A DNA stretch of 64,000 bases, taken from the NCBI GenBank assembly GCA_964526445.1, contig CAZGIY010000001.1, positions 20,363 through 84,362 on the forward strand. Direction: 5' to 3'. A model generated the notes under the pieces. The model was not told the DNA's origin. It did no database searches and saw only the letters and a program-made list of their open reading frames with translations. This document shows, piece by piece, positions 1-64,000 of this stretch. Both the position numbers and the translations under genes were made by a program. Origin of the DNA: an uncultured Candidatus Poseidoniales archaeon. GTDB lineage: Archaea > Thermoplasmatota > Poseidoniia > Poseidoniales > Poseidoniaceae. Each line of letters starts with the position of its first letter. Within the stretch, counting starts at the first letter, position 1.

Positions 1-491
1 TTGACATTTTTTGATTTTTGCGCCTTTGGAGCGAAGACGTTTACCGGTTCTGCGGGGGGCAATACTGAGGCTATGGCCTCTTCAGAAGGGGCTTTCCCAG
101 ATTCGTGTAATTTGTTTGTCAAGGCTGGTTTTACAGAGAGGTCTCCCTCCATAGATTTCTTTTTACGTTCTAGATCGGCCAAGCGGTCCTCTCTTGTCTC
201 TTGCTTAATCTCTGTCTTTTCAGGAAGAACATTCTTGGTTTGGTTGCTTCTTTCTCCACCACCTGCTTTTGCAGGTCCACTGGCGTTTACACCCGGCTTG
301 CCTTTCATCCGATTAAGCGCCTCTTTTCGCTTCTTTTCCAGTTCGGCCCTGCCATCATTGGTTGGTTTGGTCGGAGCGGGCCTACGTTTGGCAGGCTGCT
401 TTGCTTTCTTCTTTTGACCGGTGGCTTTGCGGTTTGAACGCGGAGAACCTTGTGCGAAGGGATTGACAGGGTCCTCGTCTCTGCGTCGCAA
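1..491 (-). CDS. Partial hypothetical Lys/Ala/Pro-rich protein (3' part beyond left window edge)
   Basis: Minus-strand frame is open from a TTG at 489-491 to the window edge with no stop (translation ...KKKAKQPAKRRPAPTKPTNDGRAELEKKRKEALNRMKGKPGV...). It is not in the supplied ORF track. There is no ATG and the sequence is low complexity. It lies immediately downstream of and co-directional with kae1. Confidence 0.2.
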   Translation of the reverse strand, partial: MRRRDEDPVNPFAQGSPRSNRKATGQKKKAKQPAKRRPAPTKPTNDGRAELEKKRKEALNRMKGKPGVNASGPAKAGGGERSNQTKNVLPEKTEIKQETREDRLADLERKKKSMEGDLSVKPALTNKLHESGKAPSEEAIASVLPPAEPVNVFAPKAQKSKNV

Positions 492-555
492 GTGAAAATC
501 AACCTCGTCGAACGGTCCAACCCACCTATGTTAACGCTTTGCCCAGTGAATGCTC

Positions 556-1569
556 TTAGGGCCAACAGATATCGGTCTGATCTGTACGTAGTAATTGGTC
601 AACAGCGCTATTTTCCAATAAGGTTGGCCCAGCATGTTTCAATTGCATCCATCCAAGTCTTGCAATCATGCTTCCATTGTCTACACAATACATCTTCTCA
701 GGAACATGTGAACTACATCCTCTTTCATTTGCCATGATAGATGACATTTCGCATAATCTCTGGTTGCAGGCGACTCCTCCTCCGAGCAGGATTTCTTTTT
801 TACCAGTATGAGCCAGTGCACGTTCGGCAACTTCGATACATGCAGCAAAAGCATGTTCTTGCAGAGACCAGCAGACTGCACCAAGAGGGGCGCCTCTGTC
901 GACCAAACCTTTGGCAGCTGTTAACAGGCCCGAGAATGTCAAATCCATCCCATGCACTGCATAAGGCAACTCTAGGCCTTCTAGTGATGCATATGGGTTC
1001 TCTTGTAACCATTCCTTAGCTTTAGCCTCAATCTTGGGCCCGCCAGGAAAAGACATACCATTGTCTCTAGCAAATTTATCGAGCATGTTACCAATGCCGA
1101 TGTCGAGAGTCTCGCCCAATACTCGATAGCGATTGCCTAGACGCGCAATGACTTGAGTATTCCCTCCTGAAACATAGAGCAAAACAGGATCATCGCAACC
1201 ACATCTTTCTCTACCTATCTCGATGTGGGCTACACAGTGATTCACGCCAACTAAAGGTATGTCTAAGCGAGTTGAAAGAGCTCTTGCAACCGATGCGCCA
1301 ACCCTTAGGCACGGAGCTAGGCCTGGTCCCTGTGAATATGCGATAGCATCGATATCTTTCGGCTCAAGATCGTTGTTCTTCAACCAATCACTTAGGATAC
1401 TTGGCGAATTTTCTGCATGGTGATCTGCCGCTTCACGAGGGTGGATGCCTCCTTCTTTTGGTCGCAGAAATGCGGAACATGATGGGCCTGGAGCGCCTGA
1501 TGAATCAACTAAGCCAAAGGAGAAAGTATGTGCTGTTGATTCGATTCCTAGCACTACCCCCTTGCCCAT
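556..1569 (-). CDS. kae1: tRNA N6-adenosine threonylcarbamoyltransferase Kae1/TsaD (KEOPS catalytic subunit)
   Basis: ASKHA fold with GIESTAHTFSFGLVD N-terminus, HCVAHIE metal-binding His pair and Kae1-type C-terminus. The start is taken at the internal MGKGVVLGIE, since the 35-aa upstream extension of the track ORF is unlikely. Confidence 0.85.
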   Translation of the reverse strand: MGKGVVLGIESTAHTFSFGLVDSSGAPGPSCSAFLRPKEGGIHPREAADHHAENSPSILSDWLKNNDLEPKDIDAIAYSQGPGLAPCLRVGASVARALSTRLDIPLVGVNHCVAHIEIGRERCGCDDPVLLYVSGGNTQVIARLGNRYRVLGETLDIGIGNMLDKFARDNGMSFPGGPKIEAKAKEWLQENPYASLEGLELPYAVHGMDLTFSGLLTAAKGLVDRGAPLGAVCWSLQEHAFAACIEVAERALAHTGKKEILLGGGVACNQRLCEMSSIMANERGCSSHVPEKMYCVDNGSMIARLGWMQLKHAGPTLLENSAVDQLLRTDQTDICWP

Positions 1570-1701
1570 GTTAATCACCCCTCTGTCAGGGGCAGGCCAT
1601 TTGAACCGTGCCCTTATGCGATGTACATGCGGAGCCTGATGTTGGACATTGGTCCCTTGGCACATTTGTCGCATGGTTCAGGTCTCTTACGAGGACAAGA
1701 G

Positions 1702-2907
1702 ATGTTGGATGAAGAGAACCTAATCACTGATTCTGGCAAGGGAATTTTGATTGAAAATGGTCAAATTTCAGCGATTGAGGACTCGGATGAGTTGCGCGAG
1801 GAATACCTCGGTGGGCAAAAAGGACGTAATCTGAGCTCTCAGGAATTCGATGGAATTGAACTGCTGGAAGTAGGAGGGCGCGCAGTCATTCCCGGATTGG
1901 TTGATGCTCATACTCACTTGATGTGGGGCGGAGATCGTTCTAGAGAAGCGCGATGGAGGCAACAGGGCCTCTCCTATCACGAAATCGCCCAAAAAGGAGG
2001 GGGAATTGCACATACTGTCAACGAAACTAGGGGATTGCCATTGGATAATCTGGTGAAAATTGGGCTAGATAGAATTCACACTGCTTTGTTGAATGGAACT
2101 ACGGCTATGGAGGTGAAGAGTGGCTATGGTTTAGACACAGAGTGTGAATTGAGACTTCTACAGGCTGCTGAGGAACTTCGGGGAGTTTCGATAGATTCTA
2201 CATGGCTAGGTGCGCATGCTGCACCTCCTGGAATGAAGAGGGAGGATTATGTTGAACAGATTCTATCTGAACAGTTACCTGAGGTATTGGATTCAGGTCT
2301 CGCCCGAAGTGCAGATGTTTTTTGTGAACCAGGGTGGTTCACTTTGGAAGAAACAGAAGAAATCTGCAAAGCAGCAATGGCTGGAGGAATGGATATACGG
2401 CTCCATGTGGATGAATTCGCAGATGCAGGTGGTTTATCTCTAGCCGCCGAATTAAACTCGCAATCTGGTGATCATGCTCATTGGAGTAGTGATGATGCGA
2501 GATCAAAGGCAGATGCTGCGAACACATTGCAATGCTTCTTACCAGGTACACCCTATTCTATGGGCGAGACACATTTCCCTCCTGCATCAGAGTGTATTGA
2601 AAACGGCTATGCTTGGGCAGCAGCAACCGATTTCAACCCGAATTGTAGAATATTGTCATTACCGTTTGTAGGAAGTCTATTGACTCAGCGAATGGGTGTG
2701 GATCCTCTGGCTAGTTTGGTGGCCGTCTCAAGAAATCCGGCCCAGGTTACTATGCACGAGGAAGGGTTGGATCATGGCATGATCAAAGTTGGAGGTGCGG
2801 CAGATATCAACATTCTAGCATCCCCATTCTGGGAGTCCTGGTGTCAACAGCCAAGCAATTCACCCTTTGCGGTTACTCTTAGGTCAGGTGTGGCGACATA
2901 TTATTGA
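1702..2907 (+). CDS. hutI: Imidazolonepropionase HutI
   Basis: Amidohydrolase with PGLVDAHTHLMWGGDRS...QGLSYHEIAQKGGGI...EVKSGYGL motifs, near-collinear with B. subtilis HutI. The track ORF begins at 1621; ATG at 1702 (MLDEENLI...) is preferred as it leaves a 132 nt divergent intergenic region to kae1. Confidence 0.85.
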   Translation: MLDEENLITDSGKGILIENGQISAIEDSDELREEYLGGQKGRNLSSQEFDGIELLEVGGRAVIPGLVDAHTHLMWGGDRSREARWRQQGLSYHEIAQKGGGIAHTVNETRGLPLDNLVKIGLDRIHTALLNGTTAMEVKSGYGLDTECELRLLQAAEELRGVSIDSTWLGAHAAPPGMKREDYVEQILSEQLPEVLDSGLARSADVFCEPGWFTLEETEEICKAAMAGGMDIRLHVDEFADAGGLSLAAELNSQSGDHAHWSSDDARSKADAANTLQCFLPGTPYSMGETHFPPASECIENGYAWAAATDFNPNCRILSLPFVGSLLTQRMGVDPLASLVAVSRNPAQVTMHEEGLDHGMIKVGGAADINILASPFWESWCQQPSNSPFAVTLRSGVATYY

Positions 2908-2987
2908 AAATATCATTATAGGTGCACTATTCATTATTACAGTAAAACCATATTAAATGATTATTATTTATATTTCAAGGTGGAACT

Positions 2988-3314
2988 ATGTGGATGGAGA
3001 CAGCGGTACTTTCTGCACGACCTGGATATGAAGCGCGACTTCGCCGTCTTCTCAAAGCCCGTAGTGCCATAAGACGTAATTCAGAAGGTTGCCTACTTTC
3101 TTGGGTAGGCGAGACTAGTGTTGGAAAAGGCACATTCCTTCTACAAGCACTGTATATTTCAGAAGATGCAATTAGTGATGCCCTCAAACAGGTATCTTCC
3201 CTCGATCAATCTGATGGAGGGCTTGAATCTGTCATCGAGGGCCCGCCTCTCGTGGGTATTTTCGAGGTAGATTCCGAAGATGTTGGTATAATCGATGGAC
3301 GGGTGGGCGCATAA
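2988..3314 (+). CDS. Small ABM/Dabb-like (antibiotic-biosynthesis-monooxygenase fold) hypothetical protein
   Basis: 108-aa ORF preceded by an AT-rich TATA-like tract (tttatattt, 2968-2976). Weak resemblance to the ~100 aa ferredoxin-like ABM domain. The stop codon is embedded in a perfect hairpin. Confidence 0.35.
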   Translation: MWMETAVLSARPGYEARLRRLLKARSAIRRNSEGCLLSWVGETSVGKGTFLLQALYISEDAISDALKQVSSLDQSDGGLESVIEGPPLVGIFEVDSEDVGIIDGRVGA

Positions 3315-3330
3315 TGTACGTTATGCGCCC
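3305..3330 (+). terminator. Perfect 10-bp inverted repeat hairpin (gggcgcataa-tgtacg-ttatgcgccc) overlapping the stop codon of the upstream ORF
   Basis: Read directly from the sequence. GC-clamped stem with a 6-nt loop and no downstream T-tract. It could be a 3'-end stabilising or terminator structure. Confidence 0.3.
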
Positions 3331-3442
3331 TTGGACATGTGTGAGTAGGACTCAATTGCAGTAGAATTCCGGTAAATAGGCTCGCAGTAGGCCACTATTA
3401 ATGAAATACTTGAGGAGAAATGCAAATTTGTGCCTCAGAGCC

Positions 3443-3456
3443 TATACTTGGAGGGG
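3443..3456 (-). terminator. Oligo-T tract (tgattttttcccc on minus strand) about 33 nt downstream of the tRNA-Val 3' end
   Basis: Archaeal transcription commonly terminates at T-runs. The T6 run sits just 3' of the tRNA. Confidence 0.25.
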
Positions 3457-3488
3457 AAAAAATCACTCAACTTACGAGATGATATGTT

Positions 3489-3564
3489 TGGTGGGCTCGG
3501 CCAGAATTGAACTGGCGATCTTTGCCATGTCAAGGCAACGTCATGACCCCTAGACCACGAGCCC
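3489..3564 (-). tRNA. tRNA-Val (anticodon GAC), genomically encoded CCA
   Basis: Manual fold of the minus strand: 7-bp acceptor GGGCTCG/CGAGCCC, D-arm with GG, 5-bp anticodon stem TTGCC/GGCAA, loop TTGACAT (anticodon GAC), T-arm GCCAG-TTCAATT-CTGGC, discriminator A and CCA. Length is 76 nt. Confidence 0.85.
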
Positions 3565-3619
3565 GATGGCACAATCGATGGTGGCGGTCTATTTATCCGA
3601 ATCGGTATGCGTATCAGAC

Positions 3620-3838
3620 TCACGCGATAATCTTTGAGATTCTTCCGGTGCATCCATCTTGGCTGCAGGTGCCAGCTACACGTTTACGTCCGTTGTTCAT
3701 AGTGTGCATCTCTGGTCCTGAAATCGGGCCATAAGTCTTGCATTTCAAGCAGAATCCCTGATACTCGGCCATCTGAATCAGTTTCTGCATTGGCTTTGCG
3801 GATATGAACACTCCGCCAATACCTTGCTGAAAGACCAA
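3620..3838 (-). CDS. Small Cys-rich hypothetical protein (CxxC...CxxxxC)
   Basis: 72-aa ORF with a CLKC...CSQDGC zinc-ribbon-like arrangement. No family recognised. It could be spurious. Confidence 0.15.
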   Translation of the reverse strand: MVFQQGIGGVFISAKPMQKLIQMAEYQGFCLKCKTYGPISGPEMHTMNNGRKRVAGTCSQDGCTGRISKIIA

Positions 3839-3875
3839 TTAATTCAAATCAATGGTTTTTAACAATAAAAGAAAA

Positions 3876-4238
3876 TTATTCTTCTTCAATCAATACTTCA
3901 ACTGGTGGCACTTCCACTTCCAACCGCTTGGACGAAACTTCAGATTCATCAGGGATGTGAAAATCAGAAATTCCCCCCCGCCATTTTGTAGTCATATCCT
4001 CGACTTCCTCGTTTTCAATTTGTGGAATTTCTGAATCTGGATTAAGACTGTACATAATTGGATCAATGGGTTTTACTGGCTCCTCTGTTCGTATAGGTTG
4101 TGCCCTTTCCTCAAGGTGCGCAGTAGTGTGAAAGGTGCCGCATTCAGGGCATCTACTAGAACCAACTTGCTGTATACAACCACATGCTGAACAGACGCTC
4201 AGTCCGTCGAAGACGGCGAGCGGATCCATTTTCTTCAC
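3876..4238 (-). CDS. Zinc-ribbon protein with acidic C-terminal tail
   Basis: CSACG-x9-CPECG zinc ribbon followed by an E/D/P-rich tail. It is translationally coupled to the EF-hand protein gene, whose stop overlaps this gene's start at 4235-4238. Confidence 0.5.
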   Translation of the reverse strand: MKKMDPLAVFDGLSVCSACGCIQQVGSSRCPECGTFHTTAHLEERAQPIRTEEPVKPIDPIMYSLNPDSEIPQIENEEVEDMTTKWRGGISDFHIPDESEVSSKRLEVEVPPVEVLIEEE

Positions 4239-6142
4239 TCCAGAAACATGCTGTCCTGAGGAGCCTCGATTTCGTCTCCAGTTTCTTCATCTTCGATGAT
4301 TACAGTCTCAGCATCATCATCGAATTCCAGGATGGTTCCGAAAATCTCCTCGCCGTCCAATTCGACTCCAACTCTGGAACCTACGTCGATGTCTTCTCCC
4401 TCATCGCCGTCCTCTCCATCGTCTTCAGAATCCTCATCATCATCTGAGTCTTCATCCGAATCCTCATCATCATCTGAGTCTTCATCCGTATCCTCATCTT
4501 CTGAATCTTCTTCTTCATCTGAATCCTCATCTGAATCCTCATCGTCATCATCTTCGGATTCCTCATCATCTGAGTCTTCATCCGAATCTTCACTATCACC
4601 AGCATCTTCGTCTTCTGCTTCATCGTCTGAATCCTTCTCGTCCGAATTGTCTTCATCGGACTCAGTTTCTTCTGTAGAATCTCCCTTCGCTTTTGCTCTC
4701 CACTGTTTCATCAATACCAAATGGGCATACAGAGAACCTCCAAGACCAATGGCACCGAGGATAATCATCAGGATACCGTCCCAATAGAAGCCAGCAGGCA
4801 TTGAACCAGCTCCATCACCAGCAAGAGGTGTCAAGGAATTAGCACAATCGTGAATAGAAGGGTCACAAGCAGTTGAATCACCCTCGTTAATCAGGTTATC
4901 ATCAGCATCAACAAAGGCATCTCCTGTGTGTTCAATGATGCCTCCTTCTCCGCTCACAAATATTCCTAGTCCATTTGCAATCCATAGAACCATGAATAGT
5001 CCGAAGAGTGCATGCATAATTGGCCAAAATATGTCATTCGCCTTCTTTGACATCAATTTCTTTTGCAGGTCAGAGGGGAATTCCTTACTTGTAGCCGAAT
5101 CGCTCTTTTCTTCATTAGCAGCCTTCTCTTCTTCATCTTCGAAGGTTTCGCCAAATGCGACAACTAATTCTTCGATACTTATGCTTCCATTTTCGTCGAA
5201 ATCAACCTCTGCCATGACTTCATCAACATCATCATCTGAGATAACGCCACCACCGAATTGAGTTAGTGCTGAATTAAGTTCTTCCCTGTCAATCTGTCCA
5301 TCATTATTGACGTCCATATGCTCAAAGGCGGCCTGCGCATTGTATCCTGCATCTTTGAAACTCTTGACCATTCTTCCTAGGGGAGTATCTGGTATTTCCT
5401 CTTCTTCATCATCGGAATCGTCATCCTCCTCCTCTTCGGAACCATCACTTTCTTGATCACCATCATCAGCGTCTTCTTCCCCGTCATCTGAATCGTCTTC
5501 TTCGTCCTCACCTTCGGATTCTACTTCTTCAGGGGCATCATCCTCTAAGTCCTCTTCTTCAGAAGCATCTTCCTGATCATCTGATTCTTCCTCTTCAGAA
5601 GCATCTTCCTGGTCATCTGATTCCTTCTCTTCGTCTTCAGGCCCCACCTCTTTGGAAGGTTTGTTATCAGGAGGTGTGAATGTTGATTCTAACTCTTGTA
5701 GGTCGATGACCCCGTTTCCATCCTCATCCAATGTGTCAACCAGGCGATTGACCTGAGATTCAGGCAGATCTGCAATATTCAATGCCAATAGACCAGTCTT
5801 GAATTCCTGTGCTTCTATTACTCCGTCGCCATTGGCGTCGAATCTTTTGAACAAATCTACGACTGAAAGACCAGTTGCATTCAACCAATCAGCGAGAATT
5901 TGGATAACGTCGTCTGCGACGAAAACCACTCCACATTGCGGACATGAACGCGAATCCAAGGGAACCAAAGCGCCACATGCGCCACATTCTCCTAGACTTG
6001 TATCACTCACACCGGTGAAGGATACTCCACACCCGGGACACTCCGTTGAGTCTACAGGGACTACTGCCCTACATGCTCCACACTCGGCCATACCTTCCTT
6101 GTCTGTATCTTCTTCAGTCATGGAAACCCATACTGTCCACAT
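4235..6142 (-). CDS. Membrane-anchored EF-hand calcium-binding protein with N-terminal double zinc ribbon and poly-acidic (D/E/S) tail
   Basis: Two CxxC-x9-CPxCG ribbons. Four canonical 12-residue EF loops: DANGDGVIEAQE, DEDGNGVIDLQE, DVNNDGQIDREE, DFDENGSISIEE. Two hydrophobic helices (IFWPIMHALFGLFMVLWIANGLGIFV and ILMIILGAIGLGGSLYAHLVLM). About 130 aa of a C-terminal DSDEDSDDDE-type tail. Confidence 0.7.
   Translation of the reverse strand: MWTVWVSMTEEDTDKEGMAECGACRAVVPVDSTECPGCGVSFTGVSDTSLGECGACGALVPLDSRSCPQCGVVFVADDVIQILADWLNATGLSVVDLFKRFDANGDGVIEAQEFKTGLLALNIADLPESQVNRLVDTLDEDGNGVIDLQELESTFTPPDNKPSKEVGPEDEEKESDDQEDASEEEESDDQEDASEEEDLEDDAPEEVESEGEDEEDDSDDGEEDADDGDQESDGSEEEEDDDSDDEEEEIPDTPLGRMVKSFKDAGYNAQAAFEHMDVNNDGQIDREELNSALTQFGGGVISDDDVDEVMAEVDFDENGSISIEELVVAFGETFEDEEEKAANEEKSDSATSKEFPSDLQKKLMSKKANDIFWPIMHALFGLFMVLWIANGLGIFVSGEGGIIEHTGDAFVDADDNLINEGDSTACDPSIHDCANSLTPLAGDGAGSMPAGFYWDGILMIILGAIGLGGSLYAHLVLMKQWRAKAKGDSTEETESDEDNSDEKDSDDEAEDEDAGDSEDSDEDSDDEESEDDDDEDSDEDSDEEEDSEDEDTDEDSDDDEDSDEDSDDDEDSEDDGEDGDEGEDIDVGSRVGVELDGEEIFGTILEFDDDAETVIIEDEETGDEIEAPQDSMFLE
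4427..4600. repeat. Coding tandem repeat (30-bp unit gaatcctcatcatcatctgagtcttcatcc x2 perfect, then degenerate copies) encoding a D/E/S tail
   Basis: Direct inspection of the sequence. Confidence 0.7.
5557..5630. repeat. Coding tandem repeat (36-37 bp unit x2) encoding SDDQEDASEEE(E/D)
   Basis: tcagaagcatcttcctg(a/g)tcatctgattc(t/c)ttc repeated back-to-back. Confidence 0.6.
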
Positions 6143-6246
6143 ACCGTTTCGTTATAATCATATGTGGGTTCATTCTATCAATAATGGCCTAATTCCAAGC
6201 AGGATTAAGCGTCAGCGTCAAGAGCCTTCGGCAAGAGGGCGAAGTC

Positions 6247-7176
6247 ATGGCAGGGGTGCTTAGTGGCATGGGAATGCTGCCGCAGGAAGGTTCATGCCAC
6301 CTTATCGAAGAAGGGGTGGATGCTACATTCGCGTGGTTGGATCGCATCAATGCGGCAGGATACCACGCTATGCTGATGACTAGATTGCCTCCCCGCAGAC
6401 TGCTTGGTAAGGTAGATTTGAACAATATTGAAACATTGTGGCTTACTGAACGCGATGCTTCAAATGCCCTAACTCCCAGTCTTGAAAGAATCGCAAGTAG
6501 AATGCGTGATAGAATGGCAGAAAAATCAGGCATCATCATTCTTGATGGGCTTGAGCACTTGATGAGCCAACATGGTTTTGCCGCAGTATTGACATTTCTA
6601 AGGGCTATGATTGATGATTTGAGCACTTCAGCTTGGAGCCTATTGATTCCTGTAGAACCTCTTGCATTTGAAGATACAGAGATTGCAAGATTGCGCAGGG
6701 AGGCTCCGGTATGGAAGATTCCTCAACCAGAAGAAAGCGATGAAGAGGACTTAGAGGATGATGAAACAACGTTCCAAGAGATTATCTCCCCTGCAGAAGG
6801 TGACGAGGAATTACCCACATATGACACTGCAGGTGATGGTTCAATACGACTTGTACATCTGACTAAATTGCCTAGGGCCGGATTCAGTAGTTCTATTCTC
6901 AGAAGAAGAATTCTTGCGTGGAGGAGAATGGGGCTAGATGTTAGTGAACTTGAGCCAGCGATGAAATATCAGGATATTGATAGGGCATATGCTCTCTACA
7001 GGGTTGTTGAGGAGAAGGTCCGTACTGCGGTTGAATTGGATAGGAGAGTCGACCTCCTTGAAAGCGCAGGAGATAGCAGCAATGCCGCGTCTTTCAGGTT
7101 TAGAATTAGGCAACTAACCGGGCTGGAAGAAGTTTGGAGGTCCTTGGATATATTGTTGAAAGATCAATCGATATAA
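6247..7176 (+). CDS. DUF835-family protein with acidic linker
   Basis: Central ...GIIILDGLEHLMSQHGFAAVLTFLRAMIDDL...LLIPVEPLAFED... resembles the archaeal DUF835 domain, followed by an EESDEEDLEDDE acidic stretch. Converges on hutH with an overlap of 13 nt. Confidence 0.5.
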   Translation: MAGVLSGMGMLPQEGSCHLIEEGVDATFAWLDRINAAGYHAMLMTRLPPRRLLGKVDLNNIETLWLTERDASNALTPSLERIASRMRDRMAEKSGIIILDGLEHLMSQHGFAAVLTFLRAMIDDLSTSAWSLLIPVEPLAFEDTEIARLRREAPVWKIPQPEESDEEDLEDDETTFQEIISPAEGDEELPTYDTAGDGSIRLVHLTKLPRAGFSSSILRRRILAWRRMGLDVSELEPAMKYQDIDRAYALYRVVEEKVRTAVELDRRVDLLESAGDSSNAASFRFRIRQLTGLEEVWRSLDILLKDQSI

Positions 7177-8753
7177 TTTGAAAGTCCTTGATCATCAGCA
7201 AAGCCATTGAGGAAATCATACGCTAAGTCTGCAATTTCTTGACTCAAACTTCTGTCTCCTTCAAGGGGGGCTACAATCCTTCTAACATGTGTATATAGGG
7301 CCTTGACGCCTTCTCCTAGCTCTTCGCTTATGTGTTCCAGCCCTTCACAGGCAATCAGCGCCTCACAAGCGAGAACATCTGCCAATCTCTGCGAGGCTTG
7401 CAAGAGATACCATGCTGCCGTTGCAGCCATACTAACATGGTCTTCTTGATTAGCAGAGGTTGACAGGCTAAATGTACTGTGCGGACGCGTATGTGCCCTC
7501 ATGTCTGCAATAGAAGCTGCAGCAGAATATTGCACAATCATCAATCCTGATTCAAGGCCGGATTGTGAAGCCAAGAAGGCTGGAAGTGAACTCCTTTTGG
7601 CATCGAGCATAGTATCCATGCGTCGTTCACTGATACTAGCCAATTCAAAGACGGCTGCATTCATTGCATCTGCAGCAAGTCCCAAAATTTCGCCATGGAA
7701 GTTACCCCCGCTAACCACTTCATGTGGACCTGGGTTCTTAGAATCAGGAAAGATCAACGGGTTATCAGTTGCAGAATTCAATTCGATAGTAATGACTTCA
7801 TACAGTCTGTGCAGTGCTTCATTAGCAGGCCCATGGACTTGTGGGGCACACCTGAATGAGTATGGGTCTTGAACACGGTCACAATCAGCGTGCGATTCAA
7901 GATTTGACGAATTTTGCATAGCCTTTCGAATCCGTGAAGCAACTAGTGCTTGACCAGAATGCGGCCTTGCCCTGTGCAATCTCTTATCGGCAGGAGCAAT
8001 AGAAGATTTTGTTGCCTCAATTGATGCGCATAAAATCAGATCGCAAAGGGGGAGTAGGTCCCTCAGGACAGCGTAAGAAATAGACAGCCAAGATAATATT
8101 TGGCTGGTCCCATTAATCAGTGACAAGCCCTCCTTGGCTTGCAAGGTTATTGGATTAAGATCGCAGGCAGCAAGTGCTTTTTTCGTTGGCATAATGTTTC
8201 CATCTTCATCGCACACTTCTCCTTCTCCAATCAGGGTTAAGGCGACATGAGACAACGGTGCGAGGTCTCCAGATGCCCCAAGGCTCCCGATACGCGGAAC
8301 TACAGGGGTCAAACCAAGATTCAACATTTCCAAAATTCTTTCAATAACGCTAATTCTAATGCCACTGTTTCCCTTACACAACGAATTGGCTCTTGCTACC
8401 ATCATCGCTCTGACAGGAACAGCATCCATGGGCTCACCGATTCCACAGGCATGACTTCGAATCAAGTTGGTTTGCAAATCAGAAAGGCTGGCTGCATCTA
8501 TTCTAGTATTGCACAATGCGCCGAATCCAGTATTGATTCCATAGGCAGTTTCTTCTCGTTGAATTATTCCTTCTACTGTTTTTCTAGCGGAATCAATTCG
8601 AGTCCTTGCATCCTCGCAAATAGAAACTGTGGCAATTCCAGTCGCTACTAGAAGCATTGCTTCAGGAGACAGCGTTGCACCGTCCAGCTCAATATTCAAC
8701 AATCTACCCCGCTCCTTGCCATCGATATCCATTGAATACAGTTGCTCAATCAA
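7164..8753 (-). CDS. hutH: Histidine ammonia-lyase HutH
   Basis: MIO-forming GSLGASGDLAPLSH motif plus the TGFGALCNTRI and LIRSHACG lyase class I motifs. Confidence 0.9.
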   Translation of the reverse strand: MIEQLYSMDIDGKERGRLLNIELDGATLSPEAMLLVATGIATVSICEDARTRIDSARKTVEGIIQREETAYGINTGFGALCNTRIDAASLSDLQTNLIRSHACGIGEPMDAVPVRAMMVARANSLCKGNSGIRISVIERILEMLNLGLTPVVPRIGSLGASGDLAPLSHVALTLIGEGEVCDEDGNIMPTKKALAACDLNPITLQAKEGLSLINGTSQILSWLSISYAVLRDLLPLCDLILCASIEATKSSIAPADKRLHRARPHSGQALVASRIRKAMQNSSNLESHADCDRVQDPYSFRCAPQVHGPANEALHRLYEVITIELNSATDNPLIFPDSKNPGPHEVVSGGNFHGEILGLAADAMNAAVFELASISERRMDTMLDAKRSSLPAFLASQSGLESGLMIVQYSAAASIADMRAHTRPHSTFSLSTSANQEDHVSMAATAAWYLLQASQRLADVLACEALIACEGLEHISEELGEGVKALYTHVRRIVAPLEGDRSLSQEIADLAYDFLNGFADDQGLSNYID

Positions 8754-10776
8754 AGGCTCCCTTCATGACGTCATCAGAAACGAGATTTGGCAGTGTAATC
8801 TCAAGCAATGGTTCTACTTCCATTGCTCGTTTGATGGCAAAAATAGCCTCCTTATTTCGGGCCCATGAACGTCTTGCAATACCATTGTTAACGTCCCATG
8901 CTAACATTGAATCAATTCTGCGCTGAGAATCCATGCTACCATCAATGAACATCCCGAAACCACCATTGATAACCTCACCCCAACCAACGCCTCCACCATT
9001 GTGTAGACTTACCCATGTTGCACCTCTAAAAGAATCACCAATCACGTTGTGAACAGCCATATCTGCAGTGAAACTTGAACCATCTTTGATGTTCGCAGTC
9101 TCGCGATAAGGAGAATCTGTTCCTGAAACGTCGTGATGATCACGTCCAAGTACCACACCTTCCTTCAGGCGTCCATCGCGAATTGCATCGTTGAATGCGG
9201 TGGCGATTCTACGCCTTCCTTGTTCATCAGCATAGAGTATTCTGGCTTGACTACCGACTACCATTCTGTTTTGTCCAGCCTGCTCAATCCACCTGATATT
9301 ATCTCTGAGTTGCTGCGAGATTTCAGGAGGTGACTCTTCCAACATTTTCAGCAACACATCTCGAGCCAATTTATCGGTGACTGCAAGATCATCTGGATCC
9401 TGGGAACAGCATACCCAGCGGAATGGACCAAAACCTAGGTCAAAGCAACGTGGGCCCATTATGTCCTCGACATAGGATGGGTGAATGAACCCGCCCTTGC
9501 CATCGGATAATTCTGCACCTGCTCTATCCGCTTCTAGCAAGAAGGCATTGCCGTAGTCCCAGAAGTATGTGCCCCTTTCCACCATAGTGTTGACCGCTGC
9601 AGCATGACGAAGTAGAGAATGACGAACTGCTTCAGCAAATCCGCTAGGATTAGAAGCAATCATTTGTTTGGCATCATCAAATGAGATGTCGACGGGGAAG
9701 TAGCCTCCTTGCCAAGGGTTATGGAGGCTAGTTTGATCACTTCCAAGATCGATATCTATTCCTCTCTCAACCAATCGTTCCCAAAGGTCGACAATATTCC
9801 CTACGTGCCCTATTGAAACTGCCTCGCCGCGCGACTTAGCTTCGAGCATTCTATCTATGACTTTGTCAACATCGTCATGCAATTCACTTAGCCAACCTTG
9901 TTCATGCCGCTTCTTAGCTGCAGTGGGATTGATTTCGGAAATAACTGCAACACAGCCTGCAATAACCGCAGCCTTTGCTTGAGCACCTGACATGCCCCCC
10001 AATCCTGAAGTTACGTAAGTCACACCTGCTAGACTACCATCAGCAGGAATACCTAAGCGCATCCTAGCCGCATTCAGTATTGTTATCGTAGTTCCATGAA
10101 CTATTCCTTGGGGGCCAATATACATGTATGAACCCGCAGTCATTTGTCCGTATTGTGAAACTCCGAGGGCATTCATCCTCTCATAGTCTTCTTGAGAACT
10201 ATGATTTGGAATTACTATTCCATTGGTTACTACCACGCGAGGAGCTTCTGCATTTGAGGGAAAAAGACCTAATGGATGTCCGGAGTACATGACCAAGGTT
10301 TGTTCTTCAGTCATCTTACTGAGATATCGCATGGTCAATCTATACTGGACCCAGTTTTGGAAAACGGCACCGTTTCCACCATAGGTAATCAATTCACATG
10401 GGAATTGGGCAACTGCGGGGTCCAGATTGTTTTGAATCATTGCCATGATGCTTGCTGCTTGCTTGCAGCGACTTGGATAGGCAGTCAATGGATGAGCTTT
10501 CATCTCATATTGAGTTGGTCTGAATCTATGCATGTATATTCGGCCATGGCTATTCAATTCATCGAGAAATTCACGCGCCAATTCACTATGCCATGATTCA
10601 GGAAAATACCGCAACGCATTTCGAAGAGCCAATATCTTCTCATCTTCAGTTAGAATCTGACGTCTAGAGGGGGCATGGTCGACCTTCAATTCTATTTCTG
10701 TAGGACGGGTTAACTCCCGCGGAATTCCTTCGGCGACATGACGTCGCAGAGAATCCCACTGTTGGCCCATGAGCAC
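8746..10776 (-). CDS. hutU: Urocanate hydratase HutU (long, eukaryote-size 676 aa form)
   Basis: Urocanase motifs (NNLDPAVAQFPCELITYGGNG, GGMSGAQ, TDSPYRETANIKDGS). An 8-nt overlap with hutH indicates an operon. Confidence 0.9.
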   Translation of the reverse strand: MLMGQQWDSLRRHVAEGIPRELTRPTEIELKVDHAPSRRQILTEDEKILALRNALRYFPESWHSELAREFLDELNSHGRIYMHRFRPTQYEMKAHPLTAYPSRCKQAASIMAMIQNNLDPAVAQFPCELITYGGNGAVFQNWVQYRLTMRYLSKMTEEQTLVMYSGHPLGLFPSNAEAPRVVVTNGIVIPNHSSQEDYERMNALGVSQYGQMTAGSYMYIGPQGIVHGTTITILNAARMRLGIPADGSLAGVTYVTSGLGGMSGAQAKAAVIAGCVAVISEINPTAAKKRHEQGWLSELHDDVDKVIDRMLEAKSRGEAVSIGHVGNIVDLWERLVERGIDIDLGSDQTSLHNPWQGGYFPVDISFDDAKQMIASNPSGFAEAVRHSLLRHAAAVNTMVERGTYFWDYGNAFLLEADRAGAELSDGKGGFIHPSYVEDIMGPRCFDLGFGPFRWVCCSQDPDDLAVTDKLARDVLLKMLEESPPEISQQLRDNIRWIEQAGQNRMVVGSQARILYADEQGRRRIATAFNDAIRDGRLKEGVVLGRDHHDVSGTDSPYRETANIKDGSSFTADMAVHNVIGDSFRGATWVSLHNGGGVGWGEVINGGFGMFIDGSMDSQRRIDSMLAWDVNNGIARRSWARNKEAIFAIKRAMEVEPLLEITLPNLVSDDVMKGAFD

Positions 10777-10810
10777 CGGTGAAGGAATGCTCTCTTATCC
10801 ATTACCACGT

Positions 10811-13516
10811 TCAAACTGGAGAAATTGCAACAGCTTGCACCTTGTATTCTGGACATCTTGTATAACTGTCTGAGGATGAACTCAGTACTGTGTTAACTCC
10901 AGTTTCTGGGAAGTGGAATGTGGTGAATAGATTACCAATCCGGACATCTTCGGTTACAACAGCAGTCATTTGGATCTTATTTCGAGGACTGGAAAGCCAG
11001 ACCTTTGCTCCGTCCACGATATCTAATCTATGAGCATCCTTGGGATGTATCTCAAGAAAATCGTCAGCATGGAACTCGCTTAGGCCAGTTCTTCGAGTCT
11101 GAGTACCTGAATTGTAATGGAATAGGTTGCGTCCAGTGACCAAAATGAATGGGTATTCATCGCTTGCCTTCTCAGCTGGTTCAGCAAATTCTGGGGCCGC
11201 AAAATTTCCCAGTCCACGCGAGAATCTATCTATGTGCATGACATTAGTTCCAGGATGTTCCTTTTCAGGCGCTGGCCATTGAATCGCATCGACATTTTCC
11301 AGTTTGTCATAGGTGATGCCAGTGAAATTAGGAGTCAGTGATGCGATTTCATTCCAAATATCAGAAACAGAATCTGATGAGATTATTGGGTGTCCGAGGG
11401 CCTCTGCCAATTCTGAAACAATACGCCAATCTTCTTTTGCGTCTCCAGGAGGCGGGATGGCCTTGCGAATTCGCTGTACTCTTCTTTCGCCATTAGTATA
11501 CGTTCCATCCGATTCGAGGAAAGAAGCAGCAGGCAAAATGACATGAGCAAATTTTGCAGATTCACACATGAATATATCCTGAACAATCAGTAGATCGAGT
11601 TTGGATAATGCCTCTTGAACGCGTTGATTATTAGGGTCGGTCTGGGCGATATCTGAGCCAATCATGTATAGAGAACGCATCTTACCTTCAAACACTTTCT
11701 CAAGCATGACGGGATAGGTCATTCCAGGTGTTTCAGGAACATCCACCCCCCAGGCAGCAGAGACCTCCGACCTTCTTTCAGGATCTGAAACAGATTGATA
11801 ATTGGTGTAAACATTCGGTAATGCTCCCATATCACAGGAACCCTGAACGTTGTTTTGTCCACGAAGTGGATTTATTCCAGTACCCGGCCTTCCAACATTA
11901 CCCGTCAACAAAGCAAGACTGGATAGAGACATGACACCCTCGGAGCCATGGCTATGTTCGGTCATTCCTAGACCATGAACAGACATTGCGGCATTTGCAG
12001 AAGCATAGAGATGTGCTGCCCTCTCAAGAACATCTATCGGAACTGTAGTTAATTTTGAACACAATTCAGGGGTCATCAATTGAACCATTTCCTTGTATGG
12101 CCCAAGGTTCTCGGTTCTACTGCTCATCCATTCATCACTAGCCTGCAATCCATCCCTCAAGATGATGTGAGCGAGTCCTTGATAGAGAGCTACGTTGGTT
12201 CCTGGGCGTAATTGAAGATGAACATCCGCTATTTTTGCCAACTCTGTTTCCTTTGGGTCAGCGACAACCAATTTCATTCCTCTTTTTCTTGCCCTCAATA
12301 TTCTAGAACCGGTTACAGGATGCCCGTGAATTGGATTACATCCTGATGCTAGCAATAGATCGGTTTTGTCGATATCCTCTAGGCTGTTGGTTCCCGCACC
12401 TGCTCCAAATACTGTCATCATTCCCTTGACAGTTGCAGAATGACAAACTCTTGCACAATTGTCTACATTATTGGTTCCAATTACAGCGCGCATCAATTTC
12501 GAACCAAGATAATTCAATTCATTAGTGGAACGAGATGATGTTATTGCCCCGATGGAATCGGGACCTGACTCGTCTTTGTACAGTTGCCATCGCTTAGCGA
12601 TGTAGGAATATGCTTCATCCCAACTGACCTCACGGAAATCTTCCTCGATAGAGTCTCTAATCATCGGCTTAGTCAAACGGTCTTGGTGATGAACATATGC
12701 AGATGCAAATCGTCCTTTGACACAGGAATGACCTTGGTTCACCGGGGACTCAGCGACAGGTTTCATGGAAACTAGTTTGTCGCCTTTGACTCCTGCATCA
12801 AATTGACAACCAACACCACAGAATGCACAAGTTGTACGTACCCATTCATCTGCCACCCCATGCTTGCGTTCAACCTTATCTTCCAAGGCAGCAACAGGAC
12901 ATTCGTTGACACAAGCACCACATGATACACATTCTGATTCCATGAAAGGAACATCGGCACCTGCAATGATTTTGCTAAAGAATCCACGTCCATCAATCGA
13001 TAGAGCATGAGTTACTTGTATGTCGTCACAAGCACGTATACACCGTGAACATACAATGCATTTAGTGGGATCAAATGAGAAAAAAGGATTCGAGTCATCG
13101 ATTGGCATTCCTTCACACGATGGCGTATTGTCATACCTCACCTCGCGCAATCCAACTTGTGCTGCCACATCCTGTAATTCGCAATCACCATTGGCGGTGC
13201 ATGTCAGACAATCCAACGGATGTTCACTAACATATAGTTCTGTGATTCCTCTTCGCAACTGCCAGAGCCTATCGGATGTTGTTGCAACATTCATTCCAGG
13301 GCTTGCAGGAGTAGTACATGATGAAGGTGTGCCCCGAACTCCATCGATTTCAACAACACAGATACGACAAGAACCGAATGCATCAAGATGTGGAGAATCA
13401 CACAGACTAGGGATATCTATTCCGTTGTTCCTAGCAACCTGCATCACTGTTTGCCCGTTTTCAGCAACGACAACTGTATCATCGATGGACATTGTAAAAG
13501 AATTTTCACTCACCAT
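10811..13516 (-). CDS. fdsA: NAD-dependent formate dehydrogenase alpha subunit (FdsA/NuoG-like, Mo-bisPGD)
   Basis: N-terminal 2Fe-2S ferredoxin (CDSPHL...CRICVVE), His-ligated and two 4Fe-4S motifs, and a molybdopterin oxidoreductase domain with a Cys ligand (NVDNCARVCHSATV). There is no in-frame TGA, so no selenocysteine. Confidence 0.85.
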   Translation of the reverse strand: MVSENSFTMSIDDTVVVAENGQTVMQVARNNGIDIPSLCDSPHLDAFGSCRICVVEIDGVRGTPSSCTTPASPGMNVATTSDRLWQLRRGITELYVSEHPLDCLTCTANGDCELQDVAAQVGLREVRYDNTPSCEGMPIDDSNPFFSFDPTKCIVCSRCIRACDDIQVTHALSIDGRGFFSKIIAGADVPFMESECVSCGACVNECPVAALEDKVERKHGVADEWVRTTCAFCGVGCQFDAGVKGDKLVSMKPVAESPVNQGHSCVKGRFASAYVHHQDRLTKPMIRDSIEEDFREVSWDEAYSYIAKRWQLYKDESGPDSIGAITSSRSTNELNYLGSKLMRAVIGTNNVDNCARVCHSATVKGMMTVFGAGAGTNSLEDIDKTDLLLASGCNPIHGHPVTGSRILRARKRGMKLVVADPKETELAKIADVHLQLRPGTNVALYQGLAHIILRDGLQASDEWMSSRTENLGPYKEMVQLMTPELCSKLTTVPIDVLERAAHLYASANAAMSVHGLGMTEHSHGSEGVMSLSSLALLTGNVGRPGTGINPLRGQNNVQGSCDMGALPNVYTNYQSVSDPERRSEVSAAWGVDVPETPGMTYPVMLEKVFEGKMRSLYMIGSDIAQTDPNNQRVQEALSKLDLLIVQDIFMCESAKFAHVILPAASFLESDGTYTNGERRVQRIRKAIPPPGDAKEDWRIVSELAEALGHPIISSDSVSDIWNEIASLTPNFTGITYDKLENVDAIQWPAPEKEHPGTNVMHIDRFSRGLGNFAAPEFAEPAEKASDEYPFILVTGRNLFHYNSGTQTRRTGLSEFHADDFLEIHPKDAHRLDIVDGAKVWLSSPRNKIQMTAVVTEDVRIGNLFTTFHFPETGVNTVLSSSSDSYTRCPEYKVQAVAISPV

Positions 13517-15461
13517 TCATACCTCCAAAAGACGCTGGCCACTTCTTCATAGTAGAGCGGATAGGCATCATCGCTAGACCCCCGAGTGCACATAGTGAAG
13601 TGGAACTCATTATATCATCGAGGTCGTCCAAAAGTTGTCGGTCTCCAATCTTTTCATGCTCGGTACCTATCCTTCTCAATAGTTCCAGTGCACGCTGCGT
13701 GCCTATTCTACAAGGAGTGCATTTCCCGCAACTCTCATCTCTAAAGAATTTCATCCAACCTATGGATTCTTCACGGGGATCAAATTCACTATCATAGCAA
13801 ACGAATCCTCCATGTCCAAGAAGACCTCCAGACTCGCTTAACCCTTCGAATGATAACTCCACAGAATCCAATTCTTCGATAGCAAATACTCCTCCCAATG
13901 GGCCCCCAGCTTGGACAGCAACAACTCCTTCAAGGTCAGAATGTTTTCTGAACATCTCAGCGACAGTTCCTCCAAATGGTATTTCCACGCATACTGGCTC
14001 TTTGACAGCACCTACAATTTGAGCGATAACTGTGCCCTTACTCCTCTCAGTACCCAATGACCCATACTGTTCTCCTCCTTCTCTTAATATCACAGAAACC
14101 AATGCAAAGGTGAGGACATTGTTGACAATTGTAGGTTTACCATAGAGTCCTGATTGAGTAGGATATGGTGGCCTTGCTCTTACTTCACCCCTCCTTCCTT
14201 CAAGACTTTCTAGAAGCGCTGTTTCCTCGCCACAGACGTACGAACCAGCCCCCAAAGCGATTGAGATGTCGAAATGATCACCTAGAATCCCTTCATCCCT
14301 AGCGTCCTGAAGTGCAGTTTCAAGAATCAACTCAGCATTTGGATATTCGCTTCTAAGGTAGACCTTGCCATATCTTGCGCCGATAGCAGAGCCACATATT
14401 GCCATCCCTTCGATTAAGGCATGAGGGTCCCCTTCGATAATCATCCGGTCGATGAAAGTACCAGCATCACCCTCGTCAGCGTTGGCGACCACGTACTTGA
14501 CATCACTTTCCTCTGCTGCAGCTGCAGCCCACTTGAAATGAGTAGGGAATCCAGCACCACCGCGCCCCCTCAATCCAGCAATTTCGAGTTCATTCAAAAT
14601 CTCTCGAGTACCGATTTCTTTAGCTTTGTTAAGTCCAGAATATGAACCTCTTTTCCTAAGACCTTCAATATCTAAGGGATTTACTTCTCCAAGATTGGCC
14701 ATAGCAAAACGTCTTTGCTCAGCGAATGCAGGAATCTCAACAATCTTACCCAATGACTTAGCGTGGTTAGAATATTCACCAGAATCAATCAAACTAAGAA
14801 TCTCCATTAACTCTTCAGAGTTGATAGGTCCAAATCCACATCTTTCTCCGTTAATGTCCAATTCCAGCATCGGTTCTAGATTGAAGATGCCTCTGCTACC
14901 AGTTCGAATCAGTGCGGAATCGTCGGGAGCGTGATGCAGCAATGTTACTGCCAACTTTTCACTTCCCTTCTCCATACTCATGCTGTCTTGACTGATGTAG
15001 AATTGTAATCCAGCCCCCGCCCTTGAAACAGGATTAAATTGTTCAACATCTTCCTTGACAATTGCTGGACCTACTGCACACAAGCCTGCGCAGTGTAATG
15101 AACCAATCTTCTCTCCAGCATTCTCCAATTTTTCAATGACTCCTGCGGCGCCTCTTGCCCTACAGGCCTCTCCAGTACATACTCTGATTGTGGCCTCCTC
15201 TGGCTTGAGTTCAGCATAGTAACCTATGGCGCCTCTGACCTTTGCAGAAGTTGTTCCCGTAAGTGAGGCGATTTCTGCGATTCTTTCGACACTTGGCTCA
15301 CCTTTGGTTCGCACTTCTTCTTTCAAAATGTCGAGAAGCTCGTGTCCTGGACGAGCGGGGTCCCAATCATTCTCAACAGGATTCATTCTTTCACCTCCTT
15401 CTGCTCTTAGGTTTGCGTAGGTAGATGGGTTTGTCAAAGTTCTCCAGAAATATTCTTTCAA
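13506..15461 (-). CDS. fdsB: Formate dehydrogenase beta subunit, fused NuoE-like/NuoF-like (NAD+/FMN/Fe-S)
   Basis: GRGGAGFPTHFKW FMN/NAD site, ESCGKCTPCRIG 4Fe-4S, and an N-terminal thioredoxin-like 2Fe-2S (NuoE) part. Overlaps fdsA start by 11 nt. Confidence 0.85.
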   Translation of the reverse strand: MKEYFWRTLTNPSTYANLRAEGGERMNPVENDWDPARPGHELLDILKEEVRTKGEPSVERIAEIASLTGTTSAKVRGAIGYYAELKPEEATIRVCTGEACRARGAAGVIEKLENAGEKIGSLHCAGLCAVGPAIVKEDVEQFNPVSRAGAGLQFYISQDSMSMEKGSEKLAVTLLHHAPDDSALIRTGSRGIFNLEPMLELDINGERCGFGPINSEELMEILSLIDSGEYSNHAKSLGKIVEIPAFAEQRRFAMANLGEVNPLDIEGLRKRGSYSGLNKAKEIGTREILNELEIAGLRGRGGAGFPTHFKWAAAAAEESDVKYVVANADEGDAGTFIDRMIIEGDPHALIEGMAICGSAIGARYGKVYLRSEYPNAELILETALQDARDEGILGDHFDISIALGAGSYVCGEETALLESLEGRRGEVRARPPYPTQSGLYGKPTIVNNVLTFALVSVILREGGEQYGSLGTERSKGTVIAQIVGAVKEPVCVEIPFGGTVAEMFRKHSDLEGVVAVQAGGPLGGVFAIEELDSVELSFEGLSESGGLLGHGGFVCYDSEFDPREESIGWMKFFRDESCGKCTPCRIGTQRALELLRRIGTEHEKIGDRQLLDDLDDIMSSTSLCALGGLAMMPIRSTMKKWPASFGGMNGE

Positions 15462-15464
15462 AGT

Positions 15465-16340
15465 CTAATTAGAATCGTTTGGGCGGATATAGGAAACTGT
15501 ACTCCCATTTCTTGTAAAGCCAAATAACGCTAGTCCTGCTTGTCTAGACAGATCTACTGCCATACTACTTGCAGCACCTATGGCTACTATGATTGGAATC
15601 CCTGCAGCGATTGCTTTGAGCACTAATTCAGAGCCAATTCTTCCAGAAAGACATAGTATTGACTTGGAGAAATCAATGCTCATTCGGACGCCAGCTCCAA
15701 CCACTTTGTCAACACAATTGTGTCGGCCAATATCTTCTCTGACAACAATCATTTCACCCTCGGCTGTGAACAATCCAGCAGCATGAATTCCCCCAGTGGT
15801 CGTGAATGCAGACTGTACGGTAAGCATCTTATGTGGCAATCCGATCAAAAGTTCGCTATCAACATGCATAGCAGGAATGGAACAGTCATGGGCCTTGGAT
15901 AGAAGATCTGCAAAATCTTGACGTCCACATATGCCGCATGCAGAACCATTACTGATTCTGCCCCTTGGGGTAACGTCATATTCAGCATCCTCGGGAATGA
16001 TGATACTAGCATTTCCTTCAGACAAGATGATTTCGATATCCTGTATTGGGCAATTAGTCAAAATCCCTTCACTGATTAATAGTCCCAATACCAAATCAGC
16101 GTCAGAACCGGGGGTTCTCAAGATACTGACCCAGCGTTCAGTAGAATCATTCTTAACCAAATCAATACTCAATGGTTCTTCTGTGGCAACCACATCTTTC
16201 TCCATTACCCACTTGCCATCCTTCAATCGATGAACGGCGCGTCTGACCACATCGTCCATGACAAGACCTGAAGCAACATGGTCATGAACATGTTCATCGA
16301 TTGAAATGGTTTCAAGATTCCAATCTCGCTCGCACAGCAT
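15465..16340 (-). CDS. fdhD: Formate dehydrogenase accessory sulfurtransferase FdhD
   Basis: FdhD-like with SACGICG cysteine loop and GRHNCVDKVVG motif. Lies 3 nt upstream of fdsB. Confidence 0.75.
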   Translation of the reverse strand: MLCERDWNLETISIDEHVHDHVASGLVMDDVVRRAVHRLKDGKWVMEKDVVATEEPLSIDLVKNDSTERWVSILRTPGSDADLVLGLLISEGILTNCPIQDIEIILSEGNASIIIPEDAEYDVTPRGRISNGSACGICGRQDFADLLSKAHDCSIPAMHVDSELLIGLPHKMLTVQSAFTTTGGIHAAGLFTAEGEMIVVREDIGRHNCVDKVVGAGVRMSIDFSKSILCLSGRIGSELVLKAIAAGIPIIVAIGAASSMAVDLSRQAGLALFGFTRNGSTVSYIRPNDSN

Positions 16341-16953
16341 CCATGCATTCTCTCGATAATTGCCTCGATTTCTCTAGAATCTGTGCCGCTTCTTCGCTAT
16401 ATTGCTCAGCCGCATCACCTTCCATTCCAATCAGGTTGATATCAACATTGAACAGGGCACCTTTACAGGCTGCTGAAGCAAGCAGGGCCGCAACTCCGAC
16501 ATCGGTCACTGCATTTCCGTTACCAGTGGTCGCAAGTGATGGAAGCGTTTCAAGCAACGAATAGGCAAGTCTAGCGGTTTCTAAGGGTACCTCTGCTGCA
16601 CCAAGAGTCGCTTCTCTAATGGCTTGTTTGCGAAGGTTTTTCTCTTCATCAGAATCCTTGGCAAGTCGATATGCCATCATGACTCCGTCAAAGGAACGAC
16701 TGTCGTCAGTTGCGAGGTCTAAAGAACGAGAAAACATCGATATTGCAACTTCTTGAGAAGTTTCTGCATCCTGCCAGCCATCTTTCCATTTTTCATTACC
16801 TATGGTAAGATCCGCAACCATGCAAGTCAATGCCGCCGCCTGTCCTAAAGAGACCGCAGCCGCAGTTCCACCCCCGGGGGTTGGAGATGAACTAGCAAGT
16901 GCAGTTTGGAAGTCCCGCAAACTCATTTCCGCCCAGTCATCATCACTCTGCAT
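16312..16953 (-). CDS. Formimidoyltetrahydrofolate cyclodeaminase (FTCD C-terminal domain homologue, stand-alone)
   Basis: SLRDFQTALASSSPTPGGGTAAAVSLGQAAALTCMV closely matches the cyclodeaminase domain of FTCD. Confidence 0.8.
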   Translation of the reverse strand: MQSDDDWAEMSLRDFQTALASSSPTPGGGTAAAVSLGQAAALTCMVADLTIGNEKWKDGWQDAETSQEVAISMFSRSLDLATDDSRSFDGVMMAYRLAKDSDEEKNLRKQAIREATLGAAEVPLETARLAYSLLETLPSLATTGNGNAVTDVGVAALLASAACKGALFNVDINLIGMEGDAAEQYSEEAAQILEKSRQLSRECMDAVRARLES

Positions 16954-17996
16954 TATTCATCCCTCCTGACTGCCATCTCAATGATTCTTTCCTTCGCTAC
17001 GAATGGGGCCAAGTCATCCAAGCCCATACCCTTTACTGCAGCGCTGATTAATTCCCCCTCCTCCTCTGTATCAGGTGCGTACCATCGCCCAGCATCCAAC
17101 ATTGCACGAATTGGCACCAGTCCTACCAATTCACTACCACTAACTTCGACACCGTAATTGCTAGCCAACCATTTGATTGTCTCGTAAACAACATGCATCG
17201 GAGTAACAGAGATGTCTTGTAGGTTCATGGAGACTTGAGAGATTCCATGTTCATCCAGTGGAAAACCCATACCCTGGACTTTTGCAAGCATTCCCGATAC
17301 CGGCAACCGATTTCCGTTAGAATTTTTTATGACTGGTCCTGATTGCCTGATGGTTTTGCCAATTGCTGCACTGACTCTTGCATCACTTTCCTGCAGATTG
17401 ACATTGTATGCAACCAAAATGTCTCTCGCACCGATAATCACCGCACCTGTTTTGGCGATTTCTTCACTCCAAATAGTCGGTCCAAAATCAGGCAATCTCG
17501 TCTCATTTGCATGAGGAGTTTCCGCTCCTTCACTCATTCTAGCTTCAAGTCCCTCGTATTCGCCCTTTCGGAGCAGACTGTGGTTACTCCTTTGTTCTGT
17601 ACTCGCTGCTGCACCGTATAGATATGCAGGCAGATTCAATTCTTCACTGACACGAATAGCAAGTCGTCTGGCTAATTCTGCGCAACTCAGCATATCGATA
17701 CCCTGCAATGGGACGAATGGACATACATCTACTGCCCCTAACCTCGCATGATTTCCACTATGTTTTCTCATGTCGATTAGTTTGATTGACTCTTTAATCA
17801 ATTGAAAGGCTGATTCACTGACCGCATTTGGATCACCAGCCAAAGTAATGACAGTCCTATTGTAATCGGCATCAGGTTCTGCCGAGAGAACTCTACAGCC
17901 ATCGATACTTGAGGCTGCAGCAACAACTGCTGCAATTACTTCTTCATCTATTCCTTCGCTGATATTCGGAACACATTCAACCAAAGGGTTGGTCAT
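16953..17996 (-). CDS. Glutamate formimidoyltransferase (FTCD N-terminal domain homologue, stand-alone)
   Basis: MTNPLVECVPNISEG...NRTVITLAGDP...HARLGAVDVCPFVP is collinear with the formiminotransferase domain of mammalian FTCD. A 1-nt overlap (ATGA) with the cyclodeaminase gene indicates translational coupling. Confidence 0.85.
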   Translation of the reverse strand: MTNPLVECVPNISEGIDEEVIAAVVAAASSIDGCRVLSAEPDADYNRTVITLAGDPNAVSESAFQLIKESIKLIDMRKHSGNHARLGAVDVCPFVPLQGIDMLSCAELARRLAIRVSEELNLPAYLYGAAASTEQRSNHSLLRKGEYEGLEARMSEGAETPHANETRLPDFGPTIWSEEIAKTGAVIIGARDILVAYNVNLQESDARVSAAIGKTIRQSGPVIKNSNGNRLPVSGMLAKVQGMGFPLDEHGISQVSMNLQDISVTPMHVVYETIKWLASNYGVEVSGSELVGLVPIRAMLDAGRWYAPDTEEEGELISAAVKGMGLDDLAPFVAKERIIEMAVRRDE

Positions 17997-18026
17997 GGTT
18001 CTCGCTATTGCAAGAATGAAATGAAC

Positions 18027-18599
18027 CTACTGGTCTTGACGTTCCTCTATTGCGGACACAACTTCATCTGGGAGATCAAAGAATTCCAACTGCATCCTCA
18101 CCAATTCTTCACTACTTTCCGCAGAAGCATATGCCTCCAATGGTTCTTGATTTAAGGTAATGAATTGTTCACCCCAAGAAAATGATGCAAGCAGGGTTTT
18201 TGCCTGTTCAGAATATCCTAGTAACCACAGTGATGCAGCCAATGCCTCAGCACTACTGAGCCTTCCAGGTTTGCCCCAATTTACAGGGTTGGCAGCAAGC
18301 AATAGAGGCAGCATTCTTGCTTGAAGACGCGTTCGTTTTGAAACAATATCAACACTTTCTTCAATATGTGCCCAACTACAATCGAGAACCACGAGATTGC
18401 CACGATTTGACATCATTTCGCGGTCTTCAGGACCGAGAACTTTTCCGCATAATGGGTCAAGAATTATTCCTTTGCGTGGAAGTTTTGTCAACCGCTCATG
18501 CAAAGTGATGAGTCCTCTTCTGCCAAGTTTCACGGCAGTATTCTTAGATTTGTCATCCTGAGCAAGCCAGATTGCATGAACAGATATTTCATCCATCAA
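18027..18599 (-). CDS. tsr3: 16S rRNA aminocarboxypropyltransferase Tsr3 (DUF367)
   Basis: LVVLDCSW motif and the RLSSAEALAASLWLLGY / FSWGEQFITLN C-terminal region typical of Tsr3. Confidence 0.65.
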   Translation of the reverse strand: MMDEISVHAIWLAQDDKSKNTAVKLGRRGLITLHERLTKLPRKGIILDPLCGKVLGPEDREMMSNRGNLVVLDCSWAHIEESVDIVSKRTRLQARMLPLLLAANPVNWGKPGRLSSAEALAASLWLLGYSEQAKTLLASFSWGEQFITLNQEPLEAYASAESSEELVRMQLEFFDLPDEVVSAIEERQDQ

Positions 18600-18605
18600 G
18601 ATTCC

Positions 18606-19097
18606 TCAATCCTCTAGAAAATCACCAAGAGTCATTCCACGAGAAGAACCTTCTCCGACTTGTCGGTTTTCATCTGGTTTCACTTCTACCATCAATGAGA
18701 TTCCAAGTGTTCTTTCCAATTTCTTGATTAAGGTATCAGTTGGTCGCTTACCTGCCTCAGCTGCTTGAATCATGTTGAATTTTTCAGCCATTCTTCTAGC
18801 TAATTCTCGTTTATCCCAGCCCTTTTTTTCTCTTGCATCTGCAATTACCTTTGAGAAGTCATCTCGTAACTCTTTACTTCCTCTATGCATTATGTCCTTT
18901 CCTGCCTTCCCTAGGCCAGAATAACCACCATGTGAACTCGAACTTGGCGAGTTAGTGTTTCTCCGAGGAGTTGGGGTTGCAATTGTCTGTAATCCCATGG
19001 ACTCAATACAACGAATACAGGCTTCAATCGTTGCTTTACCCATCTTGACGCTGCGAATAGATGTCTTTTCCGCACCGCATAACTCACAGTTTACCAT
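18606..19097 (-). CDS. mbf1: Multiprotein-bridging factor 1 (archaeal MBF1: Zn-ribbon plus XRE HTH)
   Basis: N-terminal CELCG...CIRC zinc ribbon and C-terminal KGWDKRELARRMAEKFNMIQAAEAG HTH. Confidence 0.65.
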   Translation of the reverse strand: MVNCELCGAEKTSIRSVKMGKATIEACIRCIESMGLQTIATPTPRRNTNSPSSSSHGGYSGLGKAGKDIMHRGSKELRDDFSKVIADAREKKGWDKRELARRMAEKFNMIQAAEAGKRPTDTLIKKLERTLGISLMVEVKPDENRQVGEGSSRGMTLGDFLED

Positions 19098-19206
19098 TCA
19101 ACTCGAACAGTCGGTGTTCACCGCCACAAATGAACCCTGTTACTGTACATTTGGCAGCGCAGAGTTTGATTACTTTGAATAACAGTCGACGAACACAGGT
19201 GGGTAC

Positions 19207-20436
19207 ATGTCATCCGACGCTGGGACCCGAAAACCCCATTCTGGGACTGATGAGAATCGCTCGGAGGAGGATCTGAGGCAACTGGAGGATGACTATCGAC
19301 AATTGCACGATCAGGCCCAGAAACTGATTACTGAAAGGGTTGCATTAGAGAGTGATATCAACAAATTGAAGAAGCGTACTGCTAGACTTGATGAAGAGAT
19401 AAGATTGTTGAAGAGTCCACCATTGATTGTAGGGCATATTCAGGATGTCATCGGTGAAGAATCTGCGATTGTTCGATCATCCAATGGTACTGTATTCCAA
19501 GTTGCAGTCAACAAGAGATTACAACCCAGTGAACTCAAACCGGGAACTAGAGTTGCATTGAACCAAGATACTCTTGCAGTCACTAGCCTGTTACACGATG
19601 CTTGGGACCCTCTTGTAAGTGGAGCCGAGATGATTGAGCGACCTGAAACTGCATATGAAGAAATTGGAGGATTAGATGAGGAGATTCTCAAGTTACGTGA
19701 AGCGATTGAACTCCCTCTTGAGAAGCCTGAGGTGTTCCAAAAGGTAGGTATTGAACCGCCAAAAGGGGTTTTGTTAGTAGGGCCACCTGGGTGTGGAAAA
19801 ACAATGATTGCCAAAGCTGTTGCATCTCATACCAAGGCGACATTCATACGCATGGTTGGTAGTGAATTGGCTCAGAAATACATTGGTGAAGGTGGGCGTA
19901 TGGTGCGAGAATTGTTCTCATTGGCTAGAGATAAGAGCCCTGCGATTATATTCCTCGATGAGATTGACGCTATCGGTGCCAAGAGGTTGGATGCTGCAAC
20001 TAGTGGAGATAGAGAAGTACAGCGTACTTTGATGCAATTGCTTGCAGAATTAGATGGATTCGACGCCTTAGAATCAGTGAAGATAATTGCTGCAACCAAT
20101 AGGCCAGATATATTGGATGATGCATTGCTGAGACCCGGTAGGTTCGATAGAATAGTGGAGATTCCATTGCCGGAGGATGCTGCAAGAAAGTCCATTTTGT
20201 CGATTCATGTCTCAAAGATGTCGACCTCTAGAATTTCCATACCTAGATTGGTTGAGTTGACCAAGGGATTCAGTGGTGCTGATCTTAAGGCTACTTGCGT
20301 TGAAGCAGGAATGGCGGCAATTAGAGATGGCAGAAGCAAAGTTCTACAGAATGATTTCCAAACCGCAGTACAGACTGTAATTAAGAAGCGAGATAATAAT
20401 GCTTCATTGACCAGTGCTTCTGATCTATATGTTTGA
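19207..20436 (+). CDS. pan: Proteasome-activating nucleotidase PAN (AAA+ ATPase)
   Basis: N-terminal coiled coil, Walker A GPPGCGKT, Walker B IIFLDEIDAIG and a C-terminal HbYX (LYV) motif. Confidence 0.9.
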   Translation: MSSDAGTRKPHSGTDENRSEEDLRQLEDDYRQLHDQAQKLITERVALESDINKLKKRTARLDEEIRLLKSPPLIVGHIQDVIGEESAIVRSSNGTVFQVAVNKRLQPSELKPGTRVALNQDTLAVTSLLHDAWDPLVSGAEMIERPETAYEEIGGLDEEILKLREAIELPLEKPEVFQKVGIEPPKGVLLVGPPGCGKTMIAKAVASHTKATFIRMVGSELAQKYIGEGGRMVRELFSLARDKSPAIIFLDEIDAIGAKRLDAATSGDREVQRTLMQLLAELDGFDALESVKIIAATNRPDILDDALLRPGRFDRIVEIPLPEDAARKSILSIHVSKMSTSRISIPRLVELTKGFSGADLKATCVEAGMAAIRDGRSKVLQNDFQTAVQTVIKKRDNNASLTSASDLYV

Positions 20437-20437
20437 A

Positions 20438-22678
20438 TCAACGCACTCTTGAACCGGTTGCGATTTCACCATCGATTGTGACTAGTTTTACTCCACCAGA
20501 GCCATCATCGGCAGCCAACATCATACCTTCTGACATTACACCTCTTAGCTTGCGGGGTTTTAGATTGGCAACAAATACGACGCTACGTCCCTGCATTTCT
20601 TCTGCGCTGTAATACTCCTTAAGTCCAGCACACACGGTTCTTCCACTTTCACTTCCATCATCGATTCGAACAACATACAACTTGTCCGCATCTGGGTGGT
20701 TTTCTACGGAAGTAATCTTCCCTGTTCTCAATTCAACCTCCATGAATGTTTCAAAATCCAACCATGCTGTGCCTTCAGGTGCCTGCTTTTCCTCATTCTT
20801 CATTTTTCCACTTCCTTTCATTTTCTGCGTGGGGTCCTTGTTTTCTACATCATCATCTACCAATGACTGCTCTTGCGATAGAATCTCATCTAGTTCCAAC
20901 CTTTGGAATAGGGGTTCAGGTTTCGCCGGATTCCACAATAGTGGTGCTTGCCAATCTTTAGCACACTCCCAAAGCATGTCACAAACTTCACCATCTTCTC
21001 CTATTGATTGCCACAGTCTTTGAGCACTGAATGGCAGGAAAGGCTGACTTGCAATAGCAAGCATTCTTGCCATTCTCCAGCAGAATGCCAAAGCGGCCAA
21101 CGATTCTGCTGCTCCATCTTGGTCCCTAGATTCTTCTTTGAGATACTTCCAAGGCGCCGCACTCTGAAGTAACTGATTTCCATATTGGGAGATATTCATG
21201 ACTGCTCTGAGTGCTTCCTTGTAGCGGTGCTTATCGAGGCTATTTCCTACTGCAGCAAATAGATTCTCTGTTTTGTTTTTCCATTCTACAGAGAGACTAG
21301 CATCATCATATTGCAACAATGGGTTATCTCCCCCAGTTGGAAGTCTATGTGCAAGAGTCAGTACCCTATGTGCGAAATTCCCATGGCAACCAATTAATTC
21401 AGAATTGATCTTCTCAACGAAATCAGGCCAATTGAAATCAGAATCGTGATTCTCAGGCATATTGATTCCGAGATAGTACCTCAGGGTATCGGCATCGAAT
21501 CTCTCGAGGAAAGACGGTAACCAAACTGCATGTTTTCTGCTCTTAGAGAATTGACCACCCGCTAGCATGAGATATTCCATGGCTGGAACATCATCGGCCA
21601 GATGCAGTTGGCCTGAACTCGGAGAGCATATCTCATCGAGGTCAGTTTTTCCTGCAGCAGCATGATTGAGACCCATCAATAATGCTGGCCATATGATAGT
21701 GTGGAATGGGATGTTATCCTTACCGAGGAAATACATGTGCTTAGGGCTCGTACCATCTTCTGAGTGTTGCCACCAAGATTGCCATGCATCATCATCAGAA
21801 TACTTCTCAGCCCAAATCTGTGAACATGTCAAATAGCCTTGGACCGCTTCAAACCAAACGTAGACACACTTCCCTTGCCACTTTTCATTGTCCAGCGGAA
21901 TAGGGATGCCCCATTCTAAATCTCTAGTTATGGCTCGCGGCCTCAATCCCATCTCTAACCATTGTTTAGTCATAGCTTTGACATTGGCTTTCCAACCATG
22001 CATTCTCTGCTCTGCGAATTCTTCCAATTTTTGTTGAAATAAATCTAGGCGATAGAATAAGTGCTCCGTGTCTCGAATCTCAATGTTGGCATTTGGGTCC
22101 ATCAATGAGCGAGGCTGTAGCAATTCATGTGCCTCGTAAGTTATGCCGCAGGAGTCACATTGGTCGCCTCTAGCACCATCGCTTTCACAACCTGGACAAA
22201 CACCCTCCACGTATCTATCAGGGAGAAACCTGCCGCCCCCATCATCGCGAGTTTCGTAGTACTGTTGCATGGTTTTGGTTTCAAATAGACCGGCATCAAG
22301 CAGCGATTTGAAATTCTCTTGCACTCTACTTTTGTGAGAAAGGTCAGTAGTTCTGTTGAATAGGGCGCCTCCATGCTCTCCACCTCTGCTATCAATATGC
22401 GGTTTCCACATACAACCGAGGTCCAACAGGGCCTGATGATTAATCGAGTGGTATTCATCGACAATTTTCTGTGGCTCAACACCTTGCTGTTCTGCAGTAA
22501 CGGTGATTGGGGTGCCGTGCTCGTCAGATCCACTAACCATCAAGACCTTGTTTCCAAGAGACCTTTGATATCGGAACTGGATATCAGGGGGTAGGTAGCA
22601 ACCGGCAACATGGCCCAAGTGTAATGGCCCATTCGCGTAGGGCCAAGCGACACAAATCAACACATGTTCGTCTGCCAT
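20438..22678 (-). CDS. metG: Methionyl-tRNA synthetase with C-terminal tRNA-binding (EMAP/Trbp111-like) domain
   Basis: HLGH (HIGH) and FSKSR (KMSKS) motifs, a zinc knuckle CPGCES...CDSCG and a C-terminal OB-fold domain. Confidence 0.9.
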   Translation of the reverse strand: MADEHVLICVAWPYANGPLHLGHVAGCYLPPDIQFRYQRSLGNKVLMVSGSDEHGTPITVTAEQQGVEPQKIVDEYHSINHQALLDLGCMWKPHIDSRGGEHGGALFNRTTDLSHKSRVQENFKSLLDAGLFETKTMQQYYETRDDGGGRFLPDRYVEGVCPGCESDGARGDQCDSCGITYEAHELLQPRSLMDPNANIEIRDTEHLFYRLDLFQQKLEEFAEQRMHGWKANVKAMTKQWLEMGLRPRAITRDLEWGIPIPLDNEKWQGKCVYVWFEAVQGYLTCSQIWAEKYSDDDAWQSWWQHSEDGTSPKHMYFLGKDNIPFHTIIWPALLMGLNHAAAGKTDLDEICSPSSGQLHLADDVPAMEYLMLAGGQFSKSRKHAVWLPSFLERFDADTLRYYLGINMPENHDSDFNWPDFVEKINSELIGCHGNFAHRVLTLAHRLPTGGDNPLLQYDDASLSVEWKNKTENLFAAVGNSLDKHRYKEALRAVMNISQYGNQLLQSAAPWKYLKEESRDQDGAAESLAALAFCWRMARMLAIASQPFLPFSAQRLWQSIGEDGEVCDMLWECAKDWQAPLLWNPAKPEPLFQRLELDEILSQEQSLVDDDVENKDPTQKMKGSGKMKNEEKQAPEGTAWLDFETFMEVELRTGKITSVENHPDADKLYVVRIDDGSESGRTVCAGLKEYYSAEEMQGRSVVFVANLKPRKLRGVMSEGMMLAADDGSGGVKLVTIDGEIATGSRVR

Positions 22679-22715
22679 ACGCCCACCTTACCAGCCCTGA
22701 GCGCGATGAGATAAG

Positions 22716-23846
22716 GTGATTACTTTATCGACAACCCCTAATAACTTGAATCTCCACAGTGGCATGTCGCCTCAGCACAGGAGGGCACACCCACTGATGG
22801 TTTCGAGCCTACTGGTCATCTATGCAAGTCTTGCTTTGGGAGTATCTTTCCTATGCAGCATGTTAGAGAGTGTATTGTTGAGTATTTCTCATTCTCATAT
22901 CCAATTGATGCAGAATGATGGGAAGAAAGCAGGAAAGATTTGGTCCGGATTGAAGGAGAATGATTCTGTTAGACCACTTACGGCGATTCTCACTTTGAAT
23001 ACAATAGCCCATACCGTTGGTGCAGTGGGCGTTGGTTCGGTGGTTCACGATGAATATGGAAACGAATGGGTAACATTAGCTTCGGCAATATTGACCGTGG
23101 CAGTATTGCTGCTTTCTGAAATTCTTCCAAAGACTATCGGTTCTGCTTATTGGAAGAAATTGGCGACCCCGACAGCACACGTAACTCAGCAATTGACCTG
23201 GTTGCTTACTGTAATCGTAGTTCCAATTGAGTGGTTCCGTAAACTATTGCCTCAAGCCCAGAAAACCACAGTTACTAGGGATGAACTAGCGGTTTTGGCC
23301 GACATAGGTGAGGAGGAGGGTACAATCGAGGAGGATGAGGAGAAAGTCATCGTCAACTTGTTACGATTGGCCGAGATATCGGTAGGCGAGATTATGACTC
23401 CGCGAGTGGTAGTGACTTCATTCCCCGCAAATTACACAATTTCACAAGTACTTGATGAACATCCTGTTCTACGCGTTTCTAGGATACCTGTGTATGGAGA
23501 AAATATGGACGATCTTCAGGGTCTTGTGATACGTTCAGAGATTCTATTGGCTGCGAGCAAAAATGAGTGGGATAAGCCATTGTCGAGTATGATGAAACCT
23601 CTCGATCAAATTGATGAGAAGGAAAGTGTTGATCACGCTCTAGATGTTTTCATCAGCAAGAGACAACAGATACTTGCTGTGGTTGATGACTTTGGGGGAA
23701 CTTCTGGGATAGTCACCTTGGAAGATGCGATTGAAACATTGTTGGGAGAAGAAATAGTCGATGAGACCGATGAAGCCGAGGACATGAGAGAAGTGGCTAT
23801 GGCACAATCCAGCAATGGATCCGAGGCAAATGATTCAGAGAAGTGA
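22716..23846 (+). CDS. CNNM/HlyC-CorC-family transporter (DUF21 plus CBS pair)
   Basis: Four-TM DUF21 N-terminus followed by tandem CBS domains. Confidence 0.75.
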   Translation: MITLSTTPNNLNLHSGMSPQHRRAHPLMVSSLLVIYASLALGVSFLCSMLESVLLSISHSHIQLMQNDGKKAGKIWSGLKENDSVRPLTAILTLNTIAHTVGAVGVGSVVHDEYGNEWVTLASAILTVAVLLLSEILPKTIGSAYWKKLATPTAHVTQQLTWLLTVIVVPIEWFRKLLPQAQKTTVTRDELAVLADIGEEEGTIEEDEEKVIVNLLRLAEISVGEIMTPRVVVTSFPANYTISQVLDEHPVLRVSRIPVYGENMDDLQGLVIRSEILLAASKNEWDKPLSSMMKPLDQIDEKESVDHALDVFISKRQQILAVVDDFGGTSGIVTLEDAIETLLGEEIVDETDEAEDMREVAMAQSSNGSEANDSEK

Positions 23847-24833
23847 TCTATCTAGGTAGTCTTGCATTAGTCTTGTTCTACCCTTGTGAATACTATCTCC
23901 GCTATGGCGCAGTCCTTTGATGACATGATTTTCATGTTCAACGTGGTCAATATTCTCGAGCAGTAATTGGTGATGGCTCATCCCCAATCTTTCATCATCA
24001 TCAGCTTGAATCAACAGGGTTGGAAATTCCGGCCTCCCCCATTCTGGGATTTTGATATCTTCTCTACCAGTCAATACGATATTTGGATGAATCTTTTTCC
24101 ATGCTTTAATCATCCATCGAAATTTCAATGGCCTCAATAGAACTAGTGGGCCAGGAGTGTATTCTTTGAGAATGAGATTATAATCGGTCATTGGAGACTC
24201 TAGAATCAGGCATCTGAGTTTCTGTCGCCACCACCCTTTGAATCTCGATTGTAAACGAATTGCGATGTAACTTCCAAGACTATGTCCATGGATAGAGATA
24301 GAAGAAATCTTCTCACGAGGTAAGGAATCGAGTAGTTTTGCTGCATCTTCTGCACATTTCTGTGCTGTGAATTCAGGGTCATCTGGCGCATGTCCGTGGC
24401 CGCGTAAATCCATCGCAAGAACATGATGCCCAGTAATATCTCTGCATCTATTCAAGGAACGAGAGGAATTAGAACTCCATCCATGAAGATAAAATATCAA
24501 CGGTGCAGTATCATCTAACCATTTGGCATGAGCATGAATTGATACTCCAGCATCATTTTTTACCACTAAACTTTGCCACTCTTCATCTTCGATACAAGAA
24601 ATGCTTCTTTTTGGTGTTTGAAAGAGAATTCTAAGATACCTAATTCGAATTGACTGCAATAGCAAGTATATGCCACTGATGAACAGAAGAATTGAAGATA
24701 GCGTTGTATATGCGATGGAAAAAGGCGATTGAATGTACAATAGCAATGCCATTGTCATGACAAAAATTGCTACGGCAAAGATATATTTCTCTAAAGGAGA
24801 TTCATGTGTTGCCTTACGAGTTTGTCCAGTCAT
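23835..24833 (-). CDS. Membrane-anchored alpha/beta hydrolase
   Basis: Two N-terminal TM helices, an HGWSSNS oxyanion region, a GHSLGS nucleophile elbow and Asp/His later in the sequence. Confidence 0.6.
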   Translation of the reverse strand: MTGQTRKATHESPLEKYIFAVAIFVMTMALLLYIQSPFSIAYTTLSSILLFISGIYLLLQSIRIRYLRILFQTPKRSISCIEDEEWQSLVVKNDAGVSIHAHAKWLDDTAPLIFYLHGWSSNSSRSLNRCRDITGHHVLAMDLRGHGHAPDDPEFTAQKCAEDAAKLLDSLPREKISSISIHGHSLGSYIAIRLQSRFKGWWRQKLRCLILESPMTDYNLILKEYTPGPLVLLRPLKFRWMIKAWKKIHPNIVLTGREDIKIPEWGRPEFPTLLIQADDDERLGMSHHQLLLENIDHVEHENHVIKGLRHSGDSIHKGRTRLMQDYLDRSLL

Positions 24834-25690
24834 GAATCATCATCCGCTGCATCAGACTCAGCAGCCGCACGCTTTTCATCGATCTTAGCGATGCGCTTTG
24901 CTCCAAATTCACCAAGGCTCTCCAACCTTGCCAACCATCCAGTCTCCTTTCCACTTGGTACGTGATGAACTAGATAAGCTGCAAAGATTTTGTCCCACAT
25001 TCCTTGTCCATATTCCTTGCCTACAATTTTCTTGAAGATGTACTCAGAAAGGGGGAATGCTAAACACAAAACACAGAGAACAAGCATTGTAGCATTAAGA
25101 CCGTCGCTACTGTTGTTTCCAATACCAGTATTTACCAAGAACCAAAGTCCCATGAAGAACATAGGTGTGTTGATGTTGGTCATTATTCCATGTAGAAAGA
25201 TTGGCCTTTCACCTTTGTATGAAACAAACTTAGTACGTGAAACAAATTGTCCGATGTTTCTGCCAAATTTTGCAGGAATGAAGAATACGTTTACAATAGG
25301 TAGCAATAAACCTCCAGCAAGAAGCAAAGTCATATCTGCCATTGCACCGGAAATGATGATTGATAATACTGCAATCATAACTCCCCAGTTCCAAATGAAA
25401 TTTACTAACCACGCTGCTGCCTTGTTTGTCTTTCCCGCTGCTACAAAGTCTTTGGGGAAAACCTTCTCAGGTCTTTCTCTCCTGACCCTTTCCCTTTTCT
25501 CTCGAACCGGTTTGGGTTTAGCAGCAGGTTTTGCTTTGGCCCTTGCTGCTGGCTTGGCCTTTGCTACTGGCTTGGCCTTTGCTACTGGCTTGGCCTTTGC
25601 TACTGGCTTGGCCTTTGCTGCTGGCTTGGCTTTCGCCGCTGGTTTTTTGTCAATCTCTCCTGCCTTGTCAAGTAATCCCATATGCCTCAA
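24830..25690 (-). CDS. Membrane protein with N-terminal (KAKPxA)n histone-H1-like repeat tail
   Basis: KPAAKAKPAAKAKPVAKAKPVAKAKPVAKAKPAARAKAKPAAKPKP, then four predicted TM helices. The start overlaps the upstream gene stop and the stop overlaps the downstream hydrolase start. Confidence 0.55.
   Translation of the reverse strand: MRHMGLLDKAGEIDKKPAAKAKPAAKAKPVAKAKPVAKAKPVAKAKPAARAKAKPAAKPKPVREKRERVRRERPEKVFPKDFVAAGKTNKAAAWLVNFIWNWGVMIAVLSIIISGAMADMTLLLAGGLLLPIVNVFFIPAKFGRNIGQFVSRTKFVSYKGERPIFLHGIMTNINTPMFFMGLWFLVNTGIGNNSSDGLNATMLVLCVLCLAFPLSEYIFKKIVGKEYGQGMWDKIFAAYLVHHVPSGKETGWLARLESLGEFGAKRIAKIDEKRAAAESDAADDDS
25538..25652. repeat. 18-bp coding tandem repeat (ggcttggcctttgctact x ~6) encoding KAKPVA
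   Basis: Direct inspection. There are no spacers, so it is not CRISPR-like. Confidence 0.75.
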
Positions 25691-26784
25691 ACTCCGTATC
25701 TTGCACCTATCGCGCTATATGTCGCGAAATCTTCTGATTGCATGAATGCTTGAATTTCATCCTCGGGTAATTCAAGCAGCAACGAATCGACCATCTGGAA
25801 GAACTCGCTTCGTTGATTATCATCTGCATCTGATGGATTTCCCGCTACAGCTGCATACAAAGTGAATTCATCGCTGTGAATAAAGGAATCAGTATCTGGT
25901 AGCTTCCCCAGTAGGTTATCAATAATCGAAACGAATTCGATGAATAAATCCTCAGATTCAACCTCCTCGTGATCATCACTTTCGTCCTCTTCCAAAGATG
26001 ATAGTGGGGCTTCTCCATCAATGACTGCAGCAATAGACTTGCGTTCGGATAGTAAAGCCTCAAGTTTTGGCTTCAACTTTTTCAACTTCGATGCATGGTT
26101 CTTCTGTTTTGCTAGTTGGTATTTTGGCTTCAACTTCTTGATCTCTTGCTCAAGTGCAGATTTCTTTGAATTCAACATCTCAAGAGTTTCGTCATCAATA
26201 TCACTTGCTTCCGCATCGTCGTAATCCTCTTCTGAATTAGTGTCTTCAACCTCTTCGTCTTCTGAGGGCTCCTCGTCTGCTGGCATTGCCTCTATCTCTT
26301 CCTTTTCTTCCTCGTCTAGAAGTGTAATTGTAGGTGCATCCCTTATTTCTGCAACCTTTGAATCGTGTTCCGCTTTTCTCTTGACGATAATCTCTCGATC
26401 TAGTTGATGGCCAAAACGGTCCGCATACCTGTCCAGTAGACTACCAACTTCTCCTTCACCGAGTCTATCGATATGGCCGTAAACTTGTTTCAGAGGTTTA
26501 CTACTCCCTCTTTTCCACAATGAATCATATCCATCCTTCTTATTCTCTTTAGACATGTCAGGTGGAGCCAAACTAGAGATTTTAGGAGCTGCTGCCCCCT
26601 CTAATGCACCTCTTGGTTTTGTGGATTCAACAGGTGGAGGAGGCACGCCTTTGGAAGGTGGCGGCGGTAGTCCTTCAGTTGGAGGCGGGGGAATCGCGGC
26701 AGGAAGCGAAGGAGGTAAGGGCAGAGGAGGCAGGTCTGCCGGATTTGGAGGTGCAGCACCCTTCTTCTTCTTCTTGCGTCCCAT
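25687..26784 (-). CDS. Polyproline/acidic coiled-coil protein with C-terminal internal duplicate
   Basis: N-terminus KKKKK then PPLPLPPSLPAAIPPPPTEGLPPPPSKGVPPPPVE. Central acidic and K-rich coiled-coil (LKKLKPK). The C-terminus duplicates LP(D/E)...SEDF.(T)Y.A(V/I). Confidence 0.5.
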   Translation of the reverse strand: MGRKKKKKGAAPPNPADLPPLPLPPSLPAAIPPPPTEGLPPPPSKGVPPPPVESTKPRGALEGAAAPKISSLAPPDMSKENKKDGYDSLWKRGSSKPLKQVYGHIDRLGEGEVGSLLDRYADRFGHQLDREIIVKRKAEHDSKVAEIRDAPTITLLDEEEKEEIEAMPADEEPSEDEEVEDTNSEEDYDDAEASDIDDETLEMLNSKKSALEQEIKKLKPKYQLAKQKNHASKLKKLKPKLEALLSERKSIAAVIDGEAPLSSLEEDESDDHEEVESEDLFIEFVSIIDNLLGKLPDTDSFIHSDEFTLYAAVAGNPSDADDNQRSEFFQMVDSLLLELPEDEIQAFMQSEDFATYSAIGARYGV

Positions 26785-26972
26785 GACATCACCCTACGGG
26801 TGGACTGTGGACTCCGCGCTTCTTCTTTAACATTGACCGCGTTTGAACTTGGCGAAATTACTCTATTTGAGTAAAACCGAATTATCAAATGAGTTGTGCC
26901 CAACCCTTGAGGACGACAAATGCTGCAGCTGCCTCAGGCAACGATAATCGGTCCCCAGCCGAACCTTCGATA

Positions 26973-28091
26973 TTAGTTGATGCCATGCGAGTATTGATGT
27001 TCTCGGCAAGAATTTCTACTTCCATCATGTTGTCCTTCCTGTAGTGGGTCGAAAGGATCACTTCCATCTGGGTCCAGCCGACTCAGTGGGAAAGAAGTGA
27101 CCCTCAGTCCACATTTACCATGCAAAGAGGTAGGGTATCTGATGACTCGGTGGCAATCGACAGTAACTACTTCATCAGTCTCCCCAGCATTGCCCAAAAC
27201 TACGGCAGCATCGCTTCGTAATATATCGATAAATGCATCACGATGGAAATTAGAATCACTTTTTCGCCCACCTAGTGCATTGAGATTTCCATCTTCTAGA
27301 CTGTCCCTTCTAACTGGGTGCTTAACAAGTTCCGCTAGGTCTTTCACAACCTTTTCACCGCGCGTTGTTTTCAATCCCCTGATTTTGGCAGACCTCCTGA
27401 GTGAATCAACGTAATTTGCAATCAATGCTTTGGATTGTTCATCGTTTGATTCTCTGATAGTATCGAGTTTTCTTAGTGTGTCCCTAAGTCCATTCTTCAG
27501 TCGCCCTGCCCATCCCGAAGCATCTCTCTCCATCGATCTTGGCAATAGTGAGATGACATCTACTCCATCACCTCTAAAGTGCGAAACTAATTCCCTACGC
27601 GCCTCTCCATCAAGATGTGCCAATCCAGGATCCCTATAGTGAAGGTGAAATCCTCTATGTCCGGAGAAAGTCAAGTGCAGATATCTTTCATCAAAACCAA
27701 ATTCAGGTTCTAGAAAGTCATTCCATAATTTCCAGGCCTGTTCGCGAATCAACGTCAACATACCAGTGAAATCGGTATCTACTACACCTGGTAAGTGGTC
27801 TCCATCAAGGTCAAAGATTAAATCCGCACCTAACCATCCTTTGTCCTTCATCTTATATTCACGCGGGTCTCTCCAATATGCAGTACTGTAGAACACAGAA
27901 TGTGGGGTCCTTTCAATTAGATTCCTTTTGATACTCGATAGGTCATCGAAGCCCATATGTCTGAGGGGCCTACCCCCACCAAACGGAATCAACATCCACT
28001 CCCTAGTACGTAAGCGAGGGGGGATCCAGCCATCGAAAGATCGGTAATATTGCTCGAACCTATGAGCAAAAAGCGACCATCCCTTGACCAT
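26973..28091 (-). CDS. priS: DNA primase small (catalytic) subunit PriS
   Basis: Archaeo-eukaryotic primase fold with the LIFDLDGDH catalytic aspartates and conserved SVFYSTAYW / RGFHLHY regions. Confidence 0.8.
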   Translation of the reverse strand: MVKGWSLFAHRFEQYYRSFDGWIPPRLRTREWMLIPFGGGRPLRHMGFDDLSSIKRNLIERTPHSVFYSTAYWRDPREYKMKDKGWLGADLIFDLDGDHLPGVVDTDFTGMLTLIREQAWKLWNDFLEPEFGFDERYLHLTFSGHRGFHLHYRDPGLAHLDGEARRELVSHFRGDGVDVISLLPRSMERDASGWAGRLKNGLRDTLRKLDTIRESNDEQSKALIANYVDSLRRSAKIRGLKTTRGEKVVKDLAELVKHPVRRDSLEDGNLNALGGRKSDSNFHRDAFIDILRSDAAVVLGNAGETDEVVTVDCHRVIRYPTSLHGKCGLRVTSFPLSRLDPDGSDPFDPLQEGQHDGSRNSCREHQYSHGIN

Positions 28092-28145
28092 CTAGGTGCC
28101 TCCGGCCTTGTCCTACAGCCGAGGGGTGATGAATGACGCGGTCAT

Positions 28146-28355
28146 TTATCGGTAGAATGGGCGCTCTGTATCTTTGCCTGCAGTTGCTGAAGATACTCCA
28201 GTTATTTCCTGATAGCATTTCCAACATGCATAGTGTTCATCGATAGGAATTGATTGGCCAAAGGTCAATCTCTTACCGCACCCGTGGCAAAGAGGACCAA
28301 GCTCCCCATTAGGTGCTGCAGCCAATGGAACATGGTCATGGGGCATGCGTCTCAA
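28146..28355 (-). CDS. Small zinc-ribbon protein
   Basis: CHGCG...CWKC. Confidence 0.3.
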   Translation of the reverse strand: MRRMPHDHVPLAAAPNGELGPLCHGCGKRLTFGQSIPIDEHYACWKCYQEITGVSSATAGKDTERPFYR

Positions 28356-28402
28356 CTACCCGTTGGGGCACCGGTCTTTGAATGTGAGCATCGGCCAGAT
28401 AT

Positions 28403-28870
28403 TCATTCATCGATTAGATGATGATTTAGCAGGTCCAGTGCAACTTCACAGGATTCAGCAACTTCAATAGATGGGTCATAGAGAAAACGGTTGAGGATTT
28501 TGCGACTATTTTGATTACCTATTGCCCCCATCGCTTCTGCAGCCTCATGTCTCACCATGACATGTTCCTCGAGGTCTTCTAGTCTACTATTCAGTGCTGG
28601 TAATGCTCTCGAGTCCTGCATCTGTCCCAAGACGTATGCCAATTCATGTCTCAATAGTGCTGAAGCGCTAGAAAATCCACTACACAAAGCATCGACCGCC
28701 TCTTTTCCACCAATATTACGAAGAGCAAAAACGGATCTCATCCTCACAAACATCCTCTCAGTTTCATTATTCAAAACTTGTTTCAGAGTTTCTACATCCT
28801 TTTCCTCTGAGGGAGGAGCGGGGTCTACTGAGCCAAATTCACTGACCTCGGGAATATTTCCATCATTCAT
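28403..28870 (-). CDS. Half-size deoxyhypusine-hydroxylase-like HEAT-repeat protein (two His-Glu motifs)
   Basis: VRMRSVFALRNIGGKEAV...ALLRHELAYVLGQMQDSRALPAL...HVMVRHEAAEAMGAIGN...DPSIEVAESCEVALD. HEAT (PBS-lyase-type) repeats with paired H-E dipeptides at the positions used by DOHH for its di-iron site. Start moved to ATG 28870 to remove a 41-nt overlap with the upstream gene. Confidence 0.55.
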   Translation of the reverse strand: MNDGNIPEVSEFGSVDPAPPSEEKDVETLKQVLNNETERMFVRMRSVFALRNIGGKEAVDALCSGFSSASALLRHELAYVLGQMQDSRALPALNSRLEDLEEHVMVRHEAAEAMGAIGNQNSRKILNRFLYDPSIEVAESCEVALDLLNHHLIDE

Positions 28871-28871
28871 A

Positions 28872-29780
28872 CTAAGATGACCTCCCGATGAATTCGATTG
28901 AATCAGGCTCAAATTCTGCAGAGACCATACCTATTTCTTGCCCCTTCTTGAGGAATCTACGAATTGCTTCTCTTCCTTCATCTCCATAGTCAATAGTACG
29001 TTCATTGACATACATTTTAACGAATTTTTCATTTGTTTGATCATCGATACCTCGACCCCATGCCTTAGCAAATTCCAGCGCCTGCTCTGGGTTCTCAAGT
29101 GCATGTATAATACTCAATCTCGTCCAATTGGTGATGTTCTCAATCGTTTTACGACCGAGATCCTTGCGGACAATATTGCCGCCCAACGGTAATGGCAATC
29201 CATCATTATGTTCTGACCACCAAACTCCAAGATCAAGATGAACGTCAAGTTCATGCTCAACATAGGTCAATTGCCCTTCGTGGATGATAAGGCCTCCATC
29301 AACTTCTCCGGAATTGACAGCCTCGATGATCTCGTCGAATGGGATAACTTTGATTGAAACATCGCCCCAAGCCATTCGCAAACCTAGATAGGCGCTAGTC
29401 TTCAACCCAGGAACTGCAATCAATCCTCGCTTGATTTCTTCCGTCTCACTACCGCTTTTTGCTACTACCATCGGTCCATATCCCTCCCCCATACTGGCGC
29501 CACAATTCATCAGGGCATAATCTCCAGCAACCTCGGGGAACGAGTGAATACTGATTGCACTGACTTCTAGTTCTCTGTTCATCGCGCGCTGGTTCAAAGT
29601 TTCTATATCCTGTAATTCATGAACGAAGTGATAGCCTGGAGTGGATATCAATCCGGAAGTCAAAGCATGGAACATGAAAGCATCATCTGGATCGGGTGAA
29701 TGACCTATTCTTACAACCTTGAAAGATTCAGAGTTCAAGTCATTCTGTTCATCCATGATGCGCCGAAATGGGGCCCTCAT
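28872..29780 (-). CDS. MqnA/MqnD-family protein (likely 1,4-dihydroxy-6-naphthoate synthase MqnD, futalosine pathway)
   Basis: VRIGHSPDPDDAFMFHALTSG resembles the MqnD N-terminus LGYSPCPNDTFIFDAL. Periplasmic-binding-protein-like fold family. Confidence 0.5.
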   Translation of the reverse strand: MRAPFRRIMDEQNDLNSESFKVVRIGHSPDPDDAFMFHALTSGLISTPGYHFVHELQDIETLNQRAMNRELEVSAISIHSFPEVAGDYALMNCGASMGEGYGPMVVAKSGSETEEIKRGLIAVPGLKTSAYLGLRMAWGDVSIKVIPFDEIIEAVNSGEVDGGLIIHEGQLTYVEHELDVHLDLGVWWSEHNDGLPLPLGGNIVRKDLGRKTIENITNWTRLSIIHALENPEQALEFAKAWGRGIDDQTNEKFVKMYVNERTIDYGDEGREAIRRFLKKGQEIGMVSAEFEPDSIEFIGRSS

Positions 29781-29853
29781 TTCAAGATAGTTAGATGTCG
29801 ATAAGAATTGATTTGACTAAATCTGATAATCATGATAATCGCTGATTTTTGCT

Positions 29854-32418
29854 GTGTGCCGACAAAGATTCTATTTCAGATGGGGTGATGCAGCAGCGAG
29901 GATAGTCATGCGGGTACGCGGTGGGCCACTTGTCGCTTTACTGCTAACTTCGCTTTCAGTTATTGCACTTGCACAAGCTGCAACACCTAGTGGCATGGGA
30001 TTTGTTGGTGCGCATACAGTGGTTAGGGAAAGTTTCGATGAAACGCATAGCGTTGCCCTTTCTCCAGACGCCTCCCTTATTGCCACAGGGACTGAAGGAT
30101 ATGTTATTATTTCGCGCATATCCGATCGTTCTATAGTTGAAAGAATATCAGTAGGGGACCAAGTAACTGCTCTAGAATTCTCTCCCGATGGAGAATATCT
30201 CGCTTTGGGGCTTAGGTCTGATGCCCTTTCGGGGGATGCACTTAAAGTGCTATTCACTGATGATTGGAGGGAGTACGAAAAGACATTTGCTAATGGTAAA
30301 AATCCCAGTGACATTTCATTCTCTGATGCGGGAGATAAGATACTTCTTCAGGGTCAGGACAAAGATGTGTTCGAGTTGTCATTCCCCGAATTTTCCATAT
30401 TGGGTCACATGACGGGGCACCATTTGGATGATATTACGTGTACAGATTATGGATATGGGGGATTGATAGCAGTATCTGGTGGATTGGATGGTAAAATCGC
30501 TTTCTGGGATCTTTCAGATCATTCACTTTCCTCATCAATTGAGTTCGAGGATTCTGAAATTGTTGATTGTTTATTCAATCCATCATCTTCTCAAGTTGCC
30601 ATCTTGACAGATGACGGAAAAGTTAGATCATATTGGTTGAACGGGACTTTGGTTGAAGGCTCAGAACTCGATTTCCTACAAGCTAAGGAGCTCAAGTGGA
30701 GCCTTAATGGAAACCATCTATATGTATTGGAAACCAATATTTTGCCTTCTTTGCAGCGTGTGAGAGTGAATGATTGGATAGTCGATGAGTTCACTTACAT
30801 AGGTCACAATGTGAATGGATTTGATTTATCGGATGATGAAGAGACATTAGTGATTAGTACTGGAACTGTACATACGAGTGTATATCAGTCGACGTACTTC
30901 CAGCAAGGTTTTGGTGAGCCGGGAGATGATTTTGATCAAGATGGAGTGCCAGACGTAATCGATGTTGATGATGATGGTGATGGAATTTTGGATATTTACG
31001 ACCTCAACTGTTCTAGTTCAGATTGTACCAAGGACCCACATCCCAATTATATGCGAAATATTGAGTTTCAAGTATCTGATGAGGAGTTAATCATAAGCGA
31101 TAGCATATCATTCAATAGATCCGATTCTAATGCATTGAGAAATTTGACTACAAGTCTACTTTCTGATGATAACAAAATTAGTGTCGACGAATTAACTTGG
31201 ATGTCAACTGCCATGTGCGATAATATTAGACATAGGGATGTTATTGATCAATGGCATTCAATGATTGAGGTTGAGGGTTCACAATTGAGCAATGGAACAC
31301 TATCCTGTGAACCCGTATCTGGAATTTCTTCCAATGATTTCAGCGATTTTAGTCATAGGGCAACTCTTACTTGGATTACAACATTTGATTTATCGAGTGC
31401 TCCAATTGCGCCCTACAATATTACAGTAAAGGGAATTATCCTTGCTCCTACTGGCTCTTCCGCAATCATTGCCCCACAGTTCCCGGCTTCAATCGATTTT
31501 GCCGATTTGAATTCAGAAAATAATCGAATTGACTTGTGGAATCGGAACGAAACGATTAGAATTGTCTTGATGGAAGAATTGGAGGAAGAAGGACCTGGAT
31601 TGACTGGCTTAGTAGCGTCGTTCATTTCAGACAATTTTTGGATTCCAATAAGCAGTTTCCTTGGAATCTTTATTGGTATCGGATTGATTATCAAGCAAAA
31701 CAAGGACATTTCTAATGCATTGATTCGTGGGGGTAGAGAGGAAGATGAAGAGGGGGAAGATGAAGAGGATGATTATGATGAATCATTCAATGACTCAAAT
31801 CTATATGAATCTGAACATTACGAGGAGTCCGATTCCGCTGACGACGAGTCAACATGGAGTAACGAATCAGAGTCTATGCCTCCTCGGCCAAAACGGCGCC
31901 CTCCTCGAAAATCTACGAGAAGAGTAGCACATGAAGAGTATCCTATCGGTGATTCTACTCCTGTCAAGGCTAGGAGAAAGCGCGTTAGTAGTAAACAACC
32001 AATTGGTTCTAAGCGACACACTCTTTCTGAATCTGTAGAATTGGATTATGATTATGGCCAAGACGGAGTATATCATGATGGTGATTGGGATACAGAGTAT
32101 GACATTTACGAACAGCCCCAGACCAAAGTACGCAAAGTGCGTAAAGTGGAAAGCGTTCCTGAACTTGAAGCGGAAGAATCCAAGCCGGAGCAAAAGAAAG
32201 GAAGAAGGAAGGTTAAGAGGCGCAATAACGAGAAAGGAAAAGCCTCCAGTAAAGCAGTGGATGATGATTCCATCGTTGCAAAGAAAGTTGTTACGTCCAA
32301 GAAACGCAGTTCAGGGTCAAAGAAAACTCAAGATGATGGAGGCAAAGTCTCGTCTGATGATGAAGATTCAGCAATGGACAAAGCATTGGGTATGTTAACG
32401 GGTGATTCCAAGGATTGA
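29854..32418 (+). CDS. Secreted/surface beta-propeller protein with thrombospondin-type-3-like Ca-binding repeats, C-terminal TM anchor and highly charged cytoplasmic tail
   Basis: Signal-peptide-like LVALLLTSLSVIALAQA. WD40/PQQ-like repeats. DQDGVPDVIDVDDDGDGILDIYD. A C-terminal TM segment (ISSFLGIFIGIGLII), then an E/D- and K/R-rich tail. Confidence 0.7.
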   Translation: MCRQRFYFRWGDAAARIVMRVRGGPLVALLLTSLSVIALAQAATPSGMGFVGAHTVVRESFDETHSVALSPDASLIATGTEGYVIISRISDRSIVERISVGDQVTALEFSPDGEYLALGLRSDALSGDALKVLFTDDWREYEKTFANGKNPSDISFSDAGDKILLQGQDKDVFELSFPEFSILGHMTGHHLDDITCTDYGYGGLIAVSGGLDGKIAFWDLSDHSLSSSIEFEDSEIVDCLFNPSSSQVAILTDDGKVRSYWLNGTLVEGSELDFLQAKELKWSLNGNHLYVLETNILPSLQRVRVNDWIVDEFTYIGHNVNGFDLSDDEETLVISTGTVHTSVYQSTYFQQGFGEPGDDFDQDGVPDVIDVDDDGDGILDIYDLNCSSSDCTKDPHPNYMRNIEFQVSDEELIISDSISFNRSDSNALRNLTTSLLSDDNKISVDELTWMSTAMCDNIRHRDVIDQWHSMIEVEGSQLSNGTLSCEPVSGISSNDFSDFSHRATLTWITTFDLSSAPIAPYNITVKGIILAPTGSSAIIAPQFPASIDFADLNSENNRIDLWNRNETIRIVLMEELEEEGPGLTGLVASFISDNFWIPISSFLGIFIGIGLIIKQNKDISNALIRGGREEDEEGEDEEDDYDESFNDSNLYESEHYEESDSADDESTWSNESESMPPRPKRRPPRKSTRRVAHEEYPIGDSTPVKARRKRVSSKQPIGSKRHTLSESVELDYDYGQDGVYHDGDWDTEYDIYEQPQTKVRKVRKVESVPELEAEESKPEQKKGRRKVKRRNNEKGKASSKAVDDDSIVAKKVVTSKKRSSGSKKTQDDGGKVSSDDEDSAMDKALGMLTGDSKD

Positions 32419-33218
32419 TTCATTTGATCGCTCAACTTGAAATCATCAATCTCTAGAACTTCAGAAATGAACATTTCTAGTCCTGCTTCCACTTCACTGT
32501 CGAAATCATAGAGAACTTCTTCAAAATATCTTCTGATACGATCCTCATTGAATCCACTTCTGGCTGAACACAGGGAAACAACTTCCTCCTTGACTTCGGG
32601 GCTTCGGAATGAATTGAGGGAATTCTGTAATTCCGCATACGCATCACTGACAATATCCGGAGGGGCATCTCGATGGGTAGCAAAAACAGCAAACACCATT
32701 GGCAAACCAGTAACATCCTTCCATTCCATACCAAGATCCATACGAACGAGGTCAGGCCTTCTTTGAGCTTCATGTAATGCTCTATCTCCAATCAGCAAGG
32801 CTCCGTCGCATCTCTCCAACATACTTTCCAGATCGGGCCCCATTTCCACAGGTCGCGGATCATGTCCGCGCTTCTTCAGAAGATACATCAATAATCGTCT
32901 TGAGGTTGCAGAATCGGTAGGTAATGCAACATCTCTCATATCGTCAATTTCTCTTTCACCAAATAATAGCACACTCCCAACACTTCCGTCAGATATGATA
33001 CCCATTCCTGGCACTAAGGATAATTCATTTCTGTTCAATGCCCAGTCCGCAGCAGGAATAGGGGCAATCAGGCAGTCCTTTCTGAGTAGGTGTCCAGTCA
33101 ACCAAGCAGGTGGGGCAGCGAGAATCTTCCACTTGTCTGAGATTTGGTGATATAGTGGGTCACAATTGAGGAATGCGACTCTTCCCAATGTACGCTGCCA
33201 TGTCGATGTATTTTCCAT
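32328..33218 (-). CDS. mqnA: Chorismate dehydratase MqnA (futalosine pathway)
   Basis: RVAFLNCDPLYHQI matches the MqnA N-terminal (I/V)G.I.(F/Y)LNC.P(L/I) signature. PBP-like fold. Confidence 0.6.
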   Translation of the reverse strand: MENTSTWQRTLGRVAFLNCDPLYHQISDKWKILAAPPAWLTGHLLRKDCLIAPIPAADWALNRNELSLVPGMGIISDGSVGSVLLFGEREIDDMRDVALPTDSATSRRLLMYLLKKRGHDPRPVEMGPDLESMLERCDGALLIGDRALHEAQRRPDLVRMDLGMEWKDVTGLPMVFAVFATHRDAPPDIVSDAYAELQNSLNSFRSPEVKEEVVSLCSARSGFNEDRIRRYFEEVLYDFDSEVEAGLEMFISEVLEIDDFKLSDQMNQSLESPVNIPNALSIAESSSSDETLPPSS

Positions 33219-33227
33219 TATATCACC

Positions 33228-34445
33228 TCACTTAACCATCGGCAGGGATTTTCTCCGCGAAACTCGGTCAGCAACGACTCGTTCGAACTTATTGTAAACA
33301 GTATTTCTGCGAACTGCATCGCATCCAGATCTCTCAATGAGCCTACACATGTCATCAATTCCATGATCTAGCGGGGCCGTTGATCCAGCGAGGTGCATTA
33401 TTGATTCTTGAAGTACGGTTCCGTCCACATCATCGGCTCCACAAGAAATCGCTATCTCTGTCAAGGCATCCCCAATATTCATTCTATATGCCTTGATGTG
33501 TGGAATATTGTCCAACATCAAACGGCTTATTGCAATCATGCGTAATATCTCGTTAGCGCTGGCCAATTGGGCTTCGGGTAGCCTGGTTGAGTCTGGAAGG
33601 AATGGATAGGGTACGAAGCATTGGAAACCATTGGTCTCATCTTGTAGTTCTCTAAGTTTGAGCAGGTGTTCAATACGCTGCTCGGGAGTCTCAACAGTGC
33701 CGAACAACATGGTGCAATTTGTAGGAATGCTAAGATTGTGTGCACTTCTGTGAATGTCCAAGTATTCTCTACTGCTCTCTTTACCCCTGCAAATCTTCTC
33801 TCTAACTGAATCCACTAAGATCTCTGCACCACCTCCTGGAATACTTCCTAATCCCGCTTCGGACAACATTTCCAAGGTGTCACTGATACTGATATTCGAC
33901 AGAGAGGAAATGTGCTTGATTTCAACCGCAGTCAGGGCCTTGATATGGAGTTCTGGATACCTTTGTTTCGTCCTTCGGAATAATTCACAATAATGTCCAA
34001 CATCCCAGTCAGGATGTAATCCTCCTACCGAATGAACTTCGTCTATTATCTCAGAATATGGTTCGATCATTGAAATGTATTTCTCTATATCCATGGCATA
34101 TGCATCTGTTGCTCTTCTTCCGCGCCTAAAAGCACAGAACTTACAAGCAAGAACACAGATATTTGTTTGATTAACGTGAATATTCAGATTGAAATGGATG
34201 TCCTTTCCAAATCTTGCCCGCTTGCAAATATCTGCCATAGACAAGATGCTTCCAAGATCTTCATGAAGTAATAGTGCGAGTCCATCTTGACCTGTTATTC
34301 TTCCATCAGTAATCAAACGGTCTCGGATATCTTCAAGCACCTCATCCAGCCCATTTAGGGCGAGTAAACCGTTGCTTTGGGATCTCATCCAGTCCGAGTT
34401 GAAACCAGGTTGGCGCATGCAATCCCAACCCCTCGTCATGGACAT
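33228..34445 (-). CDS. Radical-SAM menaquinone biosynthesis enzyme, MqnC/MqnE family (aminofutalosine synthase or cyclic dehydroxyfutalosine synthase)
   Basis: CVLACKFCAF CxxxCxxC motif and CofG/CofH/MqnC/MqnE-like TIM barrel, adjacent to mqnA. The track ORF start (34517) would overlap the ATPase gene by 47 nt, so an internal ATG at 34445 or 34385 is more likely. Confidence 0.6.
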   Translation of the reverse strand: MSMTRGWDCMRQPGFNSDWMRSQSNGLLALNGLDEVLEDIRDRLITDGRITGQDGLALLLHEDLGSILSMADICKRARFGKDIHFNLNIHVNQTNICVLACKFCAFRRGRRATDAYAMDIEKYISMIEPYSEIIDEVHSVGGLHPDWDVGHYCELFRRTKQRYPELHIKALTAVEIKHISSLSNISISDTLEMLSEAGLGSIPGGGAEILVDSVREKICRGKESSREYLDIHRSAHNLSIPTNCTMLFGTVETPEQRIEHLLKLRELQDETNGFQCFVPYPFLPDSTRLPEAQLASANEILRMIAISRLMLDNIPHIKAYRMNIGDALTEIAISCGADDVDGTVLQESIMHLAGSTAPLDHGIDDMCRLIERSGCDAVRRNTVYNKFERVVADRVSRRKSLPMVK

Positions 34446-34470
34446 CAAGAATGAATGCTTGTATTGCCCT

Positions 34471-37404
34471 TCATCGCTTGAAGGAAGGGGTGTTGCCAAG
34501 TTTGGTCTTGAGTACACCCTCTCTGAGCATTATCTTACGGAACTCTTCTATCCATAAGACAGAGGAGGAAATCAACAATAACACTAGCCAAGTAGTCCAG
34601 TTGAGGAATTTGGTCGATAATAACTCTCCAATCATCAAATCAGAGAATGGTAAGGTGAATGTTGAATTTTGAACTACAAATAACAACAATGCAGAACATC
34701 CAATCAATGAATAATTGATCGCCCGATTGCTGAATAATCCTAGTTTGAATACACTGTCAGTAACACTCCTGCAATTGAGGATGTTAAAGAATTGGAAGAG
34801 AGTAAATACGGCAAATGCAGCAGTCCTCGCAACTTCGAATCTTTCTTCAGCCCAATTTGTCCAAGCCTCTTCATCGCACAGCCCTTCTTCAGAAGCAGCC
34901 AATTTTCCATCGAAGTAGATATTTCCATTATCGAAAGTACCCATAGTACAATGATTTTGAGCCTTTACTGATCCATCAGCAATGTAGAACACGGTTAACG
35001 TTCCAACAACCATTATCGAAGCAGTCCAAAATATCAAAGCCATATCGATGAGATTTGGCAATCCTTCATTGACAGGCTTTGGTGGAACACTCATAACGCT
35101 TCCATGCTTCTTTTCTACGCCTAGGGCAACTGCAGGTGGTCCATCCATCAGGATATTGATGACAAGTATCTGAGTTGCAGTAAATGGCAGGTCCCATCCA
35201 AATACGAAAGTGGAAATTATGATGATAGCAACTGCAGCTACATTGGTGGAAATCTGATATCTTACGAAGTTACGTATGTTCTGGTAAATCTTCCTTCCCT
35301 CTTCTACAGCATGGACAATGTTGGCAAAGTTATCATCCTGTAGAACCATGTCAGCAGCGTCTTTCGCCACATCAGTACCTGCCATACCCATCGCAATTCC
35401 AATGTTGGCTTTCGATAAAGCAGGAGCATCATTGACTCCATCACCAGTCATGGCGACCACTTCTCCGCGTACCTGTAAAGCACTGACAATACGCATCTTT
35501 TGGTCAGGAGTTACTCGATGATATACATCGGTTTGACCCGCCTTATCGATTAATTCATCATCACTCATCTCAGAAAGTGCATAGCCACTCAAGGATTCAG
35601 AATGTTTACCTGCGATATCCAGATTTTGTCCTATTGCTAGTGCTGTAATCTCTTGATCACCTGTAATCATCTTCACGCCAATACCTGCGGCTTTGCAGAT
35701 TTTGATAGCATCCTTGACCTCGGCACGAGGAGGATCCATGATGGCAACCAAGCCAAAGAGTATCAGATTATTTTCCATGCTTGCCATGTCGGTGGTATCT
35801 TCCCCTTTCTCAACTCTGCGCCCGCATAAAGCAAGAACTCTCATCGCCTGGGCTGCCATTTCTCGATTGGCATTTAGCACCGAATCGATGTCCCCTTGTT
35901 TGATTGGCTTCTCTTGATTATTTACGACGATCTTTTTGACTAGGTCCCTGTAGCCGCCTGCAGCACCTTTGGACAATACCCAAGTTTCACCATCAATCTC
36001 TGTTATCGTGCTCATTCTCTTTCTTTCTGCATCAAAGAAGAATTCAAATGAACGTGGAAACATTTCACCTAGATTTTCTATATCTCCATGAACTTTCCAA
36101 CCAAACACAGCACACGCGGAGTCTGTAGGGTCTCCGATGGCCTCCCATGCTCCATCGAATTTGTGCACTGTACTGTTGTGGCACAGAGCGGCGCACAAAC
36201 TGCCCATTCTGAAAGCAGGGTTTTCCATCATTTGTTCTAACCCTTCAGATGATAATCGCTCACCCTTAGAAACAACTCCTCCTGCTGTCGGGTCAAAACC
36301 TTCACCAGAAACATCGTATTCTTCATCTGGCGTCCAGAATTTTCTGACAGTCATCTGGTTCTTGGTCAAAGTTCCCGTTTTATCAGTACAGATGACGGTG
36401 GTAGAGCCTAAGGTTTCGACTGCCTTCATTCTTCGAACGATAGCCTTGTGTCGAGCCATGTTTCGCATACCTAGCGCCAAAGTAATGACTAGAATGATTG
36501 GCAAACCTTCAGGAACGATAGCAACAAAGATTGCTATGGCTACAATGAATTGATCGATTGCAACCTCAAGTAGACTCCGGCCATCGGGTTGAAGATATGC
36601 TACTACTAATTCCAATGAAACCAGAAGTACTGCTACAAATAATGCGATGAATCCCAAGAAACGACCGAGGGATTCGAGTTTAATTTCAAGGGGCGTCTTT
36701 GGTGTTTCAGCATCGGCAATCCCACTTGCGATGTGACCCAATTCGGTCTTCATCCCTGTAGTAACAACTATTCCAACGGCTCTGCCACTAGATGCAACAG
36801 TTCCCATGAAAGCCATATTTGATTGTTCGGCCAAAATACGTTTACCTTGAATTGATGTCGTCTTTTTGGTTACAGTATCGGACTCTCCAGTCAATGCCGA
36901 CTCGTTGATTTTGAATTGGTAGACTTCGGTCAATCTGACATCTGCAGGGATGTTGTGTCCTTCCTCCATTTTGACAATATCACCGGGAACAAGTTCGAAT
37001 GTGGGTATCTCGAGTTCCCTACCTTCTCTTTCAACAATACAGTTACTTACTGCCATTTGTTTCAGAGCATCCATCGCCTGCTCTGCTTGGTTTTCTTGCC
37101 AATATCCGAAAACTGCGTTGATGGTCAATACCAAGCAGATGAAAATCGCATCTCCAGGCTGCTCAAAACTATGAATTACCAAGGATATGACTGCTGCTCC
37201 CATTAGTAGGAATATCAACGGATCGTTGAATTGAGACAGTAGACGTAGCCACCATGCATCTCTTTCAGGTTCATCGAGTTTATTCGGACCATATTCTTCG
37301 AGTCTTTTTCCCGCTTCTTCGTCGCTCAAACCTTCTGGAGCGGTAGATAATTTAGCATAGACTTCATCTTGCTTCATGGCAAACCAATCTCTATCTGCAG
37401 TCAT
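34471..37404 (-). CDS. P2-type Ca2+-transporting ATPase (SERCA/PMCA-like)
   Basis: ICTDKTGTLT phosphorylation site, TGDGVNDAPAL, PEGLP in M4, N/D in M6 (INILMDGPPA). Ala at the position of SERCA E771, i.e. PMCA-like with a single site. Cation_ATPase_N-like N-terminus. Confidence 0.85.
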   Translation of the reverse strand: MTADRDWFAMKQDEVYAKLSTAPEGLSDEEAGKRLEEYGPNKLDEPERDAWWLRLLSQFNDPLIFLLMGAAVISLVIHSFEQPGDAIFICLVLTINAVFGYWQENQAEQAMDALKQMAVSNCIVEREGRELEIPTFELVPGDIVKMEEGHNIPADVRLTEVYQFKINESALTGESDTVTKKTTSIQGKRILAEQSNMAFMGTVASSGRAVGIVVTTGMKTELGHIASGIADAETPKTPLEIKLESLGRFLGFIALFVAVLLVSLELVVAYLQPDGRSLLEVAIDQFIVAIAIFVAIVPEGLPIILVITLALGMRNMARHKAIVRRMKAVETLGSTTVICTDKTGTLTKNQMTVRKFWTPDEEYDVSGEGFDPTAGGVVSKGERLSSEGLEQMMENPAFRMGSLCAALCHNSTVHKFDGAWEAIGDPTDSACAVFGWKVHGDIENLGEMFPRSFEFFFDAERKRMSTITEIDGETWVLSKGAAGGYRDLVKKIVVNNQEKPIKQGDIDSVLNANREMAAQAMRVLALCGRRVEKGEDTTDMASMENNLILFGLVAIMDPPRAEVKDAIKICKAAGIGVKMITGDQEITALAIGQNLDIAGKHSESLSGYALSEMSDDELIDKAGQTDVYHRVTPDQKMRIVSALQVRGEVVAMTGDGVNDAPALSKANIGIAMGMAGTDVAKDAADMVLQDDNFANIVHAVEEGRKIYQNIRNFVRYQISTNVAAVAIIIISTFVFGWDLPFTATQILVINILMDGPPAVALGVEKKHGSVMSVPPKPVNEGLPNLIDMALIFWTASIMVVGTLTVFYIADGSVKAQNHCTMGTFDNGNIYFDGKLAASEEGLCDEEAWTNWAEERFEVARTAAFAVFTLFQFFNILNCRSVTDSVFKLGLFSNRAINYSLIGCSALLLFVVQNSTFTLPFSDLMIGELLSTKFLNWTTWLVLLLISSSVLWIEEFRKIMLREGVLKTKLGNTPSFKR

Positions 37405-37498
37405 TGGAACACCACCATGTCCACTACCGGCTACAGGAAAGTCATAAGCATGCCTGAAGAGAATCCAAACACTTTGTCAATTCAGCTGTAGTGTCAAC

Positions 37499-39619
37499 TT
37501 GCGAATAATTGAGAAGCAATGCCACTTCGCAGAACACATGTCTGGGGACACTCCGTATGTGCCCGCAGAAAAGGAACTACCTGAGTTAACCACGAGGGTC
37601 ATAATCATTGGAATCCTTTTGGGCACGGTCATGACGGCTGCTAACGCCTATCTTGGAATGCTAGTGGGGATGACAGTTAGTGCATCGATACCCGCTGCTG
37701 TCATGTCGATGCTTATTCTGCGTGGATTGAAATTCAAGGATGTCTCAATATTGGAGAATAATTCTGTACAAACCATGGCTTCAGCAGGAGAAAGTCTTGC
37801 TGCTGGAGTGATTTTCACAGTACCTGCACTACTCGTAATGGGAATATGGTCGGATATCAATTGGGTTGATACTTTCATTATTGCATTCTTGGGAGGTGTA
37901 TTGGGAACGATGTTTACTATTGCACTTAGGCGAGTATTCATCGTTGAGGAAGCACTTCCGTATCCAGAAGGAGTTGCTTGTAGAGAAGTATTGGTTTCCG
38001 GAGAAGAAGGAGGAAGCGGGCTTATAGCAATCATTTACGCGCTGATAATTGGCGCTTTATTCGGTTGGTGCGTCAAAGGAATGCACCTAACAAAGCATAT
38101 GGTTCACAAGGCATTTGATTTTGGAAGCATGCGCGTATACGCTGGAACCGAAGTTTCCATCGCTTTGTTCTCGGTGGGGTATATCGTAGGATTGAGAATT
38201 GCTTCTTTCATATTCTTGGGCGGAGTTATCGGTTTTGGTATTCTAGTTCCCATGTATGGAATTATCAATGGTTGGCCAGCAGGAATGGATCCCACCCTTG
38301 CTTTCATGGCAATCTGGAGTGACCAAATCAGGTTTGTGGGCGTGGGTGCAATGGTTGTCGGCGGAGTCTACACACTTTGGTCGATGCGCAAAACAATCAT
38401 GACTGGATTCAAGAAGGCTCTGAACTTCAGAGAATCTGAAGGAGATGACGAGTTACTAAGAACAGAGATTGATATTGATATGCGCAAGGTAATGATCGTT
38501 TGTGCTATCATCGCATCACTCACATTCTTCTATTATTGGTGGAGAACTGGTAGTCTTGTACTCGCTTTGGTTGGAGCAGGGTTTTTGGCTGTTGCAGCGT
38601 TTTTCTTTTCTGCCGTAGCAGGATATATCGCCGGAGTAGTGGGCTCTTCCAATTCACCGGTATCGGGAATGACAATTGCCACGCTCCTATTCACTTCCAT
38701 GCTGGTTTGGATTGTTGGAGATTTGATTCTTGGAATGGAACAGGAAGACCTGATGTTTGCTACATTGATTATCGCTGCTGTAGTTGCAGTTAATGCAGCG
38801 ATAGCAGGCGATGTTATGCAGGATCTCAAGACGGGACATCTTGTAGGAGCCACTCCGTACCGTCAACAGACCGCTGAAATCATTGGCGTTATCGTAGGAG
38901 CCGTAGTCATTGGGCCAGTACTTTGGTTGTTGAATGAAGCATTCCGAATAACCAAGACACATTGTTATGACAATCCACCCAGTAGTTGGGATCCAAATTC
39001 TGGAGAGACCTTACAAAAAGCATGTGAGGGAGCCCTAACGGCACCTCAAGCTGAATTGATTGGTTCCATCATCCAAGGAATGTTCGGAGGTCAATTGAAT
39101 CTTCCAATGATTACACTTGGGGCATTGATTGCTATAATCATCATTTGGAGAAAAATGCCTGTAATGTCGGTGGCAATAGGAATTTATCTTCCCTTAGGGC
39201 TATCTGTGCCAATTGTTGTGGGCGGTCTTGTCAGTCATGTAGTAATTCGTTCTGCACATCGCAGGATTGACGGTGAATTGCTGGATGAACCTTCACCTGA
39301 GGCTAATGCCGCAGGAGAAGAGGTTGCATCAAGAGGTGTACTGTTAGGTGCAGGATTCATTGCAGGGGAATCATTGATGGGTGTATTCATAGCAATGATT
39401 ATCGTTTTGTGGGATGAACCTCACAAGTTGATTGGATTGAAGTCTTTGCCAGAATTATGGACCCTGTTGTTCTATGCTTGGTTCATTGGAATATTCATTT
39501 ATCTGGTCTCGAAATCATTGCCTAAACATGATGAGGGAGGCAATCTCCTGACTGATACAATAGATGTCATTACTAATGGAGTTCGTAAATTCATCAAGGC
39601 CTTGTTACCTCAAAGGTAG
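37499..39619 (+). CDS. OPT-superfamily oligopeptide transporter (polytopic membrane protein)
   Basis: About 16 predicted TM helices. The N-terminal LGMLVGMTVSASIPAAVMSMLILRGL resembles the bacterial/archaeal OPT family signature. Confidence 0.55.
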   Translation: MRIIEKQCHFAEHMSGDTPYVPAEKELPELTTRVIIIGILLGTVMTAANAYLGMLVGMTVSASIPAAVMSMLILRGLKFKDVSILENNSVQTMASAGESLAAGVIFTVPALLVMGIWSDINWVDTFIIAFLGGVLGTMFTIALRRVFIVEEALPYPEGVACREVLVSGEEGGSGLIAIIYALIIGALFGWCVKGMHLTKHMVHKAFDFGSMRVYAGTEVSIALFSVGYIVGLRIASFIFLGGVIGFGILVPMYGIINGWPAGMDPTLAFMAIWSDQIRFVGVGAMVVGGVYTLWSMRKTIMTGFKKALNFRESEGDDELLRTEIDIDMRKVMIVCAIIASLTFFYYWWRTGSLVLALVGAGFLAVAAFFFSAVAGYIAGVVGSSNSPVSGMTIATLLFTSMLVWIVGDLILGMEQEDLMFATLIIAAVVAVNAAIAGDVMQDLKTGHLVGATPYRQQTAEIIGVIVGAVVIGPVLWLLNEAFRITKTHCYDNPPSSWDPNSGETLQKACEGALTAPQAELIGSIIQGMFGGQLNLPMITLGALIAIIIIWRKMPVMSVAIGIYLPLGLSVPIVVGGLVSHVVIRSAHRRIDGELLDEPSPEANAAGEEVASRGVLLGAGFIAGESLMGVFIAMIIVLWDEPHKLIGLKSLPELWTLLFYAWFIGIFIYLVSKSLPKHDEGGNLLTDTIDVITNGVRKFIKALLPQR

Positions 39620-39689
39620 GTAAACTCGAGATTCGCTTTGATGTCAATGTTGAAAGGCCCTATGGTAAACCATCCATTGAGGCGAGTAG

Positions 39690-40529
39690 ATGATGGCGGC
39701 AGAACTGAGCAGATGTGCTGAATTGGAGGCCCTTGCAAATCGCTGTCGCGGACACATTCTGAGGATGACACATCGAGCTGCTGCTGGCCACCCGGGCGGG
39801 TCATTGTCGGAAGTTGATATCCTTGCAGCCCTCTATTCAGGGCATTTACGTGTGCGCCCTGAAGAACCAAACTGGCCAGATAGAGACCGGTTTATTCTAT
39901 CAAAGGGACATGCTAGTCCAGGTATGTATGCAATATTGGCTGAATCGGGATTCATTTCTCATGAAGATTTGGAATCTTATCGCGTTCTTGGGGGAGTTTG
40001 TCAGGGTCATGTTGACATGAAGTGGACGCCAGGTGTTGACTTCAGCGCGGGCTCTTTGGGAATGGGGCTTTCATTCGGCATGGGTTGTGCATTAGCGGCG
40101 CGTCTCGAAGATAGTGAAAGGGACATTTGGGTCATGTTAGGCGATGGTGAACTACAGGAAGGCAGTGTGTGGGAAGCAGCGATGGCAGCTAGGCACCATG
40201 AGTTAGGTAATCTCAAGGTAGTTGTTGATCATAACAGAATTCAGAATGATGATTTTGTCGAGGCTCAGATGCGTATGTTTGATGTCGCTGCTAAGTGGCA
40301 AGGATTTGGTTGGCAAGTCAAAGAAATAGATGGCCATGACATGCAGGAGATACTCGAAGCATTGGAATGGGCCAGTTCCATGCATTTACCTGCCGTCATC
40401 ATAGCTCATACTGTGAAGGGCAAAGGTATCTCTTACATGGAGAATAATCCATCCTTCCATGGCGCAGCTCCAAATGATGAACAATTGGCACTTGGGTTAG
40501 AGGAACTTAGTTTGGAGGTGGAATTATGA
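39690..40529 (+). CDS. tktN: Transketolase, N-terminal (TPP-binding) subunit
   Basis: GHPGGSLS, GDGELQEGSVWEA TPP-binding motifs. Split archaeal-type tkt. Confidence 0.9.
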   Translation: MMAAELSRCAELEALANRCRGHILRMTHRAAAGHPGGSLSEVDILAALYSGHLRVRPEEPNWPDRDRFILSKGHASPGMYAILAESGFISHEDLESYRVLGGVCQGHVDMKWTPGVDFSAGSLGMGLSFGMGCALAARLEDSERDIWVMLGDGELQEGSVWEAAMAARHHELGNLKVVVDHNRIQNDDFVEAQMRMFDVAAKWQGFGWQVKEIDGHDMQEILEALEWASSMHLPAVIIAHTVKGKGISYMENNPSFHGAAPNDEQLALGLEELSLEVEL

Positions 40530-41464
40530 TGGCTGCATCTAGAGATGGTTATGGCCAAGGCCTGTTGGATATATCTGATGATGACAAGGTTGTCGTACTC
40601 GAGGCCGATCTCGGTAAATCAACCAAGTCTCTTCATTTCCGAGGCAAGTTTCCTGAGAGGACAGTATCTTGCGGAATTGGTGAGCAAAATATGATGCTGA
40701 TTGCTGCTGGAATGGCTTCTAGCGGATACAAACCTTTTGCCAGCACCTTCGCAATCTTCACAGAAAGAGCATTCGAGCAGGTACGAAACGGTATAGCGCG
40801 GCCAAACCTTCCCGTGCACATTTGCGGGAGTCATGGAGGTACACATACTGGGACAGATGGCAGTAGTGCTCAGTCGATTGAAGATTTGGCGATTTACAGA
40901 ACACTTCCAAACATGACGGTCATGCATCCATGCGATGATGTTAGTGCAGCAGCATTGACAAGACAATGCTTGGATTTGAAAGGCCCTTCGTACATGAGAA
41001 CGGCAAGGAACAAAACTCCAGTTATACATGGAGAACGTATTGATGAATTGCAAATTGGCAAAGGAGTGGTACTCAAGGAAGGACACGATGTAGCAATCAT
41101 CGCTTGCGGAGTACTAGTGTCCAAGTCTCTTGAAGCAGCAGCGAAACTTGAGGCAGATGGTATTTCTGCTACAGTTGTCGATATGCACACCATCAAGCCT
41201 CTAGATACTGAGTTAGTTGATCGAATAGTTGCAACAACCGGTTGTCTAGTGTCCGCTGAAGACCATTCAATTATCGGTGGTCTTGGAGGTGCCTTGGCCG
41301 AGCACCTATGTTCGACAAACCCAGTGCCATTGGAGAGAGTTGGCGTCAGAGATAGGTTTGGAGAATCTGGGCAAGCAGAAGAGATGCTTGATCTTCTTTC
41401 AATCAATACTGGAGATATAATCGAAGCAGCGATGCGAGCAATAACGAGGAAAAAAGGAGTTTGA
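40526..41464 (+). CDS. tktC: Transketolase, C-terminal (pyrimidine-binding) subunit
   Basis: Follows tktN with a 4-nt overlap. Pyr and C-terminal domains present. Confidence 0.9.
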   Translation: MMAASRDGYGQGLLDISDDDKVVVLEADLGKSTKSLHFRGKFPERTVSCGIGEQNMMLIAAGMASSGYKPFASTFAIFTERAFEQVRNGIARPNLPVHICGSHGGTHTGTDGSSAQSIEDLAIYRTLPNMTVMHPCDDVSAAALTRQCLDLKGPSYMRTARNKTPVIHGERIDELQIGKGVVLKEGHDVAIIACGVLVSKSLEAAAKLEADGISATVVDMHTIKPLDTELVDRIVATTGCLVSAEDHSIIGGLGGALAEHLCSTNPVPLERVGVRDRFGESGQAEEMLDLLSINTGDIIEAAMRAITRKKGV

Positions 41465-41468
41465 TAGT

Positions 41469-42131
41469 ATGGAGTTTTTCTTAGACACAGCAGAAGTAGA
41501 AGAGGTTAGAGAAATTGCAACATGGGGGATTCTGGATGGAGTTACAACCAATCCAAGTTTGATTAAGAAATCAGGGCGAGATTTCAAGCAGGTTGTGCGT
41601 GAAATTGCAGAGATTTGCGATGGCCCTATTTCAGCAGAAGTTACGGCACTTGATACGGATGGAATGGTGGCAGAGGGCTTGGTTTTGAAGGAAGAGTTAC
41701 CTGAAAATGTAATCATTAAGATTCCATGTACCCCAGAAGGATTGGCGGCAACAAAGCTCCTTTCAGATGAAGGAATTGGAGTTAATGTAACTTTGATTTT
41801 CAACGCTTCGCAGGCCGTTATGGCTGCCAAAGCGGGAGCGATGTACGTCTCCCCATTTATCGGAAGAATTGATGACACGGGCGCAGATGGTATGGACCTT
41901 ATAGCCGAAATAATGACGATTTGGGACCAGTATCCTGAATTGGACACCAAGGTTCTAGCTGCTTCAATCCGTAATCCTATGCATATACTACAATGCATGC
42001 AGATGGGAGCACATACCGCAACAATGCCTACCAAGATATTTCGTCAACTCGTCAAACATCCGCTTACTGACAAGGGTCTACAACAATTTCTCGATGATTG
42101 GGCAGAAGTTGAGGCCGCAGGTAATGCTTGA
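41469..42131 (+). CDS. tal: Transaldolase (short, fructose-6-phosphate-aldolase-like type)
   Basis: MEFFLDTAEVEEV...DGVTTNPSL... Schiff-base Lys region. Confidence 0.9.
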   Translation: MEFFLDTAEVEEVREIATWGILDGVTTNPSLIKKSGRDFKQVVREIAEICDGPISAEVTALDTDGMVAEGLVLKEELPENVIIKIPCTPEGLAATKLLSDEGIGVNVTLIFNASQAVMAAKAGAMYVSPFIGRIDDTGADGMDLIAEIMTIWDQYPELDTKVLAASIRNPMHILQCMQMGAHTATMPTKIFRQLVKHPLTDKGLQQFLDDWAEVEAAGNA

Positions 42132-42166
42132 CATATTTTGTGCATTTTATCTATATTCTTGTGCAT

Positions 42167-42184
42167 CACCCCCTATGGGGGGTG
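42167..42184 (+). terminator. GC hairpin caccccc-tat(g)-gggggtg downstream of tal, preceded by a T-rich tract
   Basis: Read from the sequence. The preceding attttgtgcattttatctatattctt is T-rich. Confidence 0.3.
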
Positions 42185-42220
42185 CCTCAAAAGCCTTGAA
42201 GAAGGGATGCAGGCCCACCG

Positions 42221-42787
42221 GTGGTGGGAGGAGTATACTTGAGCGATGCCAGGGCAAGGCTTCAGCAGTTATTGGATGGGGACATGGACCCCTCTGAAAT
42301 TGTCAAAGATCCGACGCTTGCTAGTTTGGCTGAACGCATCTATGGGATGGATATCAAGGCATTGTTAAGTGAGAAAGGGATCTCTATCAAAGATAGCGAA
42401 GAGGTATCTATTGCAAGGCCTCAGAGTTCAGGTTCAGATATGTTGATTGAAGTTGTGCCGGAAACCAGCACACCTCTACCTACATTGCTTCCTCCAGCTG
42501 CTATACCTGAACAGGCGCAGACAAATTCTAGACGTCCATTGGTCATTTTCCTCGGACTATTCGTCCTTGTTCTCGCAATTTACAATCTCGTGATTGGAAT
42601 TGGAGAATTATACAATCCTTGTACTACAGATTGGTGTACTACTAACAAGAAGCTGATTTGGTTAGCCCCCCATCAAATTTCCAATGATGCTGGCTGGGGT
42701 GCTGCGGGAACTCCCGGCATTCCAGATTATGCGATGATTGGAGGGGCTGCTGTACTCACTTTCCTTGGTCTACGCAAGAAGTCTTGA
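42221..42787 (+). CDS. Hypothetical membrane protein
   Basis: One or two TM segments (LVIFLGLFVLVLAIYNLVIGI). No family recognised. Confidence 0.3.
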   Translation: MVGGVYLSDARARLQQLLDGDMDPSEIVKDPTLASLAERIYGMDIKALLSEKGISIKDSEEVSIARPQSSGSDMLIEVVPETSTPLPTLLPPAAIPEQAQTNSRRPLVIFLGLFVLVLAIYNLVIGIGELYNPCTTDWCTTNKKLIWLAPHQISNDAGWGAAGTPGIPDYAMIGGAAVLTFLGLRKKS

Positions 42788-42796
42788 GGTGGTGAA

Positions 42797-44320
42797 GTGA
42801 CACAACCTGCCAGAGCCAAGCGCGGTCTTCCTCCTAAGTCAGATTTCAACGAATGGTATCCATTCATCGTTGAGGCTGCGGAGTTGGTAGACAAGAGGTA
42901 TCCGATCAAAGGAATGGACGTTTGGAGGCCATATGGCTGGAAGACGATGCGCCTGATAGATAGTTTCACTCATTTGGAAATGGAAAGAACCGACCATGAA
43001 GAGGTACACTTTCCAATGCTAATTCCCGAGAGCCTACTCGAAAAAGAAAATTCTTTGGTTGCAAGATTAAAGGCTGCTCGTGAACAAGGAATAGATCCTG
43101 ATGAGTTGCGAATTGAAGAAGAAGAGGCTGGCTTCAAGAAGGAGGTATACTGGGTCAAGCATGCTGGAGAAAATGAGTTGGACATACCGATGTTCTTACG
43201 TCCCACTTCTGAAACTGCCATGTATACGCTCTTTCCTCTGTGGATAAGGAGTCATGGAGATCTTCCACTGAAGACGTACCAAATCGTCAATACTTTCCGC
43301 TATGAAACTAAGACTACGCGCTCATTCATTCGCGTAAGAGAGATTCATTTTTTCGAAGCACATACTGCTCATATTGACGAGGATTGTGCCAGTAGACAAA
43401 TTACCGAAGATTTGGAGATAGTGCGACGATTAATGGACGTTCTTTGCCTACCTGTTCTTATCGCCAAGCGTCCTGAATGGGACACCTTCCCTGGAGCATG
43501 GTATACTATTGCCATCGATGTCGTAATGCCAAATGGTAGAACTCTACAAGTTGCAAGTTGCCATCATTATAGAGACCAATGGGCCAAGGCCTTTGATATC
43601 AAGTACGAGGATGAGAATGGAAATCCAAAATTCTGTCATCAGACGACATACGGTATGTCTGAGCGTTTACTTGGAGCAGTTGTTGGTATGCATGGAGATG
43701 ATTCTGGATTGATAATGCCACCAAAGATTGCACCGGTTCAAGTGGTAGTCATTCCAGTATTGAAGAAGGATCAAAGTGATATGATTCGTGAACAAGCACG
43801 TATATTGATAGATGAACTCAAAGATTCTGGACTTCGTTGTCGTATGGATGATAGAGATGTCAGACCTGGGCAGAAATACTACGATTGGGAAATCAAGGGA
43901 GTTCCATTGCGGCTTGAATTAGGCCCTAGGGATATACAGAATGGCACTGTTTTCGCGGCTCGTAGAACCGGCGGTAAATCTCCACTCGACCGTAATGATA
44001 TTGTAAATTTGGTCAATTCTGAATTGAACGCAGTCGAGGATGAACTGAAGCGACGCGCTACGGAACATATGGATGGTAGAGTAAGCCCGCTGTCTGAATT
44101 AGAAGTCATTGACGGAAATGTCTCACTTGGTTCAGAAATCGTTGATGGCATGGTCTATGAAATTGCATTCGATGGTAATAATGCGGAGGCTGAGATGATA
44201 GAAAGGGCAACTGGGCTTTCATTCCTCGGTGATGCGGTAGAGGATTTTACCGAAGATATGCAGTGTGCAGTTACTGGAAAAACCACTCGACGTAGAGTGT
44301 GGCTCGCCAAGACTTACTGA
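42797..44320 (+). CDS. proS: Prolyl-tRNA synthetase (archaeal/eukaryotic type)
   Basis: Class II motifs, archaeal-type N-terminus (KSDFNEWYPFIVEAAEL) and a C-terminal Zn-binding domain. Confidence 0.9.
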   Translation: MTQPARAKRGLPPKSDFNEWYPFIVEAAELVDKRYPIKGMDVWRPYGWKTMRLIDSFTHLEMERTDHEEVHFPMLIPESLLEKENSLVARLKAAREQGIDPDELRIEEEEAGFKKEVYWVKHAGENELDIPMFLRPTSETAMYTLFPLWIRSHGDLPLKTYQIVNTFRYETKTTRSFIRVREIHFFEAHTAHIDEDCASRQITEDLEIVRRLMDVLCLPVLIAKRPEWDTFPGAWYTIAIDVVMPNGRTLQVASCHHYRDQWAKAFDIKYEDENGNPKFCHQTTYGMSERLLGAVVGMHGDDSGLIMPPKIAPVQVVVIPVLKKDQSDMIREQARILIDELKDSGLRCRMDDRDVRPGQKYYDWEIKGVPLRLELGPRDIQNGTVFAARRTGGKSPLDRNDIVNLVNSELNAVEDELKRRATEHMDGRVSPLSELEVIDGNVSLGSEIVDGMVYEIAFDGNNAEAEMIERATGLSFLGDAVEDFTEDMQCAVTGKTTRRRVWLAKTY

Positions 44321-45534
44321 TCATCTCTTTCGATGAGTGATCTGATTGCTTCCGCAATAGCTTGGTTATCTTTCAAAGCCCAATGTTCTCCATTTTGGTC
44401 AACAAGATGGGCTCGCGGTTTGGATTCATTATCAATATCCTCAAGTCTGTTTGCAATAACAGCAGTCATACCTGCTCTTTCTATTTGAGAAGACGCGCGA
44501 TGTACCAGATCGGCCATCTTCACACCTGATTCTAGTTTGAAACCTATTCTGATACTTCCTTCACAGACTTCTTGTAATTTTACGATATGTTTAGACCCCT
44601 CAATCAATGAAATCTGCCAATCTCCTTGCATTGAACCGAACTTACCCTCAAGCGAGTCTTTGACCACATAGTCTAATACTGCAGCACAATGAATCCATGC
44701 ATCGATTCGATCGTTTGAAAGCGCAATCAATTCCTCAAGCATTTCATCAGGATCTGGTGCGCTAATAACTAGTGGCATGTCGAATGCAGGTTTTACAGAG
44801 TGAACTCCTGCAACCACTGTTACATCATGTCCATGTCTGTACAAATTTTCTGCAACCGACCATCCTGTTGCACCACTACTCATGTTCTGGATGAATCTGA
44901 CATCATCAATCATACTCCTAGTTGCACCCAGAGTAATCACGACTGACCGACGATTTTCCATCTTGGAGTTGAGCATATGCGCGAAAGCGGCTACAATACT
45001 AGTGTGATCATCCTGTTTGCGTTTACCTTCAACTGATGGGCCCCAATGAAGACGCATTCCAAATCGCTTCAATTCAATTTGAATTTCTTCAGTAATAGGA
45101 TCAGAAGCTAGATCTTCATGCATACTAGGAACAAGCATAATCGGCAATTGTCTGCCGCGTGCTGCTGAAACAGCCATTAAGAGAGGGGTGTCCATCATTC
45201 CTTGTAACAATCCTGCCATGTGATGTCTTGTTGTAGGACAAACCAGTACTGCATCGAAATCATCGAGTTGCTTCATTTCCCCCTCCCAGTCGCTGATAAC
45301 TTGCGCATCACTCGCCCAAGACATGGCAAGAGGAGATATGATGTTCTGGGCAGAGTGTGTCATAATTACAATGACATCTGCACCGTGTCTGCGCAATTCT
45401 CGACATACTTTGACCGATTCGACAGCGGCAATCCCTCCAGTGACTCCTAAGAGGACCCGCTTGCCTGAAAGGCTGTTACCATGCAGGTCTACGCCGGTAT
45501 CTCGCAATCTCTCCACGAAACTTCGTAGAAGCAT
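44314..45534 (-). CDS. coaBC: Bifunctional phosphopantothenoylcysteine decarboxylase/synthetase CoaBC
   Basis: Flavoprotein domain (KRVLLGVTGGIAAVE) plus DFP/CoaB domain. Start at the internal ATG (45534), since the track ORF has a 38-aa unlikely extension. Confidence 0.85.
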   Translation of the reverse strand: MLLRSFVERLRDTGVDLHGNSLSGKRVLLGVTGGIAAVESVKVCRELRRHGADVIVIMTHSAQNIISPLAMSWASDAQVISDWEGEMKQLDDFDAVLVCPTTRHHMAGLLQGMMDTPLLMAVSAARGRQLPIMLVPSMHEDLASDPITEEIQIELKRFGMRLHWGPSVEGKRKQDDHTSIVAAFAHMLNSKMENRRSVVITLGATRSMIDDVRFIQNMSSGATGWSVAENLYRHGHDVTVVAGVHSVKPAFDMPLVISAPDPDEMLEELIALSNDRIDAWIHCAAVLDYVVKDSLEGKFGSMQGDWQISLIEGSKHIVKLQEVCEGSIRIGFKLESGVKMADLVHRASSQIERAGMTAVIANRLEDIDNESKPRAHLVDQNGEHWALKDNQAIAEAIRSLIERDDQ

Positions 45535-45572
45535 TCGCACAAAGCCCCTTCGCACCAGCAAGCACCGGTTGA

Positions 45573-46190
45573 ATGATGAGGTACTCTTGTTTGGGGGGTG
45601 CAATGGCGAATGATCCGAATGAATTGGTGATGGCTGGAAGTGTCCCAAATTCGACGCAACATCCCCTAGAGGTTCTGCACCGTCAAATCAGTTTTGTCAT
45701 GATAGGGACGATCTTCCTGTTCGCCTTATTCGTGTGGACAATTTTCAATACGATTTCTAGTGGTTTTGGATGGGTCTCATTGTTCCCTTGTATAATTCTA
45801 GGAGTAATATGGTCTGGTTTCAAGAATCGTAGAGAATGGGCTTATCCTTTTGCAGTCGCGTTAAATGCAGCAGCAATCGTACTCTTTGGAATACTAGCAT
45901 TCATGTTTATTTTCAGCGGAGATATGTTGTCTCTATTGTTGGGAGTATTATTGATGTTCACAGCAGTATCTTCAATTCGTCGATTAAATATAATGAGAAA
46001 TGTATTGTTCAAAGCATGGTATTTGGGCATGGAGATCCCCATCCATGGCACAGGGTTGGATGAAGGTGAGATATACGCTAGTTGCCCACATTGTTCTTCG
46101 ATTCTAGCAATAAGGCCAATGCAATTAACGCGGGAGGATGACTGCCCATCATGTGGACAACCTCTGGTGCTAAGCCAAGAAGAAGAATGA
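45573..46190 (+). CDS. Membrane protein with C-terminal zinc ribbon
   Basis: Four TM helices, then CPHCS...CPSCGQP. Confidence 0.4.
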   Translation: MMRYSCLGGAMANDPNELVMAGSVPNSTQHPLEVLHRQISFVMIGTIFLFALFVWTIFNTISSGFGWVSLFPCIILGVIWSGFKNRREWAYPFAVALNAAAIVLFGILAFMFIFSGDMLSLLLGVLLMFTAVSSIRRLNIMRNVLFKAWYLGMEIPIHGTGLDEGEIYASCPHCSSILAIRPMQLTREDDCPSCGQPLVLSQEEE

Positions 46191-46197
46191 TTCAACT

Positions 46198-47223
46198 TCA
46201 GCGTGAAGCCAATGTAAGGTTCTTCCACATATCTTCTGGAACTTCCATGGAGAGTCTCAAACCACCCATGGCACCGAGTCGAACAGGATCATCAACTACG
46301 TGTACATTTATTTCTCCCAAATCAGAGAGTCTCTCCTCAATCAATGCACCAAGACCTCGAATTCCTGAGCCACCTCCTGCTAGAATCATATTACGACGGA
46401 ATGAGTCATGGTATTCTGGGTTCGATGAAGCAATAAGTGCCTTAACTCTCTCAACAATCGGGTCGACAATACTTTCACAAGCATTCTGAATACAATCAGT
46501 AATATCGAGAGTCATCGCTTTACCTTCGATGGAGAAATCTACCATAATTGGATCATCAGGTGGTGATGCCCCTGTAAAGGAGTGCTCTTCCTTCCATCTT
46601 CGAGCCATATCCTTGGTCACTTGAGCGCCGTTGTACTTTATCTGTACTTGTTCGATGATTTGGTTATCTACGTAATCCCCAGCATACTGTGTGTGAACCT
46701 GGTCATCTGGTTCTGGAATTGTACCATATACTCTGCATACGTCAGTTGTTCCTGCACCGATATCAATAACCAAAGTGTGTTCAAGCATGTCCAAAGCATA
46801 AGCAACAGCGAATGGTTCAGATATAATCATACAAGCATTTACAGTTCCGGCTGCAGCGTCAAAGATGTATGTCTTATCGACATATGATGCCTCAGCAGGT
46901 GCTCCAATCACTGCTACCACTCTATCGTATTCTTCAGGGTCTGCCAGACCGATTAGATGGGTGATGAAATGGGCGATGAATTCTCTGTCCTTCTGAGTAT
47001 CCTTGATTACACCGTGTTCCAAAGGCCGGAAGAGATCAAGAGCCAATCGATTCTTCAGTGCTTCTTCTCCAAATAGAACGTCTCTCTTGAGGAAGTTTCT
47101 GGCGATATGATCTTTCGGAGTACCAATAACAGTAAGTTCCTCTTCCTCGTGATTATCACTCGATACCATTACGGAACGGAAGGTTCCCAAGTCCACTCCA
47201 ATATACAGTACATCTTCAGCCAT
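46198..47223 (-). CDS. Actin-fold (ASKHA) ATPase, ParM/Ta0583/MreB-like rather than eukaryote-like actin
   Basis: YIGVDLGTFRSV phosphate-1, VIDIGAGTTD phosphate-2, ILAGGGSGIRGL adenosine motif. Lacks eukaryotic actin signatures. Confidence 0.7.
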   Translation of the reverse strand: MAEDVLYIGVDLGTFRSVMVSSDNHEEEELTVIGTPKDHIARNFLKRDVLFGEEALKNRLALDLFRPLEHGVIKDTQKDREFIAHFITHLIGLADPEEYDRVVAVIGAPAEASYVDKTYIFDAAAGTVNACMIISEPFAVAYALDMLEHTLVIDIGAGTTDVCRVYGTIPEPDDQVHTQYAGDYVDNQIIEQVQIKYNGAQVTKDMARRWKEEHSFTGASPPDDPIMVDFSIEGKAMTLDITDCIQNACESIVDPIVERVKALIASSNPEYHDSFRRNMILAGGGSGIRGLGALIEERLSDLGEINVHVVDDPVRLGAMGGLRLSMEVPEDMWKNLTLASR

Positions 47224-47297
47224 TTGCTCGCCTCATTACGCGGGACTTGAAGCGGACTTATGAAGCATACCACAGAAGTATGCCTGGTATGGCTTCC

Positions 47298-48305
47298 TCA
47301 TACCCATGTTTCACAGGGAGAGCAATACCATGCTGCGTACTCAGGATAAAGGTCAGCCATGCCTCCACAACCGGTGCATTCCTTGACTGCTCTATCTCCG
47401 AAAATACCCATAACTATGCGCACGTGGTCAGCATCTGAAATCCCCAGTTGTTCTCTCATCGCCCATAGCATCTGGTCTTCACTTGGCGAAATTATCCCAT
47501 CCTCCAGCACGATTTGAACTGCCGCTTGATAATCTTCGACCATTCGTACATCACGGGCGTCCATTGATACACCTCCCTTTTCAGCCACTAAATCTTGACC
47601 TCCAGGGTCGTCAACATAGATTACTAGTGATGCTGAATCCAATTGTGTATTTTTCATTTCAAAGAGGATGGAGGCGCCATCATTAGAAGCATAAACAAAG
47701 TTTGACAATCGATTGATTATACTGGCCATGTTACGCGCAGTATCTTCGATTGTACGTCCTCGGCGCCAACCTCTACTATCATCCTCATCATAACCATAGA
47801 ATTCGGTCCCCCTTCCGGGATATTCCAAACGAACTTCCTCTCCGCCATCGAATTCGTTGTTAAGCAAGGTAACCGATGCGATCACCGTATTGCCAATGTT
47901 ATCATCGTCATCAAAGGAAATCATCAGTGGTTTACGTTCTTCATTAGCAACATTGAATGTCCCTTGTAAACCTGTCATCCACTTATCTTCAAGACGCTGT
48001 AGACTGGCTTCTTGTTCTCTTGAGAGGTCCTTATTAATCCCTAAAACTCCTCTCAATTGACCGCTCTCCATCTCTTGTCTGAATTCATCAATCAACTCAG
48101 CATCTCTACGATGATTGGGAGGGGGGCCTCTGGTAGCTTGAACATGATTCGGGTCTTTCCATTCATGGGAACATTTCACACATATCAGGAACCCTGCCAA
48201 TGATGAGGGCTCAGCCTCTCCCCTGCATCGTGGGCAGTCGCCTTCTTCATCGACGTTCAGATTCTCGCCTGCAGCCTTTCTTCCTCGCCTGATGCCCATT
48301 CCCAT
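47298..48305 (-). CDS. Zinc-ribbon protein (N- and C-terminal CxxC pairs) of unknown function
   Basis: CPRCRG...CVKCSHEW near the N-terminus, CTGCGG...CSPCETWV at the C-terminus, and a TerB-like helical region. Start reassigned to ATG 48305, because the track ORF overlaps the thiolase gene by 128 nt. Confidence 0.4.
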   Translation of the reverse strand: MGMGIRRGRKAAGENLNVDEEGDCPRCRGEAEPSSLAGFLICVKCSHEWKDPNHVQATRGPPPNHRRDAELIDEFRQEMESGQLRGVLGINKDLSREQEASLQRLEDKWMTGLQGTFNVANEERKPLMISFDDDDNIGNTVIASVTLLNNEFDGGEEVRLEYPGRGTEFYGYDEDDSRGWRRGRTIEDTARNMASIINRLSNFVYASNDGASILFEMKNTQLDSASLVIYVDDPGGQDLVAEKGGVSMDARDVRMVEDYQAAVQIVLEDGIISPSEDQMLWAMREQLGISDADHVRIVMGIFGDRAVKECTGCGGMADLYPEYAAWYCSPCETWV

Positions 48306-48354
48306 AAAAAGGGCAGACCTGCTCTTGTCAAAGAAGGTTTGCGAAGGTGAACCC

Positions 48355-49494
48355 TCAATAATTTCGTAGAATGGTGGCGATTCCCATGCCTCCACCAATA
48401 CACATTGTTGCAAGTGCATATTCCCCTCCGGTACGTTGCAACAATGATGCAGCCTTACCAGTAATTCTAGCGCCACTGGCACCTAATGGATGTCCAATAG
48501 CCAATGCTCCTCCATCGATATTGACTCTATCGTCATCGGAATCCAAGCCTAAATCAGCCATTACTGCCAAGGACTGAGCCGAAAAAGCCTCATTCAACTC
48601 GATTACATCTATATCGTCTAGAGATATACCCGCACGATTAAGTGCCTTGATACTGGCCTTTACAGGGCCAATCCCCATGATTTCAGGAGCGACGCCAATT
48701 ACTGCACTGGAAACTATTGTGGACATGGGATTCAAACCATACTCTTCTGCATGTTCTTGTGAACACACAACGGTGAAAGCAGAGCCGTCTGTCAAAGGAG
48801 ATGAAGTGGCGGCCGTAACTGTTCCATCCTCCTTGAATGCAGGTGCAAGGCCAGCCATTCTCTCCATGGTTGTTCCAGCACGAATGCAACCATCCTCTGA
48901 GATGATTTTCTCAGCATTAGTTATTGAAACCAATTCAGTATCCAGATGTCCAGATTCTCTTGCAGATGCTGCTTTGGCATGACTGTTGAGGGCGAAGAGT
49001 TCCTGTTCTTGCCGATCTATGGAGTATGATTCTGCGAGATTCTCAGCTGTCAAACCCATATTGATGTAAGCCTGAGGATAACTATTCTCTAACTCAGGGT
49101 GCAAGTCGCGATTCCAACCCCCTCGCTTGACAAGAGACATACTTTCAACGCCGCCACAAAGAAACAATTCTCCTGCATTAGTTGCAATAGCACCTGTTGC
49201 ATCATGAATACTTTGCATGGAAGAACCGCACAAGCGATTAGAGGTCACCCCAGGTATACTTGCAGGAAGTCCACTGAGGTATGTTGTGATTCGACCTATA
49301 TTCAATCCCTGAACGCCTTCAGGATATGCACATCCTATCTTCAAGTCCTCGATCAAACCAATGTCAATTCCTGTTCTATCTATCAATTCCTTGACCACTT
49401 GTGAGGCCATATCCTCAGGCCTTGTAGTGGCCAAATCTCCCTTGTGAGCGCGGTGAAAAGGTGAGCGGGCATATCCGGCCAAGACTGCAGTCAT
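48355..49494 (-). CDS. Acetyl-CoA C-acetyltransferase (thiolase II)
   Basis: NRLCGSSMQ (Cys nucleophile), NEAFSAQ, GHPLGASGARI, CIGGGMG. Confidence 0.85.
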   Translation of the reverse strand: MTAVLAGYARSPFHRAHKGDLATTRPEDMASQVVKELIDRTGIDIGLIEDLKIGCAYPEGVQGLNIGRITTYLSGLPASIPGVTSNRLCGSSMQSIHDATGAIATNAGELFLCGGVESMSLVKRGGWNRDLHPELENSYPQAYINMGLTAENLAESYSIDRQEQELFALNSHAKAASARESGHLDTELVSITNAEKIISEDGCIRAGTTMERMAGLAPAFKEDGTVTAATSSPLTDGSAFTVVCSQEHAEEYGLNPMSTIVSSAVIGVAPEIMGIGPVKASIKALNRAGISLDDIDVIELNEAFSAQSLAVMADLGLDSDDDRVNIDGGALAIGHPLGASGARITGKAASLLQRTGGEYALATMCIGGGMGIATILRNY

Positions 49495-49583
49495 ACATCG
49501 GCCAATACATGGATGCTGTTCAACATCACGGTCACCTCAACCGTTCAGGTTATGAAGAAGGGGCGGTTGGACCGCCTGATTCC

Positions 49584-50267
49584 ATGTTACGTCAATGCAG
49601 AGCACACGGATATTTTGAGGGGCAAAATTGCCCAGTATGCAACGAAGAAGGCAAGTTCATCATGAGTGAGAGAGAAAAAAATGGAATCGGAAGACTGATG
49701 GCAGGAGTACTGCGACATTTCCCTGAAAAATTCAACATTCAGATGGACATCAATGGGTGGGTTAGTTGTAATAGTCTATGCGACGCATTCAAGGAAGCAA
49801 GGCACTATTATCATTGGCTGAGGCCATGGCATTTTGAAGCGATTGCTTCAGCAGAAGCAAAAGGCAGATATCAGGTTGAAGGAGATATGGTTAGAGCAAC
49901 ATATGGTCACAGCGTTGAGATCGAACTAGACCTGCCAACCGATGACATTCCAGAAGCACTGTACTATCCTTGCACTGAAGAAGATCTCAATACTCACTTG
50001 GAACATGGTATCAAAGCAGCAGATCGACAACATGTTCACTTGTCTAAGACTATTGCTAACGCCATGGAAGCCGGTCACGTGAGAATCCACAGGCCGCGTA
50101 TCCTAGAAGTTGATACAGTTCGTGCAATCGCTGATGGAAACTCAATATATCGTGCTGGAACCACAGTGTACCTCAGTGAAGATATACCAAGTGACTATGT
50201 AGAAGTCTTGCCTGAAGATGACCAAATGATAACTGAGATAGTAGCTATTTGGCAAGAAGAGGAATGA
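49584..50267 (+). CDS. kptA: RNA 2'-phosphotransferase Tpt1/KptA with N-terminal zinc ribbon
   Basis: LMAGVLRHFPEKFNIQMDINGWV...HVHLS...RI Tpt1 motifs. Start chosen at MLRQ to avoid overlapping the thiolase start. Confidence 0.7.
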   Translation: MLRQCRAHGYFEGQNCPVCNEEGKFIMSEREKNGIGRLMAGVLRHFPEKFNIQMDINGWVSCNSLCDAFKEARHYYHWLRPWHFEAIASAEAKGRYQVEGDMVRATYGHSVEIELDLPTDDIPEALYYPCTEEDLNTHLEHGIKAADRQHVHLSKTIANAMEAGHVRIHRPRILEVDTVRAIADGNSIYRAGTTVYLSEDIPSDYVEVLPEDDQMITEIVAIWQEEE

Positions 50268-50663
50268 TTACTGGAATTTGCCGCAGGCAGAACAGAATTC
50301 TAGGTCCCCTTCAAGTATAGCATCACAATGTTTGCACACTGAATCTCCTTGCTGTGCAGTTTTGCCTTGGGCGATATCTAGATTGGCAACTAAACGGACC
50401 GCTTTCTGTAGTTCTAGGGGATCATGTCCTGCATCTTTCAATTCCTTCCATTTGTATCGGAATGCGATGGCCTCTTGAATTGCCGCCTCTATCTGCAGAC
50501 GTCTACGATTTCGTTCTTCAACATCGGTAATTTCTTCAGACTTTTCCAATTCAGTCTGCAAATGCCGTTGAAATTCATCCACAGTTGGATTATCACCCAT
50601 GAGTCTACGAAGAAGCGATTGGTCTTCATCCCACCGGCGAATGACTTTGAGTAAGGCCCCCAT
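50268..50663 (-). CDS. Small protein with C-terminal zinc ribbon
   Basis: CKHCDA...CSACGKFQ. Confidence 0.3.
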   Translation of the reverse strand: MGALLKVIRRWDEDQSLLRRLMGDNPTVDEFQRHLQTELEKSEEITDVEERNRRRLQIEAAIQEAIAFRYKWKELKDAGHDPLELQKAVRLVANLDIAQGKTAQQGDSVCKHCDAILEGDLEFCSACGKFQ

Positions 50664-50672
50664 CCTTACTAC

Positions 50673-51446
50673 ATGGCGCAGCGGGTCTTAGTGAAATTAG
50701 GAGGAGGTTTGATTACTGCCAAGGAAAAACTGTGCATCGCTCGAATGGAAGTCATAGATGCTTGCTCAAACGTAATCGCTAGATTGCAGGAGGAAGGGTG
50801 GAGCCCAATAATCGTCCATGGAGCAGGAGGATTTGGTCATCAAAGAGCCAAGGAATTCAATTTAGCGCAAGGTATGGATGACTCAATTGAAGGACAAGAA
50901 GGAGCAATTCAATTAGTTAGGGCGGAAATGTTGACCTTGAACTCATTAGTATGCGAGTCACTGATAAATTCTGGATTGAAAGTTGCAAGTTTTCCTCCGC
51001 ATACATGGGCAAAGGGAACCGGGCCGAATTTTTTTGGAGATATCGAAATATTCTGTAATGAAAATAGTATAGTCCCAGTAACATTCGGTGATGTCACAGA
51101 TTGTGATGATGATTCGAGATTTGGAATACTATCAGGTGATCACTTAATGCAAAGAATATCTTCAATCGACGATATATCAAAAGCAATATTCTTACTGGAT
51201 GGGATCGATGGATTGATGGATAATCCCGAAAATGGAGAGTTGATTGAACATTTGACTGCCGAATCAAGATTCACAACTCAGCACGATGATGAAATCGATG
51301 TAACTGGTGGCATGGAATTGAAGGTTGAATGTGCTCGCTCAATGTCGCGAGAAGGACTGGAAGTCTGGTTGTTAGATGGAACTAAGCCGGAACGGATGTT
51401 GGAAGCGGTACTGCGTGGCAAGACTATTGGAACTCAGGTATCTTAA
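50673..51446 (+). CDS. ipk: Isopentenyl phosphate kinase
   Basis: Amino-acid-kinase fold: VKLGGGLIT, IVHGAGGFGH. Confidence 0.8.
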   Translation: MAQRVLVKLGGGLITAKEKLCIARMEVIDACSNVIARLQEEGWSPIIVHGAGGFGHQRAKEFNLAQGMDDSIEGQEGAIQLVRAEMLTLNSLVCESLINSGLKVASFPPHTWAKGTGPNFFGDIEIFCNENSIVPVTFGDVTDCDDDSRFGILSGDHLMQRISSIDDISKAIFLLDGIDGLMDNPENGELIEHLTAESRFTTQHDDEIDVTGGMELKVECARSMSREGLEVWLLDGTKPERMLEAVLRGKTIGTQVS

Positions 51447-51480
51447 GTCCTGATGGCTCTCAGTCCATGTTTTATGCTTA

Positions 51481-53190
51481 ATGCACGTGCGTAAGATAGG
51501 CGAGCACATGAACAGTGGAGGCGATTCTCTACCCGGGCACTCCGCGCAACAGGTCGATTTCATGATGGAACGCCTAATTTATGTCAACGAAGATGACAAA
51601 CCTATAGGGTATGTTGAAAAGTTTGATGCCCATTTTGGCAGAGGGTGTTTACATCGCGCCTTTTCTCTACTCGTCTTTGATTCCAGCAATAGATTACTTC
51701 TACAGAAGCGCTCTAGTGATAAAATCACATTTCCCGGAATATGGGCTAATACTTGTTGCTCGCATCCGTTGAACAATGACGAAGAAAGAAACGGCTTTGA
51801 AGGTAGCATCAAAGCAGCAATACGAAAGGTGGAGCAAGAATTAGGAGTTGACACTACTGATTTGAGACCGGAAATGTTTGTCCCTGCTTCCAAGATGCTG
51901 TATATGTCAAGAATGGATGAGGAATGGGTTGAGAAAGAGTTGGATCATATCATTATTCTAAGAAGCGACCTTGTTTGCTCACCTAATCCAAATGAGGTAG
52001 AAGAAATAAAGTGGGTAAGTGAGGAAGAGTTACAAGAATTTCTTGCTGATTCTAAAGGTGAAATCATTGCGCCTTGGTTTAGATTGATTGCTGAAAGACT
52101 TCTTCCCGCATGGTGGGAGGATTTAGATTCAGTAAGTGACGATGGTCTGATTCATAATTTTGGACGTATCGACCTAGTACCATCTCCAATTATTGGCGAA
52201 ACTTTGGAGCAGGCAGTTGCTAGGTGCCGACCTCGGGTCGAGGAATTGCTCGTACAGGCACTAAACAAGACGTCTGTACCACGTTTGCGGAATGCAATGA
52301 TGCACTTGATCGAAGGAGGAGGTAAACGCTTGCGAGCAACATTGCCACAATTGGTAGCAGAGGCATTAGATGTGAGTCCAGAAAATGAAGATCTAGAATT
52401 TGTGGGAGCTGCACTAGAAGTCATTCACAATTTCACTTTAGTTCATGATGACATTATGGATGATGATGAAATCAGGAGAGGGCGCCCCGCAGTGCACATA
52501 GAATATGATGTACCTACTGCGATTAATGCCGGAGATGCTATGTTGGCAATAGGTTTTGAATTGCTCGTAGAGGATGGAAATATTGCACCTGATTATCTTT
52601 CAGATGTCATTTTGGACATCTCTTCAATGGTTCGCAAAGTTTCAGAGGGGCAACAACTCGATATCGCTTTCGAGAATGAAGAGAATATAGGTGTTGTAGA
52701 ATATATGCAAATGATCGAAGGCAAGACCGCAATTATGTTCCAAACCGCTGCGCGCCTTGGCGCATTACTTTCTGGAGCAAGGGATAAAATTGTAGATGCT
52801 TGTACTAACTGGGGTCTGCATTTGGGAATGTGTTTCCAGTTGATGGATGATTTAATCGACGTATTGAGTGATGGAAAGACATTGGGTAAACCAAGAGGCA
52901 GTGATATTGCTCAGGGGAAGAAGACTCTCATGGTACTACACGCTCTAGAACAGCAAGGTGATGATGTTGACTTGTTGAAATCTATTCTTGGTAAAGGCGA
53001 GAATGCAACTCAGGATGAATTAGATTCTGCAATAGGGGCCTTGGAACGATTGGGTTCTATCCAATACGCGCGGGAAACCGCCGAAGCTTGCCACAATTCT
53101 GCCCATGTGGAACTAGATAGATTACCGTATTGGGCAGAACTCTCTGTTTTACGAGAGTTAACAGATTGGCAGATAAAAAGAATTTCTTGA
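51481..53190 (+). CDS. Fusion protein: type-1 (Nudix) isopentenyl-diphosphate isomerase plus geranylgeranyl diphosphate synthase
   Basis: N-terminal half HRAFSLLVFDSSNRLLLQKRSSDKITFPGIWANTCCSHP...WFRLIAERLLPAWW is collinear with eukaryotic IDI1. C-terminal half has FARM LVHDDIMDDDEIRRGRP and SARM MDDLIDVL of trans-prenyltransferases. Confidence 0.8.
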   Translation: MHVRKIGEHMNSGGDSLPGHSAQQVDFMMERLIYVNEDDKPIGYVEKFDAHFGRGCLHRAFSLLVFDSSNRLLLQKRSSDKITFPGIWANTCCSHPLNNDEERNGFEGSIKAAIRKVEQELGVDTTDLRPEMFVPASKMLYMSRMDEEWVEKELDHIIILRSDLVCSPNPNEVEEIKWVSEEELQEFLADSKGEIIAPWFRLIAERLLPAWWEDLDSVSDDGLIHNFGRIDLVPSPIIGETLEQAVARCRPRVEELLVQALNKTSVPRLRNAMMHLIEGGGKRLRATLPQLVAEALDVSPENEDLEFVGAALEVIHNFTLVHDDIMDDDEIRRGRPAVHIEYDVPTAINAGDAMLAIGFELLVEDGNIAPDYLSDVILDISSMVRKVSEGQQLDIAFENEENIGVVEYMQMIEGKTAIMFQTAARLGALLSGARDKIVDACTNWGLHLGMCFQLMDDLIDVLSDGKTLGKPRGSDIAQGKKTLMVLHALEQQGDDVDLLKSILGKGENATQDELDSAIGALERLGSIQYARETAEACHNSAHVELDRLPYWAELSVLRELTDWQIKRIS

Positions 53191-55401
53191 TCAATCTGTG
53201 TAGTAGGCCTCATCAGGAACATCGGCCTTCAGGCCCTTTCTCTGCCGAATCTTTCCTACAGTCTTCTCAAACAATTGAGGTGGAAGTATATCGAATCCAC
53301 AGTTCTCACTATTCCACACGGCACGACCTTGGCTAGCAGCCCTGATATCATTTGAGAAACCAAAAGTTTCAGCTACAGGCACTGTTCCAACAACGGTTGT
53401 TACCTCACCATCCGCCGGCATATCCTCAATGACTCCTCGACGGTTGGAAATTTCACGTGATACGCCTCCAAGCCAATCATTTGGCACACTGACAAACATC
53501 TTCTGCATTGGTTCCATAATCACCGGACGCGCGCGCAGACATGCTCCTTTGATTGAATTCCGAACCGCAGGGATGGTCTGCGCCGGTCCTCTGTGAATAG
53601 CATCCTCGTGCAACTTTGCATCCACCAGGCGAACGAACATACCCATCATTGGTTCCTCAGCGATTGGCCCCCTCTTGCAGACCGCATTGAACGCTTCAAT
53701 AATCAATTCACGAGTCTCGTGTAGATTCTGAATACCCTTTGTGTCATTCACTAAAACATTGGTTCCGTTGATAGCATAGATCTTACGCATCAAATCCTTG
53801 TCCATGCCATCGAATTCGCCAAACTTGTTTCCAATTTCTTTAGAATCCTTGTTTCTAATTGTACCGTCTCCAAAGTGGCCCTCTCTTAAAGCCTGAATAA
53901 CCTCGTCGGGAAGTTTCTCTACCTCCACATAGAATCGGTTATGTCTATTTGGAGACTTACCCTCGAATGCATGTCCACGATTACTCGATTCTACCGATTC
54001 ACGATATACGACAATAGGTGGACTGACCTTGACCTTGATTCCCTGTTCCTCTTCGATACGATAAGTGGTAATTTCTAGGTGCAATTCTCCCATTCCAGCC
54101 AATAACGCTTCTCCAGTCTCTTGGTTAGTGGTAACTAGGAGGCTAGCGTCAGCCTTTGCTAGTGATCGCAAAGCATCGATGAACTTTGGTAAGTCTTTCA
54201 TCGACTGTGGTTCCACAGCAACGGTGACTACAGGCTCCGAATAGTGCCTAATGGCTTCGAAGGGAGTGAATTCCTTATCTCTTGAAATTGTTACTCCGGC
54301 AGCAGCAGAGCGGATACCAGTTAGCGCAGCAATGTTTCCAGCGACGACGGAGGGGACTGAGATTCTGTCTCCTCCAACCATCATGCTGACTTGCTGAACT
54401 CTCTCGGCTTTACTTGCACCTAGAGCCCAAACGCTCTCTCCTTGATTAATTGCTCCTGAATATATTCGACCAACTGCAACTTCCCCTGCATGCGGGTCCA
54501 TCCAAATCTTGGTAATCATCATCGCCAACTCTCCATCGGGGTCACAATTCAACATTGACTGACCAATCTGTGTATCGATATCTCCGTTCCAGATGTTAGG
54601 AATACGATAATTCTGAGCCTCGACAGGACCTGGTAATTTGGACACAGCCATATCGAGAAGAACCTCATGAACTGGTGCCTTCTTTGACAACTCCTTCTGC
54701 TGCTCATTGTGGCAGTGTTCAAAGATATCAGTGAATGAAATTCCGGACTTCTGCATGTATGGGACGGTAATTCCCCAGTTGTGGTAGGCAGAGCCGAATG
54801 CAACAGTTCCATCTGCAACACTCACCTGCCAATCTTTCTTTTTCTCTTCTGGTGCGAATTGACGAATTAGCTTATTCACCTTGGTGATAGTTCCCTTGAA
54901 ACGTTCCATCATATCCTCTGGAGTCACTTGCAATTCATTGATCAAACGATCTACCTTATTGATGAATAGAACAGGCTTTACCTTTTCCTTAAGGGCTTGA
55001 CGTACGACGGTTTCAGTCTGCGGCATTGGCCCTTCTACAGCGCAAGCAAGAATGAAACAACCGTCTACTGCGCGCATGGCACGAGTTACGTCTCCACCAA
55101 AATCAACGTGCCCTGGTGTATCGATGAGATTGATTAGGAAATCAACACCCTCTACACCGTGAACCATAGAAGCACTAGCAGCATTGATGGTAATTCCACG
55201 GGCACTCTCTTGCTCATCGAAATCAAGAACTCTACTCTTGCCAGCAAGATCTTCTGACATCATACCGGCACCTGCGATTAGATTGTCAGACAAAGTCGTC
55301 TTTCCGTGATCTATGTGGGCTGCGATACACAAATTCCTGATTTGTGGCAGAATATGCATCACTTCAGTAGCTCTCTTGATATTGTCTTCCTTACGGCCCA
55401 T
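53191..55401 (-). CDS. fusA: Elongation factor 2 (aEF-2)
   Basis: [13 protein letters not shown]-domain and five-domain EF-2 architecture. Follows rps7 as in archaeal str operons. Confidence 0.95.
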
Positions 55402-55448
55402 TCAATCGCCTCAGTGGCCCGGCGACCGGACCTCTATTAATGAAGCCA

Positions 55449-55469
55449 TCCATACCCGTAGGGTATGGA
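55449..55469. other. 9-bp perfect inverted repeat hairpin (tccataccc-gta-gggtatgga) in the rps7-fusA intergenic spacer
   Basis: Read from the sequence. Confidence 0.4.
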
Positions 55470-55488
55470 AATTCTAACAGGATGGCTA

Positions 55489-56139
55489 TCAGCGTGCCGA
55501 GGCAGCGATTCTTTCGAGCTCTTCACGCTTTGCTACAGCAAAGGAAGTGACATCTCCTTCAGATGCCTTTACTAGTTCATTTACGATACATTGTGTCAAA
55601 GTGCGCTTAGATTTGTGTGTGCCTGACTGAGCGCCCTTGGCAAGATTGCGAAGAGCAACGTCTAGGCGTCGCATTGGTGCAGAATCAACAGCCTTGGGCT
55701 GACTGACTGCTCCAAACTTGATTCGGGTGATTTCCTCCATTGGGGCGCCATTGCAGATCGCATCCACAAAAGTTTGCAATGGATTACTTCCACTGCGCTC
55801 GGAAATCTTGTCTAGTGCGGTTTCAAAGGCCTTGGAGGCGCCCATCTTCTTTCCAGTGTATTTTCCAGTGCGCATCAGATTGTTGATAAAACGTTCAACA
55901 ACAGACAACTTGGTCTTACCAAACCAAGAATTAGCGTGCCTACCGCCACTGTGTGGTGCCCCTACAGTCTTGAGGTTGACATATGGGGCTAGACCAGGGT
56001 CTCTGCAGACTACTTCAGATGCATCCCACTTGCCGAATACTAAGGTTCCAATACCTGCAATTGGTGTTTCGTCAACCTCTGGCTCTGGAGCCTCCACAAT
56101 TTCCTCAACTGCGTCTTCCACAACTTCTTCATCAGACAT
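55489..56139 (-). CDS. rps7: Ribosomal protein uS7 with acidic N-terminal extension
   Basis: uS7 core (FINNLMRTGKYTGKK...) and position between uS12 and EF-2. Confidence 0.9.
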   Translation of the reverse strand: MSDEEVVEDAVEEIVEAPEPEVDETPIAGIGTLVFGKWDASEVVCRDPGLAPYVNLKTVGAPHSGGRHANSWFGKTKLSVVERFINNLMRTGKYTGKKMGASKAFETALDKISERSGSNPLQTFVDAICNGAPMEEITRIKFGAVSQPKAVDSAPMRRLDVALRNLAKGAQSGTHKSKRTLTQCIVNELVKASEGDVTSFAVAKREELERIAASAR

Positions 56140-56148
56140 TGTGATACC

Positions 56149-56577
56149 TCAGCGAACTGGCTTCTCCTTTCTACCTCGGACCATCTCATCGAGACTGACC
56201 CCATTGACCTTGATTACCTTGTAGCGAACACCGGGAATATCTCCGTATGAACGACCCATGCGGCCACCGATTCCTTCGACCATGACCTCATCATGTTCAT
56301 CGATGAAATTGATAGCACCATCTCCAGGTGCGAATGCGGTCAACTTGTTTCCGCTCTTAATCAATGAAATCTTGACAGCCTTACGAATTCCGGAATTAGG
56401 TTGCTTAGCCTCAATACCTACTTTCTCAATGACTATGCCGCGAGCCTGAGTAGATCCACGCAATGGGTCGTGTTTCTCTCTTGACTTGATCATGCGCTTC
56501 TTGTATCGGCGATCAGACCAGCGGAACTTCTGGCGGTCTTTCGCCATCTTCCTAGCTGCGAATAGTCCTCTACCCAT
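56149..56577 (-). CDS. rps12: Ribosomal protein uS12
   Basis: [28 protein letters not shown] motif. Start at the internal [10 protein letters not shown], since the track ORF has a 24-aa unlikely extension. Confidence 0.9.
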
Positions 56578-56717
56578 GTGCAAACCCCGTTTGAAGCAGG
56601 TCGCCGACTTGCCCCCCCTATTTGACCATGACGGAAGGTAGAGGTTCATTGTGCACAGGACAACGATTCTACAGCGATGCGCGCAATGTTCAATGATGGT
56701 TAAACTCTCGGGCGTTC

Positions 56718-57980
56718 ATGGGATTCAGGGAGTTGCTTGAATATGCTGAGAAAGTACCAACTCCGATTTCTTGTATTCATGGATTCTTGAATACTTCAAA
56801 AAGCAAGGGGAATACGCCATTGTGGTTTGATTCAGTCTCCGAATCACCTGGTCATGGAGCAGCATTGAATCTACTAGATCGACGCTCATTATGCAAGTCT
56901 TTGGATATCAAGCCATCAGAGTTGATGGATTTGATGATACAAGCAATGTCGTCCCCTTCAAACCCTCAACAGATTTCTGAATCTCGAGCCTTGGAGAATT
57001 CAATGCCAGTCGATCTAACCTCCTTACCAATACCTTGGCACCATCCTGAAGATGCTGGGAGATATATGTCGGCAAGCATCATTATTGCTGAATACGAGGG
57101 TGTGCGAAATCTTTCATTCCACAGACAGTTGGTACTTGATTCAAAGCGCTTGGCAGCGCGATTGGTACCTCGACACTTGAGAACGATGTTGGATGAAGCG
57201 AGGTCGAAAGGCGATGAAGTTAACATAGCCATAGTCAATGGAACCGACCCTTTAGTCCTCCTAGCTGCTGCAATGTCATTCAATGAACCTCTAGATGAAT
57301 TGAGCGTTGCATCCGCTATGCACAGGGCACTGTTTGGCAGGGAATTAGAGGTCATTAAACTAGAGAATGGGATTACCGTTCCCGCTGATGCGGAATACAT
57401 CATGCAGGCCCGCATAACTACGGAGGATGCAGAAGAAGGACCCTATGTTGACATTACTGGCACAGTTGATGAAGTACGAATGGAACCAGTGATAGTGGTT
57501 GACAGGATAAATCATGCAAACAATCCAGTCATGCATGTATTGATTCCAGGATATGCTGAGCATAGAAACCTGATGGGCCTTCCAAGAGCTCCTACGATAA
57601 AATCGGCTGTATCTGAAGTCGTGAAATGCAATGATGTATTTCTCAGCGAAGGCGGATGTGGATGGCTATCGGCAGTTGTATCGATAGAACCCAAAAACCC
57701 TGATGATGCAAGCAATGCGATTCATGCCGCTTTGAAGGGCCATCCTTCCATGAAACAGGTCATCATCGTCAACGGTGATGTCGATATTACTGACCCTGTG
57801 CGCGTAGAATGGGCAATGATGACTCGCTGGCAACCGGACAAAGATACAATCATCCTCAGTGGGCAAAAAGGTTCGACACTTGATCCTTCGCGCAATGAAG
57901 ATGGAACCACCTCCAAAGTAGGATTTGATGCCACTTTGCCCTTTGGCAAAGAAGGTAAGGAATTCATCAGTGTATTGTGA
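56718..57980 (+). CDS. UbiD-family (prFMN-dependent) decarboxylase
   Basis: HHPEDAGRYMSASIIIAEYEGVRNLSFHRQLV and DVDITDPVRVEWAMMTRWQPDKD match UbiD family conserved blocks. Confidence 0.65.
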   Translation: MGFRELLEYAEKVPTPISCIHGFLNTSKSKGNTPLWFDSVSESPGHGAALNLLDRRSLCKSLDIKPSELMDLMIQAMSSPSNPQQISESRALENSMPVDLTSLPIPWHHPEDAGRYMSASIIIAEYEGVRNLSFHRQLVLDSKRLAARLVPRHLRTMLDEARSKGDEVNIAIVNGTDPLVLLAAAMSFNEPLDELSVASAMHRALFGRELEVIKLENGITVPADAEYIMQARITTEDAEEGPYVDITGTVDEVRMEPVIVVDRINHANNPVMHVLIPGYAEHRNLMGLPRAPTIKSAVSEVVKCNDVFLSEGGCGWLSAVVSIEPKNPDDASNAIHAALKGHPSMKQVIIVNGDVDITDPVRVEWAMMTRWQPDKDTIILSGQKGSTLDPSRNEDGTTSKVGFDATLPFGKEGKEFISVL

Positions 57981-58025
57981 ACATTTGACCGCAATCGACT
58001 TGAGTCATGCTACTGTCCTTCGGGC

Positions 58026-59012
58026 GTGGTAGAAGACAGCGCGGCTGAATTACAACACCCTCGTCGCAATCTCGCGAACCGATATCGTAGTCAAGCAGAA
58101 AAGTTCGTCAAACTGGCACGTAAAGACACTGAAAGACGCAATGAAAACATGGCGTGGGCAGAACAGAATGCCCAACAGGCATTGTTACATGATTTCACCG
58201 ACGAAAGAAATTGGTTGACTCTAGTACATGTCAAGAGGAGTAGGGATGATAGAGACGGAATACATCGTTGCTTGGAAGACCTTTTCATAGTCCTAGGAAG
58301 AGACCCAGATAGATTACAGGAACTAAACCAAATTGATATGCTGACCCATGGACATGGGTTGATGAGTGCATCATTAACGGAAGACCCCTTACAAGTGGAA
58401 GAATGGTGGAAGAGAATTTCCGAAAAAGAGGCAATCGAGAATTTTGCACAAAGATGTAGAAGGCTGGATTTTAGGGATCAGAGAGCCAACATAATTTTTG
58501 GAAGGAGGATGCAGAAACTTCGCGAGAACGGGATGGTTGATTTATTTCTTGAATTGTCGCAGCATCTTCTAGCCCATCGTCCCTCAAATCACGAGCTTTG
58601 GCTTGAGATGGGTAGGCTATATGAGCAACGTTCTGAATTTGATGAGGCGTGGTTGTGTTATGACCACGTACAAAGTCTGAGGCCCCATTTGCTAGAAAGA
58701 GATAAGTTACTAGAGCGTTTGACAAAAAGGATGGATGATAAGCTCGAGTGGACACCTCCTACAGAGAGTATTCGCGATAAGTTCCTTCGCAGGATGGAAG
58801 ACCTAGCAAGGGTTGTCGGCAGTCAAGAATCGTTAGATGAGGAAATACCTGATGATGAAATCCAGGTTGAGAATCAGGAGCAAGTTCGACTTGAATCGTT
58901 ACTCGAACTAGGTAATTCGGAAGAGGCGTTCTTCTTAGCGCGGAGATTGCTTAGTAGTGGTGAAGAATGGGCACGTGAATATATGGATAGAGCATCGAAG
59001 ATGTTCAAGTGA
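58026..59012 (+). CDS. Hypothetical helical (TPR-like) protein
   Basis: ORF only. Helical repeat character. No family recognised. Confidence 0.3.
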   Translation: MVEDSAAELQHPRRNLANRYRSQAEKFVKLARKDTERRNENMAWAEQNAQQALLHDFTDERNWLTLVHVKRSRDDRDGIHRCLEDLFIVLGRDPDRLQELNQIDMLTHGHGLMSASLTEDPLQVEEWWKRISEKEAIENFAQRCRRLDFRDQRANIIFGRRMQKLRENGMVDLFLELSQHLLAHRPSNHELWLEMGRLYEQRSEFDEAWLCYDHVQSLRPHLLERDKLLERLTKRMDDKLEWTPPTESIRDKFLRRMEDLARVVGSQESLDEEIPDDEIQVENQEQVRLESLLELGNSEEAFFLARRLLSSGEEWAREYMDRASKMFK

Positions 59013-60015
59013 TCTTGACCAATTCCTTCATGCGCATACTCCATGGTCCCGGCTCAATTTCAAAGGCAACTGCTGTTTCAGAGGCCAATAAAGGATCTTG
59101 AATCGATTTGGGGCCAGATTCCAGCCAAGGCATTTCTGAAACTCTATCCAAAACCACAGCAGCAGATAATAGACTTCTAAGATCTGGTCTTTCATTGCCA
59201 GAAAAATCATCCTCTCGATCTATACAATCTTCGAATATTGAATTTAGGTCCTCTCTAGATACGGCAGGCCCTTGCCTATCTTCAGCAAATGATTGAGCAC
59301 CCGGCGTTGCAACTTGGACATCAAGAGCTTCTGCACCTTCATGAATATGATTTGATGCAAGGCCTAGAAATAATGTATTTGCTTGCCATACTAGTGCAGG
59401 AAATGATGAGTCATGTGCATGTTTGATCGCATTCCATGAATTACGAATCGCACTGAAAATCTGCCCCACTCCGGCAAGAATACCTGCCGCTCCCATACGA
59501 GACAAGGCCAATGTTTCAGATGCATGGCCAGCAGTAGTTGAAATCTCCCCATATACTTGCAAGGCCATCAGTGGAGCCTGAGTAGATAGATGGAAAGATG
59601 CCTTGTTTAGTAGAGACAAATCGTGATCTCTACTGGCTGATGCGACAGAACGTAAGCGCGTTTCTGCCCACGTTAGGTCACCATCGGCACCCTCAATATC
59701 TCCTTCCAGAAATCTTTGCAAGCCTCGTTCCATTCTAGCCCTGCCTTCGAGAGCGAGGTCTCTAGTCTCCTTTTGGGAAGTTAATTCAAGCGCTTGTTGG
59801 ATCAATTCCATAGGATCTTCTTCTCGATATCTACATTCGGTGATTTTGAGAATACTCTCTTCTGCTACGCTTAATCCAGATTTCAGGAGTTGTAGTGTCT
59901 TATCGTCTCCCTCACCTAATGCTTGTTCTGCAAGAACGAGTGGTGAATATTCCTGCGTGGCGGCACTACCATCGCGAAATGCCTGTAATGCTTCTGCAGG
60001 GGTATCAAATGTCAT
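59005..60015 (-). CDS. Hypothetical helical protein
   Basis: ORF only. The stop overlaps the dhh gene start. Confidence 0.3.
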   Translation of the reverse strand: MTFDTPAEALQAFRDGSAATQEYSPLVLAEQALGEGDDKTLQLLKSGLSVAEESILKITECRYREEDPMELIQQALELTSQKETRDLALEGRARMERGLQRFLEGDIEGADGDLTWAETRLRSVASASRDHDLSLLNKASFHLSTQAPLMALQVYGEISTTAGHASETLALSRMGAAGILAGVGQIFSAIRNSWNAIKHAHDSSFPALVWQANTLFLGLASNHIHEGAEALDVQVATPGAQSFAEDRQGPAVSREDLNSIFEDCIDREDDFSGNERPDLRSLLSAAVVLDRVSEMPWLESGPKSIQDPLLASETAVAFEIEPGPWSMRMKELVKIT

Positions 60016-61004
60016 CTCCGCACCGTCCCACTGAGAAGATGAATGAATGCTGACTCAGCAGCAATGGTATCGAGACCACTTGTCCAGCCAGCGGCGCCAT
60101 CATGTCCCCCGCCCTCTCCGCCATGGCTAATTGACAGTTGTTCCATTATTTTTCCAAGACGCAAGCCTTCCAATACTGAAGAACGGTTTGCCCTGACAGT
60201 CATTCGAGTAACTCCATCTCTTCTGCGTAGTACCATTGCAACATCTGCTCCAGCAGACATCAAAGCCCTACAGACTACACTTTCCTGAGTTCCGGCTGTT
60301 GATTTTAGTAGCCACCAAGGTCCGGCATCAATCCCAACTGTTCTGGACAAAGATTTGGCAATCGCTCCCTTGTCCGAACGTGTAAGGTCGTCTTGTTCAA
60401 GTTCCTCAATGAAAGCAGCATAATCGAGAGTGCCTTCTGCAATTAGTTTGCAAGCACTTTCAAATGAGCTTAAATCGGCATGCTTGAATCTACCCGTATC
60501 AGTAATTAATCCGGCTAACAGTAATGAAACAACCTCATTGCTCATACTGCTTAAGTGAAATTCGTGGAGGTAATCGTGTATTATCTGTGTTGTAGAAGAA
60601 ACATCCCAAGTAATATTCAGTCCGCCTTCCCCTGCATCCCAATCATTAGTTGAATGATGATCAATGATGCATAGTGGTACATCTTTTGGTAAGTCCAAAC
60701 CAACTTGGTCGGGTGCTGCTGCATCTACGACAACAATCCCTGAAAGGGACTTTGGCCAACGAGGAGCATCTGCATCCAAGCGCATGAAGGGAGCGGAGAA
60801 TTTCTCAACCATTCTTGATGATAAACGGCTCAAGTGGACTCCACAAGCCATTGTAGAAGAGCAGGATGCGGCCAAGGCAATTGCTGAACCTACCGTATCC
60901 ATGTCTCCATTCTTATGCGTCAATACTGCGATTGCACCTCTATTCGCGGCTTCATCCATCCAATCAGCAAGACTCTGCAACTGGGACTCTTGTTCAGAAC
61001 TCAC
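60012..61004 (-). CDS. DHH-DHHA1 phosphoesterase (NrnA-like nanoRNase/pAp phosphatase)
   Basis: DHH motifs (HKNGDMDTVGSA, VVVDAA, IIDHHS) and DHHA1 GGGH. Confidence 0.7.
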   Translation of the reverse strand: MSSEQESQLQSLADWMDEAANRGAIAVLTHKNGDMDTVGSAIALAASCSSTMACGVHLSRLSSRMVEKFSAPFMRLDADAPRWPKSLSGIVVVDAAAPDQVGLDLPKDVPLCIIDHHSTNDWDAGEGGLNITWDVSSTTQIIHDYLHEFHLSSMSNEVVSLLLAGLITDTGRFKHADLSSFESACKLIAEGTLDYAAFIEELEQDDLTRSDKGAIAKSLSRTVGIDAGPWWLLKSTAGTQESVVCRALMSAGADVAMVLRRRDGVTRMTVRANRSSVLEGLRLGKIMEQLSISHGGEGGGHDGAAGWTSGLDTIAAESAFIHLLSGTVRR

Positions 61005-61339
61005 TTGCTCGCCTCTAGAGTCTTTACCAGATTTTCATATTCTTCTCGCAATTCATCCTCTCTGTTAGCAAGAGTGGAAACGTGTTCTTCAATACGCGCC
61101 CTCCCATCTTCAAGCTCTTCTACCAATGTCTCAATCTCTTGAACTCTAACGAGAACCCCTCCTCGTTGTCGGTACACAGTATGGTCCTCTAGTTGAGTAG
61201 ACAATAGGCTCAGAGTTTCTTTGATTTCCCTTACTTGGTTGCTAAGAGCACCGAGTTGTTGAGCCACCAATTGTATCTCCTGAATCACTTCTTGTATGCG
61301 GAGAGCGCTATCTTCCATGTCATCACCTATTTCTGCCAA
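61001..61339 (-). CDS. pfdB: Prefoldin beta subunit
   Basis: About 112 aa two-helix coiled coil with central VYRQRGGVLVRV beta-hairpin. Located in the exosome superoperon. Confidence 0.65.
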   Translation of the reverse strand: MAEIGDDMEDSALRIQEVIQEIQLVAQQLGALSNQVREIKETLSLLSTQLEDHTVYRQRGGVLVRVQEIETLVEELEDGRARIEEHVSTLANREDELREEYENLVKTLEASK

Positions 61340-61342
61340 GGG

Positions 61343-61570
61343 CTATGAGTCAAGAATCCTATCCTCAAGGATTGACATCACAGATTCTACAGCCTCTACT
61401 GAACGCATCCTAGTATTCCACATTGCCCGAAGATCATTGGCGGCATTTTCATTCAGTGAGAATGACAATATATCTCCAGATATAGTGGCCTTAATCTCGC
61501 CATGCATAGATGCTGCGAGAGATTTAACATTCAAACTATGAATTTGAACTACAAGATTCCAGGAGGTCAT
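61343..61570 (-). CDS. pcc1: Probable KEOPS subunit Pcc1
   Basis: 75-aa protein. ATISGDILSFSLNENAANDLRAMWNTRMRSVEAV is similar to the archaeal Pcc1 C-terminal beta-alpha region (from memory of P. furiosus Pcc1). Located between L37ae and prefoldin beta. Confidence 0.45.
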   Translation of the reverse strand: MTSWNLVVQIHSLNVKSLAASMHGEIKATISGDILSFSLNENAANDLRAMWNTRMRSVEAVESVMSILEDRILDS

Positions 61571-61586
61571 GCAACCACCTGTTGAA

Positions 61587-61946
61587 TCACTCTTCCTCGT
61601 TTACTTCGCCCTCAGCTACTTTACGCTCATATTCTAGAGCGGCTTGCTGGGCAATCAGTGCCATATCGGATGCGGTTGCTCCATCGACGCTTCTTCGGAT
61701 GATTCTGTTATTTGCTTCAGAGGCGCGGGTGAAAGGCTCCCAAGCACCGCCAGCAAAACTGTGTCCGCACTTGCCACATGTCCAAATGCCGACCGCATCA
61801 CGTGAAACTTTCTGATATTGGCAAACTGGGCAAGAATACTTCCTAGCGCGCTTGCGTAGAATCTTTCCAGCATTGCGTCGTACGCTCACTCCATAGCGTG
61901 GACCGAATCTGGCTGCGGCTCCAACCTTCTGGGTTCTCTTTGCCAT
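61587..61946 (-). CDS. rpl37ae: Ribosomal protein eL43 (L37ae) with C-terminal extension
   Basis: MAKRTQKVGAAARFG...CPVC...CGKCG zinc ribbon. Confidence 0.85.
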   Translation of the reverse strand: MAKRTQKVGAAARFGPRYGVSVRRNAGKILRKRARKYSCPVCQYQKVSRDAVGIWTCGKCGHSFAGGAWEPFTRASEANNRIIRRSVDGATASDMALIAQQAALEYERKVAEGEVNEEE

Positions 61947-61951
61947 CTTCA

Positions 61952-62734
61952 TCACTCCTGTGCGTGTACCATATCTCTGAGTTCAGCGCATCTCTTGCCT
62001 GCTTCAGCGAGTATCTCTGCGAATTCTGCCGGCGAAAGAACTCCTCTTAACCCCTTCTGCAAAGAGTGGAGGTGCCCTTCATCACCTAGTGTGATGTGAA
62101 TCCTCTCATCTCCACCCAATTCTTCTTGCTCACATGCATCATAGACATAACGTCCACCGGCTCTCTGGTATGAGCACATAGTGGGGGTGGAAGATAATTC
62201 CAATTTGAAATCCTCCCCGACATCGAACCGCTCTGCAGGAACGACGGCAGTCCTCAGAGCAGCAATCGCCGCAGTAGCACATGCGTCGAAGATATTTCCT
62301 CTGTCAGAGAGGACGTGTAGATCAACCATAACTCGCCAAACCTTTTCACCTGGTACGATGCAAAGAGATTCCATATCGATACAACCGCTTTCGCGAATTC
62401 CTCTGTCAACTACTCTACCTAATTCAATAGATGCGGGGCTAGGTGGGCCTGGTTCATATTTTCGGTGTGCAACAGGACGTAATTCCGCACCCGTCATCAA
62501 TGACCCGTGAGTTGGTCGGTCCGAATATGGAGTTGCAACATCAAATTTCACTCCGGCATAAACGATGGTATCTCCCAACACTACTTTCGCACTACCTTCA
62601 GCATTGTACAACACGCCAGTCTCAAGAGTCATCTCTCTACTTTGCCATCGGCTTCTGTCATCAATTCTCTTGTCCTGCAAGGCAAGATCTTGTAACTGCT
62701 GGCGCAATAGTTGAGGAACTAATTCAACCATCAT
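61952..62734 (-). CDS. rrp42: Exosome complex component Rrp42 (RNase PH-like)
   Basis: RNase PH fold. Position after rrp41. Confidence 0.85.
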   Translation of the reverse strand: MMVELVPQLLRQQLQDLALQDKRIDDRSRWQSREMTLETGVLYNAEGSAKVVLGDTIVYAGVKFDVATPYSDRPTHGSLMTGAELRPVAHRKYEPGPPSPASIELGRVVDRGIRESGCIDMESLCIVPGEKVWRVMVDLHVLSDRGNIFDACATAAIAALRTAVVPAERFDVGEDFKLELSSTPTMCSYQRAGGRYVYDACEQEELGGDERIHITLGDEGHLHSLQKGLRGVLSPAEFAEILAEAGKRCAELRDMVHAQE

Positions 62735-63459
62735 TCATCACCTCCAGCACTGTCAAGCAAGGCTTGTTTCATTAGTTCATGAATCTCCCTCGCCGCCTTG
62801 AAATTGTATTCTGAGGCTAATTCATATTCTTCAACAGACAAATCTCCATCCATTTGTAAGAAAGCAATCTCTCCAGTATTCGGCAATATTCCCATAGGTA
62901 AATCTGCTTGCCCATAGTTATCTTCTGCCTTATCTAAATCGAGTACTACTACGTCATCGATTTTACCGCTGGCAACACCTACAATCATGTCCTTCATCGG
63001 TATTCCTGCATTAGCAAGAGCAACAGATGCTGCGGTAATTCCAACACAACGAGTTCCTGCTTCAGCAGCAAGTATCTCAATCTCGACCCTAATCTTTGAA
63101 CGCGGGTATCTCTCAACGAGAACCACACTTTCCAATGCTTCAGCGGTAACCTTGCTTATTTCTCGGCTTCTTCGATTGAAACCTGGTCTGATTCGATCCG
63201 AAGTAGAGAATGGAGCCATATTGTATCGAACGTCGATTACAGCTCGTTCCTGGCGCTGAATCTTACGGGGGTGCGCTTCCATTGGACCATAAACAGCTGC
63301 TACTGCAACATTCAATCCGTGCTTAACCCAAGCCGAACCATCAGCAGCAGGCAACACACCTGCCCTGACCTCAACTTCTCTCAACTCATCCACGGCACGG
63401 CCATCTAGGCGCTTACCGTCCTCTCTAAGCAGTTTGACATCTCCATATCCTCCCATCAT
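62731..63459 (-). CDS. rrp41: Exosome complex exonuclease Rrp41 (RNase PH)
   Basis: RLDGR...VLPAADGSAWV... RNase PH active-site region. Confidence 0.9.
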   Translation of the reverse strand: MMGGYGDVKLLREDGKRLDGRAVDELREVEVRAGVLPAADGSAWVKHGLNVAVAAVYGPMEAHPRKIQRQERAVIDVRYNMAPFSTSDRIRPGFNRRSREISKVTAEALESVVLVERYPRSKIRVEIEILAAEAGTRCVGITAASVALANAGIPMKDMIVGVASGKIDDVVVLDLDKAEDNYGQADLPMGILPNTGEIAFLQMDGDLSVEEYELASEYNFKAAREIHELMKQALLDSAGGDE

Positions 63460-64000
63460 TCATCACCTCCAAGTACTTCTGATAACCTATCGTGTAAACC
63501 TGGCGCATGGCCAGTTTCTGAAATGGTCTTCAGTGCCGAACGTGCAATGGCAATCCCTTCTGGAGATCCATCGATAAGAATACGACCGTTTTGTGCGGCC
63601 ACAATTCTACAATCGCTGGATTCTTTGATTCTCTGCAAGGTTCTACCCTTGCTACCGATAACTAAGGACAATACATGTGGTGCTACTTGTTCAATGCAAC
63701 CTTGCTTAATCTTGCGCAATCCGACACCCTTCATGGTAGCCACTACGGAATGGGTCTCATCAACTTCCATAACCCTAGCTAAAACGGCATCACCGAAACC
63801 AAGGTGTTGGCGGGCCGCGCCGAATTCAACTTTCCAAGGAGCCAAACTCATTGGCAAAAGAGCGTTGAATGGACCTCTTACATCGAGGAACCACAAATTA
63901 TTCTGTACCGCTTCTACATAGCCAATCACAAGATCCCCTGACCTCGGCATGTAGGCAGTGTTCGTAGGCATGACATGAACGACATCGCCGTTCATCCTTA
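63456..64000 (-). CDS. rrp4: Exosome complex component Rrp4 (S1 plus KH), 5' part beyond window edge
   Basis: S1 domain (GDLVIGYVEAVQNNLWFLDV) and KH domain (GKGVGLRKIKQ...). The frame is still open at the window end. Confidence 0.8.
   Translation of the reverse strand, partial: RMNGDVVHVMPTNTAYMPRSGDLVIGYVEAVQNNLWFLDVRGPFNALLPMSLAPWKVEFGAARQHLGFGDAVLARVMEVDETHSVVATMKGVGLRKIKQGCIEQVAPHVLSLVIGSKGRTLQRIKESSDCRIVAAQNGRILIDGSPEGIAIARSALKTISETGHAPGLHDRLSEVLGGDE

Follow-up and report, generated by a model that had tools for sequence, protein, structure and literature searches.

A probable core MamK-family actin-like ATPase of Poseidoniales archaea and its zinc-ribbon neighbours

Marine Group II ranks with the most abundant archaea of the plankton; its members are uncultured, and their cell biology is almost uncharted. 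The window studied here (the whole stretch of DNA that was analysed, 64 kb in length) comes from the chromosome of an archaeon of the Poseidoniales (Marine Group II) and is housekeeping in character; in it, a gene for an actin-fold ATPase is flanked by two genes for zinc-ribbon proteins. This arrangement raises the question of whether the three genes constitute one cytomotive system, with the two ribbon proteins as filament adaptors as an earlier note on this DNA had proposed, or whether the ATPase stands apart from one or both of its neighbours. The best overall explanation, which we consider likely, is that a MamK-family actin-like ATPase is encoded by a core chromosomal gene of Poseidoniales and that the three genes are not one module.

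Gene content of the locus

No magnetosome, plasmid or virus genes were found among the scanned open reading frames of the 64-kb window; these were either housekeeping genes or of unassigned function, and no Mam-type protein was among them. The ATPase gene is chromosomal and archaeal, as had been supposed. All three open reading frames were confirmed, together with the motifs, zinc ribbons and four transmembrane segments that had been ascribed to them, and the locus holds the following features:

45603..46190, (+) strand: four-TM protein with a C-terminal zinc ribbon (from hydropathy and CPHC...CPSC)
46198..47223, (-) strand: MamK-family actin-like ATPase, 341 aa (from HMM, PDB sequence matches and AF2 fold)
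47257..47264, (-) strand: TTCATAAG element, probable TATA-like promoter box of the actin gene itself, 33 nt upstream of its ATG
47298..48305, (-) strand: double zinc-ribbon protein, 335 aa, Poseidoniales-specific, candidate actin partner

The reading frame of the membrane protein spans 45573-46190 on the (+) strand and is started at 45603 by public gene calls, which gives a protein of 195 aa. Its hydrophobic segments number about four, at roughly residues 39-57 and 61-79 with two more within 89-135, the last two being fused into one long region by the hydropathy scan. The mechanical reading frame of the 335-aa gene extends to 48482, and conservation begins at the methionine of MGMGIR at 48305.

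Zinc ribbons were defined as two CxxC knuckles 10-25 residues apart that are kept among homologues. Ribbon-like CxxC...CxxC pairs were present in approximately 8 of the 59 open reading frames of the window, so that a zinc-ribbon neighbour is not rare in this genome, and two such neighbours would be met by chance at a rate of a few per cent.

The TTCATAAG element occurs once in the 64-kb window. TTCATAA was found 29-41 nt upstream of the actin ATG in 76 of 80 GTDB loci, including those of a clade in which an inversion separates the actin gene from the 335-aa gene, and TTCAT-type elements also precede other genes of the window as well as the 335-aa gene in other species. We infer that TTCATAAG probably acts as the TATA-like box of a promoter belonging to the actin gene itself and, by promoter assignments of the same kind, that the actin gene and the 335-aa gene seem each to have a promoter of their own. 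A hairpin that lies in the 74-nt spacer between these genes in the window was dropped from consideration as it was not kept in other loci.

Family membership and conservation of the actin-like ATPase

The motifs taken as diagnostic of the actin fold were DxGT (phosphate-1), DxGxGTT (phosphate-2) and GGGS (adenosine). In the 341-aa protein these correspond to DLGT at residue 11, DIGAGTTD at residue 154 and GGGSG at residue 283, all within a two-lobed fold of the actin/ASKHA filament type. The NCBIfam model for MamK (NF040964) matched the protein with 361.6 bits and an E-value of 3.6e-108 over model positions 1-331 of 335; this score is below the curated cut-off of 400 bits, yet MamK is the best family by far. 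The BeeR model (NF053558) gave 219 bits at a cut-off of 530. Among solved sequences the best matches were likewise to MamK (5LJW, 5LJV and 5JYG; E 2e-75, 39% identity, full length), and E136 and D154 of the protein align with the catalytic residues E143 and D161 of MamK. The AF2 model had MamK as its top fold match (E 2e-28, TM 0.76), with TM scores of 0.6-0.76 over its matches to structures of MamK, BeeR, MreB and actin. It is a moderate model (pLDDT 73, with the subdomain at residues 24-75 poorly predicted) because the underlying alignment is shallow.

Judged from these sequence and model comparisons, the 341-aa protein is a MamK-family actin-fold ATPase and not one of the ParM/Ta0583 type, to which it had been assigned in the earlier note. 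ParM, Ta0583 and crenactin were absent from both the PDB sequence matches (E<=1e-3) and the top 50 fold matches. Full-length matches were confined to MamK, BeeR, MreB and actin, which upholds the claim of a filament-type ATPase distinct from sugar kinases, Hsp70 and acetate kinase. An alternative reading of the protein, as an ASKHA enzyme or chaperone that forms no filaments (sugar kinase, Hsp70-like or acetate-kinase-like) or as a segregation ATPase of the ParM type borne by a mobile element, has only shared ASKHA motifs and weak HMM tails in its favour (HSP70 E 0.086, ParM E 0.066, EutJ 34 bits). This is scarcely credible in view of the full-length matches, the housekeeping context with no mobile-element genes and a syntenic position that is kept throughout the order; in addition, scans of viral contigs returned no copies of the 335-aa protein or of a second Poseidoniales actin paralogue.

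Source annotations at NCBI and JGI name the gene 'rod shape-determining protein MreB', and as an MreB orthologue it would be expected to determine rod shape through membrane-bound antiparallel filaments that guide envelope synthesis. Pfam MreB_Mbl did match with 92.8 bits, over its cut-off, and MreB structures were significant fold matches. The Pfam model is broad, however, and takes in MamK-like proteins too, while the NCBIfam models for MreB scored 90 bits (NF010539) and 81 bits (TIGR00904) against cut-offs of 293 and 366. Over solved structures, the E-value for MamK was lower than that for MreB by some 60 orders of magnitude. To our knowledge these archaea also lack the peptidoglycan machinery that MreB would guide. 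MreB orthology is consequently improbable. MreB stands as a distant relative after MamK and BeeR, and the database label is imprecise for the Poseidoniales actin.

A neighbour-joining tree, built without support values, placed the protein inside a MamK-like radiation. Its sister is the second Poseidoniales paralogue, the next clade out is bacterial, and true magnetosome MamK falls in a different subclade. The nearest relatives beyond Poseidoniales are bacterial, at 47% identity, and inter-domain transfer of the gene, in either direction, would fit this distribution. A 2009 survey had placed some archaeal sequences within the MamK branch. None of the papers within the literature searched connects Poseidoniales or Marine Group II with MamK, MreB or actin.

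Among GTDB species representatives, 357 loci matched the actin. Identity was 78-100% across Poseidoniales, the highest conservation in its neighbourhood: the mean pairwise distance was 0.10 as compared to 0.22-0.50 for five neighbouring genes, and the actins of the order's two families were 79% identical as compared to 31-70% for the neighbours. Such extreme conservation fits a polymer surface constrained by contacts between subunits and with partners. Its presence throughout the order, together with this conservation, suggests a core rather than an accessory cytoskeletal protein. By homology to MamK, whose ATP-dependent filaments are double-stranded and non-staggered, ATP-bound monomers would assemble head to tail into filaments that are probably double-stranded, hydrolysis involving Glu136 and Asp154 would drive filament turnover, and the filament may serve as an intracellular scaffold or positioning track.

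Neighbouring genes as candidate partners

The membrane gene is convergent with the actin gene, the two stop codons being 7 nt apart, and on its other side it is divergent from coaBC. A three-part system could be envisaged in which the four-TM ribbon protein tethers the actin to the membrane and the double-ribbon protein connects it to cargo. The arrangement occurs both in the window and in Thalassarchaeaceae, the two families have orthologous membrane proteins, and the four ribbon cysteines of the membrane protein were invariant in the 7 sequences compared. The gene adjoins the actin gene in only 39 of 72 loci (0.53), however, and the retrieved locus lacks it in 30 cases, most of them bearing the label Poseidonia sp. 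In the remaining 3 it is displaced by 2.6-5.3 kb and is still next to coaBC, which it adjoins in 44 of 45 cases. It evolves fast as well, with 9 word-based matches, 34% identity to the Thalassarchaeaceae orthologue and 31-35% between the families. Taken with its opposite strand, these results indicate that the membrane gene belongs with coaBC and probably stands outside the actin system, and a three-part system is very unlikely. The proposal of this protein as an adaptor is not supported.

The 335-aa gene lies directly upstream of the actin gene on the same strand, across a gap of 74 nt. The protein has knuckles CPRC/CVKC at residues 24-45 and CTGC/CSPC at residues 310-331. Within 60 homologues C24, C27, C45, C310, C313, C328 and C331 were invariant and C42 was conserved in at least 90%. 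Homologues formed 291 clusters, and those with a named source were all labelled Poseidoniales or Euryarchaeota. No Pfam family matched the protein over its cut-off. The N-terminal ribbon is like those of IS1595, TFIIB and eL43; PF12760 was matched by 48 of the 60 members and the family profile matched L37Ae with E 0.005. The AF2 model comprises a ribbon at residues 22-50, a segment at 57-138 that is of low confidence yet conserved in sequence, and, at 140-335, a folded domain for which no homologue has been solved. A partial Pfam match to a TerB domain (E 0.0024, 12 of 60 members) was not adopted.

Among the local genes, only this one is a candidate to encode an adaptor or regulator of the filament. 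In a two-component cytomotive system the protein would be dedicated to that role in the manner of ParR, AlfB or MamJ, its ribbons holding a cargo (DNA, RNA or a protein complex) and coupling it to the polymer. If it is indeed the partner, its basic N-terminal arm and ribbon may bind nucleic acid or another ligand while filament binding would fall to its conserved disordered central part or to the C-terminal domain. Adjacency on the same strand is near universal in both directions: the 335-aa gene was directly upstream of the actin gene in 72 of 76 GTDB loci, and the actin gene was directly downstream in 67 of 69 metagenome loci found via the 335-aa protein. The pair also persists while its flanks change, with the thiolase gene upstream replaced or supplemented and the membrane gene and coaBC replaced downstream. 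Both proteins are limited to the same order. The 335-aa protein is 57% identical between the families, as compared to 31-36% for other lineage-specific small proteins, its ribbon is of a nucleic-acid-binding type, and the segment 57-138, conserved in sequence yet predicted to be disordered, has the typical character of regions that become folded when they bind. Related actins, moreover, have adjacent or fused partners.

Set against this, the adjacency of the two genes (0.94) was not above the local background, as unrelated pairs in the same neighbourhood scored 0.93-0.97 (IPK-Zn131 0.97, Zn131-Tpt1 0.95). Conservation of gene order was dropped as a sign of coupling for this reason. The co-conservation of neighbours that the earlier note had asked for is thereby seen for the 335-aa gene at the background rate, and fails for the membrane gene. 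An inversion in one clade has parted the two genes, which are both kept but lie on opposite strands 2 kb apart, and a promoter-like element precedes each of them. A mirror-tree analysis with partial correlation of evolutionary distances gave no specific signal of co-evolution between actin and the 335-aa protein (0.21, below the 0.44 for actin and IDI). Finally, neither the sister paralogue nor the bacterial relatives have a protein of the 335-aa type. On balance we regard a dedicated two-component system as possible, though somewhat more doubtful than probable, and the actin as a core gene outside any three-gene module remains the preferred reading.

Other MamK-like actins likewise have lineage-specific proteins next to them or fused to them. 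The second MamK-like paralogue in Poseidoniales has a coiled-coil neighbour, and the neighbours and fusions of MamK-like actins that belong to no Pfam family include a coiled-coil protein of 426 aa, fusions with a coiled coil at the N-terminus and a repetitive protein exceeding 1940 aa. The coiled-coil neighbour of the paralogue showed no homology to the extension that the bacterial fusion proteins carry at their N-terminus. A bolder view is that Poseidoniales have two paralogous MamK-like filament systems, each with a lineage-specific partner, in which the 335-aa protein is a new kind of adaptor that would bind nucleic acid or other cargo via its eL43/IS1595-like ribbons and dock via the conserved disordered segment. 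We think this rather unlikely. If it were true, abundant ocean archaea would have an actin-based positioning or segregation machine assembled from a bacterial-type actin and an archaeal invention, and the zinc-ribbon neighbour, if a partner at all, would represent a new adaptor class.

Comparison with known actin-like systems

The locus brings a mainly bacterial, magnetosome-organising actin family into an archaeal setting, and the MamK family is used beyond magnetosomes. The actin is tractable for in-vitro polymerisation and cryo-EM without culture of its host.

The closest known counterpart is MamK of Magnetospirillum (5LJW, 5LJV and 5JYG), with which the Poseidoniales actin shares a full-length actin fold at 39% identity with no large insertions, the three conserved nucleotide motifs and the counterparts of E143 and D161. 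Magnetosome MamK, in contrast, is located in a magnetosome gene cluster and acts in chain positioning. We know of no magnetotaxis in the host order, no mam genes lie in the 64-kb window, and the double zinc-ribbon neighbour is unrelated to MamJ, MamY or McaA/B.

BeeR (PDB 8R2N), a three-stranded tubular actin of Verrucomicrobiota (PMC11929497), is similar in being a MamK-related actin of a non-magnetotactic organism and was the second-best match (E 5e-45 by sequence, 3e-25 by fold). The BeeR family is marked by a disordered N-terminal extension of 30-50 residues and is 25-30% identical to MamK (PMC11929497), whereas the Poseidoniales actin starts 10 residues before DLGT, has no such extension and is nearer to MamK than BeeR is. 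MreB shares the superfamily, the name in public annotation and significant fold matches, but is far more distant (E 1e-14 as compared to 2e-75 for MamK).

The likeness to ParM/ParR/parC and to Ta0583 is one of concept only, namely an actin-like filament with a small adaptor gene next to it. The Poseidoniales actin is chromosomal and core, unlike the mobile-element-borne ParM/ParR, and an adaptor of the ParR type is a ribbon-helix-helix protein whereas the 335-aa candidate carries zinc ribbons. Salactin and volactin of haloarchaea are likewise archaeal actin-fold cytoskeletal proteins and appeared as secondary Pfam and NCBIfam matches. Both matches were weak: salactin gave 57 bits in Pfam, above a broad cut-off of 27, and 62 bits in NCBIfam at a cut-off of 400, and volactin gave 30 bits at a cut-off of 35.

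Gene layout and family assignment

The motifs quoted in the earlier note for the actin-fold ATPase (DLGT, DIGAGTTD and GGGSG) and the cysteine pairs of the zinc ribbons it ascribed to the neighbours were all present in the three open reading frames concerned:

45573-46190, + strand: membrane-protein ORF, 205 aa; public gene calls begin at 45603, giving 195 aa
46198-47223, - strand: actin-fold ORF, 341 aa; DLGT at residue 11, DIGAGTTD at 154, GGGSG at 283
47298-48305, - strand: double zinc-ribbon ORF, 335 aa; CxxC at 24/27, 42/45, 310/313 and 328/331

The membrane protein contains about four hydrophobic segments and, after them, CPHC...CPSC. Its gene and that of the actin converge, their stop codons lying 7 nt apart; relative to coaBC it is divergent. 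The 335-aa gene is located upstream of actin on the same strand with a spacer of 74 nt in the window. Its mechanical ORF reaches 48482, overlapping the thiolase gene, and conservation among homologues starts at the methionine of MGMGIR. Zinc-ribbon-like motifs were found in about 8 of the 59 window ORFs, so that a ribbon-bearing neighbour is common in this genome.

The 341-aa protein is assigned by profile searches to the MamK family as a predicted member, although its full-length match to NCBIfam MamK (361.6 bits, E 3.6e-108) is below the cut-off of 400. Scores against the BeeR (219 bits, cut-off 530), MreB (90 bits, cut-off 293) and Salactin (62 bits, cut-off 400) profiles were lower, and ParM was matched at E 0.066. 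Searched by sequence against solved structures, the protein matched three MamK entries best (E 2e-75 to 4e-74), followed by BeeR (5e-45), MreB (1e-14) and actin (about 1e-3), while Ta0583, ParM and crenactin were absent among these matches. Identity to Magnetospirillum MamK was 39% over 333 aligned residues, and E136 and D154 were the conserved counterparts in the alignment of MamK E143 and D161, which are required for ATPase activity and filament turnover. MamK was also the top Foldseek match (E 2e-28, TM 0.76), ahead of BeeR and MreB, of an AF2 model built from a shallow alignment (pLDDT 73). The type given in the earlier note, ParM/Ta0583/MreB-like, is not favored by these profile, structure and fold matches and is therefore replaced by MamK-like. 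Its reading of the protein as a filament-type actin holds, as the full-length matches are to MamK, BeeR, MreB and actin and no grouping with sugar kinases or Hsp70 was seen.

Zinc-ribbon neighbours as candidate filament partners

The earlier note had proposed that the actin is sandwiched between zinc-ribbon genes whose products act as its adaptors. The membrane protein is orthologous across Poseidoniaceae and Thalassarchaeaceae, with 34% identity and invariant cysteines, and is fast evolving. Of 72 evaluable loci, only 39 have its gene next to actin, and in 30, mostly labelled Poseidonia sp., it was missing from the stretch retrieved; in locus L019 actin is instead followed by a 247-aa protein and transaldolase. 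In contrast, the gene is adjacent to coaBC in 44 of 45 loci. In three loci (L076, L079 and L087) insertions of 2.6-5.3 kb part actin from the membrane gene, which is still beside coaBC. The membrane gene belongs with coaBC rather than actin, which refutes its product as the adaptor, and the sandwich, real as a layout in the window, is therefore partly incidental.

Homologues of the 335-aa protein fall into 291 clusters, every named one of which is from Poseidoniales or unclassified Euryarchaeota, and no Pfam family was matched above cut-off. Seven of the eight cysteines and many other positions were invariant among 60 sequences, C42 being at least 90% conserved. The N-terminal basic arm and ribbon resemble those of IS1595, TFIIB and eL43; PF12760 was matched by 48 of 60 family members, the family profile matched L37Ae at E 0.005, and the genome's own L37ae aligns across the ribbon with 30% identity. 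The predicted structure (pLDDT 70.7) comprises a ribbon at residues 22-50 and a confident domain at 140-335 that ends in the second ribbon, whereas residues 57-138 are of low confidence in the model yet highly conserved in sequence. Domain 140-335 had no significant fold match among solved structures and gave weak local matches only, with the insertion domains found in phage tail proteins.

A role for this protein as functional partner to the actin filament is possible, though in our estimate somewhat less probable than the contrary. Of 76 evaluable GTDB loci, 72 have its gene directly upstream of actin and in the same orientation (median spacer about 127 nt), actin is directly downstream in 67 of the 69 metagenome loci retrieved via the 335-aa protein, and the pair endures while flanking genes on both sides vary. 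However, background synteny is equal, with values of 0.97 for IPK-Zn131 and 0.95 for Zn131-Tpt1 against 0.94 for 335-aa/actin, and since functionally unrelated neighbour pairs are as stable, synteny in Poseidoniales is not discriminating. The two genes are moreover uncoupled naturally in an inversion clade (L015, L016, L021, L096 and L097), in which the inverted segment extends from the IDI fusion as far as the 335-aa gene. The resulting order, 335-aa gene (-), thiolase (-), Tpt1 (+), actin (+), leaves the 335-aa gene 2 kb off on the opposite strand with both genes kept. Separate promoter-like elements upstream of each gene likewise speak against coupling, as does a partial correlation of evolutionary distances of 0.21, below the 0.44 of actin-IDI. 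Co-conservation of the neighbours, and with it the adaptor proposal, is thus refuted on the membrane side and, despite the stable pairing, unsupported beyond background for the 335-aa protein.

The highest partial correlation in the distance-matrix analysis (0.59) linked the 335-aa protein to a small 131-aa zinc-ribbon protein encoded three genes away (50268-50663, - strand) and not to actin; this may just be similar rate variation.

Upstream elements and genomic setting

In 76 of 80 loci, inversion clade included, TTCATAA precedes the actin ATG by 29-41 nt. The octamer TTCATAAG/A (window 47257-47264, - strand) lies about -40 from the actin ATG in loci L011-L172; across almost all Poseidoniales loci its distance from the actin start is fixed, and usually there is no second copy within about 20 kb. 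The octamer is probably a promoter box, although its degree of conservation is unusual. In many species the 335-aa gene is preceded by a related element (TTCATAGAAAG; CAAAGnnTTCATAGAAAG), and TTCAT-type elements also precede other window genes. Judged by sequence, TTCATAA-type elements would be ordinary promoter boxes, in which case the 335-aa gene and actin would form separate transcription units.

A palindrome, TCTATAGA, was observed just past the 335-aa stop codon, about 90-105 nt before the actin ATG, in many Poseidoniaceae loci (L017, L019, L024, L026, L027, L029, L043, L047, L060, L068 and L076), with variants such as TTTATAGA in L014, L039, L066 and L078. It is absent from the window; it might act as a terminator, as a regulator site or as an alternative TATA box.

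The window covers a housekeeping part of the chromosome. It encodes translation and RNA-processing proteins (Kae1/TsaD, MetRS, ProRS, EF-2, S7, S12, L37ae, an exosome RNase PH subunit and Tpt1), the primase small subunit and a proteasome ATPase, as well as metabolic functions (histidine utilisation, a formate-dehydrogenase-like complex, menaquinone synthesis, transketolase, transaldolase, CoaBC, thiolase, isopentenyl phosphate kinase and a Nudix-polyprenyl synthase fusion). The 64 kb showed no magnetosome, plasmid or virus genes, and viral contigs scanned for the 335-aa protein and a second actin paralogue gave no matches. Homologues carry the labels Candidatus Poseidoniales, Poseidoniaceae or Thalassarchaeaceae, all of which belong to the Marine Group II archaea. 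Three loci (L011, L015 and L070) carry the archaeal syntenic block with actin 83-98% identical yet are filed as bacterial MAGs (Yoonia sp., Deltaproteobacteria bacterium and Verrucomicrobiales bacterium), probably through binning contamination or mislabelling of public records. Three further window genes were recorded:

4235-6142, - strand: 635-aa protein with an N-terminal double zinc ribbon (PF12773) and several EF-hand calcium-binding domains, an unusual architecture in an archaeon
29854-32418, + strand: 854-aa protein whose N-terminal third contains a WD40 beta-propeller, the remainder without family assignment
51481-53190, + strand: single 569-aa protein in which a Nudix domain, probably a type 1 IPP isomerase, is fused to polyprenyl synthase; it adjoins isopentenyl phosphate kinase, an arrangement kept across the order

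Distribution and relatives of the actin

Actin was present at 357 loci among GTDB species representatives, with 78-100% identity within Poseidoniales, and is the most conserved gene in its neighbourhood. Identity between the window (Poseidoniaceae) and Thalassarchaeaceae was 79% for actin versus 31-70% for ten neighbours, and mean pairwise distance was 0.10 versus 0.22-0.50 for five neighbours. Among the 50%-identity representatives searched, the nearest relatives outside Poseidoniales were proteins of 520-1230 aa (45-47% identity) in which a coiled coil at the N-terminus is joined through a long low-complexity linker to a MamK-like domain at the C-terminus (L010 420-3065; L091 10001-12364; proteins P0243-P0259). 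They are encoded in bacterial surroundings (UvrC, D-Ala-D-Ala ligase, Por secretion tail), and we are not aware of an earlier description of this fusion architecture. Relatives at greater distance included 'MamK family' proteins of Nitrospira (45%) and proteins of Acidobacteriota (43%) and ANME-2/Methanosarcinales (41%). In a neighbour-joining tree computed without support values, the Poseidoniales actins were placed within the MamK-like radiation beside the bacterial fusion clade, with magnetosome MamK in a different subclade, a position that would be compatible with inter-domain transfer.

The window holds one actin gene only. A second MamK-like Poseidoniales paralogue, P0249 (335 aa; identity with the window actin 44%), was sister to the window type in the same tree, and its contigs are also Poseidoniales as judged from NCBI names of flanking proteins. 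Behind it, on the same strand, comes the gene of a 426-aa coiled-coil protein (P0457; L007 8001-10381, also L008 and L009) that bears the JGI label 'chromosome segregation ATPase' and heads a 675-member cluster; no homologues of the 335-aa protein or the membrane protein were found near P0249. Two other MamK-like actins were noted in L173 5001-11077 and L174 1-4507. One, from ANME-2, has an acidic repetitive protein of >1940 aa without Pfam domain behind it, separated by 25 nt; the other, P0251, is located within a chemotaxis (che) operon, with cheD on one side and, on the other, a 291-aa unknown gene and then cheC. A MamK-like actin that adjoins or is fused to a lineage-specific protein without Pfam family is a recurrent pattern.

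The best-supported reading is that the actin would form an ATP-driven cytoskeletal filament of the MamK family and that this filament would be a core component in cells of Marine Group II; the 335-aa protein may be its one plausible candidate lineage-specific partner. No description of a Poseidoniales MamK-family filament was found in a literature search. Such an actin would be useful for archaeal cell biology and readily amenable to in vitro work. Some archaeal sequences were placed in the MamK branch in a 2009 survey, and MamK relatives in non-magnetotactic organisms are able to form unusual polymers (BeeR, PMC11929497).

Follow-up and report, generated by a model that had tools for sequence, protein, structure and literature searches.

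Two kinds of described protein resemble the one reported here in design, an algal enzyme and an engineered one. The IDI-squalene synthases of algae and diatoms (IDISQS, for instance PtIDISQS) are natural fusions of an N-terminal long-form type-1 IPP:DMAPP isomerase (IDI1) to a C-terminal isoprenoid chain enzyme, in their case a head-to-head squalene synthase (PF00494) that makes no direct use of IPP or DMAPP (PMC12168105). In the engineered system, a yeast (Pichia) IDI was joined through a (GGGGS)2 linker to Sulfolobus GGPPS, and this fusion raised the yield of a GGPP-dependent product (PMC6786277). Among archaea, a 2012 review recorded IDI1 in Haloarchaea and Thaumarchaeota only, as the result of transfers from bacteria (PMC3533463).

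Here we describe a gene of a Marine Group II (Poseidoniales) archaeon in which a long-form IDI1 is followed in frame by an archaeal prenyltransferase, and whose product is very probably a genuine bifunctional enzyme that combines the two activities in the manner proposed below. In the surface ocean, Marine Group II archaea rank with the most abundant microbes. None has been cultured, and the lipids that they make are still unknown (PMC8473941). The archaeal fusion differs from IDISQS in its partner domain, which Pfam assigns to PF00348 and not to PF00494 and which would consume both isomerase substrates immediately; IDISQS-type proteins are among the closest homologues of its isomerase (45-50% identity for P0130 and P0131), and the fusion is an analogue of IDISQS, not a member. 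With the engineered protein it shares the order of eukaryote-type IDI1, linker of about ten residues and archaeal GGPPS, as well as the stated purpose (PMC6786277), while the linker of the man-made protein is a flexible Gly-Ser chain and the natural one is conserved in sequence. A search of openly accessible full texts found no description of an archaeal IDI1-GGPPS fusion and no biochemical test of any member, in keeping with the initial annotation, which knew of none that had been characterised; the fusion itself is abundant and has long been present in public databases.

Results

The fusion gene lies in a window of 64,000 nucleotides, the whole stretch of DNA that was analysed, and its reading frame contains no internal stop, the DNA being open across the junction between the domains (nt ~52110-52200). 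Pfam places both domains on the one polypeptide, NUDIX at aa 58-195 (E 1.3e-10) and polyprenyl_synt at aa 267-518 (E 3.9e-68). This bears out the initial annotation, which had proposed an in-frame fusion of a type-1 IDI to a short-chain trans-prenyltransferase, and the motifs that it had quoted (TFPGIWANTCCSHP, PWFRLIA, FARM and SARM) are all present. Residues 1-9 of the ORF are gaps in about 85-97% of the homologues (n=201), with a consensus Met at position 10; because about 90% of these homologues lack the nine residues and start at the position matching M10, translation probably begins at the ATG at nt 51508, which would give a protein of 560 aa.

Table 1. Coordinates of the fusion gene, its domains and motifs, and neighbouring genes in the window.
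Feature	Position (nt)	Strand	Size or residues	Basis and remarks
Thiolase (bacterial-type acetyl-CoA C-acyl/acetyltransferase)	48355..49494	-	379 aa	TIGR01930, 399 bits vs 240.55; Thiolase_N + Thiolase_C
Isopentenyl phosphate kinase (IPK)	50673..51446	+	257 aa	NF040647 IPPK_Arch, 150.5 bits vs 120; PF00696
IDI1-GGPPS fusion ORF	51481..53190	+	569 aa + stop	Mechanical ORF list and sequence
Type-1 IPP:DMAPP isomerase domain, long 'eukaryote-like' form	51544..52170	+	aa ~22-230	TIGR02150, human IDI1, Foldseek
Catalytic Cys93 codon, in NTCCSHP	51757..51759	+		Human C87, E. coli C67; C in 201/201 fusion homologues
Catalytic and metal-binding Glu153 codon	51937..51939	+		Human E149, E. coli E116; E in 201/201
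Interdomain linker	52171..52200	+	aa ~231-240	Consensus SHMLPNAIGA
Archaeal type-I short-chain trans-isoprenyl diphosphate synthase, predicted GGPP synthase	52201..53187	+	aa ~241-569	PF00348, E 3.9e-68
FARM, DDIMD	52447..52461	+	aa 323-327	Motif search; column conservation 99-100%
SARM, DDLID	52846..52860	+	aa 456-460	Motif search; conservation 93-100%
UbiD-family decarboxylase	56718..57980	+	420 aa	TIGR00148, 304.5 bits vs 244.85

The N-terminal domain passes the threshold of the NCBIfam equivalog model TIGR02150 (IPP_isom_1; 141 bits against a cut-off of 105.8) as well as that of PRK03759/NF002995 (138 bits against 127). Human IDI1 (2ICJ, 2DHO) matches the whole domain with 160 bits over aa 21-218, while E. 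coli IDI reaches 60 bits. Human IDI1 is also the closest match in structure: in a Foldseek search with the AlphaFold2 model, the entries 2ick, 2i6k and 2icj gave target-normalised TM-scores (TMt) of 0.88-0.89 and an rmsd of 1.9-2.0 A across ~220 columns, with 38% identity. The catalytic residues were mapped by alignment to human and Salmonella IDI. The Cys and Glu of the IDI1 active site, which the initial annotation had left to such an alignment, are both there, and together with the active-site Tyr and Trp (C93, E153, Y141 and W199) they are invariant in all 201 fusion homologues. The same holds for the metal ligands H51, H58, H95, E151 (human E147, encoded two codons 5' of Glu153) and E153, for the diphosphate-binding R77 and for E120 of the ELG motif; K81 is found in 200/201, the remaining sequence having an X. 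The motif TFPGIWANTCCSHP occupies aa 83-96 and PWFRLIA aa 198-204, and the domain ends in a tail of the form LIHxxG (aa 223-228). Thus NTCCSHP, all metal-binding and catalytic residues and the C-terminal WW...L-H tail are shared with the human enzyme, the tail being missing from the short enterobacterial enzymes; what sets the archaeal isomerase apart is its place at the N-terminus of a larger, two-domain protein. The earlier description of this domain as eukaryote-type holds as a statement of similarity, as the human and E. coli scores show, but not as one of descent: the same long-form isomerase occurs in Endozoicomonas, in Ca. Kentrum and in one bacterial biosynthetic cluster, and since marine bacteria possess it the label says nothing firm on origin.

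The C-terminal domain carries the FARM and SARM that the initial annotation had described as intact, and the motifs GGKRLR, RRG, GQQLD, GKT and GKxxGSD are conserved. Its top PDB matches are the archaeal type-I GGPPS of Geoglobus acetivorans (5JFQ, 191.8 bits) and Pyrococcus horikoshii (1WY0, 179.9 bits), with TMt values of 0.90-0.92 and 0.87, respectively, and 32-34% identity in the Foldseek alignments. With these enzymes and Sulfolobus GGPPS it has in common the fold, the FARM, the SARM, the aromatic residue at -5 and the HNFTLVHDDIMD context of the FARM, the last of which is identical in the Geoglobus protein. The known enzymes are standalone, whereas this one has an isomerase at its N-terminus and scores below the product-specific NCBIfam cut-offs, namely those for IdsA (NF040698, 268.5 against 468), GGPP_syn (NF041003, 243.7 against 500) and geranylfarnesyl-PP synthase (246 against 560). 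Membership of the superfamily is secure, but product specificity is not secured by these models. In archaeal type-I GGPPS the usual pattern is an aromatic residue at -5, a small one at -4 and a FARM without insertion, and the fusion has F318 at -5, T319 at -4 and no insertion. Because the equivalog scores fall below their cut-offs, the case for a C20 product depends on the -5 Phe rule and the closest solved structures, which make geranylgeranyl diphosphate the most probable product.

The linker between the two domains is conserved at 49-91% per column in the 201 homologues. An AlphaFold2 model of the 560-aa form has a pLDDT of 88.1 and a pTM of 0.85, and the linker (model residues 221-230, ORF residues 230-239) is the sole stretch between the domains in which pLDDT is lowered, to 72. 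This pTM, together with a linker of only some ten residues, suggests a compact protein of two domains, and in the prediction the natural linker is partly ordered.

The fusion is common in Marine Group II. The initial annotation had suggested a search for homologous fusions, and these proved plentiful: the best 120 database matches are all fusions (120/120), and the fusion is present in each of the 80 GTDB species-level Poseidoniales genome loci that were fetched, in frame in 79 of them and with the linker conserved. IPK lies directly upstream in 79/80 loci and EF-2 downstream in 77/80. The first Marine Group II genome, published in 2012 (CM001443), already carries the fusion, and a homologue of 569 aa with 95% identity is found on 10 contigs. 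One apparent standalone IDI of 290 aa (P0121, locus L084, on a 1.9-Mb contig of a polished long-read assembly) was considered as a split form and rejected; it is really a frameshifted fusion, in which a different frame continues with the conserved linker and then the N-terminal helix of the GGPPS domain. A second locus, L080, looks truncated by a frameshift, and L092 is ambiguous as to whether it is split or fused.

True split forms were found in AT-rich marine archaeal relatives (L081, L090 and L088), where orthologous IDI1 and GGPPS genes encode two polypeptides of 224-235 aa and 327-332 aa. The stop and start codons of each pair overlap by 4 nt (TTGA/ATGA), and the two genes meet where the fusion has its linker. 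Such pairs were seen in several lineages and in many samples; those of L081 and L090 are flanked by IPK upstream and EF-2 downstream, as is the fusion. The fusion and the translationally coupled split pair are thus one nucleotide apart, and the covalent link is not essential, since natural versions exist without it. A single-nucleotide change may have produced the fusion from a gene pair overlapping by 4 nt, or may return it to that state. In 74% of bootstraps of a neighbour-joining tree, all the fused sequences group to the exclusion of the split L081, but P0148, which serves as the outgroup, is a fusion too, and the AT-rich branch of L081 is long.

Discussion

Our analysis suggests a model in which the N-terminal domain, as a metal-dependent enzyme, would interconvert IPP and DMAPP, and the C-terminal domain would condense DMAPP with three IPP, most probably to C20 geranylgeranyl diphosphate. 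In agreement with the initial annotation, IPK stands immediately upstream of the fusion ORF, 34 nt away, in an order that is conserved among the loci; its best PDB matches are the IPK structures 8u0k and 7lnt, and the two genes are probably co-transcribed. With the fusion gene directly behind IPK, the locus would encode three consecutive steps, IP to IPP to DMAPP to GGPP. Fusion would fix the two activities in a 1:1 ratio on a single particle. Since proteins of the prenyltransferase fold usually dimerise, the fusion would be a dimer with two isomerase domains. The GGPP produced could feed GGGP synthase for ether lipids and probably carotenoid or retinal synthesis too, GGGP synthase and proteorhodopsin being reported traits of Marine Group II (PMC6336850).

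Several parts of this model have alternatives that have to be weighed. That the fusion is an artefact of assembly, or of a frameshift that joined adjacent genes, might be suspected from the split neighbours in related lineages and from the frameshift errors that do hit this gene in long-read assemblies (L084, L080); the chance of this is negligible, as the in-frame form recurs in 79 of 80 independent species genomes and in the best 120 clusters, the data coming from numerous studies and a variety of sequencing platforms, and its linker sequence is conserved. Conservation across genomes together with the conserved linker marks the fusion as genuine, and we rule out an artefact. The Nudix domain could instead be a hydrolase or a regulatory module, for example an IPP/DMAPP diphosphatase opposing IPK. 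Pfam goes no further than the generic NUDIX family, and in plants Nudix hydrolases act with IPK to adjust the IP/IPP ratio. This reading is very improbable given scores above the IDI1 equivalog cut-offs, a near full-length alignment to human IDI1, a fold match at an rmsd of 2.0 A and the invariance of the IDI-specific Cys, Tyr and Trp, three His and two Glu; on the cut-offs and these residues we reject a Nudix hydrolase identity. For the prenyltransferase half, a product other than GGPP would be FPP/GGPP, as in methanogen IdsA, C25 geranylfarnesyl-PP, or a longer chain for menaquinone. The best NCBIfam model is that for IdsA, followed by geranylfarnesyl-PP synthase, all of them below cut-off, and menaquinone (futalosine-pathway) genes are found at 28872-34517 of the window. 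We nevertheless regard such a product as unlikely, for the Phe at -5, the small residue at -4 and the uninserted FARM follow the archaeal GGPPS pattern, the HNFTLVHDDIMD context is that of 5jfq, the closest structures are GGPPS, and long-chain synthases give lower scores.

Whether the fusion brings a kinetic gain is a separate matter. It could be near-neutral, the outcome of losing the 4-nt stop/start overlap of two coupled genes, with a fixed 1:1 expression as its sole effect and neither channelling nor a kinetic gain over the split pair. Split pairs with the same junction persist, in L081 and L090 with the same synteny too, and a single nucleotide separates the two states; a claim of obligatory channelling is weakened because these pairs are viable without covalent linkage. 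IPP and DMAPP are small and diffuse freely, and for each DMAPP a GGPPS has to add three IPP, which makes a closed tunnel implausible, and the short linker and the pTM of 0.85 imply only proximity of the two sites. A selectively near-neutral fusion therefore carries real weight as a possibility, though we lean away from it: the linker and the C-terminal tail of the IDI show good conservation in over 200 fused sequences, the pTM suggests that a fixed arrangement of the domains is under selection, and the engineered analogue raised yield (PMC6786277). A much bolder reading goes beyond the bifunctional enzyme proposed here. In it the fused protein acts as a genuine IPP-to-GGPP 'metabolon' whose kinetic advantage is measurable, the fused and split sister lineages of planktonic Thermoplasmatota amount to a natural experiment, and the long-form IDI1 came from marine eukaryotes or bacteria by inter-domain transfer into an ancestor, where it replaced the usual archaeal type-2 isomerase. 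We think this combination doubtful; were it true, the gene would both mark the lineage and give terpenoid engineering a design ready for use.

The bifunctional enzyme matters for several reasons. Together with IPK, the fusion would cover the three steps through which C5 units become committed to the C20 block of ether lipids and of the retinal of proteorhodopsin; the chain length of its product bears on the isoprenoids available to Marine Group II and offers a direct handle on the lipid question. For archaea it is unusual that a major group should have a type-1 isomerase, and in the form closest to the eukaryotic one. Nature has here reached the same IDI-linker-archaeal GGPPS design as engineers seeking more GGPP, and the natural fused and split pairs provide matched material on whether such fusions help.

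Other genes near the fusion may belong to the same metabolism. A thiolase was noted nearby in the initial annotation, and the arrangement is conserved, with some type of thiolase filling the position in 59/80 loci; the enzyme may catalyse the opening step of the mevalonate route or else serve in beta-oxidation. The UbiD-family gene downstream occupies the same position in loci L081, L084, L090 and L092, and its best PDB matches are generic UbiD enzymes only. It is a candidate for the anhydromevalonate-phosphate decarboxylase of the archaeal mevalonate route, and the menaquinone genes in the window offer an alternative role for it.

Fusion gene and its distribution

Pfam places a NUDIX domain (residues 58-195) and a polyprenyl synthetase domain (residues 267-518) in one polypeptide, encoded by a single stop-free reading frame, and the DNA of the window runs uninterrupted through the junction proposed between them; the initial annotation, which had described an in-frame fusion of a type-1 IPP isomerase (IDI1) to a GGPP synthase (GGPPS), thus stands in this respect. 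Residues 1-9 of the 569-residue ORF are missing in about 90% of 201 aligned homologues, whose consensus methionine falls in the column of M10, and we therefore place the start, on sequence grounds, probably at nt 51508, which would give a protein of 560 residues.

An assembly error joining two adjacent genes would yield the same reading frame, and is ruled out by the recurrence of this architecture across proteins and species genomes. Both Pfam domains are present in all 120 of the best matches (554-592 residues) from a search among 5.8 billion proteins, the nearest being 95% identical, likewise 569 residues long and found on 10 contigs. With one genome scanned for each GTDB species, 482 matching stretches were found, and in 79 of the best 80, which were examined, a single in-frame tblastn segment covers the query at least from residue 27 through residue 566. 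These 80 loci are nearly all labeled Poseidoniales, Poseidoniaceae or unnamed archaeon, with two under bacterial MAG names, and include CM001443, an MG-II genome assembled in 2012. The fusion gene looks truncated in the one remaining locus, L080, a contig from a polished long-read assembly. A 290-residue protein (P0121; L084:8001-9760) considered as a standalone IDI proved to be a frameshifted fusion copy, in which the conserved linker and first GGPPS helix are still encoded, but in a different frame, on a polished long-read contig of 1.9 Mb; long-read assembly breaks the fusion gene artificially. The fusion is abundant in databases, where automatic annotation calls it 'isopentenyl-diphosphate delta-isomerase' in some entries and 'geranylgeranyl diphosphate synthase type I' in others.

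Features of the window and of related split loci (L081, L088, L090). Coordinates are nucleotides of the window unless marked aa (residues of the 569-residue ORF) or prefixed with a locus.
Feature	Coordinates	Strand	Details
IDI1-GGPPS fusion ORF	51481-53190	+	569 aa, stop-free (mechanical ORF list)
FARM (first Asp-rich motif)	aa 323-327	+	DDIMD
SARM (second Asp-rich motif)	aa 456-460	+	DDLID
Isopentenyl phosphate kinase (IPK)	50673-51446		34 nt upstream of fusion; NF040647, 150.5 bits vs cut-off 120
131-aa ORF	50268-50663	-	no family match; conserved; between Tpt1 and IPK
Thiolase, bacterial-type	48355-49494	-
394-aa ORF	47298-48482	-	no family match; conserved; listed start overlaps thiolase by 128 nt
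Actin-like protein	46198-47223	-	nearest MamK family, 361.6 bits vs cut-off 400
UbiD-family decarboxylase	56718-57980	+	TIGR00148, 304 bits
VitK2_biosynth (futalosine-pathway) genes, two, and CofH/MqnC-like radical SAM gene	28872-29780, 32328-33218, 33228-34517	-
635-aa protein	4235-6142	-	double zinc ribbon, several EF-hand calcium-binding motifs
854-aa protein	29854-32418	+	WD40 beta-propeller
Histidine-degradation set	7164-17996	-	histidine ammonia-lyase, urocanase, separate formiminotransferase and cyclodeaminase genes
Split IDI1/GGPPS pairs	L081:8001-9703; L090:8001-9670; L088:7184-8844

Two intact active sites

The features of the isomerase half support, one by one, its membership of the textbook IDI1 family. 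It passes two NCBIfam equivalog cut-offs for type-1 IPP isomerase (TIGR02150, 141 bits vs 105.8; PRK03759, 138 bits vs 127) and contains the isomerase motifs quoted initially; residues 21-218 score 160 bits against human IDI1, and the half scores about 60 bits against E. coli IDI and 71 bits against the Salmonella enzyme. Alignment equates the metal ligands H51, H58, H95, E151 and E153 with human H41, H52, H89, E147 and E149, catalytic C93 and E153 with C87 and E149, Y141 and W199 with Y137 and W197, and R77 and K81 with the diphosphate-binding R71 and K75. All of these are invariant in 201 fusion sequences (K81 in 200, with one X), as is E120 of the ELG motif in alignment A1; with C93 and E153 conserved throughout, the objection that the isomerase might have lost its catalytic Cys and Glu fails. 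The half also retains the C-terminal tail of the long eukaryote-like form (WW...D-x-L-I-H-x-x-G), which lines up with the end of human IDI2 and in which LIH..G is conserved at 87-100%.

The prenyltransferase half is likewise supported, feature by feature, as a textbook family member, except in its product specificity: it scores 268, 246 and 244 bits against the archaeal short-chain models IdsA, geranylfarnesyl-PP synthase and GGPP_syn (NCBIfam), and reaches none of these three product-specific cut-offs. Both Asp-rich motifs are intact, as first reported. The closest matches of the half are archaeal GGPP synthases, 5jfq of Geoglobus at 192 bits and 1wy0 of Pyrococcus at 180 bits, and the HNFTLVHDDIMD context is identical in the fusion and 5jfq. 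Phe at -5 and Thr at -4 from a FARM without insertion match what the established chain-length rule prescribes for an archaeal type-I GGPPS.

An AlphaFold2 model of the 560-residue form (mean pLDDT 88.1, pTM 0.85) superposes its N-terminal domain on human IDI1 (target-normalised TM-score 0.89, rmsd 2.0 Å) and its C-terminal domain on 5jfq (0.90-0.92) and 1wy0 (0.87); among the 50 Foldseek matches listed, none spans both halves, each covering one domain. Lowered model confidence (72) is restricted to about 10 residues between the domains (ORF residues 230-239), where the consensus SHMLPNAIGA is conserved at 49-91%. The interdomain region is not a floppy spacer, and linker conservation together with the high pTM hints at a defined interdomain geometry.

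Split relatives and gene neighborhood

Searching with the isomerase half alone recovered apparently standalone IDI1 proteins, among them, besides the L084 artefact, genuine split relatives. These lie on AT-rich marine archaeal contigs (35-36% GC) that encode an IDI of 224-235 residues and a GGPPS of 327-332 residues as separate genes, on 15 (L081-L083), 22 (L090/L091) and 6 (L088/L089) contigs from different samples, and the split IDI families comprise dozens of 90%-identity clusters. The neighbors of L081-L083 and L090/L091 are those of the window from ProRS through UbiD, and those of L088/L089 differ. Because the stop and start codons of the split pairs share 4 nt (TTGA or ATGA) precisely at the linker position, a one-nucleotide change would, judging from these sequences, interconvert the fusion and a translationally coupled pair. 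A neighbor-joining tree, which bears on whether the split or the fused state came first, placed the split L081 outside the fused sequences as a whole in 74% of its bootstraps; however, L081 has a long branch, and the outgroup, P0148 (JGI sample 3300072015), is itself fused. This colinear IDI-GGPPS fusion is 41% identical to the window protein; its gene adjoins a response regulator and histidine kinase (two-component system), and the MGII gene order is absent.

Across the 80 best loci the order is Tpt1, a small ORF (-), IPK, fusion and EF-2 (-), with IPK directly upstream of the fusion in 79 and EF-2 downstream in 77; the kinase and the nearby thiolase had both been recognized initially. The window EF-2 is 94-96% identical to those of two Poseidoniaceae MAGs (L001, L002), which assigns the window to Marine Group II, and the fusion protein is only 62-64% identical to its counterparts there. 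The fusion stop codon (53188-53190) touches the stop of EF-2, a convergent gene whose ORF ends at 53191, leaving zero intergenic bases for a terminator (53188-53193).

Upstream of Tpt1, a bacterial-type thiolase 65-73% identical to that of the window occupies the slot in about a dozen of L001-L080, and most other loci carry there a gene 21-27% identical to it; in the one such locus examined, L084, this is a thiolase with a Thiolase_C_1 domain. This looks like an in-place swap of one thiolase type for another. The 131-residue ORF occurs in 72 of the 80 loci and ends in a C-terminal CxxC...CxxC, and the overlap of the 394-residue ORF with the thiolase places its true start probably further downstream. 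The actin-like protein also matches BeeR and salactin models, and its gene keeps its position in L081, L084, L090 and L092. The UbiD-family gene follows closely after EF-2, S7 and S12 and is conserved there in both fused and split loci; its product may serve the archaeal mevalonate route as anhydromevalonate-phosphate decarboxylase, or it may instead belong to a quinone pathway.

Origin and proposed function

The isomerase had been labeled eukaryote-type, and by similarity this holds: the nearest named non-archaeal homologues come from Albugo, a nematode, zoopagomycete fungi and an unnamed eukaryote (44-47% identity), and proteins of the algal-type IDI-squalene synthase architecture (P0130, P0131) score similarly at 45-50%. 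However, the long form also occurs in bacteria, so that the label gives no firm indication of where the archaeal gene came from. The archaeal split IDI shares 44-49% identity with long-form IDIs of Endozoicomonas montiporae and Ca. Kentrum, and a further locus (L086:530-8714) carries one 46% identical to the isomerase part of the window protein in a bacterial-looking biosynthetic cluster with ketosynthase, UbiA prenyltransferase, AMP-ligase, radical SAM enzyme, thioesterase and carrier protein genes. In the open literature consulted, archaeal IDI1 is on record for Haloarchaea and Thaumarchaeota alone, where it is attributed to transfer from bacteria (PMC3533463).

IDI1 recurs as a partner in fusions with isoprenoid enzymes. 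Among the closest homologues, P0160 combines HMG-CoA reductase with IDI, and several others (within P0130, P0131, P0153, P0159, P0240 and P0255) combine IDI with squalene synthase; diatom PtIDISQS is likewise a natural fusion, with squalene synthase as partner (PMC12168105). An independent fusion is represented by P0175 (L085:1279-2949), a 556-residue protein on a short metagenome contig, in which the partner of the long-form IDI1 is a GGPPS of eukaryote type (type-III, DDIED); this suggests at least two origins of the IDI-GGPPS architecture. The domain order of the archaeal protein is also that of an engineered Pichia IDI-(GGGGS)2-Sulfolobus GGPPS, built to increase GGPP supply (PMC6786277).

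The archaeal protein unites two intact active sites in one conserved chain, and its gene comes directly after that of IPK. We propose that IPK would supply IPP, that the N-terminal domain would equilibrate IPP and DMAPP, and that the C-terminal domain would build GGPP from one DMAPP and three IPP. Dimerisation through the prenyltransferase fold is probable and would give an enzyme with two isomerase domains attached. In the initial interpretation, which was right as to both domains, their fusion and the gene order, and which needs qualifying as to the eukaryotic label, the C20 product and channelling, IPP and DMAPP would pass directly into C20 synthesis. Any true channelling is dispensable for viability, since split orthologues exist, and the conservative reading of the benefit is a fixed 1:1 dosage with co-localisation; a kinetic advantage stays alive as a hypothesis because of the hints of a defined interdomain geometry. 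One study describes the lipids of planktonic Thermoplasmatota as still unknown (PMC8473941). As initially supposed, the fusion appears uncharacterised: no description or assay of it was found in the searchable full-text literature, which lies mostly outside subscription journals. It is real and widespread, composed of familiar parts and mechanistically unsurprising.

Other genes of the window

The futalosine-pathway genes indicate that the organism probably makes menaquinone, whose synthesis would be a further consumer of prenyl diphosphates. The domains of the 635- and 854-residue proteins are unusual for archaea, and a gene similar to that of the latter, WD40 protein (863 residues) is found in L088/L089. 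Interleaved with the histidine-degradation set are genes for a molybdopterin oxidoreductase, an NADH-dehydrogenase-like 51K subunit and FdhD, which together resemble a formate dehydrogenase.
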